64,000 nucleotides of DNA from Bdellovibrionales bacterium (GTDB taxonomy: Bacteria; Bdellovibrionota; Bdellovibrionia; Bdellovibrionales; UBA1609): NCBI GenBank assembly GCA_965203095.1, contig OZ241877.1:672001-736000 (forward strand). The letters are read 5' to 3'. Of this stretch, positions 1-64,000 are shown one piece after another. Position 1 is the first letter of the stretch, and every line of letters begins with the position of its first letter. The translations under genes and the position numbers were made by a program. The notes below the pieces were generated by a model. The model had not been told where the DNA came from. It did not search any database and worked only from the letters and a program-made list of their open reading frames with translations.

Positions 1-1075
1 AAAGTTGGGCTAATTGTTGAAAAACTTTTGGCATAAGGGATTTGAGATCTTTTTGGCCTTGTTCTGCCCTGTTCAAAATATTGAGTGGTGTCCGGATCCC
101 TGCCACTACATCCTCCCCTTGGGCATTGATTAAAAATTCGCCAAACAGAGCCTTTTCCCCAGTAGATGGGTTTCTGGTAAAAACCACTCCAGTAGCACTA
201 TCAGCCCCCCGATTGCCAAAAACCATGACCTGAATGTTTACAGCTGTTCCCCACACAGAGGAAAGCTGGCTCTTGTCACGGTAAATTAAAGCCCTGGGGT
301 TGTTCCAACTTTTGAACACGGCCTCTATGGCTGTCCAAAGTTGTTCCCAAGGGTCTTCAGGAAAAAGGCGACCACTGTCCTGCAAAATTCGTTCTTTAAA
401 GTGCCGGACAATGCCTCTCCACTCATCGGCCTGAATTTCTGAATCTTCAGAATAATTTTTTTGATTTTTATAGTCCTCTAAATAAACTTCTAAAAGGGAG
501 GAGTTCATTTGCAAGACAACTGAGGAATACATTTGCACAAAACGGCGGTAAGTATCCCAAGCAAATCTTTCATCCTGACAGAGCTGTCCTAAGGCTTTAA
601 CCGACTTTTCATTCAGCCCTAAGTTTAAAATGCTGTCCATCATACCGGGCATGCTCACTACAGCACCGGAACGAACACTTAAAAGTAAAGGCTTTTGAGA
701 GCAACCCAACCGTTTTCCCGTCTCTTGTTCTAACTTGAGAACTGCGGATCGGATTTCCTCTTTGATTTCATTAAGTAAACGGCCCTTTTTAAGAAATAGG
801 GTGCAAAGCTCTGTGCTTAAAGTAAAACCGGGGGGGACGGGAAGGCCCAGTCGCGACATTTCCGCTAAGTTGGCCCCTTTATTGCCTAAAATCTGCTTGT
901 TTTTAGCTGAACCGTCTATCTGACCAGGGCCAAAATGGTAAATATATTTTTTTCCAGCAGGTTGGGCTGGGCTGGTTTGAGGCTTTGTTCTCATTGAAGG
1001 TTTTAAAATCTTCCCCATTATAGAGAGGTTTAAAGCTTGTTTTTGCCTGCCGACTTCAGTTTGTGCTTTACCCAT
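1..1075 (-). CDS. ppdK: Pyruvate phosphate dikinase, 5' part (runs off window start)
   Basis: Manual translation: KYIYHFG...ILGNKGANLAEMSRLGLPVPPGFT, LLSVRSGA..SMPGMMDSILNLG, QVMVFGN, GEDVVAGIRTP. In-frame ATGs at 1075, 1018 and 994. Confidence 0.93.
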   Translation of the reverse strand, partial: MGKAQTEVGRQKQALNLSIMGKILKPSMRTKPQTSPAQPAGKKYIYHFGPGQIDGSAKNKQILGNKGANLAEMSRLGLPVPPGFTLSTELCTLFLKKGRLLNEIKEEIRSAVLKLEQETGKRLGCSQKPLLLSVRSGAVVSMPGMMDSILNLGLNEKSVKALGQLCQDERFAWDTYRRFVQMYSSVVLQMNSSLLEVYLEDYKNQKNYSEDSEIQADEWRGIVRHFKERILQDSGRLFPEDPWEQLWTAIEAVFKSWNNPRALIYRDKSQLSSVWGTAVNIQVMVFGNRGADSATGVVFTRNPSTGEKALFGEFLINAQGEDVVAGIRTPLNILNRAEQGQKDLKSLMPKVFQQLAQL

Positions 1076-1262
1076 AACTCAGCCTTTTTAATCCAGGATC
1101 TCTTTACTATCAAGGGATAAAATTGTCTAATAGAATTATACTGATTTTGTTTAAAAATTCCTACCTTTTCTACTCTGCTTTGACCGGAAAATTCAACTGT
1201 GCTCAAGAGTATAAGTCCTCTTAGTCAAAAAACTCAATAAAAGACATTCTGACAGTGTCAAA

Positions 1263-1619
1263 CTAATCGTCTTTTAGTAGGTGGGCTATTGAAAAGTGAG
1301 ATTCTTGTATAGCCAGATCTAAAGGAGTCTGGCCATCTTTATCTTCTGCCTCTATGTCAGCTCCCGCAGATAATAAAGCACGAACAGCCTCTAAATTCCC
1401 CCAAAAACTGGCATAATGTAGAGCCGTCTGGCGATTTTCACCTCTTTCCTCTATGTTCACTCCCTTTTCTAAAACAGCCTGAACAGCCTCTAAGTCCCCT
1501 ACCTCAATGGCAGAAAACAAAGCCCCCTTTGGGCATACTTCTATACATTGGGTTGAGCTAAGAGCTGACTCGCTAAAAGACATACCAACAAAAACACTAA
1601 TATATAAGATAATCTTCAT
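1263..1619 (-). CDS. Small secreted ankyrin-repeat protein
   Basis: TALHYASFWGNLEAVRALLSAGADIEAEDKDGQTPLDLA ankyrin repeats; signal-like N-terminus MKIILYISVFV; GAGGG RBS before ATG 1619. Confidence 0.85.
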   Translation of the reverse strand: MKIILYISVFVGMSFSESALSSTQCIEVCPKGALFSAIEVGDLEAVQAVLEKGVNIEERGENRQTALHYASFWGNLEAVRALLSAGADIEAEDKDGQTPLDLAIQESHFSIAHLLKDD

Positions 1620-1720
1620 AGTTTTTCCCTCGACTGAGATAGATAACCAAAATATGAACAAGCAAAAATAAAAGCACCAATTAAAATATTCATAAATCTT
1701 GTCAAAAAAGCAACTTTTTT

Positions 1721-2692
1721 TTAACTTTTTTTATCCAACCCCTTTTTGTCCAACCTTTGGGTCACCCATGGGAAGTCCAATACTTGAGATAAAACAGCAC
1801 TTCGAACATACAAACTATTGGACACCTGAGCACTAATGCGACTCCGTTTATCTTTAAAAACCTCCATACTCATCTCTACACCAAAAATACAAGGTCCGGG
1901 GTGCAATATAACAGCTGATTTTTTTAAAATCTCCAACTGCCGAGAGCCCATGTGATACTGATCCCTGTATTCAGCAATAGAAAGACCTATACTCATATCG
2001 TGCCTCTCCTGCTGTATCCGCAAGCACATAACGGCATCCGCCCATTTCACCCCCTCATCTATATTTTTAAAACACTTAACATCTTTCCAAAAATCATCTT
2101 TAGGGAATAAACTTGTAGGAGAGCAAAAAGCCACTTCCGCACCCATTCTTTTTAGGAGCTTTAAATTGGAATTGCTCACCCGGGAATGTAAAATATCCCC
2201 AAGGATTAAAACCTTTTCCCCTTTAATTTTCCCTCTGGCCTCCTTAATAGTGAAAGCATCTATAAGGGCTTGAGTGGGATGCTCATAAGATCCAAAACCT
2301 CCGCTAATGATGGGGACCTCGCCGTCCAATTTAAAGGAAGAACCTTTGTAGCGAAGCACAATTAAAGATGGGTTAAAACTTTTTAAAGTTCTTAAAGTCT
2401 CTTCCAAGCTTTCTCCTTTAACAATGCTGGAAGCTTGAATGTCTGACAAAACCACAGGATGAATGCCCAAGCTATTACAAGCCATCTGAAAACTTACACG
2501 AGTCCTTGTGCTGGGCTCGGCAAATACCAAAAAAGCGTTAATTTCCCTATCATCTTTAAAGGCAAAGATTTTTTTAAGGGATTTTTTTTGAGAACTCAGT
2601 TTTTTGATCTGGGCCGATCTCTCAAAAATGACCTCTATATCCTCATCACTCAGGTCATTTACACTGATAAAAGACTTGTTTTTAATGGACAT
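1721..2692 (-). CDS. pyrB: Aspartate carbamoyltransferase catalytic subunit
   Basis: EPSTRTRVSF, KGESLEET, HPTQALID, GDILHSRV, LRIQQER, LHPGP motifs. Confidence 0.93.
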   Translation of the reverse strand: MSIKNKSFISVNDLSDEDIEVIFERSAQIKKLSSQKKSLKKIFAFKDDREINAFLVFAEPSTRTRVSFQMACNSLGIHPVVLSDIQASSIVKGESLEETLRTLKSFNPSLIVLRYKGSSFKLDGEVPIISGGFGSYEHPTQALIDAFTIKEARGKIKGEKVLILGDILHSRVSNSNLKLLKRMGAEVAFCSPTSLFPKDDFWKDVKCFKNIDEGVKWADAVMCLRIQQERHDMSIGLSIAEYRDQYHMGSRQLEILKKSAVILHPGPCIFGVEMSMEVFKDKRSRISAQVSNSLYVRSAVLSQVLDFPWVTQRLDKKGLDKKS

Positions 2693-2857
2693 TATGAAAA
2701 AGATTGTAAAATGGATAGGTTCTGTTGTCAAATTATTTATTTAAAATGCTGAAAAGTGGGGATTTGGGGCGGATATTTTGTTCAATAAAGGGGCCTGGCA
2801 TCCCTTTTTAACAGCGAGGCTATAAAGATGCGTAAAAAAAAGACCGATAAGTTAAGT

Positions 2858-3808
2858 ATGACAGGTTCAAAGCGGATTTTAAAGGATTTACTCCGCCTTT
2901 TCTTCCATTTTGTGTTTTACACAAAAAAGATCTCACCACATAGCTTAAGGGCTTATAAAAGTGATCTCTGCTCTTTTTTTGGTTTTGAAAAAGCCGATGA
3001 GCAGGGCCTTTCTAAAGCCCTGCCATCTGTCTTTGTTAAAAACAAAACACAATTGGAAAGCGATATTAAGCTTTTAATAGAAAGGGGAGCCAACCAAAAC
3101 TCTAAACTGGCCCCCTCCAGCCGGAATCGCAAAATGGCAGTGGTGAGAAGTTTTATAAAATGGCTGGCCGAGCAAGAATATATCAAAGAGGATTTTAGAT
3201 ATTTGTATCCAACGGGGAAGTCAGTTTTTCGCGTTCCCTCTTTTTTGTCTGTAGATGAGGTTTTTGTTATATTGAAAATGTTTAAAAAAGAGAAAAAAGG
3301 GCCTCGTGCCAATAGGAATCAGGCTTTGTTTTTCCTTCTCTACGGAGGGGGGTTGAGGGTTAGTGAGGCTTCTGTCTTAAAAAACAAAGATGTGGATTGG
3401 CAGGGGCGAACTCTTAGAGTTAAAGGGAAAGGGGGGAAAGAGAGGCTTGTTTCTCTCCCTAAAAAAGCTTTTGAGAAGATAAAAGCTTTAAAATCCCATC
3501 AAATTTATTTATTTGGCCATAAACCTCTTCCTGTAAGAACAGCTTATGGCATTATCCGAGCCATTGGGCAAAAAGCAGGACTTTTAAAACCTCTTCGCCC
3601 TCACGATTTAAGGCATAGCTTTGCCACTCATTTACTTGTAGGTGGCTCAGATCTTCGTGTTTTGCAAGAGTTGTTAGGGCACAAATCGTTGGCCACTACT
3701 CAAAAATACACTCATTTAGATTTAGCCCATCTGTCCCGTGCTTTAGAGAAATATCACCCTTTGTTAAAACAGCCCCTGTTTGATCCACAAAAAAGATCTC
3801 ATTCCTGA
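2858..3808 (+). CDS. XerC/XerD-family tyrosine recombinase
   Basis: GLRVSE, KGKGGKER, HDLRHSFATH, LLGH, TTQKYTH. Start could be 2828 or 2858; 2858 chosen because of the promoter motif. Confidence 0.9.
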   Translation: MTGSKRILKDLLRLFFHFVFYTKKISPHSLRAYKSDLCSFFGFEKADEQGLSKALPSVFVKNKTQLESDIKLLIERGANQNSKLAPSSRNRKMAVVRSFIKWLAEQEYIKEDFRYLYPTGKSVFRVPSFLSVDEVFVILKMFKKEKKGPRANRNQALFFLLYGGGLRVSEASVLKNKDVDWQGRTLRVKGKGGKERLVSLPKKAFEKIKALKSHQIYLFGHKPLPVRTAYGIIRAIGQKAGLLKPLRPHDLRHSFATHLLVGGSDLRVLQELLGHKSLATTQKYTHLDLAHLSRALEKYHPLLKQPLFDPQKRSHS

Positions 3809-3860
3809 GTTGACAGTTGATAAAGCTTTTTATACAATCCAGCCCAAAAAGGAGGTAGAT

Positions 3861-4328
3861 ATGAAAGGCCAGCCAGAAGTGATCTCTTCTTTAAAAGGGA
3901 TTTTGACCAATGAATTGACTGCTGTTAATCAATACTTTTTACATGCTCGCATGTGTAAAAACTGGGGCTATCAAAAAATAGGGGAGCATTTTTACAAAGA
4001 ATCTATAGATGAGATGAAACATGCCCGAAGCATTATCGATCGCATCTTGTTTTTAGAAGGGGTTCCCAATGTTCAAAAATTGCACCCTTTAAAAGTGGGT
4101 CATAATGTTAAAACCCAGTTAGAAAATGATCTTCAGTTGGAAACTCAAGCCATTTCTGACTTAAAAAAAGCTATTGAAATTTGCATAAAAGCAGAGGATT
4201 TTGCCTCAAAAGATCTGTTGGAAAATATTTTAATTGGTGAAGAGGAGCACACTGACTGGATAGAAAGCCAGCTAAATTTAATTAAAGAACTTGGTTTGGA
4301 AATTTATTTAAGCCAACAGCTCAATTAG
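3861..4328 (+). CDS. bfr: Bacterioferritin
   Basis: MKG..., ELTAVNQYFLHARM, DEMKHA, RILFLEG, EEEHTDW; GGAGG RBS at 3851. Confidence 0.95.
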   Translation: MKGQPEVISSLKGILTNELTAVNQYFLHARMCKNWGYQKIGEHFYKESIDEMKHARSIIDRILFLEGVPNVQKLHPLKVGHNVKTQLENDLQLETQAISDLKKAIEICIKAEDFASKDLLENILIGEEEHTDWIESQLNLIKELGLEIYLSQQLN

Positions 4329-4713
4329 CCTCGGATTGAACGGCAATCACTTCCACTTCCACTTTGGCCTTCAGAGGCAAAGCAGAAACCTCAATACAGG
4401 ATCGGGCGGGCTTGTGGTTTCTAAAGTAAGATTCATATACTTGATTGAACTTAGGGAAATCCTCCATGTTTGTTAAAAACACCATGCTTTTGACAACATT
4501 TTTAAAATCCATATTTTCTGCGGATAAAACAGCTTTTATATTTTTAAAAACTTGTCGGGACTGAGCCTCTATACCAGAGTCAACTATTTTTAAGCTGGGG
4601 GCTTGAAGAGGGATTTGTCCAGAGCAAAAAAGCCATGGCCCCGCTTTAAAAGCTTGGGAATAAGGGCCTACAGGTTGAGGGGCTTTAGCTGTCACAACAG
4701 GTTTGAGTAGCAT
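4321..4713 (-). CDS. ridA: RidA/YjgF family enamine deaminase
   Basis: APQPVGPYSQA, SGQIP, PARSCIEVSALP, VEVEVIA. Confidence 0.9.
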   Translation of the reverse strand: MLLKPVVTAKAPQPVGPYSQAFKAGPWLFCSGQIPLQAPSLKIVDSGIEAQSRQVFKNIKAVLSAENMDFKNVVKSMVFLTNMEDFPKFNQVYESYFRNHKPARSCIEVSALPLKAKVEVEVIAVQSEAN

Positions 4714-4746
4714 GTTGAGTTTTTTACATAAAAAATCAGGCTTTGT

Positions 4747-5733
4747 CTACTTTTTTTCGCTTTCGTTTTTCAGCTTGTTTATCTCCTCTTCGGAAAGCCC
4801 CGTCACTTCAGAGATAAAGGCAATATCTGTTTGTTTTCTCAGCATATTTAAAATGACCTGTTGCATACCCTGTTGCATACCCTGTTGCATACCTTCTTGC
4901 CGGCCCTCTTGCAAGCCCTCTTGTCGGGCTGACTTTCTGATATATTCTTTTATGTTCATATAACCTCCTTGTGAAAAAATACCCTTCCTGATAGCCTCCC
5001 GTTCTAAATCCTCCCATAACTCCTGTGTCATACCCGGAATAGCAGACCAAAAATAATTCCCTACATTCAGTGTTAAATCCTCTTTGTCTCCCGGCCAGTT
5101 GTCAAATAAAGAAACGGCCTTTTTCAAACCTCTTTCTTCTGCTTTTAAAGTCCAAATTCGTTTCAAAACCCATAGAAATCCACGGCTTTTAACACTCTTG
5201 TCAGCAATCGCTTTTTCCACTCTTGGATCATGAATATCAATCAACCTTATACCATAATCTAACATATCTTTTGCCAAAGAGGAAGGAATTTTTGGCAAAA
5301 ACCACCCCCAAAGCCCTTTTTTAAAGGATTTCGGCCATTTCCAAGGCTCCTTTCCATGGTAAAACACAACAGCGATTACAGGGCCATTGGCCTTCAACTC
5401 CTCCAAACTTTTGCCTATAATGAAAGTCTTGTATTTCAAAATCTGATGATAAATCCTGTAGCTAAAATGGGACTTATGTTCTAAAAGCAAACAAAAATTG
5501 ACCCGCCGATCCCTTTCATTTTTAAGCGGGACAGAAAAAATCAAATCCGCCCTTATGTCCTGAAAACTGTCCTTTTCCGCCCGAAGGCCATCCCAGTCAA
5601 AAACAATCATCTCCTTTTTTGAAAAGACCAGCTGAAACAGCTCTTTAGCAAAGCACGGGTCGGAATAACAGGCCTTAAAAAATAGGTCGTGATGGGTGGT
5701 TTTCTTTTTTTCTTTTTCTGAATCTTGTGTCAT
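4747..5733 (-). CDS. Rpn/YhgA family recombination-promoting nuclease (copy 1)
   Basis: HDLFFK, RADLIFSV, LLEHKS, VVFYHG and C-terminal GxQE/GMQQ repeats with IAFISEVTGLS; GGAGG RBS. Confidence 0.88.
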   Translation of the reverse strand: MTQDSEKEKKKTTHHDLFFKACYSDPCFAKELFQLVFSKKEMIVFDWDGLRAEKDSFQDIRADLIFSVPLKNERDRRVNFCLLLEHKSHFSYRIYHQILKYKTFIIGKSLEELKANGPVIAVVFYHGKEPWKWPKSFKKGLWGWFLPKIPSSLAKDMLDYGIRLIDIHDPRVEKAIADKSVKSRGFLWVLKRIWTLKAEERGLKKAVSLFDNWPGDKEDLTLNVGNYFWSAIPGMTQELWEDLEREAIRKGIFSQGGYMNIKEYIRKSARQEGLQEGRQEGMQQGMQQGMQQVILNMLRKQTDIAFISEVTGLSEEEINKLKNESEKK

Positions 5734-5782
5734 GATGACTTCTTTACCTCCAAAAAACACACAAAGAATAGAGGATAACATA

Positions 5783-8700
5783 ATGAGAGAAGAACAAGCA
5801 AGAAAAATAGTTGAAAAAACTTTTGAGCAAGTTTTCGATAAGGGGCGGTTTGTTTATTTCATAAAAAATCTTCTCAACTTCTTTGAGGAAAAAACTTTTA
5901 TTTATAAAGGAAACACTATTCCCAAAGCCTTTCAAGACTCTGTTAGAACTCTTGAGCGGGTAGGGCAATATAAAGATCCGGAAGGGAAAATCATTGATAT
6001 TCTGATCGTCCTTATGAAAAAGGAAAGAGCTTTGCAGTCAGCTCGCTCCCAACAGAGAAACTTTATCTCTTGGTATTTAAAAAGTCGAGGGGACATTTTA
6101 AAAGACGGTGCACTTGTCGCTTTTGTCGCTCCTAATGGGGAGGATTGGCGGTTTTCCTTTGTAAAAATGGAATATAAATTTGATAAGCAAGCAAAAATCA
6201 AAGAGGAATGGACCCCTGCCCGCCGTTATTCTTTTCTTGTGGGAAAAAACGAAGTAAGCCACACGGCCCAAAGTTCTTTTATTTCACTTTTGCAAAATGA
6301 TGAGGAGAATCCCTCTCTTGAGGAGTTAGAACAAGCTTTCTCTGTGGAAAGAGTGACGAAGGAGTTTTTTGAAAAATACCGAGAGCTTTTTCATAAACTA
6401 AAAGACTCTTTAGATAAAGTTATTGAAGGGGACAAAAAAATCAAAACAGATTTTTCGAGCAAGGGGATCCAGTCTGCTGATTTTGCTAAAAAACTTTTAG
6501 GCCAAATTGTGTTTTTGTATTTTCTTCAGAAAAAAGGTTGGTTTGGTGTGGAGAGAGGGAAGGAGTGGGGCACTGGCTCAAAACATTTTTTGCGGGAACT
6601 TTTTAATGCACGATCTCAGTCTTCCCTCAGTCCTTCCTCCGCGAAAGCAGGGATAAAAAATTCAACCTCCAGTCCTTCCCGCGAGAAAGCGAAGGGGGCG
6701 GGAACAGAAACCCAACAATTCTTTAACAACATTTTGGAACCTCTTTTTTACGAAGCCTTAGGCCGGGAGCATGAACAAGATTATTACAGCCGATTTGATT
6801 GCCGGATCCCTTTTTTAAACGGAGGCTTGTTTGAGCCAATCAATGGCTATGATTGGATAGGGACAGACATCTTTTTGCCGGACAGTTTGTTTTCCAACCA
6901 AACCAAAACCAAAGAGGGGGATATTGGGGATGGCATCTTAGATATTTTTGACCGATACAATTTCACAGTGCGGGAAGATGAGCCTTTGGAAAAAGAAGTC
7001 GCCATTGACCCGGAAATGTTAGGCAAAGTATTCGAGAATCTTTTGGAAGTAAGGGACCGTAAATCCAAAGGGACATATTACACCCCAAGGGAGATTGTTC
7101 ATTACATGTGTCAGCAAAGTTTAATCAATTATCTCTTTTCCTCCCTATCCGAAAAGCCTTTCGGCTTGCCCCCGTCAAATTTGCCAGAAAGCCCCCCGGA
7201 CTTTCTGGCTCCCGTGCAAACGAGAATCCAAAAATCCGATATTGAAATTTTTATTAAGATCAGCGACTCTTCTGTTCCGCATGATACCATTTACCAAAAG
7301 CAAAAACTGGAAAAAATACCAAAAGAAAAAAACAAAAACTACAAAGGCAGGTATTCTAAGTCCAAAATGCCAAAAGTGATTGTTGAAAACGCCTCTTTAA
7401 TAGATCAAAAATTAGCAAGTATAAAGATATGCGATCCGGCAGTAGGCTCCGGTGCTTTCCCCGTGGGGATGATGAATGAAGTTGTCCGTGCCCGAACTGC
7501 CCTCACTCCTTTTATAAAAAACCCCTCTGAGTCTGCCCCTCCCGAAAAGCCTTTCGGCTTGCCCCCGGCAAGCCTCAATCCCGCCGAGTTTGCCAAAAAG
7601 TCCCCCAGACTTTCAAGCTCCCGAAAAGCCCGTCTTTCCCGCGAAAGCGGGAACCCAGAATCCAGTCGTTCCCTCCGAGCCAGTCATTCCCTCCGACTCA
7701 GTCATTCCCGTGAAAACGGGAATCCATACCTCCTTGATAAGGGGGGCCAGGGGGGTTCAAGAAGTTCTTACCACTTCAAACGCCATGCGATTGAGCACTC
7801 CTTATATGGTGTGGATATTGATCCAAGTGCTATAGAGATCGCCAAACTCCGGCTTTGGCTTTCCCTCGTAGTGGATGAAGAGGATCGGGAAACAGTCCAA
7901 CCTCTTCCTAACTTAGATTACAAAATGCTTTGTGGCCATTCACTCTTAGGGGTGGAAAAAGAAGATTTTTCTGGCACTCCTGACATGTTTTATAAAAAAG
8001 ATATGGAAGAATTTAAACAAAAGAAAAGTCTTTATTTTAACGAAACCCGTCATAAACAAAAACAACAATACAAACAGGAAATTGAGCAGTTTATAGATAA
8101 GATCACAAAGGGCAAAAAAATCTTTGATTTTGAAGTCTACTTCTCTGAAGTTTTTCATGAAAAAGGGGGCTTTGATGTCGTCATCGCCAACCCTCCTTAT
8201 ATTGAGCACAAAAAACTCAAAGGGATCAGCAATCAACTAAAATCTTATCAAACATATTCAGGCACTGCTGATTTGTATGTTTATTTTTATGAAATCGCAT
8301 TAAATATCTTAAGAAAAAATGGAGTTCTAACTTATATATCATCAAATAAATTTATTAAGGCAAGATATGGGGTTAATTTAAGGTCATTGCTTTCTAAACA
8401 TAGGATATATAATATAGTTGATTTTACAAACATACATATTTTTAATGCTCTTGTAGCCAGTTGCATTTTGATTATTTCAAAGTCTAAAGCTAAAGAGGAT
8501 GTAGTTGCCTCGTTTCCAGATGAGACTTTTGTAGGTGATCTGTCAAAATTTATTTATGCACATAATATAAAAATTCCTGCTTCGACTTTAGGTGATGATA
8601 TTTGGCATCTTACAGATAAAACTCAAATAGAATTAAAAAATAAAATCAAAGAGAACACTAAAAAACTGGGAGCTATTTCAGGTGTAAAAATTTTTAGAGG

Positions 8701-9436
8701 GGTCACAACTGGCTATAATCCTGCATTTATTATTGATGAAGATACCAGAAAAAACCTTATCAAATTAGATAAATCTAACAAAGACATAATAAAGCCTCTT
8801 TTACAAGGACGAAACATAAAAGAATGGACATTTAAAAAAAGTGCATCCTACCTTTTGCTCACAGATTATGATATTGACATTTCAAAAAAATACCCTTTCA
8901 TTTTTCAACATCTTGAAAAGTTCAAAAAGTTTTTAATCAGAAGAGCTGATCAAGGAAGGAAATGGTGGAATTTACGGGCTTGTAAATATTATAATAAATT
9001 TGAACAGAAAAAAATTATATGGGGATTAACTGCCAATGAATGGGCTTTTACTTGGGACGAAAAAGGACATTTTTTGCCAAGCAATGGCTATATTTTAACT
9101 TCCGAAGAGCTTCATTTGAAATATATCTTGGCTCTAATGAATAGCAAACTAATGAAGTTTTATTTTTCATTTATAGGTATTATGACAGCTGGCGGAGCAT
9201 TCACTCTAAAACACGAAACTATTTATAATTTTCCTATAAAAATCGTTCAAAATAAAAACCAAAAACCATTGATTGATCTCGTGGATAAAATCCTCAATAT
9301 TACAAAAGCAAAGGATTATTTAAAAAACCCCACAAAGCAAGCCAAAGTCCAACAATACGAAAAACAAATTGACCAACTAATTTATAAACTTTACAATCTC
9401 ACTCCTTCCGAAATAAAAATTATAGAGGACTTTTAA
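5783..9436 (+). CDS. Type IIG restriction-modification fusion (Eco57I/TaqI-like N6-adenine methyltransferase)
   Basis: FLNGGLF, LGKVFENLL, GTYYTPREIV, DPAVGSGAF, GVDID, FDVVIANPPY, DLYVYF, C-terminal IDQLIYKLYNLT. Carries in-frame repeat insertions. Confidence 0.9.
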   Translation: MREEQARKIVEKTFEQVFDKGRFVYFIKNLLNFFEEKTFIYKGNTIPKAFQDSVRTLERVGQYKDPEGKIIDILIVLMKKERALQSARSQQRNFISWYLKSRGDILKDGALVAFVAPNGEDWRFSFVKMEYKFDKQAKIKEEWTPARRYSFLVGKNEVSHTAQSSFISLLQNDEENPSLEELEQAFSVERVTKEFFEKYRELFHKLKDSLDKVIEGDKKIKTDFSSKGIQSADFAKKLLGQIVFLYFLQKKGWFGVERGKEWGTGSKHFLRELFNARSQSSLSPSSAKAGIKNSTSSPSREKAKGAGTETQQFFNNILEPLFYEALGREHEQDYYSRFDCRIPFLNGGLFEPINGYDWIGTDIFLPDSLFSNQTKTKEGDIGDGILDIFDRYNFTVREDEPLEKEVAIDPEMLGKVFENLLEVRDRKSKGTYYTPREIVHYMCQQSLINYLFSSLSEKPFGLPPSNLPESPPDFLAPVQTRIQKSDIEIFIKISDSSVPHDTIYQKQKLEKIPKEKNKNYKGRYSKSKMPKVIVENASLIDQKLASIKICDPAVGSGAFPVGMMNEVVRARTALTPFIKNPSESAPPEKPFGLPPASLNPAEFAKKSPRLSSSRKARLSRESGNPESSRSLRASHSLRLSHSRENGNPYLLDKGGQGGSRSSYHFKRHAIEHSLYGVDIDPSAIEIAKLRLWLSLVVDEEDRETVQPLPNLDYKMLCGHSLLGVEKEDFSGTPDMFYKKDMEEFKQKKSLYFNETRHKQKQQYKQEIEQFIDKITKGKKIFDFEVYFSEVFHEKGGFDVVIANPPYIEHKKLKGISNQLKSYQTYSGTADLYVYFYEIALNILRKNGVLTYISSNKFIKARYGVNLRSLLSKHRIYNIVDFTNIHIFNALVASCILIISKSKAKEDVVASFPDETFVGDLSKFIYAHNIKIPASTLGDDIWHLTDKTQIELKNKIKENTKKLGAISGVKIFRGVTTGYNPAFIIDEDTRKNLIKLDKSNKDIIKPLLQGRNIKEWTFKKSASYLLLTDYDIDISKKYPFIFQHLEKFKKFLIRRADQGRKWWNLRACKYYNKFEQKKIIWGLTANEWAFTWDEKGHFLPSNGYILTSEELHLKYILALMNSKLMKFYFSFIGIMTAGGAFTLKHETIYNFPIKIVQNKNQKPLIDLVDKILNITKAKDYLKNPTKQAKVQQYEKQIDQLIYKLYNLTPSEIKIIEDF
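6615..6712 (+). repeat. Degenerate palindromic repeat, in-frame within the R-M gene
   Basis: cagtccttcctccgcgaaagcagggat and cagtccttcccgcgagaaagcgaagggggcgggaac; translates as low-complexity SQSSLSPSSAKAG. Confidence 0.55.
7148..7230 (+). repeat. Palindromic repeat, in-frame within the R-M gene
   Basis: ccgaaaagcctttcgg and gccagaaag-cccccc-ggactttctggc hairpins, ending cccgtgcaaacgagaatcca; matches intergenic copy at 12388. Confidence 0.8.
7535..7760 (+). repeat. Cluster of palindromic repeats, in-frame within the R-M gene
   Basis: ccgaaaagcctttcgg, ttcccgcgaaagcgggaa, gtcattcccgtgaaaacgggaatcca, cctccttgataagggggg. Confidence 0.8.
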
Positions 9437-10570
9437 ATGTTGGGAATTATTGATTTTCTTCAAGATCTTGTCACAATACTATCCCTTGTAGCTTCCATTG
9501 TTGCTCTTTTTGTAGCTTGGCTGGCTTATCAATTACAAAAAAAATCAGACAAAGATTTAAAGCGAATTGAAGACAATATCAATATTTTGAAAGCAGAAGG
9601 ACAAAAAATTCAAAAAAATGTTGAACAAATAAAAAAGACTTCTTCTGAAATGCAGGAATATGTTAAACAAATAAATAAGATTTCTTCTAAAATGCAGGAA
9701 AATGTTAACAAATCTTATTTTCAAATAGAAAGAACAACTGCACTCAATAAATATCCTTACGGGGAGGAATTTAAAAAAATTAACGACGCCTATCTGCCTT
9801 TTATATTTTCCTTATTTGATCCTTATGAAGAACCCATTATTGGCATACAAATCAATCCAGGCAATCCACAAGAGGATTTAAGATATAAGATAGAAGTAGT
9901 TAAAGATGAGATAAATATACCAAAAAAGAAAAGGGTTTTATATTCAAATTTTTATATTATTAAAATTTTAGCTCCTGCTTCCTCAGAATATTTGACAGAA
10001 GAGGATTTACAAAAATATAAAAACAGCCCGATAAAAGAAGGCGAATATTACGGTTGTAAATTTGATCAGATGCAATGTTCCTGGATTCTAAGTCAAAGAC
10101 TAACTATCGGCTCAAAAGAAAAAGACGGATTTTTCAAATTTTATCCCTTTGGTTCTATATCCGAGTTTGAAGTTATCCAATCCGCAAATGAGATTATGGG
10201 CTACAATCAAAACGAATATCCTGATAGTGAATATACTCTCATTAATCAGTTTATAGTAGATGAGACTGGAAGTTTTTTTAGATTATTTAAAAAAGAGAAT
10301 CAGGTTTTCTTTACTATCCATGATTCCCCTTTAAAAGAGATCTATATTCTTAAAACTTGGATTCGTGCTCAAAGTAAATATTTTCTTGTTTTTGAAAATC
10401 TAAGAGGATATATAAAAAATAAGAACTTTGTAGAAAATCTAAAAAACACAGTCCTTAAAATAATAGAATCAGATAAACTCCTTAAGCCTATGGATATATC
10501 AAGCTATAGAAAAAATTATCACATAAAAATTCCATTAGAGAATCATAAAAACCAACCTAAGCCCCCTTGA
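9437..10570 (+). CDS. Hypothetical protein X1 (N-terminal TM helix + coiled coil); paralog of 21226-22443
   Basis: 377-aa ORF abutting the R-M stop codon; long near-identical stretches with 21226-22443. Confidence 0.75.
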   Translation: MLGIIDFLQDLVTILSLVASIVALFVAWLAYQLQKKSDKDLKRIEDNINILKAEGQKIQKNVEQIKKTSSEMQEYVKQINKISSKMQENVNKSYFQIERTTALNKYPYGEEFKKINDAYLPFIFSLFDPYEEPIIGIQINPGNPQEDLRYKIEVVKDEINIPKKKRVLYSNFYIIKILAPASSEYLTEEDLQKYKNSPIKEGEYYGCKFDQMQCSWILSQRLTIGSKEKDGFFKFYPFGSISEFEVIQSANEIMGYNQNEYPDSEYTLINQFIVDETGSFFRLFKKENQVFFTIHDSPLKEIYILKTWIRAQSKYFLVFENLRGYIKNKNFVENLKNTVLKIIESDKLLKPMDISSYRKNYHIKIPLENHKNQPKPP

Positions 10571-10596
10571 ACAAAAATAATCATGTAGATTTTTTA

Positions 10597-11541
10597 TTAA
10601 AACTTTTTTGAATATTTTGATATTCTTTTTAAAATTTTCTCAAAAGGAATCTGCCCTTTATAATATAAACTTTTTTGTTTTATATATCCTCTTTCAAATA
10701 GTTCTTTTTCTTTTGTATTTTTTAGAGAAAAGGCAAGATGACTTTTGACAACAGCACTTAAGCTTTTCATTCTTTCTTTTTTGTAAGATTCATAAGGTTT
10801 TGTCCCTATAAAATTTTGAATTTTTATCTCTCCAAGAAGACAGTATAAATCGTAATAATGTCTTAGAAAATTCTCTGAAATTTTATTTGTATCCCGATAT
10901 TTTTTATACTTTCGAACAACTGCATCTAACTTTTCAATAAATGTATATTCAGGATTATAACAAACAATCCTCTTAGCTCTATTATCTTTTATAGATTTTA
11001 AACTGACCCGATCAAATATCCATGAGGAAATATCCTTATTTGTGTTAGGAGTGATTTTATCAAATCCAAGCTCTAATAAAATACCTTCTTTTATGTCGGA
11101 CAATGGGGAAAACAGGCTTTTATAATATAGTCGGATTCCCGCATTTTTATACTTAGAATCATCAAAATCTGTATCTCTTTTTACTTCTTCAATTCCATTG
11201 ATTTTTCCTTCCAGTTGATCTCGTATCCAGTCAAAATACTTTTTTCTGGATTCTATATGCTTATCTTTATTATGATTTTTTCCAAAATAAACTTGAAATT
11301 TTAATTGGCCAGCAGGAGGGATTATTTGCAGATCAATATCTTCAGAAAATCTGTCAATTATTTTAAATCCTTTGGATAAGGAAGTTCCTCCTTTCATTTG
11401 AAATTCAAACAAATTATTCAAATGGTATAATGTATTCATAATCCAGTAGTCTTTTTCAACCAATGAAACATTTATTCCTAAGTCATCGGAGACGCCTTCT
11501 GTTATATCTCTAAAATGAGGATGGTTATGTAAATAAGTCAA
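10597..11541 (-). CDS. AbiEii/AbiGii nucleotidyltransferase toxin (type IV TA)
   Basis: LVEKDYW, MKGGTSLSKGFKIIDRFSEDIDL, EKLDA, RHYYDL. Confidence 0.9.
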   Translation of the reverse strand: MTYLHNHPHFRDITEGVSDDLGINVSLVEKDYWIMNTLYHLNNLFEFQMKGGTSLSKGFKIIDRFSEDIDLQIIPPAGQLKFQVYFGKNHNKDKHIESRKKYFDWIRDQLEGKINGIEEVKRDTDFDDSKYKNAGIRLYYKSLFSPLSDIKEGILLELGFDKITPNTNKDISSWIFDRVSLKSIKDNRAKRIVCYNPEYTFIEKLDAVVRKYKKYRDTNKISENFLRHYYDLYCLLGEIKIQNFIGTKPYESYKKERMKSLSAVVKSHLAFSLKNTKEKELFERGYIKQKSLYYKGQIPFEKILKRISKYSKKF

Positions 11542-11551
11542 TGTAAAATAG

Positions 11552-12127
11552 TCATCCTGTTAAAATGATTTGAAGTTTCTTTTTTGTTGATTCTTTGCCA
11601 TAATTATTGACGGTCTGAAGGAGTTTTTTTTGGTTTAATTTTTTGAGCTGTTTTTTTAGTAAATTCATATTCTTTAGCTTGTCCTCTGCCAAACGATCAA
11701 ATCGGTTTAAAAATTCAACATATAAAAATTCTTTTGAGAGTTTTTTTGGTGCTGATCTCCACCTGTAAAAATGATAAAGCCTTCCTTTAAATTGAAAAAC
11801 ACCATGTCTTTTTCGGTTAAAAACAACTCTCTTGTTATGGAGTTGTGTCAGCCCTAATCCCAACCCATTAAACAAGCTTAAATCATAAACTACAAATTTA
11901 TCATCTTTTAAAAAAGTTCTAAGCAGTTGGTTCTCTTCAGGAAAAGCTGTTCCCAAAGGAGTTTTCTCAGGACACATATAAAGGCCATTTTGTATTTTTA
12001 CCAGTGCTTTTTGAGAAACCAGTTTTTTTAAATAACGATCGGCATTAGAGGATAATCGCGTAAAATCACCTCTCCGATAAACAAACCGTGGTTTCAGCTT
12101 TTTTTTCATTTGCTTAAGAACAGTCAT
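11552..12127 (-). CDS. Probable AbiEi-type antitoxin (DUF6088-like)
   Basis: N-terminal wHTH-like VYRRGDF...LKKLV...NGLY, FNGLGLGLTQ; lies directly upstream of the AbiEii gene. Confidence 0.7.
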   Translation of the reverse strand: MTVLKQMKKKLKPRFVYRRGDFTRLSSNADRYLKKLVSQKALVKIQNGLYMCPEKTPLGTAFPEENQLLRTFLKDDKFVVYDLSLFNGLGLGLTQLHNKRVVFNRKRHGVFQFKGRLYHFYRWRSAPKKLSKEFLYVEFLNRFDRLAEDKLKNMNLLKKQLKKLNQKKLLQTVNNYGKESTKKKLQIILTG

Positions 12128-12203
12128 ATTTTATATATTGGCTTTTCTCTCTTAAATTGTCAACTATTTTATTAAAAATCTATGTAATTTTTTAAACAAC
12201 CAA

Positions 12204-12311
12204 TAAAAAACTCTGCCAAACAAGCTAAAATCCGAGAATACAAAAAACAAATTGACAAGCTGGTTTATAAACTTTACAATCTCACCCCCTACTGAAATAA
12301 AAATCATAGAA
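12204..12311 (+). pseudogene. Orphan copy of the 3' end of the type IIG R-M gene (frameshifted)
   Basis: Translates KNSAKQAKIREYKKQIDKLVYKLYNLTP/TEIKIIE versus KNPTKQAKVQQYEKQIDQLIYKLYNLTPSEIKIIE at 9321-9436. Confidence 0.85.
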
Positions 12312-12387
12312 AAGTCTAAAAATAAAAAATCTATGCAATCGCTCGTGAAAAAGCAATTTTTTCTGTTCAGCTTGGCTACCGCGAACC

Positions 12388-12459
12388 TTGCCAGAAAGCC
12401 CCCCGGCTTTCTGGCTCCCGCGAAAGCCCGTCATTCCCGTGAAAACGGGAATCCAGAAA
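12388..12459 (+). repeat. Intergenic palindromic (REP/MITE-like) repeat
   Basis: ttgccagaaagccccccggctttctggc followed by gtcattcccgtgaaaacgggaatccagaaa. Confidence 0.8.
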
Positions 12460-12551
12460 AGTTTGTCCTTCCGCAAAGCTTATTAAAAACCTAATAATAT
12501 TTTAAAAGAAAGGCTTGACATAGCTTGCATGGTGGCTTTAAACTGCTTTTA

Positions 12552-13686
12552 TACTGGTCTTGTTTGAATTTTCAGGTTTCGATGACATGAAAATTATCAG
12601 TAATAAGCATGGACAATTCAGCCCTGTATTTTCTAACACCTCTTAAAAACAGCATCAACTCTTTACGAAAAGTTTTAAGATCTGAAAAATACACATTAGC
12701 CATTGTCTTCTTCTTTACAAATTTCCAAAACCTCTCAATAGGATTCAAATTAGGAGAAAATGGAGGCAAATACAGCAAAGTAATATCCAAACTTTTCGCT
12801 AAATCCCTCACCTGAAAGGCCCTGTTATATGGTGCATTGTCTAAAACCAAATACAACCTTTTATCCCTCATAGGCTGTCTCGCCCTCACAGCTCGCAATA
12901 ACTCCTGCATTGAATTTTTATTAACCCTCTCACAGCTTCTACTGACAAAATCTAAACTATTTATCTCTATCGCACCATTTATATTCACCCGCTCACGACC
13001 TGAATTAGTTTTAACCTTAAACTCCACCCCCTTCTTAATCCAACCCGATGATATTACAGGATTGAGCATAGGATGAGTTGAATCCGCAAAATACACTAAA
13101 TCACCTCTCTTTTTTATCCTGCGATATCTTTGAATAAACACCTTCTGCTTCTCAATATCAGCCTTCCCAGGCACACCCTTTGGCTTCTTATATGAAAAAT
13201 CTAACTTGTGAAGTAAAGCCGTCATTCCATTCACAGTATAAACAACCCCAAATGTCTTTTGAACATATAAAACAACTGCCTTTGTTGTGGGATATACCTT
13301 TGACTCCAACTCCAAAACCAGTTTCTTCCGTTGTTCCTCAGATAAATACGACATGCGACCTCTATGATCGTCATAAACCAACCTCGACAAACCTCCTTCT
13401 TCATAACGCCTTTTGCAGTTTCTGATAGTTCCTTCATCAAAAAATAAAAATCTCGCAATATCGGTGACAGACTCTCCACTATCCAGCAACAAAATAACCC
13501 GGATACGATCCGCTCGCCTACGATTCCTTTCCAAACGAAGAAAAGTTAAAAGCTCTGCTTTTTGCTTGCCAGTTAAAAATGAGTTCATAGAAACATATTA
13601 TAGAACATCCAAAAGATTTGGAAAACTCATAATGCCAAAAACTAAACCTTTATCAAAAAAACTTGATTTTTTAAATCAAACCAGTA
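12552..13686 (-). mobile_element. IS630-family insertion sequence, 1135 bp (copy 1)
   Basis: Ends TACTGGT...ACCAGTA, TA duplicated at 12550-51 and 13687-88; same length and identical transposase protein as 50684-51818. Confidence 0.95.
12572..13588 (-). CDS. IS630 family DDE transposase
   Basis: HTH region, VYFADST, LVLDNAPY, YLPPFSPNLNPIERFW. Confidence 0.95.
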   Translation of the reverse strand: MNSFLTGKQKAELLTFLRLERNRRRADRIRVILLLDSGESVTDIARFLFFDEGTIRNCKRRYEEGGLSRLVYDDHRGRMSYLSEEQRKKLVLELESKVYPTTKAVVLYVQKTFGVVYTVNGMTALLHKLDFSYKKPKGVPGKADIEKQKVFIQRYRRIKKRGDLVYFADSTHPMLNPVISSGWIKKGVEFKVKTNSGRERVNINGAIEINSLDFVSRSCERVNKNSMQELLRAVRARQPMRDKRLYLVLDNAPYNRAFQVRDLAKSLDITLLYLPPFSPNLNPIERFWKFVKKKTMANVYFSDLKTFRKELMLFLRGVRKYRAELSMLITDNFHVIET

Positions 13687-13690
13687 TAAT
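13663..13690 (+). promoter_or_regulatory. Putative hybrid sigma70 promoter at the IS630 end
   Basis: TTGATT (13663-68, inside IS), 16 bp, TATAAT (13685-90, spanning the junction); AGGAGG RBS and ATG 13714 follow. Confidence 0.55.
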
Positions 13691-13713
13691 TTTCACTTTT
13701 AGGAGGTCAATCC

Positions 13714-14697
13714 ATGATTAAAGCTCAAATCGATCAGTTTGGAGGCTCAACAAGCTTTAAAAAATCAAATCAGAGTAGACAAATGAACAATATAGAAACC
13801 AAAAATAAGAATATAGAAGCTTTAAACTTATCAAGTGAAATTTTAAAGAATATCGAGCTATCAGAGATTTCTCTTGAAAAAATATGTTTAAAGTGCATTA
13901 GCCTGGCGAGATTATGTGGAGATAGTGATCATGAACTGGCTTTTAAACTGGAAGTTTTAGGTTATGGAAATGTCACTAATGGCATTCCTCCTCACATATT
14001 TAAAATTGCAGAAATAGCCAATCGAGTGACAGAGGATGATAAAGGTCAAAAAAGTTGTTTTACACTTTCAATATCTAAGCTTGAAATTATACAAAAAGCA
14101 GGACACAAAGAATTAGAAAAAATTGTTGATCCAAATTCTACAACACCTAACAGCATATTGGAAAGCAATGTTTTTTCAAAAGAGATTATAAAAATGAGCA
14201 ATTGGCTTCCACAGAGAGTAGAGTTTATATATTCTTATGTGAGTGAAAAATTTTATAAATTAAGTTTTGAAAAAGAGCTGTATTTTGTTTTAGGCAATTT
14301 AGCTGAATCTATTAAAAACACTGTCTCTGACATAATTCCAGAAGGTAGCAAAAAAATAATATCCGTTCTTGAAAACTTAAAAAGCAACAATTCTCAAGAT
14401 TGGAAAAATGTTTTAGTGACTTGCAGAAATCTATTAAAGGAAACAGCAGAAACTTTAAAACCAAAATCCAACAATAAGAAATACTATGATACCCTCAAAA
14501 GTATTGTAAAAGACAGTTCCTTATCACAAACAGATAAATCCCTTTTAGAGCAAGATATAACAGTTCTGATAGACCCATTGAATGAGGGAGCACATGATCG
14601 CCCTGTATCCAGGAAAAACGCTGAAGAGTTATTTATTCGTGTTTGCTTGTTTTTATCTAAGATAATTGAACTCAATCAGAAAAAACAAGAAAGGTAA
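13714..14697 (+). CDS. AbiTii-like domain protein, possible C-terminal HEPN-like helical domain
   Basis: EILKNIELSEISLEKICLKCISLARL...KLEVLGY resembles the AbiTii N-terminus; C-terminal CRNLL...NEGAH. Recognised by eye. Confidence 0.55.
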   Translation: MIKAQIDQFGGSTSFKKSNQSRQMNNIETKNKNIEALNLSSEILKNIELSEISLEKICLKCISLARLCGDSDHELAFKLEVLGYGNVTNGIPPHIFKIAEIANRVTEDDKGQKSCFTLSISKLEIIQKAGHKELEKIVDPNSTTPNSILESNVFSKEIIKMSNWLPQRVEFIYSYVSEKFYKLSFEKELYFVLGNLAESIKNTVSDIIPEGSKKIISVLENLKSNNSQDWKNVLVTCRNLLKETAETLKPKSNNKKYYDTLKSIVKDSSLSQTDKSLLEQDITVLIDPLNEGAHDRPVSRKNAEELFIRVCLFLSKIIELNQKKQER

Positions 14698-14709
14698 AAA
14701 AATGCCACT

Positions 14710-17700
14710 ATGAATACAAAGATTAAAAATAAAGGATCAGAATGGAATATATGGGATCTGCATATACATACACCAGCTTCTTTTCACTGGAAGGGTGGAT
14801 CTAAGTTTCAAAAAATGAGTGATGAAAACATAAGATCATCTTGTTTGGAAATTATCAAAAAGATAAATTCATCAGAACCAATTGCTTATGCAGTCGTAGA
14901 TTATTTTACTTTTGACGGAATACTGAAAATCAGAGAATTTTCAGAAGAAAATCCTTTGAAAAAAACAATATTCCCTGGTATTGAATTAAGGATTGAAGCT
15001 CCCACAAATTTTAGACCTAATATTCAAGTTCTTTTTTCAGAAAATATCACAGATCAAGAGCTGAGAGACTTTAAAAGTGAATTAAAAATATTTGGAACAG
15101 AAAGACCACTCTCTGAAGAAGCAATAATAAAAGTTGCAAAAACTTTAACCTCAGACAAAGCTAAAGAACATATTGGAAATCAAGAATATAAAACAAATGA
15201 TGATATAGCTTATCAGCTTGGATGCAAAACTATTGCAATAACCAGAAATTCTTTTGAGGAGGCTGTCAAAAACTTAGGAAAAGATAAATGTCTTGTTATA
15301 CTTCCTTATGAGACTTTTAATGGTATTAGCCAATTAAATTGGCAGAAACACCCAATAGAAGATATGTATTACCTTGGCATGGCTGATTTTTTTGAATCCA
15401 GAAAATCAGAATATATAGATCTTTTTTTAGGGAGAGAAACAGAAAAAAATGAAAAATTTTTTGACAATTTTCAACAAGCTATAGGTGGCAGGCCAAAGCC
15501 TGTTTTGTCTGGTTCAGATGCACATAAGATAGAAGATTATGGGAAATTCCCACATGACAAAAAAACATGGTTAAAAGCTGAGCCAACTTTTAAGGGATTG
15601 CGTCAAGTTATTGCAGAACCTAAAGAAAGATGTTTTATTGGAGAAAAACCTGAAAAATTAAAAATTATCAAATCTAAGGCCACAAAATTTATATCAAAAA
15701 TAAAAATTGAAAAAAAGCAGGGAAATGATTTTCCTGAAAAATGGTTTAACAATGAAGTATATTTCAATCCTGAATTGATAGCAGTCATTGGAAATAAAGG
15801 TTCCGGAAAAAGTGCATTGACTGACATTTTAGGACTTCTTGGTGGTTCAAAGCAATATGCCTCATTTTCTTTTTTGAATAAGAAAAAATTTTTAAGTAAA
15901 AATGGAGAAAAAGCCAAACATTTCCAAGCTACTCTATATTGGGAAAATCAAGAGAGCAATCAAAAAAATTTAAACGATGCAGTTAGTTCAACTGAAATAG
16001 AAAAGATAAAATATATACCACAGTCCTATTTGGAAAATTTATGTAATGAAATTAACTCACAAAACAATTTATTTGATAGAGAATTAAAAAATGTAATTTT
16101 TTCTCACATATCTTATGAGAAAAAGTTAGGATATGATAACCTTGATTCTTTATTGAAATTTAAAACAGAGGAAATAAATCAGGAAATATCTAATTTCAGA
16201 ATGGAATTAAAAAGTATAACAAAAAATATTTTAGATAACAGAAGAAAAATAACTGAAGAATATAAAACAAACCTTGCAAATAGGTTGTCCGCAAAACAAA
16301 AGGAGCTTGAGGCTGTTAAAAGCTCAAAACCTGAAGAAGTTTTAAAGCCAGAAATTGATAACATCGATCCTGCTACAAAAGAAAAAATTAAAAAATTAGA
16401 ACAATTAAAATTAGAGGAAAAAGAAATAGAAAATGAAATTAAATCATTAGAGACTGAGATTGGTTCTCTTAGAAAAAAGAAAGCCACCTTAGATAAAGCG
16501 ATTGCTCAAATTAAACTTTTAGAACAAGATGTTATAAAAAAATCGCACGAAGTGAGAAAATTATTAGAGAGCGTGGGCTGTAATGAGCCTAATATCATTA
16601 CATTTGATTCAAAAATTATAGATTTAGAGAAATTGTCTAATAAGTGGGGTCAGAAGTTAAAAGCAAAGTCAGAATTAGTTGATGTTTTTTCAAGCCATGA
16701 AGAAAACAGTTTATGGTTTAAAAGACAGAATATTCAAGATAAGATAAAAAAGATTTCTGAAGAAATTGATGAACCAAATAAAAAATTCCACAAATACTTA
16801 TCAGACTTTGAAAATTGGAAACAAAAAGTTCAACTTATCCAAGGAGATGAAAATAAACCTGATACAGTGAGCTACTTAAATACAGAATTGAGCAAAATCA
16901 ATAGCATTCCAACGAAAATAACTGATCTTGAAAAGCAAAGAAACGATTTAGTGAAGAAAATTTATGGTAAAATAAGTGAGTTATCTCAAATTTATAGAGA
17001 GTTTTATGATCCTGTTCAAAAGTTTATTTCAGCAAAACCTTTTGAAGAGGATATATTTAAAATTTCTTTTAAGGTGGAAATTATAGATAAAAGTTTCAAA
17101 ACTGATTTTTTTAACTTGATCAACAGAAACAAATCAGGAACTTTTTATGGAAATGAAAACAGTGAAAAAAGAATAAATCGTTTGCTTGATTCCTTTGATT
17201 TTAATAAGTTAGAGGATGTAATACAATTTGTCGATACTGTCTTTAATCAATTAGAAAATGATTATAGAGAAACTGAACCAAAGAAAACCAGATTTGAACT
17301 TCAGGCAAGAGATCCAAAGCACCCAGAGAACCTTTATAACATGATTTTTGGATTGGAATATCTTGAGCCAAAATATTCCCTACAACTGAATGACAAAAAC
17401 ATTGCTCAATTATCACCTGGAGAGAGAGGAACATTATTATTGATTTTCTATTTAATGATTGATAAAGATGATAAACCTTTAATTTTAGATCAACCTGAAG
17501 AGAATCTTGATAATCAAACGATATTTAAAGTTTTGGTCCCTTGTATTAAAAAAGCGAAAAAAAGCAGACAAGTATTTTTGGTCACACATAACCCAAACTT
17601 AGCTGTGGTATGTGATGCCAAACAGATAATTGTGGCTTCAATCGATAAAACAAACAATAATGCTGTTCATTATCATTCTGGAGCGATTGAAAATCCTGAG

Positions 17701-17793
17701 ACAAATAAAAAAGTTTTAGATATATTGGAAGGCACAAAACCTGCATTTGAAAACAGAGAAAACAAATATCAAAATTTAAAACCTTCATCTTGA
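14710..17793 (+). CDS. PHP phosphoesterase + ABC/SMC-type ATPase (TrlF/Ppl-like)
   Basis: WDLHIHTP, GIE, GSDAH (PHP); GNKGSGKS Walker A, coiled coil, LSPGERG signature, LILDQPEENLD Walker B, VTHNPN. Confidence 0.85.
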   Translation: MNTKIKNKGSEWNIWDLHIHTPASFHWKGGSKFQKMSDENIRSSCLEIIKKINSSEPIAYAVVDYFTFDGILKIREFSEENPLKKTIFPGIELRIEAPTNFRPNIQVLFSENITDQELRDFKSELKIFGTERPLSEEAIIKVAKTLTSDKAKEHIGNQEYKTNDDIAYQLGCKTIAITRNSFEEAVKNLGKDKCLVILPYETFNGISQLNWQKHPIEDMYYLGMADFFESRKSEYIDLFLGRETEKNEKFFDNFQQAIGGRPKPVLSGSDAHKIEDYGKFPHDKKTWLKAEPTFKGLRQVIAEPKERCFIGEKPEKLKIIKSKATKFISKIKIEKKQGNDFPEKWFNNEVYFNPELIAVIGNKGSGKSALTDILGLLGGSKQYASFSFLNKKKFLSKNGEKAKHFQATLYWENQESNQKNLNDAVSSTEIEKIKYIPQSYLENLCNEINSQNNLFDRELKNVIFSHISYEKKLGYDNLDSLLKFKTEEINQEISNFRMELKSITKNILDNRRKITEEYKTNLANRLSAKQKELEAVKSSKPEEVLKPEIDNIDPATKEKIKKLEQLKLEEKEIENEIKSLETEIGSLRKKKATLDKAIAQIKLLEQDVIKKSHEVRKLLESVGCNEPNIITFDSKIIDLEKLSNKWGQKLKAKSELVDVFSSHEENSLWFKRQNIQDKIKKISEEIDEPNKKFHKYLSDFENWKQKVQLIQGDENKPDTVSYLNTELSKINSIPTKITDLEKQRNDLVKKIYGKISELSQIYREFYDPVQKFISAKPFEEDIFKISFKVEIIDKSFKTDFFNLINRNKSGTFYGNENSEKRINRLLDSFDFNKLEDVIQFVDTVFNQLENDYRETEPKKTRFELQARDPKHPENLYNMIFGLEYLEPKYSLQLNDKNIAQLSPGERGTLLLIFYLMIDKDDKPLILDQPEENLDNQTIFKVLVPCIKKAKKSRQVFLVTHNPNLAVVCDAKQIIVASIDKTNNNAVHYHSGAIENPETNKKVLDILEGTKPAFENRENKYQNLKPSS

Positions 17794-17835
17794 TTCTTTT
17801 ATGGATGTGAAGATAAAGAAAAATCAAGGATAGGT

Positions 17836-18543
17836 ATGGCAGGCTTATCGAGTATTGAATGGACAGAGGCGACTTGGAATCCTCTAACAGGCTGTAATAC
17901 AATCAGTCCGGGTTGTAAAAACTGCTATGCAGAAAGGTTGTCGTATCGTCTTCAAAAAATGGGGCAATCCAATTATAGAAACGGCTTTGAGCTGACTTTA
18001 CATGAATCCAGTTTGCAAATCCCTGCACAGTGGAACAAACCACGAATGATTTTTGTCAATTCTATGAGTGATCTTTTTCATAAAGCTGTTCCTCTCTCTT
18101 TTATTAAAAAAGTTTTTGAGGTTATGAATGATTTGCCTCAACATAAATTTCAAGTTCTAACTAAAAGAGCAGATCGTTTAGAGCAAATAGCCCATAAACT
18201 GAATTGGACTTCCAATATATGGATGGGTGTTAGTGTGGAAAGTGCAAAATACAAATTTCGTATCCAGCATCTTTTAAGAACACCGGCCAAAATCAAATTT
18301 TTATCGCTGGAGCCTCTTTTAGAGCCTTTGTCTCGTCTTAAACTTAAAGGCATTGATTGGGTGATAGTAGGAGGAGAGTCCGGGCCAAAAGCCAGACCTA
18401 TGAAAAAGGAATGGGTGCTTTCCCTTCGCGACCAATGCATTAGGAAAAAAACTCCGTTCTTTTTTAAACAATGGGGAGGAGTGCGAAAGCACAAAACCGG
18501 ACGACTGCTTGAAGGCAGAACTTGGGATGAAATGCCCTTCTAA
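17836..18543 (+). CDS. DUF5131 / phage Gp37-Gp68 family three-Cys protein
   Basis: [58 protein letters not shown]. Confidence 0.9.
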
Positions 18544-18583
18544 TCGCCTGCCAGAAAGCCCTGTCCTTCCTCACAAAGCAAGA

Positions 18584-18639
18584 TTTCTGGATTCCCGTTT
18601 GCACGGGGGAGCCAAAAAGCTTGGGGAGCTTTTTGGCAA
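18584..18639 (-). repeat. Intergenic palindromic repeat, inverted relative to the 12388 copy
   Basis: Reverse complement reads ttgccaaaaagctccccaagctttttggctcccccgtgcaaacgggaatccagaaa. Confidence 0.78.
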
Positions 18640-18924
18640 AATGAGACTTTTTCAAAAGGGACTAATGTAGTTATTAAAAAGGAGGGATAACTTTTTATCC
18701 GTTTCCTTATGCAAAAACAGGCATTTTGACGCCGTTTGTTAATCTCTGGAAAAATATATAAAATAAAGGATTTTATGAAAACTGGGTTTTGGGCTGGTTA
18801 TAGACGGGTCATGGCCCAGTCACTATGAACCTTTTTTAGCTAAAAACAAAGAGCTTTAAACAAATTTGTTGTTTTTCTTTTGGATTGAGATATAATACCA
18901 TAAGCAGAAAAGCAGGGTTATCCT

Positions 18925-19114
18925 GCTCAAAGGCAAACATTTTCTTGTTTTTGAAAATTTAAGAGGATATGTAAAAAACGAGAACTTTGTAGAAAATCTG
19001 AAAAACATAGTTCTTAAAACAATAGAATTGGATAAACTACCTGAGCGAGATGTAGATACATTAAAATATAGGAAAAACCATCATCATATAAAAATTCCAT
19101 TAAAAAATAATTAG
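18925..19114 (+). pseudogene. C-terminal remnant of the hypothetical protein X family
   Basis: Translates KHFLVFENLRGYVKNENFVENLKNIVLK...HIKIPLKNN*, matching the X1/X2 C-termini; no start codon. Confidence 0.85.
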
Positions 19115-19140
19115 TTTAAAAAAACACAAGGAGGTGTTTT

Positions 19141-19560
19141 GTGAAACATAATCAAAGAGATTTATTACTTAGTATTCATTTTGAATACGCAATAAAAATA
19201 GTGAATGGTTTAAAAACTATAGAACTTAGAAGAAAATTTCCACTTTTTAAAGAAGAGGACGAAAAGAAAATTTTTGTTTATGCTTGCTCCCCAATTTCAC
19301 AAATTATAGGAGAATGTGAATTAAAAGAAGTGAAAAAATTTTCATTAAAGAGGCTTTGGAATGAAACAAAAGATTCTGCTATGATAGATCAATATTCGTT
19401 TAAAAAATATTTTAAAAATTGTATTTTTGGCTTTGCTTTATATCTTAATAATCCAGTAAAATATGATCAATTTATAGGATTAAAACAGATTTTTGGACAA
19501 AATAACAGCCCTCCTCAATCCTATAGATATATGGCTAAATCTGTAATAGTAACGGCTTGA
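19141..19560 (+). CDS. ASCH (PUA-like) domain protein
   Basis: LLSIHFEYAIKIVNGLKTIELRR, FVYACSP...IIGE, PPQSYRY; AGGAGG RBS, GTG start. Confidence 0.85.
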   Translation: MKHNQRDLLLSIHFEYAIKIVNGLKTIELRRKFPLFKEEDEKKIFVYACSPISQIIGECELKEVKKFSLKRLWNETKDSAMIDQYSFKKYFKNCIFGFALYLNNPVKYDQFIGLKQIFGQNNSPPQSYRYMAKSVIVTA

Positions 19561-19579
19561 TTCCTAAGGTGGTTTTATA

Positions 19580-21109
19580 GTGGATAAAATTTATTTTCTT
19601 ATAGATACAAATATTTTTATACAACTGGAAGATAATCAAATTGTAAAGGAATCATTTGCAAAGTTTCATAATCTCTGTAATAAACATTCTGTTGTAATCT
19701 TCACTCATCCTTTATCAAGAGAGGAAATAGAAAAAGATAAAAATAAACAAAGAAGAGATGAAACTTTAAGTAAAATTGATAAATATACACAGATTGAGGA
19801 TCCTCCATCAATAGATAAAACTCAATTAGAATCCCGATTTGGAGCAATTAAAAAATCCAATGATGAAATCGACTGCCAAATGCTTTACACCTTAATAAAA
19901 AACGCTGTTTCTTTTTTGGTGACAGAAGATATAGGCATTCATCAAAGGGCTAAACTTGCATCTATTAAAAATAAAGTCTTGACTGTTAATCAAGCTAACA
20001 ATATGTTAGAGCGATTATTTCCAAAACCAATAGAATTTTCTTTGCCAGAAATTAAAAATACTTATATTCGCAATGTAAATCATGATGATATAATTTTTGA
20101 CAGCTTAAATAGTGATTATGACAATTTTGCTGATTGGATAAAAAAGTGTTCCATAGAACAGGTTAAGGCATGGATTATTAAAAATTCAGAAGATAAGTTG
20201 GAATCTATCTGTATCTATAAAGAAGCTAAAAATGAAGATTATACCTTATATGACCTTCCAAAAAAATCATTAAAACTTGCAACATTTAAAGTTGCAGAAT
20301 CTCATAGAGGAAAAAAATTAGGGGAATTGATGCTAAAACAAGCGTTTCTTTATTCTGTAAAAAATAATTTTAAATCTTGTTGGATGACAGTATTTTCAAG
20401 ATATGAAATTTTAATTGGTTTTATAAAAGATTTTGGTTTTTTTGAAATTGGAAAAACAAAATTGATAGACAAAAAAACAAATAAACCAGAATTAGTTTTT
20501 AAAAAAGATTTTACTAAACCAAAAAAAAGTGAATTGAAAGGTTTAGATTTTCATATAAAACACTTTCCTTTTTATGATGATAGCAATGATATAGGAAAAT
20601 ACATCATTCCCATAAAGAAAAAATACCATAAAACACTTTTTCCGGAGTATGAGGAGCTTTTTTCTCCTCCTTTAGTAGACAATCAGTATTTTTTTCCAGG
20701 AATGGATAGAATAACAAATAATATTCCAGGGCATACAATAAAAAAAGTATATCTTTGTCATTCTCCAACAACGCAGTTAAAGTTAAGTGATTTATTACTT
20801 TTTTATATTTCTTCCCCAAAACAAGCTATTTGTTCAATGGGCATCATTGAGTCGGTTTTTCGCTCAGATAAACTCAGTAAAATAGTTTCTCATATAGGAA
20901 AAAGATCTGTTTATTCTTTTTCAGAAATACAAGAGATGACAAAAAGAGAAACACTGGTAATAGCTTTTAGGCTCATAAAACATTTTAAAAAAGAAGTTTC
21001 ATTTAATACTTTAAAAAAAGAACAAATAATAAAAGGCCCACCTCAGTCAATCCAAAAATTAAAAAATGAATCCTATGATAAATTTAACAAACTTGTTGAA
21101 ACAAATTGA
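19580..21109 (+). CDS. PIN-like + GNAT acetyltransferase + ASCH/PUA-like multidomain protein
   Basis: FLIDTNIF and LVTEDIGI (PIN); LKLATFKVAESHRGKKLGELM (GNAT acetyl-CoA motif); IIPIK..Y, KKVYLC, DLLLFY, GPPQS (ASCH-like). Confidence 0.78.
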   Translation: MDKIYFLIDTNIFIQLEDNQIVKESFAKFHNLCNKHSVVIFTHPLSREEIEKDKNKQRRDETLSKIDKYTQIEDPPSIDKTQLESRFGAIKKSNDEIDCQMLYTLIKNAVSFLVTEDIGIHQRAKLASIKNKVLTVNQANNMLERLFPKPIEFSLPEIKNTYIRNVNHDDIIFDSLNSDYDNFADWIKKCSIEQVKAWIIKNSEDKLESICIYKEAKNEDYTLYDLPKKSLKLATFKVAESHRGKKLGELMLKQAFLYSVKNNFKSCWMTVFSRYEILIGFIKDFGFFEIGKTKLIDKKTNKPELVFKKDFTKPKKSELKGLDFHIKHFPFYDDSNDIGKYIIPIKKKYHKTLFPEYEELFSPPLVDNQYFFPGMDRITNNIPGHTIKKVYLCHSPTTQLKLSDLLLFYISSPKQAICSMGIIESVFRSDKLSKIVSHIGKRSVYSFSEIQEMTKRETLVIAFRLIKHFKKEVSFNTLKKEQIIKGPPQSIQKLKNESYDKFNKLVETN

Positions 21110-21179
21110 CCAACAGGTTTATAAACTTTACAATCTCACTTCAAAAGATATTGAGATTATTGAAAAAAATAAAAGATAA
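21099..21179 (+). pseudogene. Second orphan copy of the R-M gene 3' end
   Basis: aaacaaattgaccaacaggtttataaactttacaatctcact translates KQIDQQVYKLYNLTSKDIEIIEKNKR*. Confidence 0.85.
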
Positions 21180-21225
21180 CTTAAAAAGGTATTTTGGAAT
21201 TTTCAACAACTATAAAGAAAAAACG

Positions 21226-22443
21226 ATGACAAAAGATCAAAAAAAATCAAAACTCTCTCTCATTTTAAAATGGATACCTTTTCAGTTTAAATATAAAAAG
21301 CAAATATTATATTTTGTATTTCCAGTTTGTTTGTTAGTGTTATTTTTAGGTGATTCGTTTGCATCAAAGCTATCCCTTGTAGCTTCCATTGTTGCTCTTA
21401 TTGTGGCTTGGCGGGCCTATCGATTACAAAAAAAATCAGAAAAAGATTTAAAGCAAATTGAAGAGAATATCTATATTTTGAAAGCGGAAGGACAAAAAAT
21501 TCAAAAAAATGTTGAACAAATAAAAAACACTTCTTCTAAAATGCAGGAATATGTCAACAAGTCTTATTTTCAAGTAGAGAGAACAACTGCACTCAACAAA
21601 TATCCCGACAGGGAGGAATTTAAAAAAATTAACGAAGCCTATCTGCCTTTTATATTTGCCTTATTTGATCCTTATGATAAACCCATTATTGGCATACAAA
21701 TCCATCCAGACAATTCAGAAGAGGATTTAAGATATGATATAGAAGTAGTTAAAAATGAGATAAATATACCAAAAAAAGAGAGGTTTTTATATTCAAATTT
21801 TTACATTATTAAAATTTTAGCTCCGGCCTTTTCAGGAGGTTTGACAGAAGAGGATTTACAGAAATATAAACACAGCCCGATAAAAGAAGGCGAATATTAT
21901 GCTTGTAGATTTGATCAGATGCAATGTTCCTGGATTCTAAGTCAAAGACTAACTATCGGCTCAAAAGAAAAACCCGGATTTTTCAAATTTTATCCCTCTG
22001 GTTCTATATCTGAAGCTGAGATTGTTCCCTCCGCAAATGAGGTTATGGGATACAATCAAAACAAATATCCTGGCAGTGAATATACTCTCCTTGGTCGGTT
22101 TATAGTAGATGAGACTGGCAATTTTCCTGCAAGAGCTGGAGATTTTTTTAAGTTATTTAAAAAAGAGAATCAGGTTTTCTTTACTATCAATGATTCTCCT
22201 TTAAAAGAGATATATATTCTTAAAACTTGGATCCATGCTCAAAGCAAATATTTTCTTGTTTTTGAAAACCTAAGAGGATATATAAAAAATCAAAATTTTG
22301 TAGAAAATCTAAAAAACAGAATCTTTGAGAAAATTAACTGGAATGATTTGCTTGAAAAAAGTATGGATGAAATCAAATATGAAAAAAACCATCATATAAA
22401 AATCCCATTAGAGAATCATAAAAACCAGCTTAAGCCCTCCTGA
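21226..22443 (+). CDS. Hypothetical protein X2 (paralog of X1 with an extra N-terminal TM segment)
   Basis: Shares LSLVASIVAL...QCSWILSQRLTIGSKEK...HIKIPLENHKNQ with 9437-10570. First ATG is at 21226; the ORF track starts at TTG 21106. Confidence 0.75.
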   Translation: MTKDQKKSKLSLILKWIPFQFKYKKQILYFVFPVCLLVLFLGDSFASKLSLVASIVALIVAWRAYRLQKKSEKDLKQIEENIYILKAEGQKIQKNVEQIKNTSSKMQEYVNKSYFQVERTTALNKYPDREEFKKINEAYLPFIFALFDPYDKPIIGIQIHPDNSEEDLRYDIEVVKNEINIPKKERFLYSNFYIIKILAPAFSGGLTEEDLQKYKHSPIKEGEYYACRFDQMQCSWILSQRLTIGSKEKPGFFKFYPSGSISEAEIVPSANEVMGYNQNKYPGSEYTLLGRFIVDETGNFPARAGDFFKLFKKENQVFFTINDSPLKEIYILKTWIHAQSKYFLVFENLRGYIKNQNFVENLKNRIFEKINWNDLLEKSMDEIKYEKNHHIKIPLENHKNQLKPS

Positions 22444-22510
22444 ACCTAGGATAATATTAAAACTACAATACTCAATTTACTTCTTCTATCTTAGAAAATT
22501 TTAAAAGATA

Positions 22511-23017
22511 TTAATTTTTCTCACCTAAATTATACAGTTTTTCAAGATGATTAAAAACAGTAAAAATGTCAGAGAAATTATCAAAAAATAGCTTTTTGTC
22601 TGATAATACATAATTTCCAGAAAACATTTTTCCTATGAGAGTATTTGAGTCAATCAATTCTTCTTCTTGATTTGTTGCATGCTTCTTATTATATGGATCA
22701 TATTTATAGCATCTTGCTATAGGTCTATTAGAATCATCTAAATTCATTAAATCTTGTATAGATTGGATTTCAAGAGAATTCAACATTTCACAAACTTCAA
22801 AGTCTTTAACTATAGTTTCTAACTCCGGTTTATATTTTGTAGCTTCTCTTATCCAATCAATTAACTCAGAGATAGCAATTCCAGATAAAAATGAAAGTGT
22901 TCCTGTTAAAATATTCGATCCAACACATTCATCGATTGTTTTGCCTTCAGAAAAAGAAGGAGAACATATAAATAAACTTGTTATGAAGATAAATTTTTTA
23001 ATTTTAGATTTCCACAT
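22511..23017 (-). CDS. Hypothetical secreted/membrane protein
   Basis: GAGG RBS, signal-like MWKSKIKKFIFITSLFIC; no recognisable domain. Confidence 0.55.
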   Translation of the reverse strand: MWKSKIKKFIFITSLFICSPSFSEGKTIDECVGSNILTGTLSFLSGIAISELIDWIREATKYKPELETIVKDFEVCEMLNSLEIQSIQDLMNLDDSNRPIARCYKYDPYNKKHATNQEEELIDSNTLIGKMFSGNYVLSDKKLFFDNFSDIFTVFNHLEKLYNLGEKN

Positions 23018-23027
23018 TTTTTCCTCC

Positions 23028-23279
23028 TTAGTGATATTGATTTTCACATTCTACAACAGCCCCTTTTATACATTCATTAAATTCACTCTGACACTCTTCA
23101 TTGCTTTTTTTATCATACAATTTGCAGATTTCTTTTTTACTATTACAGTTTTTTGTTTCTCTTGATTTACATCTTTCAATTCTATTTTTAAATAATTTGC
23201 TTTTAAACGATTTTTTTTGAATAGAATGACAACTAAAAAGTGGAATACATATAATTAGAAGACTACAACATTTAAACAT
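23028..23279 (-). CDS. Small Cys-rich lipoprotein
   Basis: LFSC lipobox; six-Cys motif shared with 23302-23574; AGGAG RBS. Confidence 0.6.
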   Translation of the reverse strand: MFKCCSLLIICIPLFSCHSIQKKSFKSKLFKNRIERCKSRETKNCNSKKEICKLYDKKSNEECQSEFNECIKGAVVECENQYH

Positions 23280-23301
23280 TTGATACACTCCTGGTTATTA
23301 T

Positions 23302-23574
23302 TTAGGTTTCGTCTTCACATTTTAAAGCAGATTCTTTTTTACATTTATTAAATTCACTTTGACACTCTTCATTGCTTTTTTTATCGTATAATTTGCAGAC
23401 TTTCCTTTTACTATTACAGTTGTTTGTTTCTCTTGATTTACATCTTTCAATTCTATTTTTCTCTATTTTGGTTTTAAATGTTTTTTTTTGAAAATAAGGT
23501 TTTCCAAATAAATATGTAAATATAAGAACAATGGCTACTATAAGGATTATTGATAAGGTTTTTAAAAAATTCAT
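23302..23574 (-). CDS. Small Cys-rich membrane-anchored protein (paralog of the previous gene)
   Basis: N-terminal TM helix; KNRIERCKSRETNNCNSK..VCKLYDKKSNEECQSEFNKC. Confidence 0.6.
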   Translation of the reverse strand: MNFLKTLSIILIVAIVLIFTYLFGKPYFQKKTFKTKIEKNRIERCKSRETNNCNSKRKVCKLYDKKSNEECQSEFNKCKKESALKCEDET

Positions 23575-23912
23575 TATTTGCTCTCCATAAATTTAAATTC
23601 AACAATAATAAAACCGGTTAGGCCATACTTAGGAAGCTACCCTCCATTTTGAAAAGCAAAGGGTAAGGGCAACTTTTTTTATTATATATCAAGGCTTTTT
23701 TATTTGTAAATAATTTTACATAATGCGTCAAATCTATAAGTCAATTTTGCTCTTCTAAAACTTGGTATTAGAGGGATTTCTGATTCATGAAGTGCTTTTA
23801 TTGAAACAATAATTATTCAAAAAAACTGAATTGACATCTTGACTTCATCAATAAGGATCAGTTATGGATATTTTCTTATCGGGCAAAGAAAGAAATAAAA
23901 AAGGAGGCATCC

Positions 23913-24329
23913 ATGCGTGATTACAATATATTTATCAGCCATTCATGGTCTTATTCTGATAAATATGACAAGCTTATTGAAATGTTGAAAACAGCATCAT
24001 ATTTTTCTTTCAGAGATTTTTCTGTGCCAAAAGATGATCCCATCCATAATGCTTCTACATCTCAAGATTTATATAACGCCATAAAACAACAAATATCCCC
24101 AGTAAGTGTTGTTTTGATTCTTGCAGGAGTTTACGCAAGTTACAGTAAATGGATTGATAAAGAAATTCATATTGCTCAATCCGGGTTTTCTTTTCCAAAA
24201 AAAATTTTGGCTGTTGAGCCTTGGGGCAGTGAAAAAACCTCTAAGCTTGTAAAAAATAATGCTGACAAAATTGTTGGTTGGAATGGTCAAAGCATAGCAG
24301 ATGCCATAAAAGAGCTGGTTAATGAATGA
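23913..24329 (+). CDS. TIR domain protein (MTH538/DUF1863, ThsB-like)
   Basis: YNIFISHSW, DFSVP, SKWIDKEI (catalytic Glu position), IVGWN; AGGAGG RBS. Confidence 0.85.
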   Translation: MRDYNIFISHSWSYSDKYDKLIEMLKTASYFSFRDFSVPKDDPIHNASTSQDLYNAIKQQISPVSVVLILAGVYASYSKWIDKEIHIAQSGFSFPKKILAVEPWGSEKTSKLVKNNADKIVGWNGQSIADAIKELVNE

Positions 24330-24771
24330 GAAGGATAAGCCGGATAAATACATCTTGCTTGAGCAGTATAAGTTATATGTGGAAATGGCAGACAGGATTA
24401 GCCAGAGGAGACAATCTGCTAATAGTTATTTTATCAGTATCAATGTATTCCTGATTTCTTTTTCTTCCTACATGAACCATATAAAATCCTCCAGCGTGGG
24501 GGTTTTTATTATATTTCTGTCTGGAATCTTAGTTTGTGTTATATGGTATAAACTTATCAAATCTTATAAAGGAATGAATAGTGGAAAATTTAAAGTCATC
24601 CATGACATGGAGAAACTGCTTGATTATCAGCCTTATGACATAGAGTGGAAAAAGCTGAAGCATGGAAAAGATAAAAAACTTTATCATCCATTTACAAAAA
24701 TTGAATTATGTATTCCCTGGCTCTTTGGTGCTTTGTATGGAATTTTTATTCTGATCTTGTTTACTCCTTAG
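24322..24771 (+). CDS. Small integral membrane protein (RipA-like), overlapping the TIR gene
   Basis: LLEQYKLYVEMADRISQRRQSANSYF, hydrophobic helices, KFKVIHDMEK, FTKIELCIPWLF; 8-bp overlap with the TIR gene. Confidence 0.65.
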   Translation: MNEKDKPDKYILLEQYKLYVEMADRISQRRQSANSYFISINVFLISFSSYMNHIKSSSVGVFIIFLSGILVCVIWYKLIKSYKGMNSGKFKVIHDMEKLLDYQPYDIEWKKLKHGKDKKLYHPFTKIELCIPWLFGALYGIFILILFTP

Positions 24772-25141
24772 GGCTTGAAATAACAGTATTGGTTTATTTA
24801 ATTTGATTCTCCATGTTTTTAATATTAGGTTCAGGAGCATTTTAAGGGCCTTTTTTCAATAGTTTAATAAGCTGAGTGACTGCTTCGATTTGTCAATATC
24901 CAAATAAAAGTTTTTTTGATCTTATTTTTTGCAAAGACGATCTATTTCAGTTGTATAATGAGGATAAGAAACTAAGCCAATGCCTTTAATATTCCCTTTA
25001 ATGTTTCTGAAAAAAGGCTTAAGCATATTGAAATATATATCATTTTTTCTTTAATAATAAAACCACCCCATACCATATATTTTGGTTCATTAGGATTTCC
25101 ACCCCATTTACTGTCATCTAAGTAAAGGGTATATAGACTCA

Positions 25142-25516
25142 CTAAGGTATCATCAAAGTTGAAGGATTTTTATCAGCCCATTCTTTTTTAAAATTTGGCC
25201 GAGAGAAAAATTTTTTTTGAGATACAGGCTTTAATGGAGGTGTTGGCAATTCAACAAATCTTTTAGGTATTTTTATTGAAGGAAAAACAGGATGACATTT
25301 TCCGTTTGTGCTTTTCATAAAACCAACACATTTTCCGTTCAAATCTCTTAAAATTCCGTCATCAAACCATCCCCTTTGAGTGCCATTAAAATCATGCACT
25401 CTATCTTTTTCTATATATCCTGCATAGATATTATGCCTACAGCTTGCAAGATAGCCTCTTTTTACAACCCTTAAGGAAGGTGTGCCTTTTCGGTCAAAAA
25501 TTACATTTTTCATCAT
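25142..25516 (-). CDS. Hypothetical protein, possibly 4-fold beta-flower domain
   Basis: Repeated DxxG..GW/F units (FDRKG, HDFNGTQRGWF, RDLNGKCVGF) and a Pro-rich tail. Confidence 0.55.
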   Translation of the reverse strand: MMKNVIFDRKGTPSLRVVKRGYLASCRHNIYAGYIEKDRVHDFNGTQRGWFDDGILRDLNGKCVGFMKSTNGKCHPVFPSIKIPKRFVELPTPPLKPVSQKKFFSRPNFKKEWADKNPSTLMIP

Positions 25517-25887
25517 TTATTATAATAATGGTTTTTTTAGTCAAAGTCAAGCAAGTCGGGAGAAAGTAGCTGGTAGGGGCTGAAGACAAGTCGTGGCGAA
25601 AGGCTTAAACCAAAAATAAAAAAAATCCCATAGAATCAAGCCTATACCGCCACAGCTTGGGCCTTGTGCTTCCCGCGTTTCCCGCTCTATCCCGGAAATT
25701 CACCTCCAAATCACCTCCAAAATGTTTAAAAAACAGGAACTAAAATCAGCCAATGAAAAAAATAGACAGCCTCTCAAAAGAATTGAAGGAACTAAAAGAC
25801 AGCAAAACTTTTTAAATTCTGGTCCTTTGGTGGAAATTTTTACAAAAGGCTTTATTTTTCCGGACGATCATTCTATAAGACGACACA

Positions 25888-26355
25888 ATGAAATTGTTAG
25901 TTAGCCTTATTCTTTTAATAAACTTGCCGGCTTTTGCTAACTGCTATGATGTTTTTGCCCCTGATAAAAAAGCACTGATTGAAAAAATTAGACAAGGGGA
26001 AAAAGACTTGGCGGGTGCAGACTTGTCAGAAGCCGACTTGTCAAGGGTAGACTTGTCTTTAGCAAACTTGAGAAAAGCGAACTTAACAAGGGCGAATTTG
26101 AGAGGGGCAAACCTGTCATGGGCAACTCTGTATAATGCTGACTTAAGACTTGCGAACTTGAGGGGGGCGGACCTATCAAGGGGGACCTTGTATAAGGCCG
26201 ACCTATCAGGTGCCGACTTGTCAGAAGCCGACTTATCAGGGGCAAACCTTTATATGATGGTCTTGGTGGGTGCGACTATAGACTCAGAAATTCGTCTGCA
26301 AATAGAGGCATGGCAATGGAAAAACAAAAATAACTATTGGCAGAACAAGCCCTAA
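25888..26355 (+). CDS. Secreted pentapeptide repeat protein
   Basis: A(D/N)LxxA repeats; signal peptide ending AFA. Confidence 0.88.
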   Translation: MKLLVSLILLINLPAFANCYDVFAPDKKALIEKIRQGEKDLAGADLSEADLSRVDLSLANLRKANLTRANLRGANLSWATLYNADLRLANLRGADLSRGTLYKADLSGADLSEADLSGANLYMMVLVGATIDSEIRLQIEAWQWKNKNNYWQNKP

Positions 26356-26553
26356 AACCCTCTATTTTTTCTTTAATCTTTATCTATGTCCCCCTATAAG
26401 TCCTTAGAGGGAAAATAATACTCAAAAACGGTTATTTTAAAGACTTTTTTCATTATTTTCCTTCTTTTTTGGACAATTCAACTTTTATAATAATGATTAT
26501 TTTTCAGTTAAGCTCCTAATCTAAAAAATATTGAGAAAAAGCCCTTTAAATAC

Positions 26554-26578
26554 CCATGAACCAAATCTTGGTTCATGG
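26554..26578. promoter_or_regulatory. Perfect 11-bp inverted repeat (operator or hairpin)
   Basis: ccatgaaccaa-atc-ttggttcatgg, intergenic. Confidence 0.4.
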
Positions 26579-26798
26579 TGGTCCCTTGTATAATTGTATC
26601 TATTTTTAGGCCAGCAGACTATGTTTTGAACATTTTTTCACTTTTCTTGCAAGTTTTAAATGCTTAATGTATAAAGTATAAAATGTTTATAACCAGCAAG
26701 TTATTTTTTAATCTGATAAGATTATAGATTATTTGCTGTCATTGGAAGTTTGAGTTCAATAGGGGTTTGAGCTTAAATTAAACAAAAAGGAGAGAAAT

Positions 26799-27092
26799 AT
26801 GAAAACTTTTAATATAACACTAAAAACATTTATGGTGGTCTTTTGTTTATTCTGTCTAAAATTTACTTTAGCCAGCCCATCGGAAGATTTGTTTCACGGA
26901 ATTTACCGGGGAAACATAGATATGGTGAATCAGGCTCTTAAACAAGGAGCAAACCCTGATTTTAAAGATTCTGGTAGCATAGCATTACTGGAAGCGACAA
27001 AACGAGACTATTACCCTTACGATATTGTCAACGCTTTACTTTCAGCAGAAAAGGCCAACCCAATTAAGACGTTGTCTATCCTTGTTTTATAG
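26799..27092 (+). CDS. Ankyrin-like secreted protein, probably truncated
   Basis: Signal peptide; GNIDMVNQALKQGANPD...ALLEA...IVNALLSA; AGGAG RBS; abrupt end. Confidence 0.5.
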   Translation: MKTFNITLKTFMVVFCLFCLKFTLASPSEDLFHGIYRGNIDMVNQALKQGANPDFKDSGSIALLEATKRDYYPYDIVNALLSAEKANPIKTLSILVL

Positions 27093-27549
27093 ATTCCGCT
27101 GAGTTGGGTATCAAGGAAAACAATATAGCTGTCCCTGATCTGGCTTTTGCTGAATTGAAATCTCACAGAGATTTAAGATTACATGATAAAATCACTATGG
27201 CAAGAAATCATGGAACAGGGTTTAGAGTTAAGGAAAATAAACTCATAAATTTGTTTTCAAATATATCAGAAATAGAATTATAAATAAGGAATAAATTATG
27301 TAGTAATATTGATTTTTGGTTTTCTAAAAGAACTATCAAAGATTTATCTGTTATTAGAAATTCTATATGAAAGAAAGTTGACAAAAAAAATACCAATCTT
27401 TATTCTGGCTGGCTTTTTCTGAAACAGTAAGATTTGTTTCCTATACGAGAAAATTTGAACCTTATATTCGGGCAATTCGCCTAAAAAAACCATTTTTTTA
27501 TAGCTTTTTAAAAAATTTTCAGTATAATGATAGCTAAAAGGAGGAATAA

Positions 27550-28416
27550 ATGAGCAAAATAAGTAATAAATCCACTATTCCTGAGTTAGAAGAGGTTTGG
27601 AAGCTTGTCCGAGAGACACAAAAAAACTTAAAAGACATCTCCACCAGTCAAAAGGAGTTCCAAGTTAGTCAAAAAGAGTGGCAAGCTCAACAAAAAGCTC
27701 AACAAAAAGCTCAACAAAAAGCTCAACAAAAAGAGCGAGAAGCTCAACAAAAAGAGCGAGAAGCTCAACAAAAAGAGCGAGAAGCTCAACAAAAAGAGCG
27801 AGAAGCCCAACAAAAAGAGTGGCAAGCTCAGCAAAAAGCTCAACAAAAAGAGCGAGAAGCCCAACAAAAAGAGTGGCAAGCTCGCCAAAAGGTGTCAGAA
27901 AAGGAAATGCTGGAACTGAAAGAGAGACAAGAGAGATTTCAAGTCCAACAGGAAAAAACAGAGCGTATGATACAAAAAGTGGGCGGGGGGTTCAATAAAC
28001 GATGGGGTCACTTAGTGGAATCCTTAGTTAAGGGAAAGTTGGTTCCTCTATTAAAGAGTAGAGGGATCAAGGTGGAACGGCTTTTTACTAATGCAGAAAC
28101 GGGGAATAAAAATGGGGCTCTTCCCAATACAGAGTTTGATATTGTTGCTGTCAATGGCACAGAGGTAGTGGTTGTAGAAGTGAAAACAACTTTAGCTCCA
28201 AGAGACCTTCGTGATTTTTTATCTCACTTGAGCAATTTTAAGACTTATTTCCCAGAATATAAGAACAAAGCTTTATACGGAGCTATGGCTTATTTAAAGA
28301 GTGAGGGCAAAGCAGAAGTTTTGTCGGAAAAAGAAGGTTTATTTGTAATAAAAGCCGTAGGAGATAGTGCCAGTTTGATCAATAAACCAGACTTTAAACC
28401 CAAAGCTTTTGCTTAA
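27550..28416 (+). CDS. Coiled-coil repeat protein with C-terminal PD-(D/E)XK nuclease-like domain (DUF3782-like)
   Basis: QKAQ and QKEREAQ tandem repeats; WGHLVE, EFDIVAVNGTEVVVVEVK; AGGAGG RBS. Confidence 0.75.
   Translation: MSKISNKSTIPELEEVWKLVRETQKNLKDISTSQKEFQVSQKEWQAQQKAQQKAQQKAQQKEREAQQKEREAQQKEREAQQKEREAQQKEWQAQQKAQQKEREAQQKEWQARQKVSEKEMLELKERQERFQVQQEKTERMIQKVGGGFNKRWGHLVESLVKGKLVPLLKSRGIKVERLFTNAETGNKNGALPNTEFDIVAVNGTEVVVVEVKTTLAPRDLRDFLSHLSNFKTYFPEYKNKALYGAMAYLKSEGKAEVLSEKEGLFVIKAVGDSASLINKPDFKPKAFA
27669..27890 (+). repeat. In-frame VNTR with 12-bp and 21-bp units
   Basis: gctcaacaaaaa and gctcaacaaaaagagcgagaa arrays. Confidence 0.9.
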
Positions 28417-28419
28417 AAA

Positions 28420-28538
28420 GTCCGTTTTTCCCGTGCAAACGGGAATCCATAAAAGTTTATTCTTCTGTAAAAGCTTGTTAAAAAGTCTCCGAGCTGTTCT
28501 GGATTCCCGCTCAAGCCGAAAAAGTCAGTGGGAATGAA
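28420..28538. repeat. Pair of intergenic palindromic repeats in inverted orientation
   Basis: ttcccgtgcaaacgggaatcca and tggattcccgc...gtgggaatga. Confidence 0.7.
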
Positions 28539-28579
28539 TGGCTTTTTTACAGAGAATTAAGTAGGATATAGGCAAAACT

Positions 28580-29191
28580 ATGGATGAACTCCCTTTAAAG
28601 CTTTTAAAACCAATTCACAATTACTTTACTCAATCTAATCAAAGCCTCTGTGTTGTGGAAAGTTGCACAGGAGGTCTGCTTAGCTTTTGGCTCACTCACT
28701 CGCCAGGGGCAAGTCAGTATTTTAAAGGGGCCTTAGTGGCCTACAAAACAGAAGTCAAAATCCAGTTATTAGGGCTTTGTCCCCAAAAAATAAAAAAAGA
28801 TGGACTTTGCACAGTAGATTGTGCTCTATCTATGGCACAAGGTGTTAAAAAGCTCTTAAAGGCCGATTGGGCTGTGGCTGTCACAGGGGTCGCGGGGCCA
28901 TCAAAGGGAGAAAAAGGAGAACCTGTGGGCAAAGTGGCCTTTTCTGTCCTCTCTCATCAAGTGCAAAAAAGCCTTGTTAAGCAATTTGTGGACTCCCGTT
29001 TTCAAGGGAACCCGAAAGCCCGGGGAGCTTTCAGGCAAATCCACAAGAATGATATGGCTGAAAATGAGCAAAAAAGATTGGATTCCCGCTATCAAAGGAA
29101 TGACGAGGCACAAAATAGCGAAAAAAGAAAAGACATACAGCGACAATCTGCTTTTTTTGCTTTAAATTTTCTCATTTCTGAGTTTAAATAG
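28580..29191 (+). CDS. cinA: CinA C-terminal / NMN deamidase (PncC) family, with in-frame repeat insertion
   Basis: [31 protein letters not shown]; lies upstream of recA. Confidence 0.85.
28989..29105 (-). repeat. Palindromic repeats, in-frame within cinA
   Basis: Reverse complement contains gtcattcctttgatagcgggaatcca and ttgcctgaaagctccccgggctttcgg...gggagtcca. Confidence 0.75.
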
Positions 29192-29240
29192 CTTGTTCTA
29201 TCTTAATGATCACTTAAACATAAATTATCAAGGAGGGCTT

Positions 29241-30290
29241 ATGGCCACAATAGAAAATAAAGAAAAAACCAAAGCTTTGGATTTAGCCATTGCTTCAATA
29301 GAAAGGCAATTTGGCAAAGGCTCAATTATGAAGTTGGGTCAAGGCAAAAGCCTATTTGAGAATGTTCCAGTCTACAGCACAGGTTCCTTAATTTTGGATA
29401 AAGCCTTAGGAATTGGCGGTTTGCCCAAGGGAAGAGTTGTAGAAATTTATGGTCCAGAAAGCTCAGGGAAAACCACCATGGCCCTCAGCACTGCCGCTCA
29501 AGCTCAAAAAGCTGGCGGGGTAGTGGCCTTTGTGGATGCCGAACATGCCTTAGATGTCTCCTACGCCACAAAATTAGGGGTTAAGGTTTCTGATATGTTG
29601 ATTTCTCAGCCAGATACAGGGGAGCAAGCTTTAGAGATTACCGAAACTTTGGTCCGTTCCGGAGCTGTGGATGTTTTGATTGTGGACTCAGTGGCCGCTC
29701 TCACCCCAAAAGCGGAAATTGATGGAGATATGGGGGATTCCCACATGGGCTTGCAAGCACGACTTATGTCACAAGCTTTGCGAAAACTCACAGGCTCTAT
29801 CAACCGTAGTCAAACTTTGGTGATTTTCATCAATCAAATTCGCATGAAAATAGGAGTAATGTTTGGCAATCCAGAAACAACAACTGGAGGAAACGCCCTC
29901 AAATTTTACTCTTCTGTTCGTATGGATGTGCGAAAAATCGCCAGTCTTAAAAAAGGAGATGAGATCATAGGCAACCGCACTTTAGTTAAAGTTGTAAAAA
30001 ACAAAATGGCCCCTCCTTTTACCCGTGCAGAGTTTGATCTTCTTTATAATGAGGGAATCAGCTCTTCTGGGGAAATTTTGGATATGGCCTTAAAAGAGGG
30101 TATTATAGAAAAGTCCGGTGCATGGTTTAGCTTTGAGTCAAAAAAGTTAGGCCAAGGAAGAGAATCCGCTCGACTGGCTATTAAAGAGCGAGCCGATTTG
30201 AGGGCCAAATTACAAAAACTCTTAAGAGAAAAAGGCAAGCCAACAAGTTCTCCTCCTTTAAAAGCCAATTCCTCTGTGAAAAAGCATTGA
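29241..30290 (+). CDS. recA: Recombinase A
   Basis: [45 protein letters not shown]. Confidence 0.98.
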
Positions 30291-30350
30291 GCTTTTCTGT
30301 ATAGGGAATGAGGTAAAAAACTCCTCCCTTCCCTTGGTTTTCAAAAAAGC

Positions 30351-31466
30351 ATGAGCGAGAAACTTTCTGATCGAGAGGCCATGAGGCTGGCTATCCTGTC
30401 AGCTGGCAAAGGGCAAGGCTTTGTCTCCCCTAATCCTCCTGTAGGTTGTGTGATATTAGATAAAAACCAACACCTCCTATCTACAGGCTTTTACTCTCAC
30501 TACGGAGGCATTCATGCAGAAATTTCTGCCTTAAATAAAATAAAAGACAAAAAAAGCCTAAAAGGAGGGAGGCTATTTGTGACTCTGGAGCCTTGTGCTC
30601 ACTTTGGGCAAAATCCGCCCTGTGCAGATCAACTAACAAAATACCCCTTAAGTGCCGTGATTTATGGGCAGGAAGACCCTAATCCCTTAACAAAATCCAA
30701 AGGGATAAAAAGACTCCGGCAAAAAAAAGGTCTTTTGGTTAAAAAATCCCCTTTTTTTCAAAAATCTATTCGCCGGCTTTATGAAGCCTTTACCCTCAAT
30801 ATGAAGGAAAACCGGACTTTTTTTGCTCTCAAAATGGCCAGCTCTTTAGATGGAGTGCTGTCCTTAACCCACGGAGAAAGCCAGTGGATCACCAATAAAA
30901 AATCCAGAGCCTTTGCCCTCAATATGAGAAAAAACTATACGGCTATCCTCATCGGGCTGAACACTTTTTTAGAGGATAACCCCCGCCTTAACTATAGAGG
31001 GAAAGGGCCAAAAAGGGCAAACAAAGTCTGCCTCCTCGACCCCTCTGGCAAATCCCTCAAGTTGATCCCTCAATCCCGCTTAGCCTCTGTCCGCTCACTA
31101 AAAGATATTTTTGTAATCACCAGCCCTTCGGCCCCTAAAAATAAAGGCCCTGTCAAAACAATTATAAGCCCTTTTCTGCCTAACCGCCGGCAGTTTGATT
31201 TAAAAGCTTTGAGCAAACAACTCTATAAAGAAAAAATCAGCTCTGTTTTAGTTGAGGGAGGAGGGCACACAATCTCCAGCTTTTTAGAGCAAAATGTGGC
31301 GAAAAGGCTCTATTATTTTATCAGCCCTTGCCTAATAGGCGGGAAAAAAGGGAAATATTGGACAGAAAACCTCTCCCTCCCATCTTTAAGCAAAAAAAAG
31401 CAGTTAAAATTTAAAGAAAACTTATTTTTTGATGAAGATATATTTATAACCGGCATTTTAGACTAA
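30351..31466 (+). CDS. ribD: Riboflavin biosynthesis deaminase/reductase
   Basis: PNPPVGCVI, HAE, TLEPC..PPC, SLDG, LVEGG. Confidence 0.93.
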   Translation: MSEKLSDREAMRLAILSAGKGQGFVSPNPPVGCVILDKNQHLLSTGFYSHYGGIHAEISALNKIKDKKSLKGGRLFVTLEPCAHFGQNPPCADQLTKYPLSAVIYGQEDPNPLTKSKGIKRLRQKKGLLVKKSPFFQKSIRRLYEAFTLNMKENRTFFALKMASSLDGVLSLTHGESQWITNKKSRAFALNMRKNYTAILIGLNTFLEDNPRLNYRGKGPKRANKVCLLDPSGKSLKLIPQSRLASVRSLKDIFVITSPSAPKNKGPVKTIISPFLPNRRQFDLKALSKQLYKEKISSVLVEGGGHTISSFLEQNVAKRLYYFISPCLIGGKKGKYWTENLSLPSLSKKKQLKFKENLFFDEDIFITGILD

Positions 31467-31668
31467 CCAAAACAGGCTGAAAGCCCTGATTTTAAAGGCT
31501 TTGGAATGGAATAGATTTTTAAACCATTTTAACCATTGAGGGGGAGATCTCAAAAGTGCTTGCTTAAGGTATAATTTTTATTGACTTTTTATGGTTTGTA
31601 AAAAATATTAATCTTTGTTTTTGAAGTTTCCGATACTTACTATATAATAGTATATACTAAAGAGTATT

Positions 31669-31878
31669 ATGGAATCATTTGTTCAAAAAGTATCTTTAGA
31701 AGAATATCTTGAGTTAAGAAAAACTTTAGACCTTAATGGTGTTGACAGAATTGGTATGGATAATATATCATCAGGTCTTATAAAAATATATTATAAAACC
31801 CCTCAACCAATAAATTATAAAAAACAAGCTTATATGGTTAACAAATATAAACCAAAAAATATTTTTAGTAATGAGTGA
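31669..31878 (+). CDS. Hypothetical protein
   Basis: AT-rich 69-aa ORF overlapping the next ORF; no motif. Confidence 0.35.
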   Translation: MESFVQKVSLEEYLELRKTLDLNGVDRIGMDNISSGLIKIYYKTPQPINYKKQAYMVNKYKPKNIFSNE

Positions 31879-32202
31879 AATTACAAAAAAAGATAATAAT
31901 AAAAATAAAGAAGCCTTTTTATATGGCCGTTCTGAATCTCCTGAAATAACAAAACAAAAGCTAGATCTGGCAAAATTACAAGATGGAAGAGCTTTTGAAT
32001 ATGCTACAAAAGAACAAACAGAAAGGCATTTGCAGAGAACTCGGGAATGGAGATTCTTATATGTTGTATTTGCATAATTATTTTAGGCAGTGGAATTCTC
32101 TTTTGGACAACAGGAACAGAATATTTGCCAGACTTTTTTAAAGTCGGTTTAGGTGTTATTTCTGGCCTGTCTATTGGCTCAAAGTTTAAGTTTTCAAAGT
32201 AA
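31871..32202 (+). pseudogene. Frameshifted two-TM membrane protein
   Basis: ORF stops at 32077 in the middle of a hydrophobic stretch; an alternative frame continues CIIILGSGILFW...VGLGVISGLSIGSKFKFSK*. Confidence 0.5.
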
Positions 32203-32347
32203 TTGTAAGCACTTTTTATCTTACCCTAAAAAAATAAACCTTAAGTGAGGAGGCTTATAAAGGCTAAACCTAACAAAATTTGAACTTTATTGGGAAAAAC
32301 TGGTAAAAAAATTCAACTGCAAGCTCAAAATTACCGATAAAATAAAT

Positions 32348-34300
32348 ATGGAAACAAACAAAATCAAAGTTCTTGTCCTGGACAACGACCCTCGTTTTTT
32401 AGAGATAATGAAAATCAATTTAGAAAACAAAGATTGCTTTGTCCAGTGTGTCTCTGACCCTTTACAAGCAATGTCCCTTCTCATAAACGAGACTTTTCAT
32501 ATCGCTCTTATTGACTGTGTCTTAGACTCTGGGCAAACAACAGATCTTATACAGGACATTAACGCCATATTGGGAAATTCTGTTGAAATTATAATGATGA
32601 GTGGGATTGTTCCAGAAGGCAGTTTGTCTGACTATGTTGATCAAGGGGGAATCCGTGCCTTCTTGCCCAAACCTATCTCTAACAGAGAACTGGAAGAAAA
32701 CCTGAAAAGAATCAAAGAAAAATATATTTATGGGAACACACAAAATATTTTATTTAAACTGTTTGGGGAAACACTTTCGGAAATACAAATCCTTAAATTT
32801 TTGACATCCTTAAAAAAAGCTAAGGATTATGAGTTTTTTCTCTGTCTCAATGAGGCCCTGCTTTCAAAATCAAATCTTGTTATCCAATTTCAGATAAACA
32901 ATACAAACCACAAAATTTTATGCAATGAGGGCGTAATCATCGATTATGAAAGCAATAACTCAAACGATTTTTTAAACAAACTTTTAGCTAAAAAAATTAT
33001 TGAAGATTCAGACACAAACTCTATTAGAAATCAAACACAAAAGGAGCAGTGTCAAATTTTACTAAAAAAATTTTTAATTAGCCATGGACAAGTTTTAGAA
33101 ACAAAATATGACTTACTGATTGAAACTTTAAAACAAATTGTCCCTGGCATGGATATAAATATAACTGTCCAACTTGGGCAAAATCATCAAGCAAAATCTC
33201 TTCCGCTGTTAAGCCAAAGCGAATTTGCAGACTTAACTTTTCTCCTTTTAAACCAAAAATTCAAAAATCATCTGTATTCTATATTTGATAAAGAGGTTAT
33301 GAAAACCTATTTAATTTTTGAGAAAACCTCTGCCAAGTATCTCCCAGAATCTGAGGCCCTTTTGAGTAGCTTAAAGTCCGGCATGAATATTACAGGAGCT
33401 TATGACAAACACAAAAATGACAAATCCTTCTTTTGTCTTTTTATTTACATTCTATTAAAAGGAAATGTTAAATTATCCGTTAAGGGTGCAAATATGAAGT
33501 ATTATTTTCTCTATGAGAGATATAAAAGTTTTAATAAATTTATTCAAAGGATTGATGAGCCTACAAACTTGTTTATAAAGATGAGCGGGTTCCCTGATGA
33601 ATATCGCATAACACCAGATGAAGTTAAAAAAGCTTATTTTCATTTTTTAAAACATAATCATGTAGATACTCTTCCTCAAGATATTCCAAAAGATTTACAA
33701 AAATCAATCAATTTACTCATTCAAAAAATACAAAGGTTTTATGAGGATATTTGTAATTCTGATTCTAAATTAAGACAAGATAAAAAAGAAAAAAAGGAGA
33801 GAGTGAAACAAGAGATCCTTTTAGCTGAAAAGAGAAAGATTTGTGAAAGATTTTTAGAAGATCACCAATACCAAAAAGCATTTTCTTTAATAAAAACTAT
33901 ACCGGAAAAAACAATGAATGAAGAAATTCACTGGCAAATGCTTTTTTTATGGCTTCATTTTAAAAATAAAGATCGCACAATTGATATAGATCAAAACACA
34001 GTCACTAAATACATGAAAAATATCCAATCCAATGTGAGAGATTTAAATAAAAATAAATTTTATCAGTATATTTTAGGATTATATTATGAAAACAAACAAA
34101 AATGGGAACAAGCTAAACTTTGTTTTGAAAAAACAAAGTTATTAGATCCCTCTTTTCAGCCTTGTTATTCAGCTATTAAAAAAAGCTCTCTTTGGATTTT
34201 GAAAAACAAAAAAAAAGAGCAGTCGTTTATGGATAAACTTCAATCCTTTTCCCTCGATCAAATAAAAAAACATATAAAAAAAAGAAAAAAAGCAGGTTAA
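32348..34300 (+). CDS. Response regulator with degenerate J-like domain and C-terminal TPR
   Basis: VLVLDND, IALID, MMSG, FLPKP (REC); EVKKAY..LKHNHVD (J-like, HPD changed to HVD); LGLYY..WEQAKLCFEK..LLDP (TPR). Confidence 0.75.
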   Translation: METNKIKVLVLDNDPRFLEIMKINLENKDCFVQCVSDPLQAMSLLINETFHIALIDCVLDSGQTTDLIQDINAILGNSVEIIMMSGIVPEGSLSDYVDQGGIRAFLPKPISNRELEENLKRIKEKYIYGNTQNILFKLFGETLSEIQILKFLTSLKKAKDYEFFLCLNEALLSKSNLVIQFQINNTNHKILCNEGVIIDYESNNSNDFLNKLLAKKIIEDSDTNSIRNQTQKEQCQILLKKFLISHGQVLETKYDLLIETLKQIVPGMDINITVQLGQNHQAKSLPLLSQSEFADLTFLLLNQKFKNHLYSIFDKEVMKTYLIFEKTSAKYLPESEALLSSLKSGMNITGAYDKHKNDKSFFCLFIYILLKGNVKLSVKGANMKYYFLYERYKSFNKFIQRIDEPTNLFIKMSGFPDEYRITPDEVKKAYFHFLKHNHVDTLPQDIPKDLQKSINLLIQKIQRFYEDICNSDSKLRQDKKEKKERVKQEILLAEKRKICERFLEDHQYQKAFSLIKTIPEKTMNEEIHWQMLFLWLHFKNKDRTIDIDQNTVTKYMKNIQSNVRDLNKNKFYQYILGLYYENKQKWEQAKLCFEKTKLLDPSFQPCYSAIKKSSLWILKNKKKEQSFMDKLQSFSLDQIKKHIKKRKKAG

Positions 34301-35019
34301 TCCCGACTGGTTAAGTTTAAAACAATTCCATCCTCTATCAATCTTTGAACACTTGCAGGTGGGGGTGAAAAGGGGGCCGAGCTTTCCACAGTTTTTAAAA
34401 CTTTACTATCAAACAGATCGTTTCCAGAAGAGATAAGGATTTGCTTTTCAATAAGCTCTCCTTTGTTATTTATTTTGATTTCAATTTGAGCTGTCAAAAA
34501 CGAATCCATAAGGTGTTGAGGCAAGTTCCAATAAGAGTGAATCTGATTCCTTACAATGTTATTATACATTTCAATTTCTAATAGTTGGCCTTTACTTAAA
34601 TCTTGTCCTTTATCCGCTCCCTCAGATTTCTGGTTGCCTTTTCTTTCCACTGTTTTTTTAGTTTGGTTTTGTTTTTTGCTTTTACTTTTTTTTATTATCT
34701 TTTTGGCTTTAGGCTTCTTTTTGAGTTTTTGTTTTTTAGATTGAGTCAATTTGTTTTCTGGTTTTTTTATTTTTGGCTTAAAGGACGGTTTTTCAACAGT
34801 CTCTTCTTCAAACTCTTCTTTTGGTTGAAAATCGGGAAGAGCTACAGTATCCACACGAATAGACATTGGAGCTATTTTTTGTGGTTTTTTTTCAAAAAAA
34901 AGCTGGATAAAGTTTTTTGATCCTATAAAAAAAAGAATAGCAAAAACATGAAAAACCAAAGAAAGAGCAAAAAACCAAAAGAACTCTGCCCGCTCTTTTT
35001 TTTGAAATGCCTTTTTCAT
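34297..35019 (-). CDS. tolA: TolA/TonB family protein
   Basis: ALSLVFH TM motif, K-rich linker, SSGNDLFD..AP.PPP C-terminus; in an operon with tolQR. Confidence 0.75.
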   Translation of the reverse strand: MKKAFQKKERAEFFWFFALSLVFHVFAILFFIGSKNFIQLFFEKKPQKIAPMSIRVDTVALPDFQPKEEFEEETVEKPSFKPKIKKPENKLTQSKKQKLKKKPKAKKIIKKSKSKKQNQTKKTVERKGNQKSEGADKGQDLSKGQLLEIEMYNNIVRNQIHSYWNLPQHLMDSFLTAQIEIKINNKGELIEKQILISSGNDLFDSKVLKTVESSAPFSPPPASVQRLIEDGIVLNLTSRD

Positions 35020-35027
35020 GCTTTTGT

Positions 35028-35444
35028 TTATTTAGCCACTGTGACAAGATGAACATTCTGAATGCCACTGGATTTAATCTCACCTAATGTTTGAGCCACA
35101 AAACCATAAGGTGTTAATTTGTCCGCTTGCAGATAAACAGCTAACCCCGGCCTGTGCTCAAATAAAGCTTTTAATTTATCAGACAAATGATGAAAGGGGA
35201 TTTGACTATCACCAATATAAATTTGTTTATCTTTTGTGATCTGTAAAATAAAAGGTTCTTTTGAAATAGCAGAACCAGAGGCTTTGGTTTGAGGGAGAGA
35301 AATAGCTATCCCCTGTTTCAGCATAGGGGCTGTAGCCATAAATATAATGAGCAAAACAAGCATGACATCCACAAAAGGAGTCACATTGATTTCGCTAAGC
35401 AGACGCCCTCTTTTCCCCTCTGAAGTGGCCATTGGAGCATTCAT
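35028..35444 (-). CDS. tolR: TolR/ExbD
   Basis: [27 protein letters not shown]. Confidence 0.9.
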
Positions 35445-36280
35445 ATATCTTTATCCTCATCCTGAAAAAAATTTCTTTTAGCAATATTTAAAAAATCCAC
35501 TATGAAATTATTAAACATCAGATCAAATTTTCGGATTTGAGTTAAAAAGCTATTATAAAAAATAGACGCAGGAATGGCGGCAAATAAGCCAATACCTGTA
35601 GCTAAAAGAGCCTCGGCAATGCCAGGAGCCACCACATTTAAACTGGCTGAACCCATCACTGCAATTTTATTAAAAGAGCTCATAATTCCAAAAACAGTTC
35701 CAAAAAGTCCAATAAATGGACCGCTACCAGCCACAGTGGCTAAAAAGCCCAAGCCATTCTCCATTAAGGATAGCTCGGTTTGGCTGGCTTTTCTTAAAGC
35801 TCTTTGGACATTATCTAAACCTCTTAAAGAGGGAATAGCACTTTGATGAGAATTGTTTTTGACATTTTTTTGCATTTCATTGTAGCCCTCAATAAAAATT
35901 TGAGATAAAGGGCTGGACTCGTTAGAGCGAGCTTTGCCGTAAATATCCTCAAAAGAACCGTCTTTTAAAAAAACATCCTCTAAGGGAATCGTGGATTTTT
36001 TTATCCCTCTAAAGAAAAAATATTTTTGAAAAATAATAGCCCATGAAACCACAGACATGACAATTAAAATCAAAAAAGTGATTTGAACAATCAGGCTGGC
36101 CGACAAAATAGCGGATAAAAAATTCAGACCAGAGGGAGGAGCAGTGTTTTCCATAAGCTCTTCGGAAACAGCAATCCATGGGAACAAAAGGACGACCCCC
36201 TTCAGCCCTTGGCTCCAAAACTTCCAAAAAAAACTTAAAACTTGTGCCAACACAGCTTTTTCTCGGTTGAAAATCCACAT
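35441..36280 (-). CDS. tolQ: TolQ/ExbB proton channel
   Basis: [36 protein letters not shown]; start uncertain. Confidence 0.9.
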
Positions 36281-36384
36281 GATGGAAAAGCCACTATGAA
36301 TTTACACAAAATCAGTATAAAATTCAACTAAAAATAAAGCAAGCCCTTTTTGCTTTAAATATCAAAAACTTGTAATATATAAAA

Positions 36385-38505
36385 ATGAGTTATTTTTGGT
36401 TTTTACTATGGCTTATCTCTCCTTTTATAGCGATTAGTGAAAACAACCTGTTAGGCAAAAAGCCTTTTTCCAGCCTTGATAAAGCACAAACTCGCCCTAA
36501 AAAGCAATGGCTTGAACCATCGCACAATACGCACGATAAAGCCCTATCGGATAAAGAGAAGGGGTTTAAGCCGAGCTTAATAAGCCCTCATCAGGTTAAA
36601 AAAGGCTCTGCTTTTTTAGCTGGTATCTATGTTCAAATGCCTCCGGGTTGGCACAGTTATTGGTCTTTTGCTGGAGATTTTGGCCAAGCCCCACAAATTT
36701 TATTCGATCCTTTAGAACATGTTCAATTCCGGCTTTTGCCCTTCCCTACCCCTAAGAGAAAACTTTTCCCCATTAACAAAAAACCGGCTTATAGCTTTGT
36801 TTATGAAAAGGAATTTCTCATCCCTTTTGAGGTTTTTATAGAAGAAAGTTATCCGGACACAAGTCTCCCTCTGGATTTAAACCTCCGTTGGTTTGTTTGT
36901 AAAGATGTTTGTTTCCCTAAAGAAAATAAGCTCACTTTAGATTTAAAAATAGGTTCTTCCTTTAAAACTCATTCAGAAACAAAAAAGATCTTTGATTTTT
37001 ACAAGCCACTATTTCCTCAATCTCTTCATTTAGAAAGCCACTATGTGAATAGGGACTCTTATCAAATTCTTCATTTTGCTTTTAAAGAAAAGGAGATCCA
37101 ATGTGTGGATGTTTTCCCTTTAAAGGCGATGGATTTTTCCACAACTAAGCCAAGCTTTTTGAAGGGACAGCCCTACTCTTGCTCCTTTCAAGTGAAAAAG
37201 TCCCATTCCCCCCCTCCCTACCTTTCCGGGCTATTGCTTTATTCTCAAAAGGGGGAAACTCGCTCCACTTTGTTTCAATCCCACAAAAGGCAAGGCTTAA
37301 TTTTTTGGTTCGCCCTCATGGCTTTTATTGGTGGTTTGCTTTTAAATATTATGCCTTGTGTTTTGCCTATAATCTTCCTCAAGTTTTACAGCATTTTTGA
37401 GTTTAAGAGTTTGCAACCAAAAAAGATTCTCTTTTTAAATTTGAGCTATGTTTTTGGCATATTGTCCTCCTTTTTACTTCTGGCCTTTGTGGTGTTTTTC
37501 TCCAAACAGGCGGGGGAGAGCCTGGGCTGGGGTTTTCATCTTCAATCCCCTGTTTTTGTATTGTTTTTGGCTTTTCTTTTTGTTTTTATGGCTTTTTGTT
37601 TTTTAGATAAAGTGTCTTTCCCCTCTGTAAAAGCTCCTCTTTTGTTTAAAAGCCAGAAGGCATTCCCTCATTTTTTAACTGGTGTTTTATCCACTACATC
37701 AGCTTCCCCTTGCACAGTTCCTTTTATGGCCTCAGCAGTGGGTTTTGCTTTTTCCAGAAGTTATATAGAGGTTTTTGTAATTTTCCTCTTTTTAGGTTTG
37801 GGTTTGAGCACGCCTTATTTGATTCTTTCCTTTTTTCCGGGGTTTTTAAAATATGTCCCCCGGCCTGGGCACTGGACAGAGAAGTTTAAACATTGGCTTT
37901 CCCTCCCTTTGTTTTTGACAGCTCTTTGGCTTATTTGGATTCTTTATTTGCAAGTGGATTTTAAGCTTTTTTTGCTCAGCTTAACTATTTTCCCTCTTCT
38001 TTGGTTGTGGATTTTCCTGCAAAATTTTGTTTCATCTTACCCTACAAAAAGGATCTTAAACTTTATTTTTGCTTTTTTAGCTATAGTTTTTTTTATTGGG
38101 CAAAGCCTTTTTTTTCGTGAAGGGAAAGCTTTAAAGCCTGTGCGACCACCAGCTCAAAAAAGTTTGAACTGGAACGATTTTGAAAAAGAGAAGATTTTAT
38201 TTGACAAACAAACTGGTAAAAATATTTTGGTTGTGTTTGGGGCAGAATGGTGTCTCACCTGCAAGCTCAATGAGAGAATATTTCACTCACAGGAGTTTAA
38301 AAAATGGACTCAAAAAAATCAAATTCATCTTTACTATGGGGATTGGACCAGTCAGAATCCAGAAATGACTCAATTTCTTGAAAGCTATGGCCAGGCAGGG
38401 GTTCCTTTTTATATTTTTTTTCAAGGAGAGGAAAAGTTTTTTATTTTTCCCACTCTTTTGTTTAAAGATTCGTTTTTAAAGGATTTAAAAAGGCTTTCTC
38501 AATAA
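36385..38505 (+). CDS. dsbD: DsbD-family protein-disulfide reductase
   Basis: GWHSYW, VCKDVC, LNIMPCVLP, SPCTVPF, WCLTC thioredoxin motif. Confidence 0.88.
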   Translation: MSYFWFLLWLISPFIAISENNLLGKKPFSSLDKAQTRPKKQWLEPSHNTHDKALSDKEKGFKPSLISPHQVKKGSAFLAGIYVQMPPGWHSYWSFAGDFGQAPQILFDPLEHVQFRLLPFPTPKRKLFPINKKPAYSFVYEKEFLIPFEVFIEESYPDTSLPLDLNLRWFVCKDVCFPKENKLTLDLKIGSSFKTHSETKKIFDFYKPLFPQSLHLESHYVNRDSYQILHFAFKEKEIQCVDVFPLKAMDFSTTKPSFLKGQPYSCSFQVKKSHSPPPYLSGLLLYSQKGETRSTLFQSHKRQGLIFWFALMAFIGGLLLNIMPCVLPIIFLKFYSIFEFKSLQPKKILFLNLSYVFGILSSFLLLAFVVFFSKQAGESLGWGFHLQSPVFVLFLAFLFVFMAFCFLDKVSFPSVKAPLLFKSQKAFPHFLTGVLSTTSASPCTVPFMASAVGFAFSRSYIEVFVIFLFLGLGLSTPYLILSFFPGFLKYVPRPGHWTEKFKHWLSLPLFLTALWLIWILYLQVDFKLFLLSLTIFPLLWLWIFLQNFVSSYPTKRILNFIFAFLAIVFFIGQSLFFREGKALKPVRPPAQKSLNWNDFEKEKILFDKQTGKNILVVFGAEWCLTCKLNERIFHSQEFKKWTQKNQIHLYYGDWTSQNPEMTQFLESYGQAGVPFYIFFQGEEKFFIFPTLLFKDSFLKDLKRLSQ

Positions 38506-38513
38506 TAAATGAT

Positions 38514-39869
38514 ATGGAAAACAGTTTTTATTTATGTCAAAATTGTGCTTGGGAAGGATCTAAGTGGCATGGCCGTTGCCCGCAATGCCAAGCTTGGAAC
38601 ACTGTTGTAGAGGAGTTTAAGCCCCTCAAAGGGGAAGGCAAAAGGCTCAAAGTTTATAACAGGGAAAAGGGGGATAAGCCTCTTCCTTTTTCCGAAATTC
38701 AAGCTCAGTCTCTTGAGCTTTTTTCTTCTGGACTTAAGGAGTTTGACAAAACATTGGGCGGGGGCTTAGCACCGGGAGCTTTTGTTTTGCTTGGCGGATC
38801 TCCCGGTGTGGGCAAAAGCACTCTTTTATTGCAGGTTTGCGGGCATATTGCTAAAAGTCAAAAAAAGGTTTTATATATTTCCGCTGAGGAGAATCCATCT
38901 CAAACGGCTTTGAGAGCTCGCCGGTTAGATATAGATAACTCTCATCTTTTATTTTTTAGCGAAAGCTCTGTGGAGGAAATTTTATTTCAGGCAGAGAGGG
39001 AAAAGCCAAAGCTTTTAATTGTGGATTCTATTCAAACAGTCTATTTAAAAAGTTTAGCTTCTGCTCCAGGAACTGTATCTCAGGTAAGGGAGTGTGCCGG
39101 CCTTTTAATGAGTTATGCCAAAACCCATGGTGTCACCGTAATTATTGTAGGGCATGTGACGAAAGATGGAAGTCTGGCCGGCCCCAGAGTTTTGGAGCAT
39201 CTTGTAGATACTGTGCTCTCTATTGAGGGGGAGAGCGAAAGCCAGTGCCGGATTTTGCGTTCTGGCAAAAATCGTTTCGGCCCAACAAATGAAATAGCTG
39301 TTTTTGAAATGCATGAAGAGGGGCTAAAGGAAGTGGCTAATCCCTCTCAGTTTTTTTTGGGAGAGCGGTTAAAGGATCCCATAGGCTCTGCTGTATTTCC
39401 GGCAGTGAAGGGAAGTCGCCCTTTGCTTTGTGAGATTCAATCCTTGACCACAGTCTCTTATCTCTCTATCCCACGAAGGGCCTGTGTGGGTTTGGATATG
39501 AATCGAATTTATATGTTAGGGGCGGTTTTAGACAAATATATCAATATTGATTTGGGAAAAAGAGATCTGTTTGTCAATCTCACTGGGGGATTAAAAATTA
39601 CGGAGCCGGCCAGTGATTTGGCTGTGGCTGTCTCTATCCTATCCTCTCGCTATAAAAAACCTGTGGATTCAAAAAGCTGTTTTTTTGCTGAAATTGGTTT
39701 GACGGGAGAGTTGAGGTCTTGTCGTTTTGCCTTTGAGAGAGTGAGTGAGGCGGAAAAGATGGGCTTTAAACAAGCTTATTTGCCTAAAAGTTTGGAGTCG
39801 ATTTTTAAAAAAAAGAAGGTCCGCCTCAAACTGAATTTTAAAAGTCATATAGAAGAGTTTAAACCCTGA
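38514..39869 (+). CDS. radA: DNA repair protein RadA/Sms
   Basis: CxxC..CxxC, GSPGVGKST, KNRFG, GLTGE. Confidence 0.96.
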   Translation: MENSFYLCQNCAWEGSKWHGRCPQCQAWNTVVEEFKPLKGEGKRLKVYNREKGDKPLPFSEIQAQSLELFSSGLKEFDKTLGGGLAPGAFVLLGGSPGVGKSTLLLQVCGHIAKSQKKVLYISAEENPSQTALRARRLDIDNSHLLFFSESSVEEILFQAEREKPKLLIVDSIQTVYLKSLASAPGTVSQVRECAGLLMSYAKTHGVTVIIVGHVTKDGSLAGPRVLEHLVDTVLSIEGESESQCRILRSGKNRFGPTNEIAVFEMHEEGLKEVANPSQFFLGERLKDPIGSAVFPAVKGSRPLLCEIQSLTTVSYLSIPRRACVGLDMNRIYMLGAVLDKYINIDLGKRDLFVNLTGGLKITEPASDLAVAVSILSSRYKKPVDSKSCFFAEIGLTGELRSCRFAFERVSEAEKMGFKQAYLPKSLESIFKKKKVRLKLNFKSHIEEFKP

Positions 39870-39873
39870 GCTT

Positions 39874-40647
39874 TTAATCAAGAAGAGTGAGGATTTCATA
39901 AGGCTCATCCGCATTTTCATCTTTAATTAAAATGGTGTGTTCAAACTGAGCGGAAAGCCCGCCATCTTTTGTCTCATAATATCGGATGTTAGAACCGGGG
40001 ATGGGCAACTCTTTAATATCAGAAGAGTTTTGATTGATCATAGGCTCTACAGTGATACAGCTCCAAGGCTTTAAAATCTCCCCTCGCCCCTTTTTTCCAA
40101 AAGAGGGAACAAAAGGCTCATCGTGAAACTTTTTACCAATGCCATGCCCCCCAATCTCTCGGACGGGGAAAAAACCATTTCTCACAACATACTTTTCTAT
40201 GGCAAAACCAATATCCCCTGTCCTGCCTTTAGGCCGAATGGCTTGAATGCCTTTATGCATAGCGTTAAACGCACTTTTTGTAAGCTTTTTTGCTGAATCG
40301 GAAACCTCCCCCACAAAAAATGTCTTGGAAGTGTCCCCATAAAAACCATCCTTGATACAGGTCACATCCAAATTGACAATATCTCCTGACTTCAAAACTG
40401 AGCTGTCTGGCACACCATGGCAAATACAGCTGTTGACCGATGTGCATATTGATTTAGGAAAGCCCTGATAATTTAAAGGTGCTGGCTTTGCTCCCTGAGA
40501 CAAAATAAAATCATGGCACAATCGATCCAGCTCTTCTGTTTTTACACCGGGGCGGATATATTCCTCAATAAAAACCAAGACCTGTGCCGCTAACTGGCAG
40601 GAAGCCCGCATTAAGGGAATTTCCTCTAAAGACAAAACTTGAGCCAT
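39874..40647 (-). CDS. map: Methionine aminopeptidase type I
   Basis: FPKSICTSVN..CHG, GDTSKT, GHGIG..FH, EPMIN, SAQFEHT. Confidence 0.96.
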   Translation of the reverse strand: MAQVLSLEEIPLMRASCQLAAQVLVFIEEYIRPGVKTEELDRLCHDFILSQGAKPAPLNYQGFPKSICTSVNSCICHGVPDSSVLKSGDIVNLDVTCIKDGFYGDTSKTFFVGEVSDSAKKLTKSAFNAMHKGIQAIRPKGRTGDIGFAIEKYVVRNGFFPVREIGGHGIGKKFHDEPFVPSFGKKGRGEILKPWSCITVEPMINQNSSDIKELPIPGSNIRYYETKDGGLSAQFEHTILIKDENADEPYEILTLLD

Positions 40648-40695
40648 TGTTTTTTACTATTCATAGGGAAAACTGCTCTGTCTCCCTTAACACCA

Positions 40696-40720
40696 AAGAG
40701 ACCCTTAAACAGGGTCTCTT
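40696..40720. terminator. Hairpin downstream of the SWIB gene
   Basis: aagagaccc-ttaaaca-gggtctctt. Confidence 0.55.
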
Positions 40721-40748
40721 GTAATGATTTCAACTTACTGGAATAAAC

Positions 40749-41132
40749 TTAGTCTTTTAAATGCCGGTTAAGCCCTTTAGGAAGCTCAAACATACTGACA
40801 CTTTTTTTGCCAGGAAAAAGCTTTCCAAGAGCTGTGCCACCCACATTAATTTGACGGCGATTCTTTTTATCCTGCAATTTATGCTTGCGGATATACTCCC
40901 AAATCTTTTTGGTCGCCTGAGGGCGAGAAATGGAAGAAGAACCCACAATAGCCTTTAGATCGGGCGTAGTCTTAAAGCTCCTCATAAAGGCAGGGTTAGC
41001 TTTTCTCTTTTTCTTTTTCCCTCCTGCTTTTTTCTTTTTAACAACCTTCTTTTTTCGGACTGCTTTTTTCTTTTTAACAACCTTTTTCTTTTTAACTGCT
41101 TTCTTTTTTGTGGTTTTCTTTTTCTTTGCCAT
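40749..41132 (-). CDS. SWIB/MDM2 domain protein with Lys-rich histone-H1-like N-terminus
   Basis: KKKAV/KKKVV repeats, then SRPQATKKIWEYIRKHKLQDKKNRR...VSMFEL; GGAGG RBS. Confidence 0.88.
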   Translation of the reverse strand: MAKKKKTTKKKAVKKKKVVKKKKAVRKKKVVKKKKAGGKKKKRKANPAFMRSFKTTPDLKAIVGSSSISRPQATKKIWEYIRKHKLQDKKNRRQINVGGTALGKLFPGKKSVSMFELPKGLNRHLKD

Positions 41133-41413
41133 ACTATACCTCCGTTGTGATGTGATATGTTCCTTAACGATAAGGCCAAACAAACCAATTTTTCAAACAA
41201 AAAAATAATTTTTTTTAATTTTTTTATTTATCCAAGCTGGCTCAACCCCTAAAAACCAAACCGATCCCTTGCTTTTTGAGTGTTAAAAAAAGAGGGATAA
41301 GGGCCAAAAAACTCATAAATTAAGCTTTTCAGGAAGGTTTACCCCTCTCAATTCACTAAAATTAGCAAGTGCTCTCCTCTGTAAAAAAGGCCCTTCCCTT
41401 CGCCAGCTCAAAA

Positions 41414-41731
41414 TCAAGACTTTAGACTTTTTTTAGCACAGGGGGGAGAGGCGGAGAGCTTTCCCCCTCGCTCTTTAAACTCCTCAGGAGTTAGGGTTTT
41501 CTGTGAGAAGGCATGAATTGAGCCTCTTATCTGATCCGCAATGATATTATGAACCAATCTTTGCCTTTCAATAAGAGTGAGGCCAGTAAATTTTTCTGAA
41601 ACAATGAGAGCACGAAAATGGCTTTCGCTATTTGAGGGGACATTGTGGCGAGGGCTTTCATTGATAACCTCTAAAAAAACAGGCTCCAGCCCTTCCCGCA
41701 GTTGCTCCTCTAAAAGGCTTTGAACTGTCAT
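41414..41731 (-). CDS. bolA: BolA family protein
   Basis: NES..H, ESHF..IVS..F, RQRLV, IHA. Confidence 0.9.
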   Translation of the reverse strand: MTVQSLLEEQLREGLEPVFLEVINESPRHNVPSNSESHFRALIVSEKFTGLTLIERQRLVHNIIADQIRGSIHAFSQKTLTPEEFKERGGKLSASPPCAKKSLKS

Positions 41732-41775
41732 ACCCTTTTTTACAGCTATAGGGGAGGGATGTCAAAAACGAAAGC

Positions 41776-42882
41776 TTAAAACAGCTTTTTTTTCGGCTGG
41801 GAGACCTTCTCTTTTTTTAAGTCAGCAATTTCCCTTAAAAGCTCTTCCTCCCTTTTCTTTAACTTTTTAGGCATAGTCAGCTGGACCTCACATACTAAGT
41901 CCCCTCTTTCTGGATCATTTATCCCAGGTAGGCCCTGATGAGGGAGTCGTATTTGAAGGCCATGTGTGGCTCCGGGAGGGATTTTGAGAATCGCATCTCC
42001 CGTAAGCCCTTGGAAAGGCTTTTCCACCCCTAAAAGGGCTTGCAAATAAGTGATAGGGACAAGGGCCTTAAGGTTTTTCCCCTCTTTTGTAAATAGAGGA
42101 TGAGGCTTTAAACGGATTTCTAAATAAAAATCTCCGGGAGTCCCCCCGGCACCTCCTGGCTCTCCTTCACCCTGAAGGCGAAGCCTTGTCCTATTACTGA
42201 CACCTGGGGGAATTTTCACATTCAAAACTCTTTTTTTATGAACCGCCCCTTTGCCGTAACAGTTCCCACAGGGGCTTTCTAAAACAGAACCTTGCCCCTG
42301 GCAAAAAGAGCAAGAACTGGCAAAAGAAAAAAATCCTTTTTGAGATACTGTCTGCCCTCGTCCTCGGCATTGGGGGCATTTTTTCCTCTTTGTTCCGGGG
42401 CGAGCACCGGAACCATTACATATTGAACAAGAGCTATTGCCACGGAAAGATATCTCCTTTTCCGCCCCAGTGAGCACTTCTTTTAGATCTATCTCCACTT
42501 CATGACCGAGATCAGCCCCCTTTCTAACCCTACGAAATCCAGAAGGGGAGAACAAATCCTCAAAACCTCCTAAACCTCCTCCACCAAAAAAATCAGAAGA
42601 GCTAAAAATATCCTTAAATGTCTCAAAAATGTCGCCCACATCTTGAAAGCCTCCTCTCCCATTAAAAGCACCGTGGCCAAAGCGATCGTATTGCTCTCTT
42701 TTTTTGGGATCACTTAGGACTTGATACGCCTCAGAGGCCTCTTTAAACTTTTCCTCTTTGGCCTTATCCCCTTTATTGCGATCGGGATGATATTTAAAAG
42801 CCAGTTTCCTGTAGGCTTTTTTGATTTCATCCTGCCCTGCTCCTTTGGGGACAGACAAAACTTCATAGTAATCTTTGGGCAT
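41776..42882 (-). CDS. dnaJ: Chaperone DnaJ
   Basis: DYYEVL, HPD, G/F region, four CxxCxGxG repeats. Confidence 0.96.
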
Positions 42883-43192
42883 AAAAAAACCCTCCAGCAG
42901 TAAAGCCTTCAATAGCAAATAAGAGGTCAAAAACATTAAAAATCAAGCTTTTATTGCTGAGGAACCGCCTTTGGGATCTCTTCTTACAGGCTCTCAGGCT
43001 GTTTTAAGAACTCCCTCCCTTATACCCCCTCAATCTTGGAGGAGGCTTGATCTGTTCAAATTTTAAAAAACAAATCTAATGGATAAGCCTTCACTTGATT
43101 TTAAAAGCCTATAAGTATATGAAAAAGATAGGTAGGGCAAGGTAATAGTGAAATAAATGCCGGCCCACTTGTTGTTGTTCAAAAAAACATTG

Positions 43193-43282
43193 GCCCGAGT
43201 GGTGGAATTTGGTAGACACACAGGACTTAAAATCCTGCGGTTTTTTAAAACTGTGCCAGTTCAAGTCTGGCCTCGGGCACCA
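43193..43282 (+). tRNA. tRNA-Leu(TAA)
   Basis: GCCCGAG/CTCGGGC acceptor stem, CAGGA-CT TAA AA-TCCTG anticodon arm, long variable arm, GTTCAAG, CCA end. Confidence 0.95.
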
Positions 43283-43344
43283 TTGATTTGAGCTGAGGGA
43301 AAAAACCCCTTAATGCCCATGAACCTTTTTTTAAAAAAACTAAA

Positions 43345-43421
43345 GGCCACGTAGCTCAGTGGGATAGAGCAAGAGTTTCCTAAACTCTAGGTCGCGGGTT
43401 CAAGTCCTGCCGTGGTCGCCA
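43345..43421 (+). tRNA. tRNA-Arg(CCT)
   Basis: GGCCACG/CGTGGTC acceptor stem, AGAGT-TT CCT AA-ACTCT anticodon arm, GTTCAAG, CCA end. Confidence 0.95.
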
Positions 43422-43489
43422 TCATGGAATTTCAAACAAAGTTTATTAAAGTCACCTTGGAACAAGTAAAATGTCGACAATGTCTAATC

Positions 43490-43588
43490 TCTCCCTGAGT
43501 TCGCCATTTAATTAAGAAAAAAAGCTTGAAACCATCGGAAACAAGCCTTTTTTAATCTTATAAAATCTTATATTGAGGAACAGCCCTT
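43490..43588 (+). repeat. Direct repeat, left copy (~95 bp)
   Basis: tctccctgagttcgccatttaattaagaaaaaaagcttgaaaccatcggaaacaagcc...cagccctt, repeated at 45307-45398. Confidence 0.92.
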
Positions 43589-43606
43589 AGACATAAACCA
43601 ATAGTA

Positions 43607-44857
43607 TTATGCCGTCAATATTTTTGAAATATACACTTGAAACATTTTTGAATGCATTCTGTATTCACCAGTTCTATCCGGATTTTTTATAATAAGCTTC
43701 TTATTGGTTAAATCAGAAATAGCTACTCCTAATGAAGTTTTTTTCTTAGTGGATCGCTCCAATATCTTTTTACGAGAAACCCACTGATTTTCATTTCCTG
43801 AAAGATTTGCAATTATTTTTAATACTTCTTTATAATTTTGATTTTTTCTAATTTCATTATACATTTTACTAAAAAAAAGTTTTCCTAATTTTTTTACCGA
43901 ACCTTCGTAAAGAGCGTTCCCGTAAAGTCCTGCTTTTACATCTTTTTTCATTATTTTATCTTCCCCCGACATTGTAAAAGAAGAATAGCCAAGTTCCTGA
44001 ATAAGATGAGGGTAATTTTCAGAGTAAAATAAAATTTCTTTTACTGCCTTTGGGGATATAGCCTTTTTGGGCTTTCCATTTTCTAAGGCTTTTTCTATAA
44101 TCATTTTTGCTTCATTATCCGGCATTTTATCCAAAGTGACAGGAACAAATATCCTCAAAAAAGATTCATGACTGTCCGATAATCTTCCCATAATTTCCGG
44201 CATTCCAGAAAGAACAAGCATAAGATTACGACAATTATCATAAGCCAAATTTTCCTGCACTACTTTCCAAAAAGATGAAAAATTATCAAAGTCCCCCATT
44301 TTGTCTAATTCATCAATAATTATACAAATTGCATTCTTGATATTTTTTTTATCATCACTATCCTTTAAAACTCTGGCTGTTTTTCTTATACATTTTTCTG
44401 CATCTAAATATATTTTTCGTGGATTTTTACTTTTATCTTTGATCGTATATCCGCTTCCAAACAACTTTAATTCACTAAAAATTCCAATAACATCTTTTAA
44501 ACGATCTTTTATGCTTGTAAAAGATGGTTGCAAAGCCATATCTAACTCTTTGATAACTTGAGCAATAACGATTTCAGAGGGAGTGTTTTCTTGCACACTG
44601 ACATTAATCACCAGTAAAGGCTTATCTAAAAGTCCTTCTTTCCAAATGATCTGTTTTTCAGCTATAGCTTTTGTGACCATAGCAATAGAAGTTTTACCTA
44701 TACCCCGTTCCCCTGTGATCAATATGTTTTGGGGGTTAAAACTGGCTGTTTGATAGATACAAGTAGATATCTCATTCAGTTGTTGATACCTCCCCGCAAA
44801 AACTCCTGGAGGAACAGGATTGCCTGGTTGAAATGGATTAATAGTGACTATACTCAA
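43607..44857 (-). CDS. AAA+/STAND-like ATPase with probable C-terminal wHTH
   Basis: NPFQPG..FAGR, GERGIGKTS Walker A, IIIDELD Walker B, YPHLIQ; TTG start. Confidence 0.82.
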   Translation of the reverse strand: MSIVTINPFQPGNPVPPGVFAGRYQQLNEISTCIYQTASFNPQNILITGERGIGKTSIAMVTKAIAEKQIIWKEGLLDKPLLVINVSVQENTPSEIVIAQVIKELDMALQPSFTSIKDRLKDVIGIFSELKLFGSGYTIKDKSKNPRKIYLDAEKCIRKTARVLKDSDDKKNIKNAICIIIDELDKMGDFDNFSSFWKVVQENLAYDNCRNLMLVLSGMPEIMGRLSDSHESFLRIFVPVTLDKMPDNEAKMIIEKALENGKPKKAISPKAVKEILFYSENYPHLIQELGYSSFTMSGEDKIMKKDVKAGLYGNALYEGSVKKLGKLFFSKMYNEIRKNQNYKEVLKIIANLSGNENQWVSRKKILERSTKKKTSLGVAISDLTNKKLIIKNPDRTGEYRMHSKMFQVYISKILTA

Positions 44858-44971
44858 AAAAGCTCTCCAATTTTATTAAGCCAAAATACTATTCCTGTAT
44901 TCCATCTTAATGGTTAAAGAATCTACTTTCAAAAATTACAGTTTGTTTGTAGGCTTTTCAAGGTCCTTTCA

Positions 44972-45281
44972 CCCTTTTTAAAGACTTACCGCCAGTTTAC
45001 CGCCCACTTACCGCCCACTTACCGCCCTTTTTAAAGACTTACCGCCAGTTTACCGCCCACTTACCGCCCATTTACCGCCCTTTTTAAAGACTTACCGCCA
45101 GTTTACCGCCCACTTACCGCCCACTTACCGCCCTTTTTAAAGACTTACCGCCAGTTTACCGCCCACTTACCGCCCATTTACCGCCCTTTTTAAAGACTTA
45201 CCGCCAGTTTACCACCCACTTACCGCCCATTTACCGCCCTTTTTAAAGACTTACCGCCAGTTTACCACCCACTTACCGCCA
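44972..45281. repeat. Tandem array of about 5.8 x 53 bp with internal 11-bp TTACCGCC(C/A) subunits
   Basis: Unit ccctttttaaagac-ttaccgccagt-ttaccgcccac-ttaccgcccaY-ttaccg; starts at 44972, 45025, 45078, 45131, 45184, 45237. Confidence 0.95.
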
Positions 45282-45306
45282 TTTTTTAGAGCCTTTGATT
45301 ATATCT

Positions 45307-45398
45307 TCTCCCTGAGTTCGCCATTTAATTAAGAAAAAAAGCTTGAAACCATCGGAAACAAGCCTTTTTTAAAAATCTTATATTGAAGCACAGCCCTT
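45307..45398 (+). repeat. Direct repeat, right copy
   Basis: Near-identical to 43490-43588 with a short indel. Confidence 0.92.
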
Positions 45399-45432
45399 CA
45401 ACTGGAAAAAATTCCATTTTTTTCACTTTTTT

Positions 45433-45459
45433 TAAAGTTTTTTTAGATTCAACCGATAA
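45433..45459 (+). promoter_or_regulatory. Sigma28 (FliA)-like promoter
   Basis: TAAA-N15-ACCGATAA versus consensus TAAA-N15-GCCGATAA. Confidence 0.6.
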
Positions 45460-45593
45460 GTAAGTATAACAGGAAAAGCAAGCATTCAGCCCGTGTGATT
45501 TTATTCAGCGGGTTGTTTGTTTATGGTCACAACACTTACTTGACTCCTCAAAAGTGACTGTGGTCCAATCAGCTCATAACATTATGAGGGATT

Positions 45594-45782
45594 ATGGGAA
45601 GTTTAGATCTTGTTGTGGCAACGGTTATAGCTGTTTGCTCTCTTTTAGGTTTTCAGTTTGGACTGATTTATTTTCTTTTGAATGCAAAAATAACCCCACT
45701 TGAAAAGAGGATAGACAACCTTGAGGCAGGACAGGCCAAGATTTTAGCTATCCTCGAGAAAATAAAGCCTCAAGACTCTTAA
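45594..45782 (+). CDS. Small TM + coiled-coil peptide
   Basis: GAGGG RBS, hydrophobic N-half, LLNAKITPLEKRIDNLEAGQAK; related remnant near 54438-54518. Confidence 0.55.
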   Translation: MGSLDLVVATVIAVCSLLGFQFGLIYFLLNAKITPLEKRIDNLEAGQAKILAILEKIKPQDS

Positions 45783-45964
45783 AACCTCTATTTTTACTTT
45801 AACCCCCTGTTTTAGCCCCTCTTATACAAGGCTAAGGGCGGGATTTTTGCTTTTTATAACAAAATAAGCCCTCTATTGTTCATAATTTGTGGGCAAATCT
45901 AAAGTTTTCTCTCAAAAGAACCGATAGATAAATTAGTCATAGCTAACCAAAAAAGGTAAAAATT

Positions 45965-47170
45965 ATGAAAGGAAAAATCTCTGACTTTTTGAAACTCTTT
46001 TTAGCCTTCTATGAAAAAGCCTTAGTAGTCGCCCGTAAATTGAGTTCCCGCAAAAGTGAGAATCCCAGCTTTCAAAAACAGAGGGCAGGGCACAATTTAA
46101 AATTTATCCCTTTGGCTTTACTCATAGGTTGTATGCCCCCCCCCGGTTATGGCCCCGGCCCTGGTGGAGGCTATAACCCGAACTACTACCCCTCCACTGG
46201 TGTAGGAGGGCCCCCTGGTGGCAGTGCTACTCCTCCACGAAGTGATGCTGAATATGATGCAAAAAAAGCCAGAGATAGTGATAGAGCGGAGGTGTTAAAT
46301 AATTCTCGAAGCAGGGGGGGAGATCTTTGTGAAGATGAAAGCAAAAACCATGACTGTAGGGCACAATGTAAGGAAATGTATCGGAACGGCAATGATCGAG
46401 AAGATTGTGAGGAGCTACCCACCGATCAAGTGGAAAAACTATTAGATGTTCACAGAGCTTTAAAAAACCCCTCCGGTGATAAATTGGAGAACATTGATCT
46501 GGAAGATCTGGAAGTCTATCTTAATGTCTCTATTGCGGCTTTTGACAAAGTAGTGACTAGAGAGTATAGAAGGAGTGACGCAGAGGATATCTTTTTGTGG
46601 CTTACAGATGATGAGGAAGTGGCTGATTTACTAAAGGATGAAGATGATGATTATAGAACTCTTGAGGGCCTTCTTAAAGTAATTCAATCTTATAGTAGTA
46701 GCAGTGAGGTAGAAAAACCTTTTCAAAGAGAGCTTTACAGGGATGATACCCTTTTTGAGATGGCCATAGAAGCAGGTAATGAAACGGCCGCGGAGTATTT
46801 TTTAGAGTATATTTTTGAAAAGAGTAGCCACTGCCGTAATGGTCAAGAAGTCTCTCAAGAATGTTGGGGGGTGATTTGTGCCATTGGGAAAGACTTTAAC
46901 GACTCTGACAATCGATTGGATTTTTTGGAGAATTTTTCCGTATTCTCCAATTATGTGGATGATATTATTACCGGGGATAGAAATCCTATTACTGGTGGTG
47001 TAAATGGGGGAAACTGGCTACCTGACACCCGGAGACCCACAACCCAAAATGCAAACACAAGATATAAAACATCGGATGATGTGATAGCGAATGAAAAAAA
47101 AGGCGATTGGTGTAAGGCTCTTTGTGTGGGTGCAGGTGGAATCACTGCTGAAGCACAATGCAGTTCCTAA
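45965..47170 (+). CDS. Cys-rich acidic putative lipoprotein
   Basis: LALLIGC lipobox-like, Pro/Gly linker, multiple Cys, D/E-rich; start uncertain. Confidence 0.65.
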   Translation: MKGKISDFLKLFLAFYEKALVVARKLSSRKSENPSFQKQRAGHNLKFIPLALLIGCMPPPGYGPGPGGGYNPNYYPSTGVGGPPGGSATPPRSDAEYDAKKARDSDRAEVLNNSRSRGGDLCEDESKNHDCRAQCKEMYRNGNDREDCEELPTDQVEKLLDVHRALKNPSGDKLENIDLEDLEVYLNVSIAAFDKVVTREYRRSDAEDIFLWLTDDEEVADLLKDEDDDYRTLEGLLKVIQSYSSSSEVEKPFQRELYRDDTLFEMAIEAGNETAAEYFLEYIFEKSSHCRNGQEVSQECWGVICAIGKDFNDSDNRLDFLENFSVFSNYVDDIITGDRNPITGGVNGGNWLPDTRRPTTQNANTRYKTSDDVIANEKKGDWCKALCVGAGGITAEAQCSS

Positions 47171-47255
47171 GCCCCTCACATTCTATAGATGCCGTTCCTA
47201 AAACCCTCACATTCTATAGCAAATTGCAAGTTCCTAAGCCCCTCACATTCTATAG
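47163..47255 (+). repeat. Three 26-bp direct repeats at the lipoprotein gene end
   Basis: gttcctaagcccctcacattctatag at 47163, 47194 (2 mismatches) and 47230; gaps of 5 and 10 bp. Confidence 0.85.
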
Positions 47256-47348
47256 GTTCATGACACTTTAACAGCTTGTATTTTTATCTAAACTACTTTA
47301 AGCTTAAAAGCTTGTGAGGCTTTTAAAAACAAACGATAAGGTTTTTTT

Positions 47349-48365
47349 ATGAAAAAGAACAAATCTCAAGTCCAAAGCAAGAAACCAAAACTCAGTCACG
47401 ATAATTTTTTTAAACTCTTTTACTCTGACATAGAACTTGCCAAAGACCTGCTAAAACTTATTTTCTCAAAAAAAGAACTTAGAGCCTACAATTTAAACCA
47501 GTTGAAAATAGAAAAAGACACTTTTGAGGCCAAAAGAGCTGATCTTATCTTTTCCCTCCCTTTTAAAAATTATCCAAAAAACAGAGTCCAAATCTTCATT
47601 CTTTTAGAGCACAAAAGCCATTATGATAAAAACCTGTTTAGCCAGCTTTTAGACTATCAAGTATTGGGTAGAAGGCACAGTATCCAACAAAAAGGCTATC
47701 CTCAGCCTATAATCGCCGTGCTGTTTTATCACGGGGAACAGCCTCTTAAATGGAAAAAATCTCTCCAAGAAGAGGATTTTGGTTCTTTTTTTAAAAAAAT
47801 TCCTATGGAATCCCGAAAAAATATGTTAAACTACGAACCGAAGATAATAAACACGCGAGACCCGAAAATTCAAAAAGCCCTTAAGGCTGGGGAATTTAAG
47901 GGTTATAGTGTGATAAAGTTATTGTCTGAGGTATGGAGTTTAAAGAAGAAAATAACTCCATTAAAGGTAAGAGATGTTTATGCTGAGTTTGAGGAGATAT
48001 TGAAGGATTTGAAGGGGAAGGAGAGAAAGACTGTAGAGTTAAGGATATTGGAGTATTTAAGAGACAATACGGGATTGGATTTAAAAGTTTGGGAAAGGGC
48101 GGAAAAACTGCTTATATCCGAAGGGATATTAAAACAAGGAGGGCTTATGCAAGATGTTTGGGAAATTATCAAAGAGAAAGGTCGCTGGGAAGGCCGACAG
48201 GAAGGCCGACAGGAAGGACGACAAGAAGGACGACAGGAAGGCCGACAGGAAGGCCAACAAGAGATTGTCCAAAATATGCTGAAAGAGAAAGCAAATATTT
48301 CTTTTATTTCTAAAGTGACGGGTTTGTCTGAAAAGAAAATAAAACAGCTAAAAAACGGTTCTTAA
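47349..48365 (+). CDS. Rpn/YhgA family nuclease (copy 2, full length)
   Basis: HDNFFK, RADLIFS, LLEHKS, LFYHG, (EGRQ)n tail. Confidence 0.88.
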   Translation: MKKNKSQVQSKKPKLSHDNFFKLFYSDIELAKDLLKLIFSKKELRAYNLNQLKIEKDTFEAKRADLIFSLPFKNYPKNRVQIFILLEHKSHYDKNLFSQLLDYQVLGRRHSIQQKGYPQPIIAVLFYHGEQPLKWKKSLQEEDFGSFFKKIPMESRKNMLNYEPKIINTRDPKIQKALKAGEFKGYSVIKLLSEVWSLKKKITPLKVRDVYAEFEEILKDLKGKERKTVELRILEYLRDNTGLDLKVWERAEKLLISEGILKQGGLMQDVWEIIKEKGRWEGRQEGRQEGRQEGRQEGRQEGQQEIVQNMLKEKANISFISKVTGLSEKKIKQLKNGS

Positions 48366-48592
48366 AGTCTTTGATTCATAGCTGAAACTGGCCTATTAGA
48401 CTTTGGAAAAACAAGGATAGGAAAAACTATCGCCTTGCTAAGAGCTTATCTAACTTCTCTTTAAGCTCCTTTTGTCCAGATTCAAGCTTGGCTTGTCCCG
48501 ACGACTCAAGGCTTTCTATTCTTTTAAACCTTTTCGTGGAGGGCTAATTTATGGAATCAAAAAGAATACTAATAGAAAATAAAAAGGATATT

Positions 48593-48891
48593 TTAATTAT
48601 TTTTCTTGAAGTTCCACTTCGGATGGTCTTTAGTGCCTTTAAGAAGATTACAATCCCTACATAGAATTTGAAGATTATCAAAGTCTAATTCAAGATTTGG
48701 ATATTTAGATCGAGGTTTGATATGGTCTATTTCCAGATCGTTTTTGTTTCCGCAACGCATACAAATAGAGGGATATTTTTGGAAAACCTGAATCCGCAGA
48801 GCTTTCCGCTCAGGGCTATTGTAAAAAGATTCTTTGTTTTCAAGGTAAAATTCTTTACCTACTACATCTCTATATAATTCATTTTTTTCAT
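48593..48891 (-). pseudogene. HNH endonuclease, frameshifted (absent from the ORF track)
   Basis: FYNSPERKALRIQVFQKY..ICMRCG...LEIDHIKPRSKYPNLELDFDNLQILCRDCNLLKG. ATG 48891 is followed by an A7 run; A8 would restore the frame. Confidence 0.8.
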
Positions 48892-49011
48892 ATTGGTCCG
48901 GTTCTGAAGGGGTTAGTTATGTAGAAAATCAATGTTTTATAAGAGAGCATAGCAACACAATCTCCATAAATGGTCCTCAACTGGAGGCAATAATTTCACA
49001 CTTTAAATAAA

Positions 49012-49623
49012 TCAAGCAAATAATTTTAATAACAAATATTTATGTCTTTTGTTTAAATCTTCTATTTTTGTTAAAAGTTTTTTTCGTATTAAATCTTCAA
49101 CATGGAAAACCTTGATTATAGGAGATTCCTTTATAAAATTTGCCTTTTCAGGTATAATGGGAATAATATTATCTATTATGCCCTCTTCCATCCTTTCTTT
49201 TTTTATATAACTAAGACAATATGGAGTGACCCCTAAAATAAGAGTAGCATTTGCAAATATCGTCATATAAGCATTAAATATAACCCATATATCATCTGGT
49301 ATATAAGGTTGAATATCACTTTGAATATTCAATGTTTTTAACTTATTAGACAGTCGCTCTATCGTTTGTTTGGTTTGTAAGAGGTCTAAAAATTGCTGAA
49401 TTTTATGTTTTGTTGGCTCATCTGAGCTTTCTATTTTTTTAAAATCAAGTTTTCTCATTTGAGAATATAATATTTGTCCTTGGGTGAGAATACCAACAGC
49501 CTCTCTTAACTTTTTTATAGCTTTTAATTTTTTCTTGTATAAAAATAATTTTTTGTCCCAAAAATATTTTGCTCCATACCCAGCAAAAGCACTTATCAAT
49601 ATTATGACAATTTGTTCAAACAT
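49012..49623 (-). CDS. Hypothetical membrane-anchored protein
   Basis: N-terminal TM helix; co-oriented, 17 bp downstream of the split GHKL gene. Confidence 0.6.
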   Translation of the reverse strand: MFEQIVIILISAFAGYGAKYFWDKKLFLYKKKLKAIKKLREAVGILTQGQILYSQMRKLDFKKIESSDEPTKHKIQQFLDLLQTKQTIERLSNKLKTLNIQSDIQPYIPDDIWVIFNAYMTIFANATLILGVTPYCLSYIKKERMEEGIIDNIIPIIPEKANFIKESPIIKVFHVEDLIRKKLLTKIEDLNKRHKYLLLKLFA

Positions 49624-50683
49624 GAGAGCCTATTAAAAAATCAATTTTCTTGAATGTTGTCTATGCACTTAACAATAAATTCTTCTAAAACTTTAAATTC
49701 ATAATGTAATTGTTTGGCATCTGAAAATTCATATTCAAAATCATGTTTTGCAAAATTTCCTGTTGTATGAATCTGTTTGATGGCATCATGCATCTTATTT
49801 TTATCTTGTTTCTGATTTTTATACCATTCATTGAGCTTACTTCCAAAGAAGCTGTCAAAAGATTGTTTTTCTTTTTTGCCCATATAAACTGACAGACTTT
49901 CCAAAAAAGCCCAGCTACCAATATAGCACAAATAAGGATGTTTTATTAAAGATATTGTGCAAAGTGAATCGTATAATCTGACCAGCTTTTTTTTGTTTAA
50001 TTGAGATAGCTTTAATTCTACTTCTTTTGATTTTTGTATTTTTGTTATATTTTTTAAAGATTTTTTTGTTTTGATTTCTCCACTTGGTTTTTTTACTATA
50101 ATAGTTTCTTTTTTTTCCTCATCAGGGGAATCCTCTGTTTCTGGAGGATTTATTTTATCTTGCTTTGAGCGATAAAAATTAACTTGATCCATAAAATTAG
50201 GTTCTTTTTTAAGTTCTTTTTTTAATTCAATATATAGAGGATTTAGATCATCGATAAATTTTGTCTTCATAAAATCAATTTCAAAATCATTTAAATGAAT
50301 CTCTCCATAAAGTCTTTGACTGGCATATTTATTTTTTGTTCCTAATAAAACTTCAGCACTATTTGGATTTATAAGAGTTCCTTGTATTACTCTTCTATTT
50401 CTAAAAAGCCTTATGCCGGGATGTTTCACATAGCTCCCTGTTTTCATAATTATAAAAAAGCCTTTCACTTCTTTTCCTTTATAAGTCAAATTAATTTTCT
50501 GTTTCCATTTTCTTTTAATTTTATCTTTTGGTTTTCCATTTTTATCCACAACAGGAAAATTTAAAGTTTCTGGAGGTTCAAAAAAGGCTTTGTTTGTTTT
50601 CTTCCATCTCTTTAGCAAAATATTATCATTATATATAACATCTATTGATAAAAAATCTTTAAATTTTATAAATGTTTCTGCTA

Positions 50684-51818
50684 TACTGGTTTGATTTAAA
50701 AAATCAAGTTTTTTTGATAAAGGTTTAGTTTTTGGCATTATGAGTTTTCCAAATCTTTTGGATGTTCTATAATATGTTTCTATGAACTCATTTTTAACTG
50801 GCAAGCAAAAAGCAGAGCTTTTAACTTTTCTTCGTTTGGAAAGGAATCGTAGGCGAGCGGATCGTATCCGGGTTATTTTGTTGCTGGATAGTGGAGAGTC
50901 TGTCACCGATATTGCGAGATTTTTATTTTTTGATGAAGGAACTATCAGAAACTGCAAAAGGCGTTATGAAGAAGGAGGTTTGTCGAGGTTGGTTTATGAC
51001 GATCATAGAGGTCGCATGTCGTATTTATCTGAGGAACAACGGAAGAAACTGGTTTTGGAGTTGGAGTCAAAGGTATATCCCACAACAAAGGCAGTTGTTT
51101 TATATGTTCAAAAGACATTTGGGGTTGTTTATACTGTGAATGGAATGACGGCTTTACTTCACAAGTTAGATTTTTCATATAAGAAGCCAAAGGGTGTGCC
51201 TGGGAAGGCTGATATTGAGAAGCAGAAGGTGTTTATTCAAAGATATCGCAGGATAAAAAAGAGAGGTGATTTAGTGTATTTTGCGGATTCAACTCATCCT
51301 ATGCTCAATCCTGTAATATCATCGGGTTGGATTAAGAAGGGGGTGGAGTTTAAGGTTAAAACTAATTCAGGTCGTGAGCGGGTGAATATAAATGGTGCGA
51401 TAGAGATAAATAGTTTAGATTTTGTCAGTAGAAGCTGTGAGAGGGTTAATAAAAATTCAATGCAGGAGTTATTGCGAGCTGTGAGGGCGAGACAGCCTAT
51501 GAGGGATAAAAGGTTGTATTTGGTTTTAGACAATGCACCATATAACAGGGCCTTTCAGGTGAGGGATTTAGCGAAAAGTTTGGATATTACTTTGCTGTAT
51601 TTGCCTCCATTTTCTCCTAATTTGAATCCTATTGAGAGGTTTTGGAAATTTGTAAAGAAGAAGACAATGGCTAATGTGTATTTTTCAGATCTTAAAACTT
51701 TTCGTAAAGAGTTGATGCTGTTTTTAAGAGGTGTTAGAAAATACAGGGCTGAATTGTCCATGCTTATTACTGATAATTTTCATGTCATCGAAACCTGAAA
51801 ATTCAAACAAGACCAGTA
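50684..51818 (+). mobile_element. IS630-family insertion sequence, 1135 bp (copy 2)
   Basis: TA duplicated at 50682-83 and 51819-20; same ends as copy 1. Confidence 0.95.
50782..51798 (+). CDS. IS630 family transposase
   Basis: Protein identical to 12572-13588. Confidence 0.95.
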   Translation: MNSFLTGKQKAELLTFLRLERNRRRADRIRVILLLDSGESVTDIARFLFFDEGTIRNCKRRYEEGGLSRLVYDDHRGRMSYLSEEQRKKLVLELESKVYPTTKAVVLYVQKTFGVVYTVNGMTALLHKLDFSYKKPKGVPGKADIEKQKVFIQRYRRIKKRGDLVYFADSTHPMLNPVISSGWIKKGVEFKVKTNSGRERVNINGAIEINSLDFVSRSCERVNKNSMQELLRAVRARQPMRDKRLYLVLDNAPYNRAFQVRDLAKSLDITLLYLPPFSPNLNPIERFWKFVKKKTMANVYFSDLKTFRKELMLFLRGVRKYRAELSMLITDNFHVIET

Positions 51819-52393
51819 TAAGTGTGGTATCAGTTTGTCTTGATAATACTCTTTTGATTCCATTCTTTTGCAATTTTTTATAATTATTTTTGTATAATGA
51901 GCTTTTTCTCGCTCCTCTTCACTGGAAACAGTAATTTCTGTTTCATTTTTCTCTAATAATTTGTTAAGGTCAAATACACATTTTAATTTTTCTTTAGAAT
52001 TTAAAGCTGAAGTTTCAATCATCCAAGTATTGCTCAACCAAACTGCGGCTGTTTTCATCCCTACTCCAAATTTTGACAGACTGGTTTCTTTATGCTTTAT
52101 GTTTGTATCCATTTTTATAGCTCTTTGAAAACTCTCTCTGTTTATTCCAGAGGCATTGTCTGAAATAGTTATCTCTTTTTTCTTACTATCAATAAAAATT
52201 TTTATTCTTAAAAAAAGGTTCTTTTTATCGATAGCTGATATAGCTTTCTGATTATCTATATAAGACTGGATAGAATTATCCACAAATTCAGAAAGGGCAG
52301 AATAAACAGAATAAGATTGACTCTGCAATAGTCTATACATTCCCATATCAGGGGAAACATCTACTTTGAAAGGTTTAAACATCTTTTCCTCCT

Positions 52394-53656
52394 TTAATGA
52401 TGATAAACTGATTTTATTTTTTTAGCCAGTAGCTCAACAATTTTAGCATTAACAGCATTGCCAAAAGATTTAAATGCCAATGTTTCATTTTTTGGAATAT
52501 GGGATAAGGAGTGAAGATTTTGCAATTTTGCGGCTTCAAATTTTGAGATATACCTCATTTCACTACCAATAACAGGTCTTTGTGTCGTGTTGATAGCTAC
52601 AAGAGAAGGGATTTTATCAGGTTTTGACACACGAATACCGGAAGCCCGGAATTGCAGAATGTGATCTGATAAAACATATTTGTTTTTTGCCCCTCTCCAC
52701 TCCAACATTTGCCAGCTATTATATTTTCTGTTTATAGTTTTTACCCAGTTATTTAAAAAAGGCTTGTTTTTCTTATATAAATTTCTTGTATGAAGGATAG
52801 AGTGTTTAAGCCAGTCCGGTGTTTTCCTTTCTTTTTTTACATAAAAAGGCAATTTAGATAAAAGATTTTTCCAATTTGAAGAATTGTTTAGTTTTTGCCC
52901 GTAAGCCCCTTTGTATTTATACATTTCTTTTAATTTAAAAGACTGAAAATCTAAAGGATATGTTGCCCTTAATTCAGGGGCTACTATTGACAAAGATGAT
53001 AAAGTCTTAATTTTACAGCCATTCAATAATTTTTGCCAATGTTTGATTTGAAGGGTTTTTTCTGTTTCTATTTTTTTATGACTATAGGATGAAATAAGGA
53101 TTTTATTCAATGGCTGGATAGATTTTTTTTTGTTTGGCCATTGAAATTTTTGCAGATGCTCATTATTTTTAAATCCTAAAATGAAAATTCTTTTTCTATT
53201 TTGTGGGATACCAATATCTAATGGAGAAATGATCTTATATATAATTTTGTAGCCTATCTTATTGAATGATCTTTTAATGAATTTCCAGAATTTTCCATTT
53301 TCAATATTCAGTATATTTGGCACATTCTCTAAGATTAAGAAATCAGGGAAATGATATTCAGCAATCCTGAGAATATCTTTTATTAACTTTCCTGAATTTG
53401 GACACTTATAACCTGTTTTTTTTCCAGCTAAGGAAAAAGGCTGACAAGGAAACCCAGCACATAAAATTTCATGTTGAGGAATATCTGATTCATGGATTGT
53501 TCTTATATCCCCTTCTGGTTTTATGCCAAAATTTTTATAATAAAGTTTTTGCAATTCAGTATTGATTTCTGAAGCAAATACGCAATCAAAGCTACCTGCA
53601 TTCATCAGACCTTTATGAAAACCGCCAATGCCTGAAAAAAGATCAATAAATCGCAT
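52394..53656 (-). CDS. dcm: DNA (cytosine-5)-methyltransferase
   Basis: FIDLFSGIGG, GFPCQPFS, ENV, PQNRKRIF, FGNAV. Confidence 0.93.
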   Translation of the reverse strand: MRFIDLFSGIGGFHKGLMNAGSFDCVFASEINTELQKLYYKNFGIKPEGDIRTIHESDIPQHEILCAGFPCQPFSLAGKKTGYKCPNSGKLIKDILRIAEYHFPDFLILENVPNILNIENGKFWKFIKRSFNKIGYKIIYKIISPLDIGIPQNRKRIFILGFKNNEHLQKFQWPNKKKSIQPLNKILISSYSHKKIETEKTLQIKHWQKLLNGCKIKTLSSLSIVAPELRATYPLDFQSFKLKEMYKYKGAYGQKLNNSSNWKNLLSKLPFYVKKERKTPDWLKHSILHTRNLYKKNKPFLNNWVKTINRKYNSWQMLEWRGAKNKYVLSDHILQFRASGIRVSKPDKIPSLVAINTTQRPVIGSEMRYISKFEAAKLQNLHSLSHIPKNETLAFKSFGNAVNAKIVELLAKKIKSVYHH

Positions 53657-53746
53657 ATATGACTTATCGGCTTTTACTTTTCAGATCTAAAATTTTTAAT
53701 TGATATTCTCATTTTTGTAAAATTCTGACAAAAAGAGATTTTTTAT

Positions 53747-54385
53747 ATGATTCTTAAATGGAAAAAATCCCTACAAGAAGAGGATTTTGGTTCTTTTTTT
53801 AAAAAAATTCCTATGGAATCCCGAAAAAATATGTTAAACTACGAACCGAAGATAATAAACACGCAAGACCGGAAAATTCGAAAGGCTTTGAAGGCAGGGG
53901 AGTTTAAGGGTTATAGTGTGATAAAGTTATTGTCTGAGGTATGGAGTTTAAAGAAGAAAATAACTCCATTAAAGGTAAGGGATGTTTATGCTGAGTTTGA
54001 GGAGATATTGAGTGGTTTAAAAGGGAAGGAGAGGAAGACTGTAGAGTTAAGAATATTGGAGTATTTGAGGGATAATACGGGTTTGGATTTAAAAGTTTGG
54101 GAAAGGGCGGAAAAACTGCTTATATCCGAAGGGATATTAAAACAAGGAGGGCTTATGCAAGATGTTTGGGAAATTATCAGAGAGAAAGGTCGCTGGGAAG
54201 GCGAAAGAAAAGGCTTAAAAAAAGGCCGACAGGAAGGTCGGCAAGAAGGTCGGCAAGAAGGTCGGCAAGAAGAGCGACAACAAGTTGTCCGAAATATGCT
54301 GAAAGAGAAGGCAGATATTTCCTTTATCGCCAATGTGACGGGGCTTTCTAAAAAAGCAATAAAAAAGCTGAAAAACAGTTCTTAA
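53747..54385 (+). pseudogene. 5'-truncated Rpn (copy 3); C-terminal module intact
   Basis: Near-identical to the 3' two-thirds of 47349-48365; lacks the HDxFFK and EHKS motifs. Confidence 0.8.
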
Positions 54386-54621
54386 AGTGGCTGAATCTCC
54401 TCTAATTCCACCTGCACTTCAGCCTAATCCCATTTTTTTACTTTTAAATGCAAAAATAACCCTGCTTGAGAAAAAGATAAACAAACTTTCAGCGGGGCAG
54501 GCCAAGACTTTAGCTAAGGGCTATTGTAAAAAGATTCTGTCAGCGAAATACTGTGCATTGACTGCCCTTTGTTCGGGTTTGCCGTCAAGAGAAGCTAAAA
54601 AAAGAGAGAATTTTAAGAGAC

Positions 54622-54873
54622 TTATTTTTTAAAGTGCTGATCAATTTTAGACTCAAGATTGTCAATTCTTTTATCAAACTTGCTATCCAGTTGCTCAATC
54701 TTTTTGTTTGTGTCTGTTATATGATTATTTAAAGTCTGTTTTATGTGTTCATTGTCTTTACTCAAAAGCTCAATCTTATGCCCAAGCTTTATATAAAAGA
54801 AAAACAAAACACCAAATAAGATAATACTTTCAAAACTAAAACCTAAAGAACCTAAAACTGATAAAATTGCCAT
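54622..54873 (-). CDS. Small TM + coiled-coil protein
   Basis: Hydrophobic N-half, LNNHITDT..KRIDNLESKID; TTGACT-17-TATAGT promoter 6 nt before the ATG. Confidence 0.6.
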   Translation of the reverse strand: MAILSVLGSLGFSFESIILFGVLFFFYIKLGHKIELLSKDNEHIKQTLNNHITDTNKKIEQLDSKFDKRIDNLESKIDQHFKK

Positions 54874-55121
54874 AAAAAAACTATAACACAGCCCTAAAAA
54901 TCAGTCAAAAAAAAGTAATTTTAAGCACTTTTTTTCCTGACTTCCGCATAACGCAATGCGACAAATGAGTGTTTATAGGCATTTACAGGTTTTTGGTGCC
55001 ACACAATTTAAGATTTAATGTAAGATGTGGGGATAAATTGAGACACTCTATTTAAGGCCAAAAGCCTCATATATAGCTCTTATCTCTTCTGTGGATAGAA
55101 GGCCGGCCATACGATAAAGAT

Positions 55122-55664
55122 ATGTTAAACTATGGTTTGAGGATAATAAACACGCAAGACCGGAAAGTTCAAAAAGCCCTTAAGGCTGGGGAATTTAAGG
55201 GTTATAGTGTAATAAAATTATTGTCTGAGGTATGGGGTTTAAAGAAGAAAATAACTCCATTAAAGGTAAGGGATGTTTATGCTGAGTTTGAGGAGATATT
55301 GAGTGGTTTAAAGGGGAAGGAGAGGAAGACTGTAGAGTTAAGGATATTGGAGTATTTGAGGGATAATACGGGTTTGGATTTGAAGGTTTGGGAAAAGGCG
55401 GAGAGATTGCTTGTATCAGAAGGGATATTAAAACAAGGAGGGCTTATGCAAGATGTTTGGGAAATTATCAGAGAAAAAGGTCGCTGGGAAGGCCGACAAG
55501 AAGGACGACAAGAAGGACGACAAGAAGGCCGACAGGAAGGACGACAGGAAGGCCAACAAGAGATTGTCCAAAATATGCTGAAAGAGAAGGCAGATATTTC
55601 CTTTATCGCTAATGTCACAGGTTGGCCTGAAAAAGCAATAAAAAAGCTGAAAAACAGTTCTTAA
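55122..55664 (+). pseudogene. 5'-truncated Rpn (copy 4); C-terminal module intact
   Basis: Near-identical to the 3' half of copies 2 and 3. Confidence 0.8.
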
Positions 55665-55683
55665 AAACTATAAATATTAGTTT

Positions 55684-56988
55684 TTATTTTTGATCTTTTT
55701 TCCAACAGTTAAGGGCTTGGATCGCATAACTGAGAGAGGTTCTTTTTGTTTTTTTCAAAGTATGGATCAATTGTTTTTCCAAAAAAGATCGCTCAGCTTT
55801 TGTGCTGGCACCAGCCTTTAAAGCCAGGTTTTTAATATGAAGTTTCATGTGCCCCTCAATCACCCCTTCTGTCACGAGGGCTTTTAAAGCACCCAAGTTT
55901 TGAATTAAGCCTACAGCACAAGCAAGACCTGCCAACTCCGCAATAGAGGGATGGCCCAAAATTTTTAAACAGAGCCGGGCCGTGGGATGAATGTCTGTGA
56001 CCCCTCCCACAGTGCCCAACATAAAAGGCCCTTTCATTTCCCCATGCAGGTCTTTTCCCTTAACCCGCCACTTTGTGAGAGAGGAGTAGCCCGCCCCCCG
56101 GCCCGCATAAGCATGCAAACCCGCCTCCACAGCTCGCCAATCATTTCCTGTGGCAATCAATAGCCCATCTATACCATTTAAAACCCCCTTGTTATTGGTG
56201 CAAGCTCGGTAAGGATCCAGCTCAGCAAACAAAGAGGCTGTTTCAATTTTTTTAATCAGAGCGGGATCTTGATCTCGAACAATCACTTTAGCCTGAGCCA
56301 TCCTTTTGTCCGCTAAATTCGAAAGGATAGCCATCCCGACCTGCTCTCCGCTGGCTTTTTCCAACAAAGGTTTAAAATATTCGCAAACTTGATTGATAAT
56401 ATTAGCCCCCATAGCCAAACAAGTTTCCACATACACATGCCAAACAGCCATAAGCCCCCCATCAGGCCGGGCAATGGCCCTCAACTCCCAATCTTTTAAG
56501 CCTCCCCCTCGCCGGAACATGGAAGAGAGCACTGTTTGATGAGCTTGGTTTTTCCATTCAGGAAAATTTTTCTCAATACAGGTTTTAAGTCCGGGATAAT
56601 TTTTTACATAAGGAATTTGTATTTGACCTGTTGAAACTGTGCCTAAAATTTTTGTCTGAATTTCCCCATTATGACAAACCCACTTAGCAGTTTTGCTGGC
56701 CGCGGCGATAATAGAGCTTTCCTCCACAGCCAAAGGGATAGCGTAAGACTTCCCGTTAATTACAAAATGGACCGCCACACCTAAGGGCAGGTGAAACCAA
56801 CCCAAAGTGTTTTCTATCAGGCTTTCTGCAAGATCTATATTCAAGCTGGAATTTTTGAGGGAAGAATGGGACTCTAAATACACTCTATCCTCTTTAGACA
56901 AAAAACCCAGTTCCTCTAAAAGATCCAATCGCTCTTTGTAATTGAGCTTGGAGAACCCCTCAAATTTTTTTAAGAGAGCAGTTTCCAT
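55684..56988 (-). CDS. mvaA: Class II HMG-CoA reductase
   Basis: IENTLG, EESSIIAAAS, AMGAN, NKGVLNGID, GNDWRAVEAG, GHMKLH. Confidence 0.92.
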   Translation of the reverse strand: METALLKKFEGFSKLNYKERLDLLEELGFLSKEDRVYLESHSSLKNSSLNIDLAESLIENTLGWFHLPLGVAVHFVINGKSYAIPLAVEESSIIAAASKTAKWVCHNGEIQTKILGTVSTGQIQIPYVKNYPGLKTCIEKNFPEWKNQAHQTVLSSMFRRGGGLKDWELRAIARPDGGLMAVWHVYVETCLAMGANIINQVCEYFKPLLEKASGEQVGMAILSNLADKRMAQAKVIVRDQDPALIKKIETASLFAELDPYRACTNNKGVLNGIDGLLIATGNDWRAVEAGLHAYAGRGAGYSSLTKWRVKGKDLHGEMKGPFMLGTVGGVTDIHPTARLCLKILGHPSIAELAGLACAVGLIQNLGALKALVTEGVIEGHMKLHIKNLALKAGASTKAERSFLEKQLIHTLKKTKRTSLSYAIQALNCWKKDQK

Positions 56989-58001
56989 CTTTTAACCTTT
57001 TTTAACTCCTTAATGGATCGAGCACCAGTGCAAAATAAGCTGACTTTTAATTCATATTCTAAACGGGACATAAATTGATCTAAAACTTTTTCACCAGCGA
57101 AAAGAGCTTTTAAAATAGGTTGGCCAAAACCCACAAGGCTGGCTCCCATAGCTAACGCTTTAGCCGCGTCCAGGCCGGTCCTTACACCACCGGAAGCCCA
57201 AAGCTTGTAATCTTTACGAACTCCTCTACTATTTAAAAGAGATTCCACAGTGGAAACTCCCCAAGAGGAAAAAGTCTCTCCAATACCAAACAAAGTGGAA
57301 TTTTTATTATAGCGAGCCCCTTCTATACGGCCCCAGTGAGTGCCTCCTAAACCGCTCAAATCCACAGCAGAGAGGCCAATATGGTTTAACTGCTCCAATG
57401 TGTTTTTTGAAAAGCCACAACCAGTCTCCTTAACAATTAAAGGGATAGTAAGTTCTCGCGAAAGTTTTTTAATGGCGGAAAGCCCCCCTCGGAACTGAGC
57501 CGTCCCTTCCTTTTGCAAAGCCTCTTGCAAGGGGTTCAAGTGAATGATCATCCCCTCAGCGGAAAGGCTATCCACTAAAGAGAGAATTTGCTTTAAAGAG
57601 ACCTGCAAAACCTGCGAAAGGCCCAAATTGCCTAAAAGAATAAGCTTAGGGCAAGCCCTCCTTATACTCTCCCATTCATCACCTTTTGAAGGATCTTTTA
57701 GTTGCCCTCTTTGAGAACCTGCACACATAATCCATGAGTGCCTTTCGCAAGCTTTTGCCAACTGGAGGTTTAATTTTTTTGAGCCGGGCCAGCCCCCTGT
57801 CATAGAGCTGACAAAAAAAGGTGTTCTTAACTCCCTCTTCTCCCATTTTTGCCCGATAGAGACCTCCTCTATATTTAAATCAGGAAGAGAATTATGGATG
57901 AGGGAAATACGGTGCCAACCCGTAGGGACGGAGGCTTGAGAGAGGGGTTTAAGTGCCAAGGACAGCTGGCTTTGCTTTCTCTTCTCAAAAGAATTGGCCA
58001 T
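56970..58001 (-). CDS. fni: Type 2 isopentenyl-diphosphate isomerase
   Basis: SSMTGG, GSQR, HLNPLQE, KETGCG, GGTHW, SGGVRTGLDAAKALAMGA. Confidence 0.93.
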   Translation of the reverse strand: MANSFEKRKQSQLSLALKPLSQASVPTGWHRISLIHNSLPDLNIEEVSIGQKWEKRELRTPFFVSSMTGGWPGSKKLNLQLAKACERHSWIMCAGSQRGQLKDPSKGDEWESIRRACPKLILLGNLGLSQVLQVSLKQILSLVDSLSAEGMIIHLNPLQEALQKEGTAQFRGGLSAIKKLSRELTIPLIVKETGCGFSKNTLEQLNHIGLSAVDLSGLGGTHWGRIEGARYNKNSTLFGIGETFSSWGVSTVESLLNSRGVRKDYKLWASGGVRTGLDAAKALAMGASLVGFGQPILKALFAGEKVLDQFMSRLEYELKVSLFCTGARSIKELKKVKRWKLLS

Positions 58002-58002
58002 T

Positions 58003-58347
58003 TCAGCGGAGGGCTTGCCGGACGATTTGAGAAAAAGCCTGGGGGTTTTGCACTGCTAAATCCGCCAGCATTTTCCGGTCTATTCCTATCTTTTTTTTGT
58101 TAAGAGCCTGAATAAGCTTTGAGTAAGTGGAACCGTTTTCACGAGCCTCTGCATTGATTCTCATAATCCACAACCGGCGGAACTGCCTTTTTCGTGTTTT
58201 CCTGTCTCGATATTGAAAGGCTAAGGCCCGGTCGGACTTCTCTATAGCTACAGAAAAACAACGGCTATTAGCCGAATAAAAGCCCTTAGCTCGCTTTAAA
58301 ATCTTTTTCCTAAATTTTCTGGCTTTAAAGCCTCTTTTGACACGCAT
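58003..58347 (-). CDS. rplT: 50S ribosomal protein L20
   Basis: MRVKRG, YRDRK.RKR.FRRLWI.RINA, DRKMLADLA. Confidence 0.97.
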   Translation of the reverse strand: MRVKRGFKARKFRKKILKRAKGFYSANSRCFSVAIEKSDRALAFQYRDRKTRKRQFRRLWIMRINAEARENGSTYSKLIQALNKKKIGIDRKMLADLAVQNPQAFSQIVRQALR

Positions 58348-58376
58348 TTTTAACCTCTTTATTTAACTGCTAAGCC

Positions 58377-58577
58377 TTAGCGATTCCCCAACTGCCTTTT
58401 TACCCCCGCCCGATCGGAAGGATGAACTTTTGTCATCTGGCCCAACTGCCTTTTCCGTTTAGAGGATTTGTTGGAGAGAATATGCCTCATGCCTCGTTTT
58501 TTCCTCTTAATCAAGCCACTGGGCTTTAAACGGAACCGCTTGACAGCCCCTTTATGAGTTTTTGCTTTATTGGCCAT
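58377..58577 (-). CDS. rpmI: 50S ribosomal protein L35
   Basis: KTHKGAVKRF, RHIL, KRKRQL; adjacent to rplT. Confidence 0.95.
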   Translation of the reverse strand: MANKAKTHKGAVKRFRLKPSGLIKRKKRGMRHILSNKSSKRKRQLGQMTKVHPSDRAGVKRQLGNR

Positions 58578-58659
58578 TTCCTACTGCCCTTAACAGCTCA
58601 GCCATAAAATCAGGTTTGTTTTTAAAAAGCAAGATATTTTTTATTATTTTATTAAGGAA

Positions 58660-59484
58660 CTATCTCTTTTTTAATTTATTCAAGAAAAAACTCCCCCGGA
58701 CAAGTAAAAGGTAAAAAACGGCAAATATTTTTATCAAGGCTTTTCCCTGGCATTTTATGAAAAGCCGGGGAGCAAAACGAGGTTTTCCCTCAAAAGCCAA
58801 ACTCGCACCATGGAGCCATGCCCGGCTAATAAACTTAAAAAAACTGTGGCGGGCAAGATGATAGGCGGAAAGGCTATCATCTTGAAGGCTTTTATGGCCT
58901 TCTGCCATAAGAGATTTTAAAAAATGAATCTCCTCTCCTCCAAAGCCCAAAGGATGAGGGCTTTTAAATAAAGCCTTAAAAGCTTTGTCAGTTTTAACAG
59001 ACAAATTGCCTGCCGGCATAAACTCTGGCCAAGCCTTCATCCATACCCGGACCACATAATTGTAAGAGCAAGCCCAAAAAGAGCTTTCCGAATGATCTAA
59101 GTAGCCAGCCCCTATAGCTATCGCTTGAGGCCGTTTTTTGTGCGACTTTAAAACTCGGCTCAAAGCCTCCTCATCCTTCAAAATCACATCTTCGTCAATA
59201 AAGTAAATAACTGGGGAGTGAGCCCTTTTTAGGCCCAAATTTCTCATTTCATAGATAGGGCTTTTTGAAGGTAAAAAAAGAATTTCAGCATTAGGAAACC
59301 TATTTTTAATCAAAGAAATGGAAGGAGAATGTTTTAACTCCTCTTGAAAAATAAAAAGAGCTTGCCATATCGACGGGTTCAAGCTCTGCCGGGCTAAAGC
59401 TTGTAGGTTTTTTTTAAAAATTTCCGACTGATTAGAGCAAGAAACCACAACAGAAAGCAAAATATTCTTTGGGCTATTTGACAT
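58660..59484 (-). CDS. Glycosyltransferase family 2
   Basis: LSVVV, RNLGL, FIDED (DxD), GGEE. Confidence 0.75.
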   Translation of the reverse strand: MSNSPKNILLSVVVSCSNQSEIFKKNLQALARQSLNPSIWQALFIFQEELKHSPSISLIKNRFPNAEILFLPSKSPIYEMRNLGLKRAHSPVIYFIDEDVILKDEEALSRVLKSHKKRPQAIAIGAGYLDHSESSFWACSYNYVVRVWMKAWPEFMPAGNLSVKTDKAFKALFKSPHPLGFGGEEIHFLKSLMAEGHKSLQDDSLSAYHLARHSFFKFISRAWLHGASLAFEGKPRFAPRLFIKCQGKALIKIFAVFYLLLVRGSFFLNKLKKR

Positions 59485-59675
59485 TATGATTTTTCTTCCT
59501 TCTATTATACTTGCTTATAAGATTATAGCATAAACCATTCCCAACGGGAAAGACGGACTTTAACTGGGTTTGAATAAAAAAATCATATTGATATGTTGAT
59601 AATTCATGGTATTATTTTACTGTTATTTTTTTTAATATAACAAATAAATAATGTGTTTTGTAAAAATTTTTCAAA

Positions 59676-61478
59676 ATGATATCTGCTGGTCTTTCCCGAT
59701 TTAAAAATTTTTTAGAAGGCAGAGGCTTTTTTCTGTTTGCTGGCTTTTTTGCCTTATCCTTTTTTGGCCTCTCTTATTTTAGCCTTTGGACAGAGACAGA
59801 AATATATCCTGCCCACAGCTCACAATATTTATGGACCAAAAACAGCTCTGAGTTTTTGTTTGCCTTAAAACCTCTTTTTTACTTTGTCTTGCACTTATCG
59901 TCTGTGATTTCTGATCTTATCTCCCAGCCTCCGATGGTGTCTGCCCGTGGGCTTTTTGCCATAAACGGCATAGCTATTTTAAGCCTTATGTTTTTTTATA
60001 TCAAAAAAAAGACCAATTCCTATAATGCCATTCTTGCCGTTTTGTTTTTAGTGAGCACCAATATTTTTTTAGATAGGGGCTTTCGTGTCCGATCCGATCT
60101 GTTGGTTTCCTCCTTCAGCCTTTTGAGCTTGTATCTTGCAATGCATGCCAAAAAAGAGAGCAAAATCTATAAGGCCGTCTTTATTTTGTTGTCTACACTC
60201 CTCATTAGCCCAAAGGCCATTTATTGGCTCTTGTTTGGATTCTGTTTTATGTTGAATGATTTAAAGGGCAGAGTTTTTGAGCGATACTTTTTTGCTAAAG
60301 TAGGGGTAGGTTTTTTTCTGCTTTTTTCAGTAGTGAGTTTTATTTTTGAAGATCCCTTCTTTATTGAATCTGTAAAACAAAGCGGGTGGTTTTATTTCTC
60401 AAGCCTTCAAAAAACATGGGGCATGATTATAGAGCAAGGTTGGATCCCACAGTTATACCAACTATCTCATTTGGTTCTTTTTGTGGAGAGGAATTTATTG
60501 GCAGTGCTGTTAATAATAGCAAAATTAGTTTTTACTGTTCATTCTGTCCAGATTGTAAAACAGAGAAATTTAGATATGTCAGACTTAGGCTTTGCCATTT
60601 TGTTAGCAATAATATTAATCCATCCTCAACAAAAGCTGTTTTTTTTGTGTAGTCTTATGCCTTTTTTATGTATTGCTTTTTTCACAGACTGGACATGGAG
60701 GAAGTGGTTTTTAAAAAAATTTAGCCCGCAATTTAAATTCCTTTTGTTGGTAGGGGCTTATTTATATAGCTTTTCTTATATTGCTCATTTTAGTAAAAAA
60801 ATCTATTATGAAAAAAACAACCTCCGGCAAAAAGAGCTTGTAGGAAAGCTCAATCATTTTTATAAAAATACAGATCCCGCAGTAGATATTTTTGACCCCA
60901 ACTGCCTTGTATACAAGAGAAAAACCAACTGCAAATACATTTTTGACGATCCTGTGGCCATTAAAAAATCAGAATCTCAAATCCAGGCCCGTATTTTTGA
61001 TTTGATTTTGCCCAATGGAGCTTTAAATCTTTTTAAGATAATCCATCAATCTCCAAAATCCGCTTTTCAATATGTCAATATTAAAAATTATATTTATTAT
61101 AAAGGCTTTATTCTCCATCTCACAGATTCAAAATCTATCAAAAAGTATATAGGGAAAAACAGATCTCGACAAAAAACTTTGAGTGGCAAAAAATTAGTTA
61201 TGGCTCTCCCTCTTTATTTGAAGACAAAGGCTGATAAAAACACCAAAAAATACTCTTATCTTTTTTTAGAATCCTTAAAACCTAAAAGAAGAACCAGCTC
61301 CTGCCCTCATTTTAAAAAAGAGCTTTATCCCGGTTGTTTATACAGTAAAAGTGAATTTGAAAGTGGCTTAATCCCTTACAGTGGGGAGAAAATTTTGGCT
61401 TTGTTTTATCTCCCTCTCCCCCCTGATCTTCCCAAAGAGCTTTCACTTCAAAGTGCTTTCCAATACGACAAGTTTTAA
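59676..61478 (+). CDS. Multi-pass membrane protein, possibly GT-C glycosyltransferase-like
   Basis: Many TM helices, KPLFY and RVRSDL motifs; divergent from the GT2 gene. Confidence 0.55.
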   Translation: MISAGLSRFKNFLEGRGFFLFAGFFALSFFGLSYFSLWTETEIYPAHSSQYLWTKNSSEFLFALKPLFYFVLHLSSVISDLISQPPMVSARGLFAINGIAILSLMFFYIKKKTNSYNAILAVLFLVSTNIFLDRGFRVRSDLLVSSFSLLSLYLAMHAKKESKIYKAVFILLSTLLISPKAIYWLLFGFCFMLNDLKGRVFERYFFAKVGVGFFLLFSVVSFIFEDPFFIESVKQSGWFYFSSLQKTWGMIIEQGWIPQLYQLSHLVLFVERNLLAVLLIIAKLVFTVHSVQIVKQRNLDMSDLGFAILLAIILIHPQQKLFFLCSLMPFLCIAFFTDWTWRKWFLKKFSPQFKFLLLVGAYLYSFSYIAHFSKKIYYEKNNLRQKELVGKLNHFYKNTDPAVDIFDPNCLVYKRKTNCKYIFDDPVAIKKSESQIQARIFDLILPNGALNLFKIIHQSPKSAFQYVNIKNYIYYKGFILHLTDSKSIKKYIGKNRSRQKTLSGKKLVMALPLYLKTKADKNTKKYSYLFLESLKPKRRTSSCPHFKKELYPGCLYSKSEFESGLIPYSGEKILALFYLPLPPDLPKELSLQSAFQYDKF

Positions 61479-61544
61479 ACCTGCTTGTAGGAAAGAACAA
61501 AGACTCCTGGATTCTCACTTTCATGGAAAATGACTAAATTGATC

Positions 61545-61672
61545 GCCTGTGAAAAACCTCTTGTTTTTTATCGCATAAGCAAAAGCCAGCGGTGAGGGTC
61601 CAAGGTATTGCCGTCCCGAACAAGCTGGACTTTTGCTTATGCGATCTACTAAATGTAGGCTTTTTCACGAGT
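61545..61672. repeat. Long intergenic hairpin / MITE-like element
   Basis: gtgaaaaacct / aggctttttcac outer stem; perfect 16-bp atcgcataagcaaaag / cttttgcttatgcgat inner stem. Confidence 0.7.
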
Positions 61673-61695
61673 AATTGTTTAAGGAAGGTAAGGCT

Positions 61696-62466
61696 TTATA
61701 GATCCACTTCCATAAGCAAAGGGCAATGGTCAGATCCTTGCACTTGATCATAAATTTTAACAGATTTTACCTTTGATATTAAATTTTCAGTCACGCAAAT
61801 ATGGTCGATCCTCCAACCGCGATTCAAAGCACGAGCCTTTTCCCTAAGAGACCACCATGTATAAGCCTCTTTTTTATCAGGATAAAAATAACGATAGACA
61901 TCCACATAGCCTTTTTTCAAAAAACTCTCAAACCATTTTCGTTCCTCTGGTAAAAAGCCACTGGTTTTTTGAAGAGCTTTTGGAGAATGCACATCTATTT
62001 CTTTATAGGCCACATTGTAATCTCCAAGCAAGATCAATTCTTTGTTTGTTTTCTGCTTTAATTCCTCTAAAAAACGAGGCAGTCTTTTTAAAAATTCCTG
62101 TTTAAAAAGATGCCTTTGAATAGTCAGAGCACCATTAGGGAAATAAATATTCAGCAAAATAAAATTCTCCCCTTCAAAAACAACAGCCCGCCCCTCCCAG
62201 TCAAATTTTTTTATACCTAATTTCCGGCTCACATGTTCTGCCGGTTTTTGACAAAAAATCGCTGTTCCCGAATACCCCTTTTTCTTCCCACAAATAGACC
62301 AATACTCATAAGGATAAATTTTTTTTTGATGGTCCAGCAGTTGATCGGGATGAGCTTTAGTCTCTTGAATACAGAGAATATCGGGCCTCTCCTTTTTCAC
62401 AAAATCCGAAAAGCCTTTGTCAAAAGCAGAACGAAGGCCATTGACATTCCAAGTCGCTATTTTCAT
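61696..62466 (-). CDS. xth: Exodeoxyribonuclease III
   Basis: TWNVNGLR, CIQETK, KKGYSG, YFPNG, GDYNVA, GWRIDH, GSDHCP. Confidence 0.96.
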   Translation of the reverse strand: MKIATWNVNGLRSAFDKGFSDFVKKERPDILCIQETKAHPDQLLDHQKKIYPYEYWSICGKKKGYSGTAIFCQKPAEHVSRKLGIKKFDWEGRAVVFEGENFILLNIYFPNGALTIQRHLFKQEFLKRLPRFLEELKQKTNKELILLGDYNVAYKEIDVHSPKALQKTSGFLPEERKWFESFLKKGYVDVYRYFYPDKKEAYTWWSLREKARALNRGWRIDHICVTENLISKVKSVKIYDQVQGSDHCPLLMEVDL

Positions 62467-62532
62467 TTCCCTTTAAAATATTGAAAAAAAGGCTTTTGAA
62501 TAACCGAACCTTTTATAAAACAGAAAAGCAAA

Positions 62533-63237
62533 TTATTTAACCTTTATAAGATGAACTTCAAAAATCAAAGTAGAGTGAGGGGGGATGTTTTGGCCCGCTC
62601 CCTTTTCTCCATAAGCCAGATCCGATGGGATATAGAATTTATATTTAGCTCCTTCTTTCATCAACTGTAAACCCTCTGTCCATCCTTTAATTACACTGTT
62701 GAGCGGGAAAGTGACAGTGGAATTATTTTTGTAAGAACTATCAAACTCTGTTCCGTCAATTAAAGTCCCACGGTAATGGACTTCCACCTCGCTTTCCGCT
62801 GTGGCTTTCCGGCCCTTTCCTTCAGTTAAGACTTCATACTGCAAACCAGAGGCAGTCACTTGGACCCCCTCTCTTTTTTTATTTTCTTCAAGAAATTTTT
62901 GCCCGGCCACTTTGTTTTGCTCCCCAACTCGTTTTTGCTTTTCTAAAAAAGCCTTTTGCTGGATCTGCTTGTGGATGGCCTCCGCGTCCTCAGGCTCTAA
63001 AACCGATGGCTGGTTGTTAATGCTGTCCCGAACCCCTTGTAAAAAAGCCGGCCCTTGTAGTTGAGCCTCTGATTTTTTAATGTTGTCAGCTAAAATATAA
63101 CCTAAAAGGTAGCTCGTCTTTTCTTCTTCTGTTTGAATAGTCGCAGGAGATTTTTCTAAAAAAGTTTTGATTTGATCGCAGGAAAGCAAAAACAAAGAAA
63201 AAACAAAAATCAAAAGAAACTGAGGCATTGGGCACAA
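62533..63237 (-). CDS. FKBP-type peptidyl-prolyl isomerase (FkpA/Mip-like lipoprotein)
   Basis: SGLQYEV, VHYRGTLIDGTEFDSS, VIKGWTEGL, IPPHSTLIFEV; LLSC lipobox. Confidence 0.93.
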   Translation of the reverse strand: MCPMPQFLLIFVFSLFLLSCDQIKTFLEKSPATIQTEEEKTSYLLGYILADNIKKSEAQLQGPAFLQGVRDSINNQPSVLEPEDAEAIHKQIQQKAFLEKQKRVGEQNKVAGQKFLEENKKREGVQVTASGLQYEVLTEGKGRKATAESEVEVHYRGTLIDGTEFDSSYKNNSTVTFPLNSVIKGWTEGLQLMKEGAKYKFYIPSDLAYGEKGAGQNIPPHSTLIFEVHLIKVK

Positions 63238-63405
63238 AACAACACAAACTTAATCGCAATGTCAAGCTTTTTGATAAAAAAATCACAGTGCATAATGCCT
63301 TTGTCCGCTACTTTTTTTCTTTTCCCACACAAAATCTTGTGAAAAATCAAATATATCGCTATCTTAGTATTTGGAAAATAGCAGACCTCCCACCGAAAGG
63401 GGAAA

Positions 63406-64000
63406 ATGCTCAGCACAAAAAACAGCCGAAACATTTTTTTATGCCTCTTTTTTTTGTCGGGATTGGGGCTGATTCAGGTTTATAGTTCTTCTTTTATGTT
63501 TGCTGAAGAGCATTATTCCAGCGGGCTTTTTTTTGTCAAAAAGCAAATGCTGTTCACTGTTTTGGCCTGGCTGGTTTTTTTTGTCACAGCTTTAACTCCT
63601 TGGAAATACAACCGCTACTGGGGGATGGCCCTTTGGTTTTTATCTGTCTTGATTTTAATTTTGACCTTATTCCCTTCAATGAGTGTTATGGCTGGCGGTG
63701 CTCGCCGGTGGGTGGCTCTGCCTTTTGGATTCCGTTTTCAACCCTCTGAGCTTTTAAAGGTTTCCACACCTTTTTTGCTGGCTTGGCTTGTGGTTCTTGA
63801 AGAGAGATGGCCCTTGCAGAAGATCTTTTTTTGGGCTGTCCCTTTTTTTGCCTTAGGCTTTCCTATTCTCATTCTAATTGGACAGCCGGATTTGGGTTCT
63901 GTAATTTTGATAGTCTCTTTAATTTTTGCCTTTGTGTTTGTTTTGGGTTTGCCTTGGATTTTTTTTGCCATCAGCTCTGTCTCTTTGTCCGGCGTGCTGT
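63406..64000 (+). CDS. ftsW: FtsW/RodA SEDS protein, 5' part (runs off window end)
   Basis: Manual translation: GLIQVYSSS, KKQ, GGARRWVALPFGFRFQPSELLK, GQPDLGS. Confidence 0.88.
   Translation, partial: MLSTKNSRNIFLCLFFLSGLGLIQVYSSSFMFAEEHYSSGLFFVKKQMLFTVLAWLVFFVTALTPWKYNRYWGMALWFLSVLILILTLFPSMSVMAGGARRWVALPFGFRFQPSELLKVSTPFLLAWLVVLEERWPLQKIFFWAVPFFALGFPILILIGQPDLGSVILIVSLIFAFVFVLGLPWIFFAISSVSLSGVL

Follow-up and report, generated by a model that had tools for sequence, protein, structure and literature searches.

The stretch of a Bdellovibrionales genome analysed here (the window; 64,000 nucleotides) carries a type IIG restriction–modification (R-M) gene and, directly behind it, an island of defence genes interrupted by partial copies of the R-M gene's own 3′ end and by copies of the gene that follows it. 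Its features are as follows.

5783..9436, plus strand: type IIG R-M gene (Eco57I + TaqI_C) whose conserved core runs up to NPPY (8189)
8201..9259, plus strand: AT-rich target-recognition region; amino acid identity 60% to G009, 23–25% to the own-genome paralogue and G007a
9260..9436, plus strand: T0, the live R-M gene's conserved coding tail
9437..10570, plus strand: gene X copy 1 (X1), no Pfam or NCBIfam family
10597..12127, minus strand: AbiEii (10597–11541) and AbiEi (11552–12127)
12204..12311, plus strand: T1, orphan tail, frameshifted; left join the same as that of the orphan in G007a
12379..12490, plus strand: palindromic repeat found throughout the genome, at 80 sites in contig C1
12502..12550, plus strand: short segment common to G007a (86% over 49 nt), promoter-like match at 12515
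12549..13688, minus strand: IS630 element, transposase 12572–13588; 8 identical copies in the genome
13714..17793, plus strand: AbiTii-like gene (13714–14697) and TrlF-family ATPase (14710–17793)
17836..18543, plus strand: DUF5131 (PDC-M41B), 81% to G007a
18921..19114, plus strand: X′, 3′ stub of gene X
19141..21109, plus strand: PDC-M11 pair (PDC-M11B/A), ASCH (19141–19560) and PIN protein (19580–21109)
21099..21179, plus strand: T2, orphan tail; the PIN gene ends at a stop codon within it
21226..22443, plus strand: gene X copy 2 (X2), N terminus different from X1

The R-M gene fuses restriction endonuclease and methyltransferase with an NPPY motif and a TaqI_C domain, as expected of type IIG, and matches the corresponding PADLOC model with an E value of 1e-279. 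Its frame stays open over 1,217 amino acids despite in-frame palindromic repeat insertions inside the core, and restriction and methylation are predicted activities. The loss of GC past the NPPY motif, judged by eye in the original prediction, was borne out by a GC scan (GC 0.40 to 0.294, GC3 0.40 to 0.23), in which a peak of 0.48–0.54 at 7150–7735 arises because palindromic repeats lie there. The AT-rich part is the specificity region, which is swapped among relatives: the core is 73, 73 and 64% identical to G000b, G007a and G009, and the domain 25, 23 and 60%, making the domain incongruent with the core. A genome scan queried with the specificity region alone returned 0 of 150 candidates. 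The own-genome paralogue (C1:544 kb) has a PLD-SNF2 neighbour.

Nucleotide matches confirm that the R-M tail recurs as two orphans (12204–12311 and 21099–21179), dead copies of the last 27–36 codons. T1 (12204–12310) aligns to 9321–9426 with 82% identity over 107 nt (E = 3e-23) and carries a +1 frameshift; T2 (21099–21140) matches 42 nt of the live tail with 93% identity (E = 9e-11), and its reading, up to 21179, is KQIDQQVYKLYNLTSKDIEIIEKNKR followed by a stop. Across the 1.8 Mb genome there are only four tails: T0, T1, T2 and that of the intact paralogue. T1 scores higher against the tail of this paralogue than against T0, and diagnostic sites, checked for gene conversion, are mixed between T1 and the live tails.

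Gene X is likewise present twice, with a C-terminal stub, as had been proposed, and nowhere else in the 1.8 Mb genome. X2 is 84% identical to X1 across 1,119 nt of DNA, with homology beginning only at 9479/21370, and therefore the 5′ ends of the two copies differ; X′ (18921–19111) shares 81% identity with X1 and 75% with X2. By eye, X1 has a hydrophobic N terminus followed by a coiled-coil-like stretch, and an SD-like AGAGGA lies in the last codons of T0, 7 nt ahead of its start. Searches of Pfam, NCBIfam and PADLOC gave no family beyond weak coiled-coil matches; there are 18 other homologues, and the best Atlas score (0.89) is to hypothetical proteins. The proposed role of gene X as a recombination anchor fits this window only: in G011, X follows an HTH and reverse-transcriptase pair with no tail nearby.

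The expected AbiE, AbiTii/ATPase/DUF5131 and ASCH/PIN modules were all found between these markers; a GNAT domain claimed for the last was not returned by Pfam. The AbiTii-like gene scores 27.0 bits, just below the Pfam cut-off of 27.6, and the ATPase is assigned to TrlF by 632 bits against a cut-off of 350, with Ppl far below its cut-off. No M41A partner of DUF5131 was present among the ORFs scanned. The IS630 element had gone unrecorded in the original prediction.

An assembly chimera was rejected, as zero-difference contigs bridge most joins (7697–9625, 10289–11382, 13660–14925, 17856–19645 and 19618–21516), with the caveat that the sequencing runs concerned, X4–X6, may be the source sample. 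The T1 join has no bridging contig among the matches listed; G007a has the same AbiEi–T1 join. A second sample shows the same island wherever covered, and the contigs of the runs examined, a form of data that drops rare variants, contained no crossover, no circle and no deletion between tails; turnover is therefore slow or undetected. The single joint at 97% likeness (9460 to 20548) was set aside, since a side of 20 letters is not long enough to be reliable. Runs X1–X3 hold only 5–10% of the words, those in runs X1 and X2 being short pieces, IS630 and repeats, and so no habitat is claimed.

To place the island in context, 132 related loci were surveyed with a tail HMM (threshold 12 bits; best reversed-sequence decoy 8.0 bits), comparing one genome per species and leaving out 431 of 511 and 451 of 531 confirmed family matches. 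Same-strand orphan tails number 29 in 856 kb downstream and 0 in 815 kb upstream. They occur at 17 of the 132 loci, about one in eight, in several phyla; the other 115 have none within the flank covered. Cassettes comprise one or two genes, mostly on one strand, often defence or toxin–antitoxin genes (pAgo-SIR2, DRT-type reverse transcriptase, Mrr, YhcG, MazF, PDC-M11, PDC-M41), and many between-tail genes have no family. Viral contigs hold 14 loci, ten with a tail match and one (L212) with two.

Comparison of loci identifies the tail as a recombination boundary, as originally predicted: it bounds the DNA shared between loci on either side, homology starting 77–197 nt before the R-M stop and running into the cargo in three of the four pairs checked. 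The further proposal that specificity region and cargo travel as one lasting unit was not supported, as only one of 11 pairs sharing a first cargo shares a specificity class; 106 loci fall into 96 first-cargo clusters and 52 specificity classes. Specificity domains thus swap between core and tail, and the cargo behind the tail swaps independently.

In line with the predicted displacement of older modules, those that head the cargo after an intact tail in one genome are internal in another. A cassette that is first in L050 is internal in L045; there, 823 nt covering the second orphan and its cargo match the intact tail and cargo of L050 with 96% identity. The ASCH/PIN module of the window has a 72% identical counterpart in L054, placed immediately after an intact R-M tail, with homology ending at 21087, 12 nt before T2; in G009 the intact tail is followed by a 5′ stub of ASCH. 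Three orthologous Nitrospirales loci are in different states: L057 is empty, L072 has two genes and no orphan, and L079 has a reverse transcriptase, an orphan and M41A/DUF5131. Boundaries unrelated to the tails, named beforehand as evidence against such an array, do occur in part: G000 and G007a share AbiEi–T1 through to DUF5131 and differ in the intervening genes, which have non-tail ends. There, the AbiTii/TrlF pair is replaced in G007a by an unrelated 779-aa ORF (orf779), with no tail at either end of the swap. The genes suggested as flanks, ridA and cinA, lie 0.4–1.3 Mb apart in four near-complete relatives, without synteny.

On balance, we favour the view that the island is a defence stack behind a type IIG R-M gene, grown by RecA-type crossovers in the conserved tail and without an integrase. 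The moving unit would be the tail plus the genes behind it. Where its far end joins the conserved flank, old cargo would be replaced and no orphan left (L057, L072); where it rejoins the resident tail or first gene, the old tail and cargo would be pushed downstream. Rejoining could be an imprecise join or the single-crossover entry of a tail–cargo circle, with rare imprecise joins making new orphans. Judged from position only, T2–X2 would be oldest, with X′–ASCH/PIN joined into T2 next, then T1 through DUF5131 into X′, then T0–X1–AbiE into T1, and IS630 last. Natural transformation is a likely entry route; the genome encodes ComEC-, DprA- and RecA-like genes (RecA recognized by eye). What counts against this view is the first, orphan-creating join, which it leaves unaccounted for: a circle or imprecise join should sometimes leave domain remnants, yet 0 of 29 orphans carry one, and no same-strand remnant lies downstream in the 132 loci. 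Tails of different species are only about 70–85% identical, which is low for efficient RecA exchange. Also against it are the 115 loci with no orphan within the flank covered, the tail-free ends of the AbiTii/TrlF–orf779 swap and the absence of crossovers, circles and tail-to-tail deletions from the contigs examined. More tentatively, the tail may serve several phyla as an integrase-free docking site that is under second-order selection, with circles looping out between tails, spreading by transformation and re-entering any tail: a RecA-driven integron for defence genes, which in this lineage would also supply the cassette promoter.

Several other origins were weighed. A donor could anchor in the methylase core and bring domain and cargo together, its far end joining the old gene end illegitimately; homology-facilitated illegitimate recombination would be the mechanism. 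We think this unlikely, despite a foreign-looking, swapped specificity region and a PIN gene end that T2 cuts short in comparison with L054, the outcome expected of an imprecise join. Most orphans also resemble the tails of other genes, a point in favour of the preferred view too, 20 of 29 (T1 and T2 included) matching another gene's tail better than their own in a 'best of 131 others' comparison that favours others by construction. Against it stand the decoupling of domain and cargo (one of 11 pairs) and the absence of domain remnants beside the 29 orphans, even though a domain has about six times the length of a tail. Coupling at entry, broken later, could still hold.

Less probable still is duplication of the resident 50–170 nt tail around cargo by break repair near the gene end, with later domain swaps diverging the live tail. 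The six orphans of L045, 91–98% identical to the live tail and to one another with 5′ extents of 93–172 nt, fit this, and the passages available from Furuta et al. 2010 (PMC2853133) describe variable-length direct repeats of >30 bp at R-M loci, without a mobile element. The repeats and inserts here fall within that study's size limits (>30 bp and <20 kb). There, however, R-M genes are the insert rather than the target, and the repeats, in the rows considered, are near-identical (44/46 to 47/47). In the window the end of the R-M gene serves as target instead, the copies are about 76–82% identical, and the inserts (AbiE, TrlF, PDC-M11 and similar) lack the R and M genes of its definition. T1, moreover, is only 82% identical to T0 and scores higher to the paralogue, and the own tail is top-ranked for just 9 of the 29 orphans, five of these in L045.

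It is doubtful that orphan tails, whatever their origin, are kept as promoters for the genes behind them, a reading that could hold in this lineage only. The sigma-70 match of T1 (11/12) is the best in the 8.8–22.6 kb region, T0 and T2 reach 10/12, all with 17-nt spacers, and T2 begins 7 nt ahead of its −35 box. Yet that region has 73 such matches where chance gives 61 ± 8, and a family-wide promoter is not supported: 120 tails score 7.46 against 7.44 for synonymous recoding, orphans score 7.17 against 7.13 for their live tails, and several orphans start past the −35 position.

An integron-like system with a dedicated recombinase using the tail as an att site, suggested by the one- or two-gene, mostly same-strand cassettes and by a tyrosine recombinase gene 1.9 kb upstream (2828–3808), is very improbable and already largely refuted by the variable boundaries, orphan 5′ ends ranging from HMM column 1 to 37. 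The array had been predicted to be integrase-free, and no integron integrase was found: the nearby recombinase is XerC-like (XerC 207 bits, integron integrase 110, both below cut-off), and neither of the two scanned among the genome's three tyrosine recombinases is IntI. Of the 17 orphan loci, 2 have such a recombinase nearby, against 6 of the 115 others, and the tail has no special DNA conservation (synonymous conservation 0.25 versus 0.22–0.25 in other conserved blocks).

A stack grown through the tail, as we favour, has partial parallels. The arrays formed by Rhs C-terminal displacement, for which homologous recombination through circles without an integrase was proposed (Jackson et al. 2009, PMC2935791), as excerpted, similarly have, behind an intact gene, detached pieces of the gene end that vary in length and lie on the same strand, and GC steps from the conserved to the variable part. 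Rhs orphans, however, pair a core fragment with a variable tip and act as spare tips, whereas the orphans here are conserved tail only, past the variable domain, and hold no specificity in reserve; the cargo consists of defence genes that are unrelated. Type IIG target-recognition domain exchange, or DoMo (PMC2853133; PMC3077401), also swaps a variable domain between conserved stretches by recombination, but the passages concerned describe domain exchange alone, with no stacked cargo or orphan tails. The E. coli immigration control region (PMC12707154), in the part considered, has variable defence content in a fixed place with no integrase anchor; its anchors are flanking genes and its content is replaced, whereas at the present locus the coding sequence of the R-M gene itself contains the anchor, and serial scars are left behind. 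Invertible type II R-M loci homologous to Cj0031 (Milman et al. 2023, PMC9881135, in part) share the PLD-SNF2 neighbour of the own-genome paralogue, a likeness by neighbour gene; they carry inverted domain-plus-tail copies, whereas the window has direct tail-only copies. Inverted copies are absent from the window and present in L084, which looks like such an invertible locus. No published description of the tail-docked defence array was found in the literature searched.

The growth of integrase-free defence islands is poorly explained. Because the seam is a short searchable sequence in a widespread R-M gene, acquisition order is readable from the DNA and the mechanism is testable with one construct. 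With 96 first-cargo clusters at 106 loci, the position behind the tail offers a ready-made set of anti-phage candidates, gene X included.

The tail that ends a type IIG restriction–modification (R-M) gene was predicted to recur downstream as orphan copies, together with a repeated gene X and its stub, and self-BLAST of the window bears this out. The window spans positions 672001–736000 of contig C1 in a genome of 1.8 Mb and two contigs. This genome holds four R-M tail copies, the fourth belonging to an intact paralogue (locus G000b) without an orphan. The features of the window are:

4747–5781, Rpn/YhgA-like gene adjoining the R-M island (also at both R-M loci of relative G007: G007a, 14427–15452; G007b, 11102–12223)
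5783–9436 (+), live R-M gene ending in tail T0
7148–7735, 12379–12490, 18584–18640 and 28417–28484, palindromic repeat family, in frame within the R-M gene at the first of these places
9437–10570, gene X, first copy (X1)
12204–12310, orphan tail T1, 82% identical over 107 nt
12549–13688, IS630, with 8 identical copies in the genome
18921–19114, 3′ stub of gene X (X′), 81% identical to X1 and 75% to X2
21099–21140, orphan tail T2, 93% identical over 42 nt
21226–22443, gene X, second copy (X2), aligned at 84% over 1,119 nt
23028–23574 (−), pair of small Cys-rich ORFs in tandem, with 86% identity across 184 nt
23913–24771, TIR (ThsB-like) gene and then one for an 8xMP membrane protein, an additional defence module that lies downstream of X2 and has no bounding tails
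27550–28416, coiled-coil-repeat gene that matches Hjc (nuclease-like) weakly (also L001:10222–10872); it flanks both R-M loci of this genome, with 80% DNA identity between copies

The palindromic family occupies 80 places in contig C1, 9 of them within long open frames, and we take its in-frame members in the window to be reminiscent of Rickettsia palindromic elements. The defence modules, checked with Pfam, PADLOC and NCBIfam, are largely as the original prediction named them, except that these scans returned no GNAT domain for the window module, that AbiTii scores slightly below the Pfam cut-off and that the 'PHP-ATPase' is TrlF-family rather than Ppl. GC content falls from 0.40 to 0.294 at the NPPY motif (repeat zone left out of the comparison), as expected from the AT-richness noted by eye; the same step is present in G000b, G007a and relative G009, and absent in AT-rich G002. 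Zero-difference contigs, from runs that may be the source sample itself, span the joins TRD–T0–X1 (TRD, target-recognition domain), X1–AbiEii, IS–AbiTii, DUF5131–X′–ASCH and PIN–T2–X2. Run X7, another sample from the same study, agrees with the window in the listed pieces, with a few base changes.

Across the family, orphans are genuine, polar and made up of tail alone, and it is at the tail that shared DNA begins. Loci comprised the best 80 of at least 511 confirmed in genomes, the best 80 of at least 531 confirmed in metagenomes and 4 regions of the window lineage; 132 of the 164 have a tail ending a long open frame (127 clusters of R-M genes at 90%), and 32 were left out because the contig stopped too soon, the gene was disrupted or the tail score lay below threshold. 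With the threshold at 12 bits (best decoy, 8.0 bits), searching with a tail HMM yields 29 orphans on the same strand across 856 kb downstream, at 17 loci including the window, two matches in L133 probably being a single interrupted tail; inverted orphans numbered 2, and there were none in 815 kb upstream. Same-strand domain or core remnants are absent downstream in all 132 loci. Domain copies occur downstream only in L084, inverted and beside an integrase: two domain-plus-tail copies and then a tyrosine recombinase (13294–16728), resembling the invertible type II R-M shufflons described in PMC9881135.

Orphan-bearing loci with a titled record come, among others, from Elusimicrobiota, Nitrospirae, Neomarinimicrobiota, Saccharibacteria and Bacteroidales; the closest R-M relatives among the titled matches listed are Bdellovibrionales. 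In 19 of the 29 cases, the orphan's start is at most 110 nt from the ORF ahead of it. Cargo is frequently defence or toxin–antitoxin genes (64 + 40 chosen ORFs scanned), with many ORFs lacking a family and some representing housekeeping flanks. The cleanest test case is L045 (7000–14200), in which six orphan tails, 91–98% identical to the live tail, each head small toxin–antitoxin or ATPase genes. A pAgo + SIR2 pair lies behind R-M genes with differing domains in L101 (9915–13240) and L151 (6818–10149), followed in both by an orphan tail.

The original prediction also had a new specificity region entering together with cargo. Near-full-length homologues exist in 3 of 9 same-genus genomes (G002, G007 with two copies, G009), at unrelated chromosomal places where ridA and cinA are not adjacent. 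Core identity to the window protein is 73% (G000b), 73% (G007a) and 64% (G009), against domain identities of 25%, 23% and 60%, so the domain has been swapped. Its exchange is decoupled from cargo: over 106 loci the first cargo falls into 96 clusters and the domain into 52 classes, and both are shared by 1 of the 11 pairs that have cargo in common and by 1 of the 149 pairs that have the domain in common. In G000b, G002 and G009 the R-M gene comes after a PLD-SNF2 helicase, which is missing at the window locus; the second G007 copy (G007b, L024) is stop-broken with a duplicated 5′ piece ahead of the gene, and short R-M 5′-end duplications are present at G007a too.

That the tail marks module boundaries holds in part. 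DNA homology begins 77–197 nt ahead of the R-M stop and runs into cargo in 3 of 4 pairs checked, the fourth match being confined to the tail, and L045 orphan 2 with its cargo equals the live tail and cargo of L050 (96% over 823 nt). G007a reads R-M, orf254, ASCH 5′ stub, AbiEi 5′ stub, orphan tail, orf779 and broken DUF5131; its orphan starts exactly where T1 does, and it shares with the window both the AbiEi flank (79%) and 49 nt lying beyond the orphan. Identity between the two species' core genes is 66–80%, so this block is old. AbiTii/TrlF of the window is replaced there by orf779 with no tail at either end, which argues against every boundary being a tail. The ASCH|AbiEi join is also present in runs X4, X5 and X7, so a co-occurring relative with this order is likely. 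An ASCH stub lies behind the intact tail in G009, and L054 has a complete ASCH/PIN pair directly behind its intact tail, the homology of the pair with the window stopping at 21087; the window PIN takes its stop codon from T2, with a different, shorter C-terminus than in L054. Gene X, also proposed as an anchor, behaves so in the window alone. A homologue of X in G011 (L196:4455–6851) comes after a pair of HTH and reverse-transcriptase genes that looks retron-like by eye, a neighbourhood that suggests that X, too, is defence cargo.

Site-specific integration finds little footing: IntI was not found among the window-genome recombinases scanned, and a four-sequence HMM of limited reach places tyrosine recombinases near 2 of the 17 loci with orphans and near 6 of the 115 others. 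Synonymous conservation is not raised in the tail; T0, T1 and T2 are all strong sigma-70 matches, and tails family-wide have no excess of these. ComEC- and DprA-family genes are present in the window genome.

A RecA-type crossover within the tail probably moves tail and cargo as a unit; replacement of old cargo would leave no scar, and rejoining at the resident tail or at the first gene would stack the island. L057, L072 and L079 share both flanks; L057 is without cargo, L072 has cargo but no orphan, and L079 has both. The gene after the orphan has a first-position homologue in some locus for 6 of 28 orphans, X2/X1 among them, and the top-ranking tail for an orphan is that of its own gene in 9 of 29 cases, 5 of them in L045. 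Such a crossover would account for moving cargo but not for the absence of domain pieces at orphans. Homology-facilitated illegitimate recombination is a mechanism for joins with one homologous anchor; circle entry, an illegitimate join or target duplication are candidate first joins. Read from position only, acquisition may have run T2–X2, X′–PDC-M11, the T1 block and then T0–X1–AbiE.

In how it works the layout resembles Rhs displacement arrays (PMC2935791) and long target duplication (PMC2853133), but it lacks a defining feature of each. No description of orphan R-M tails between defence cassettes was found in the full-text literature searched (mostly open-access, main texts). With its mechanism inferred, the orphan-tail layout is a real, general feature.
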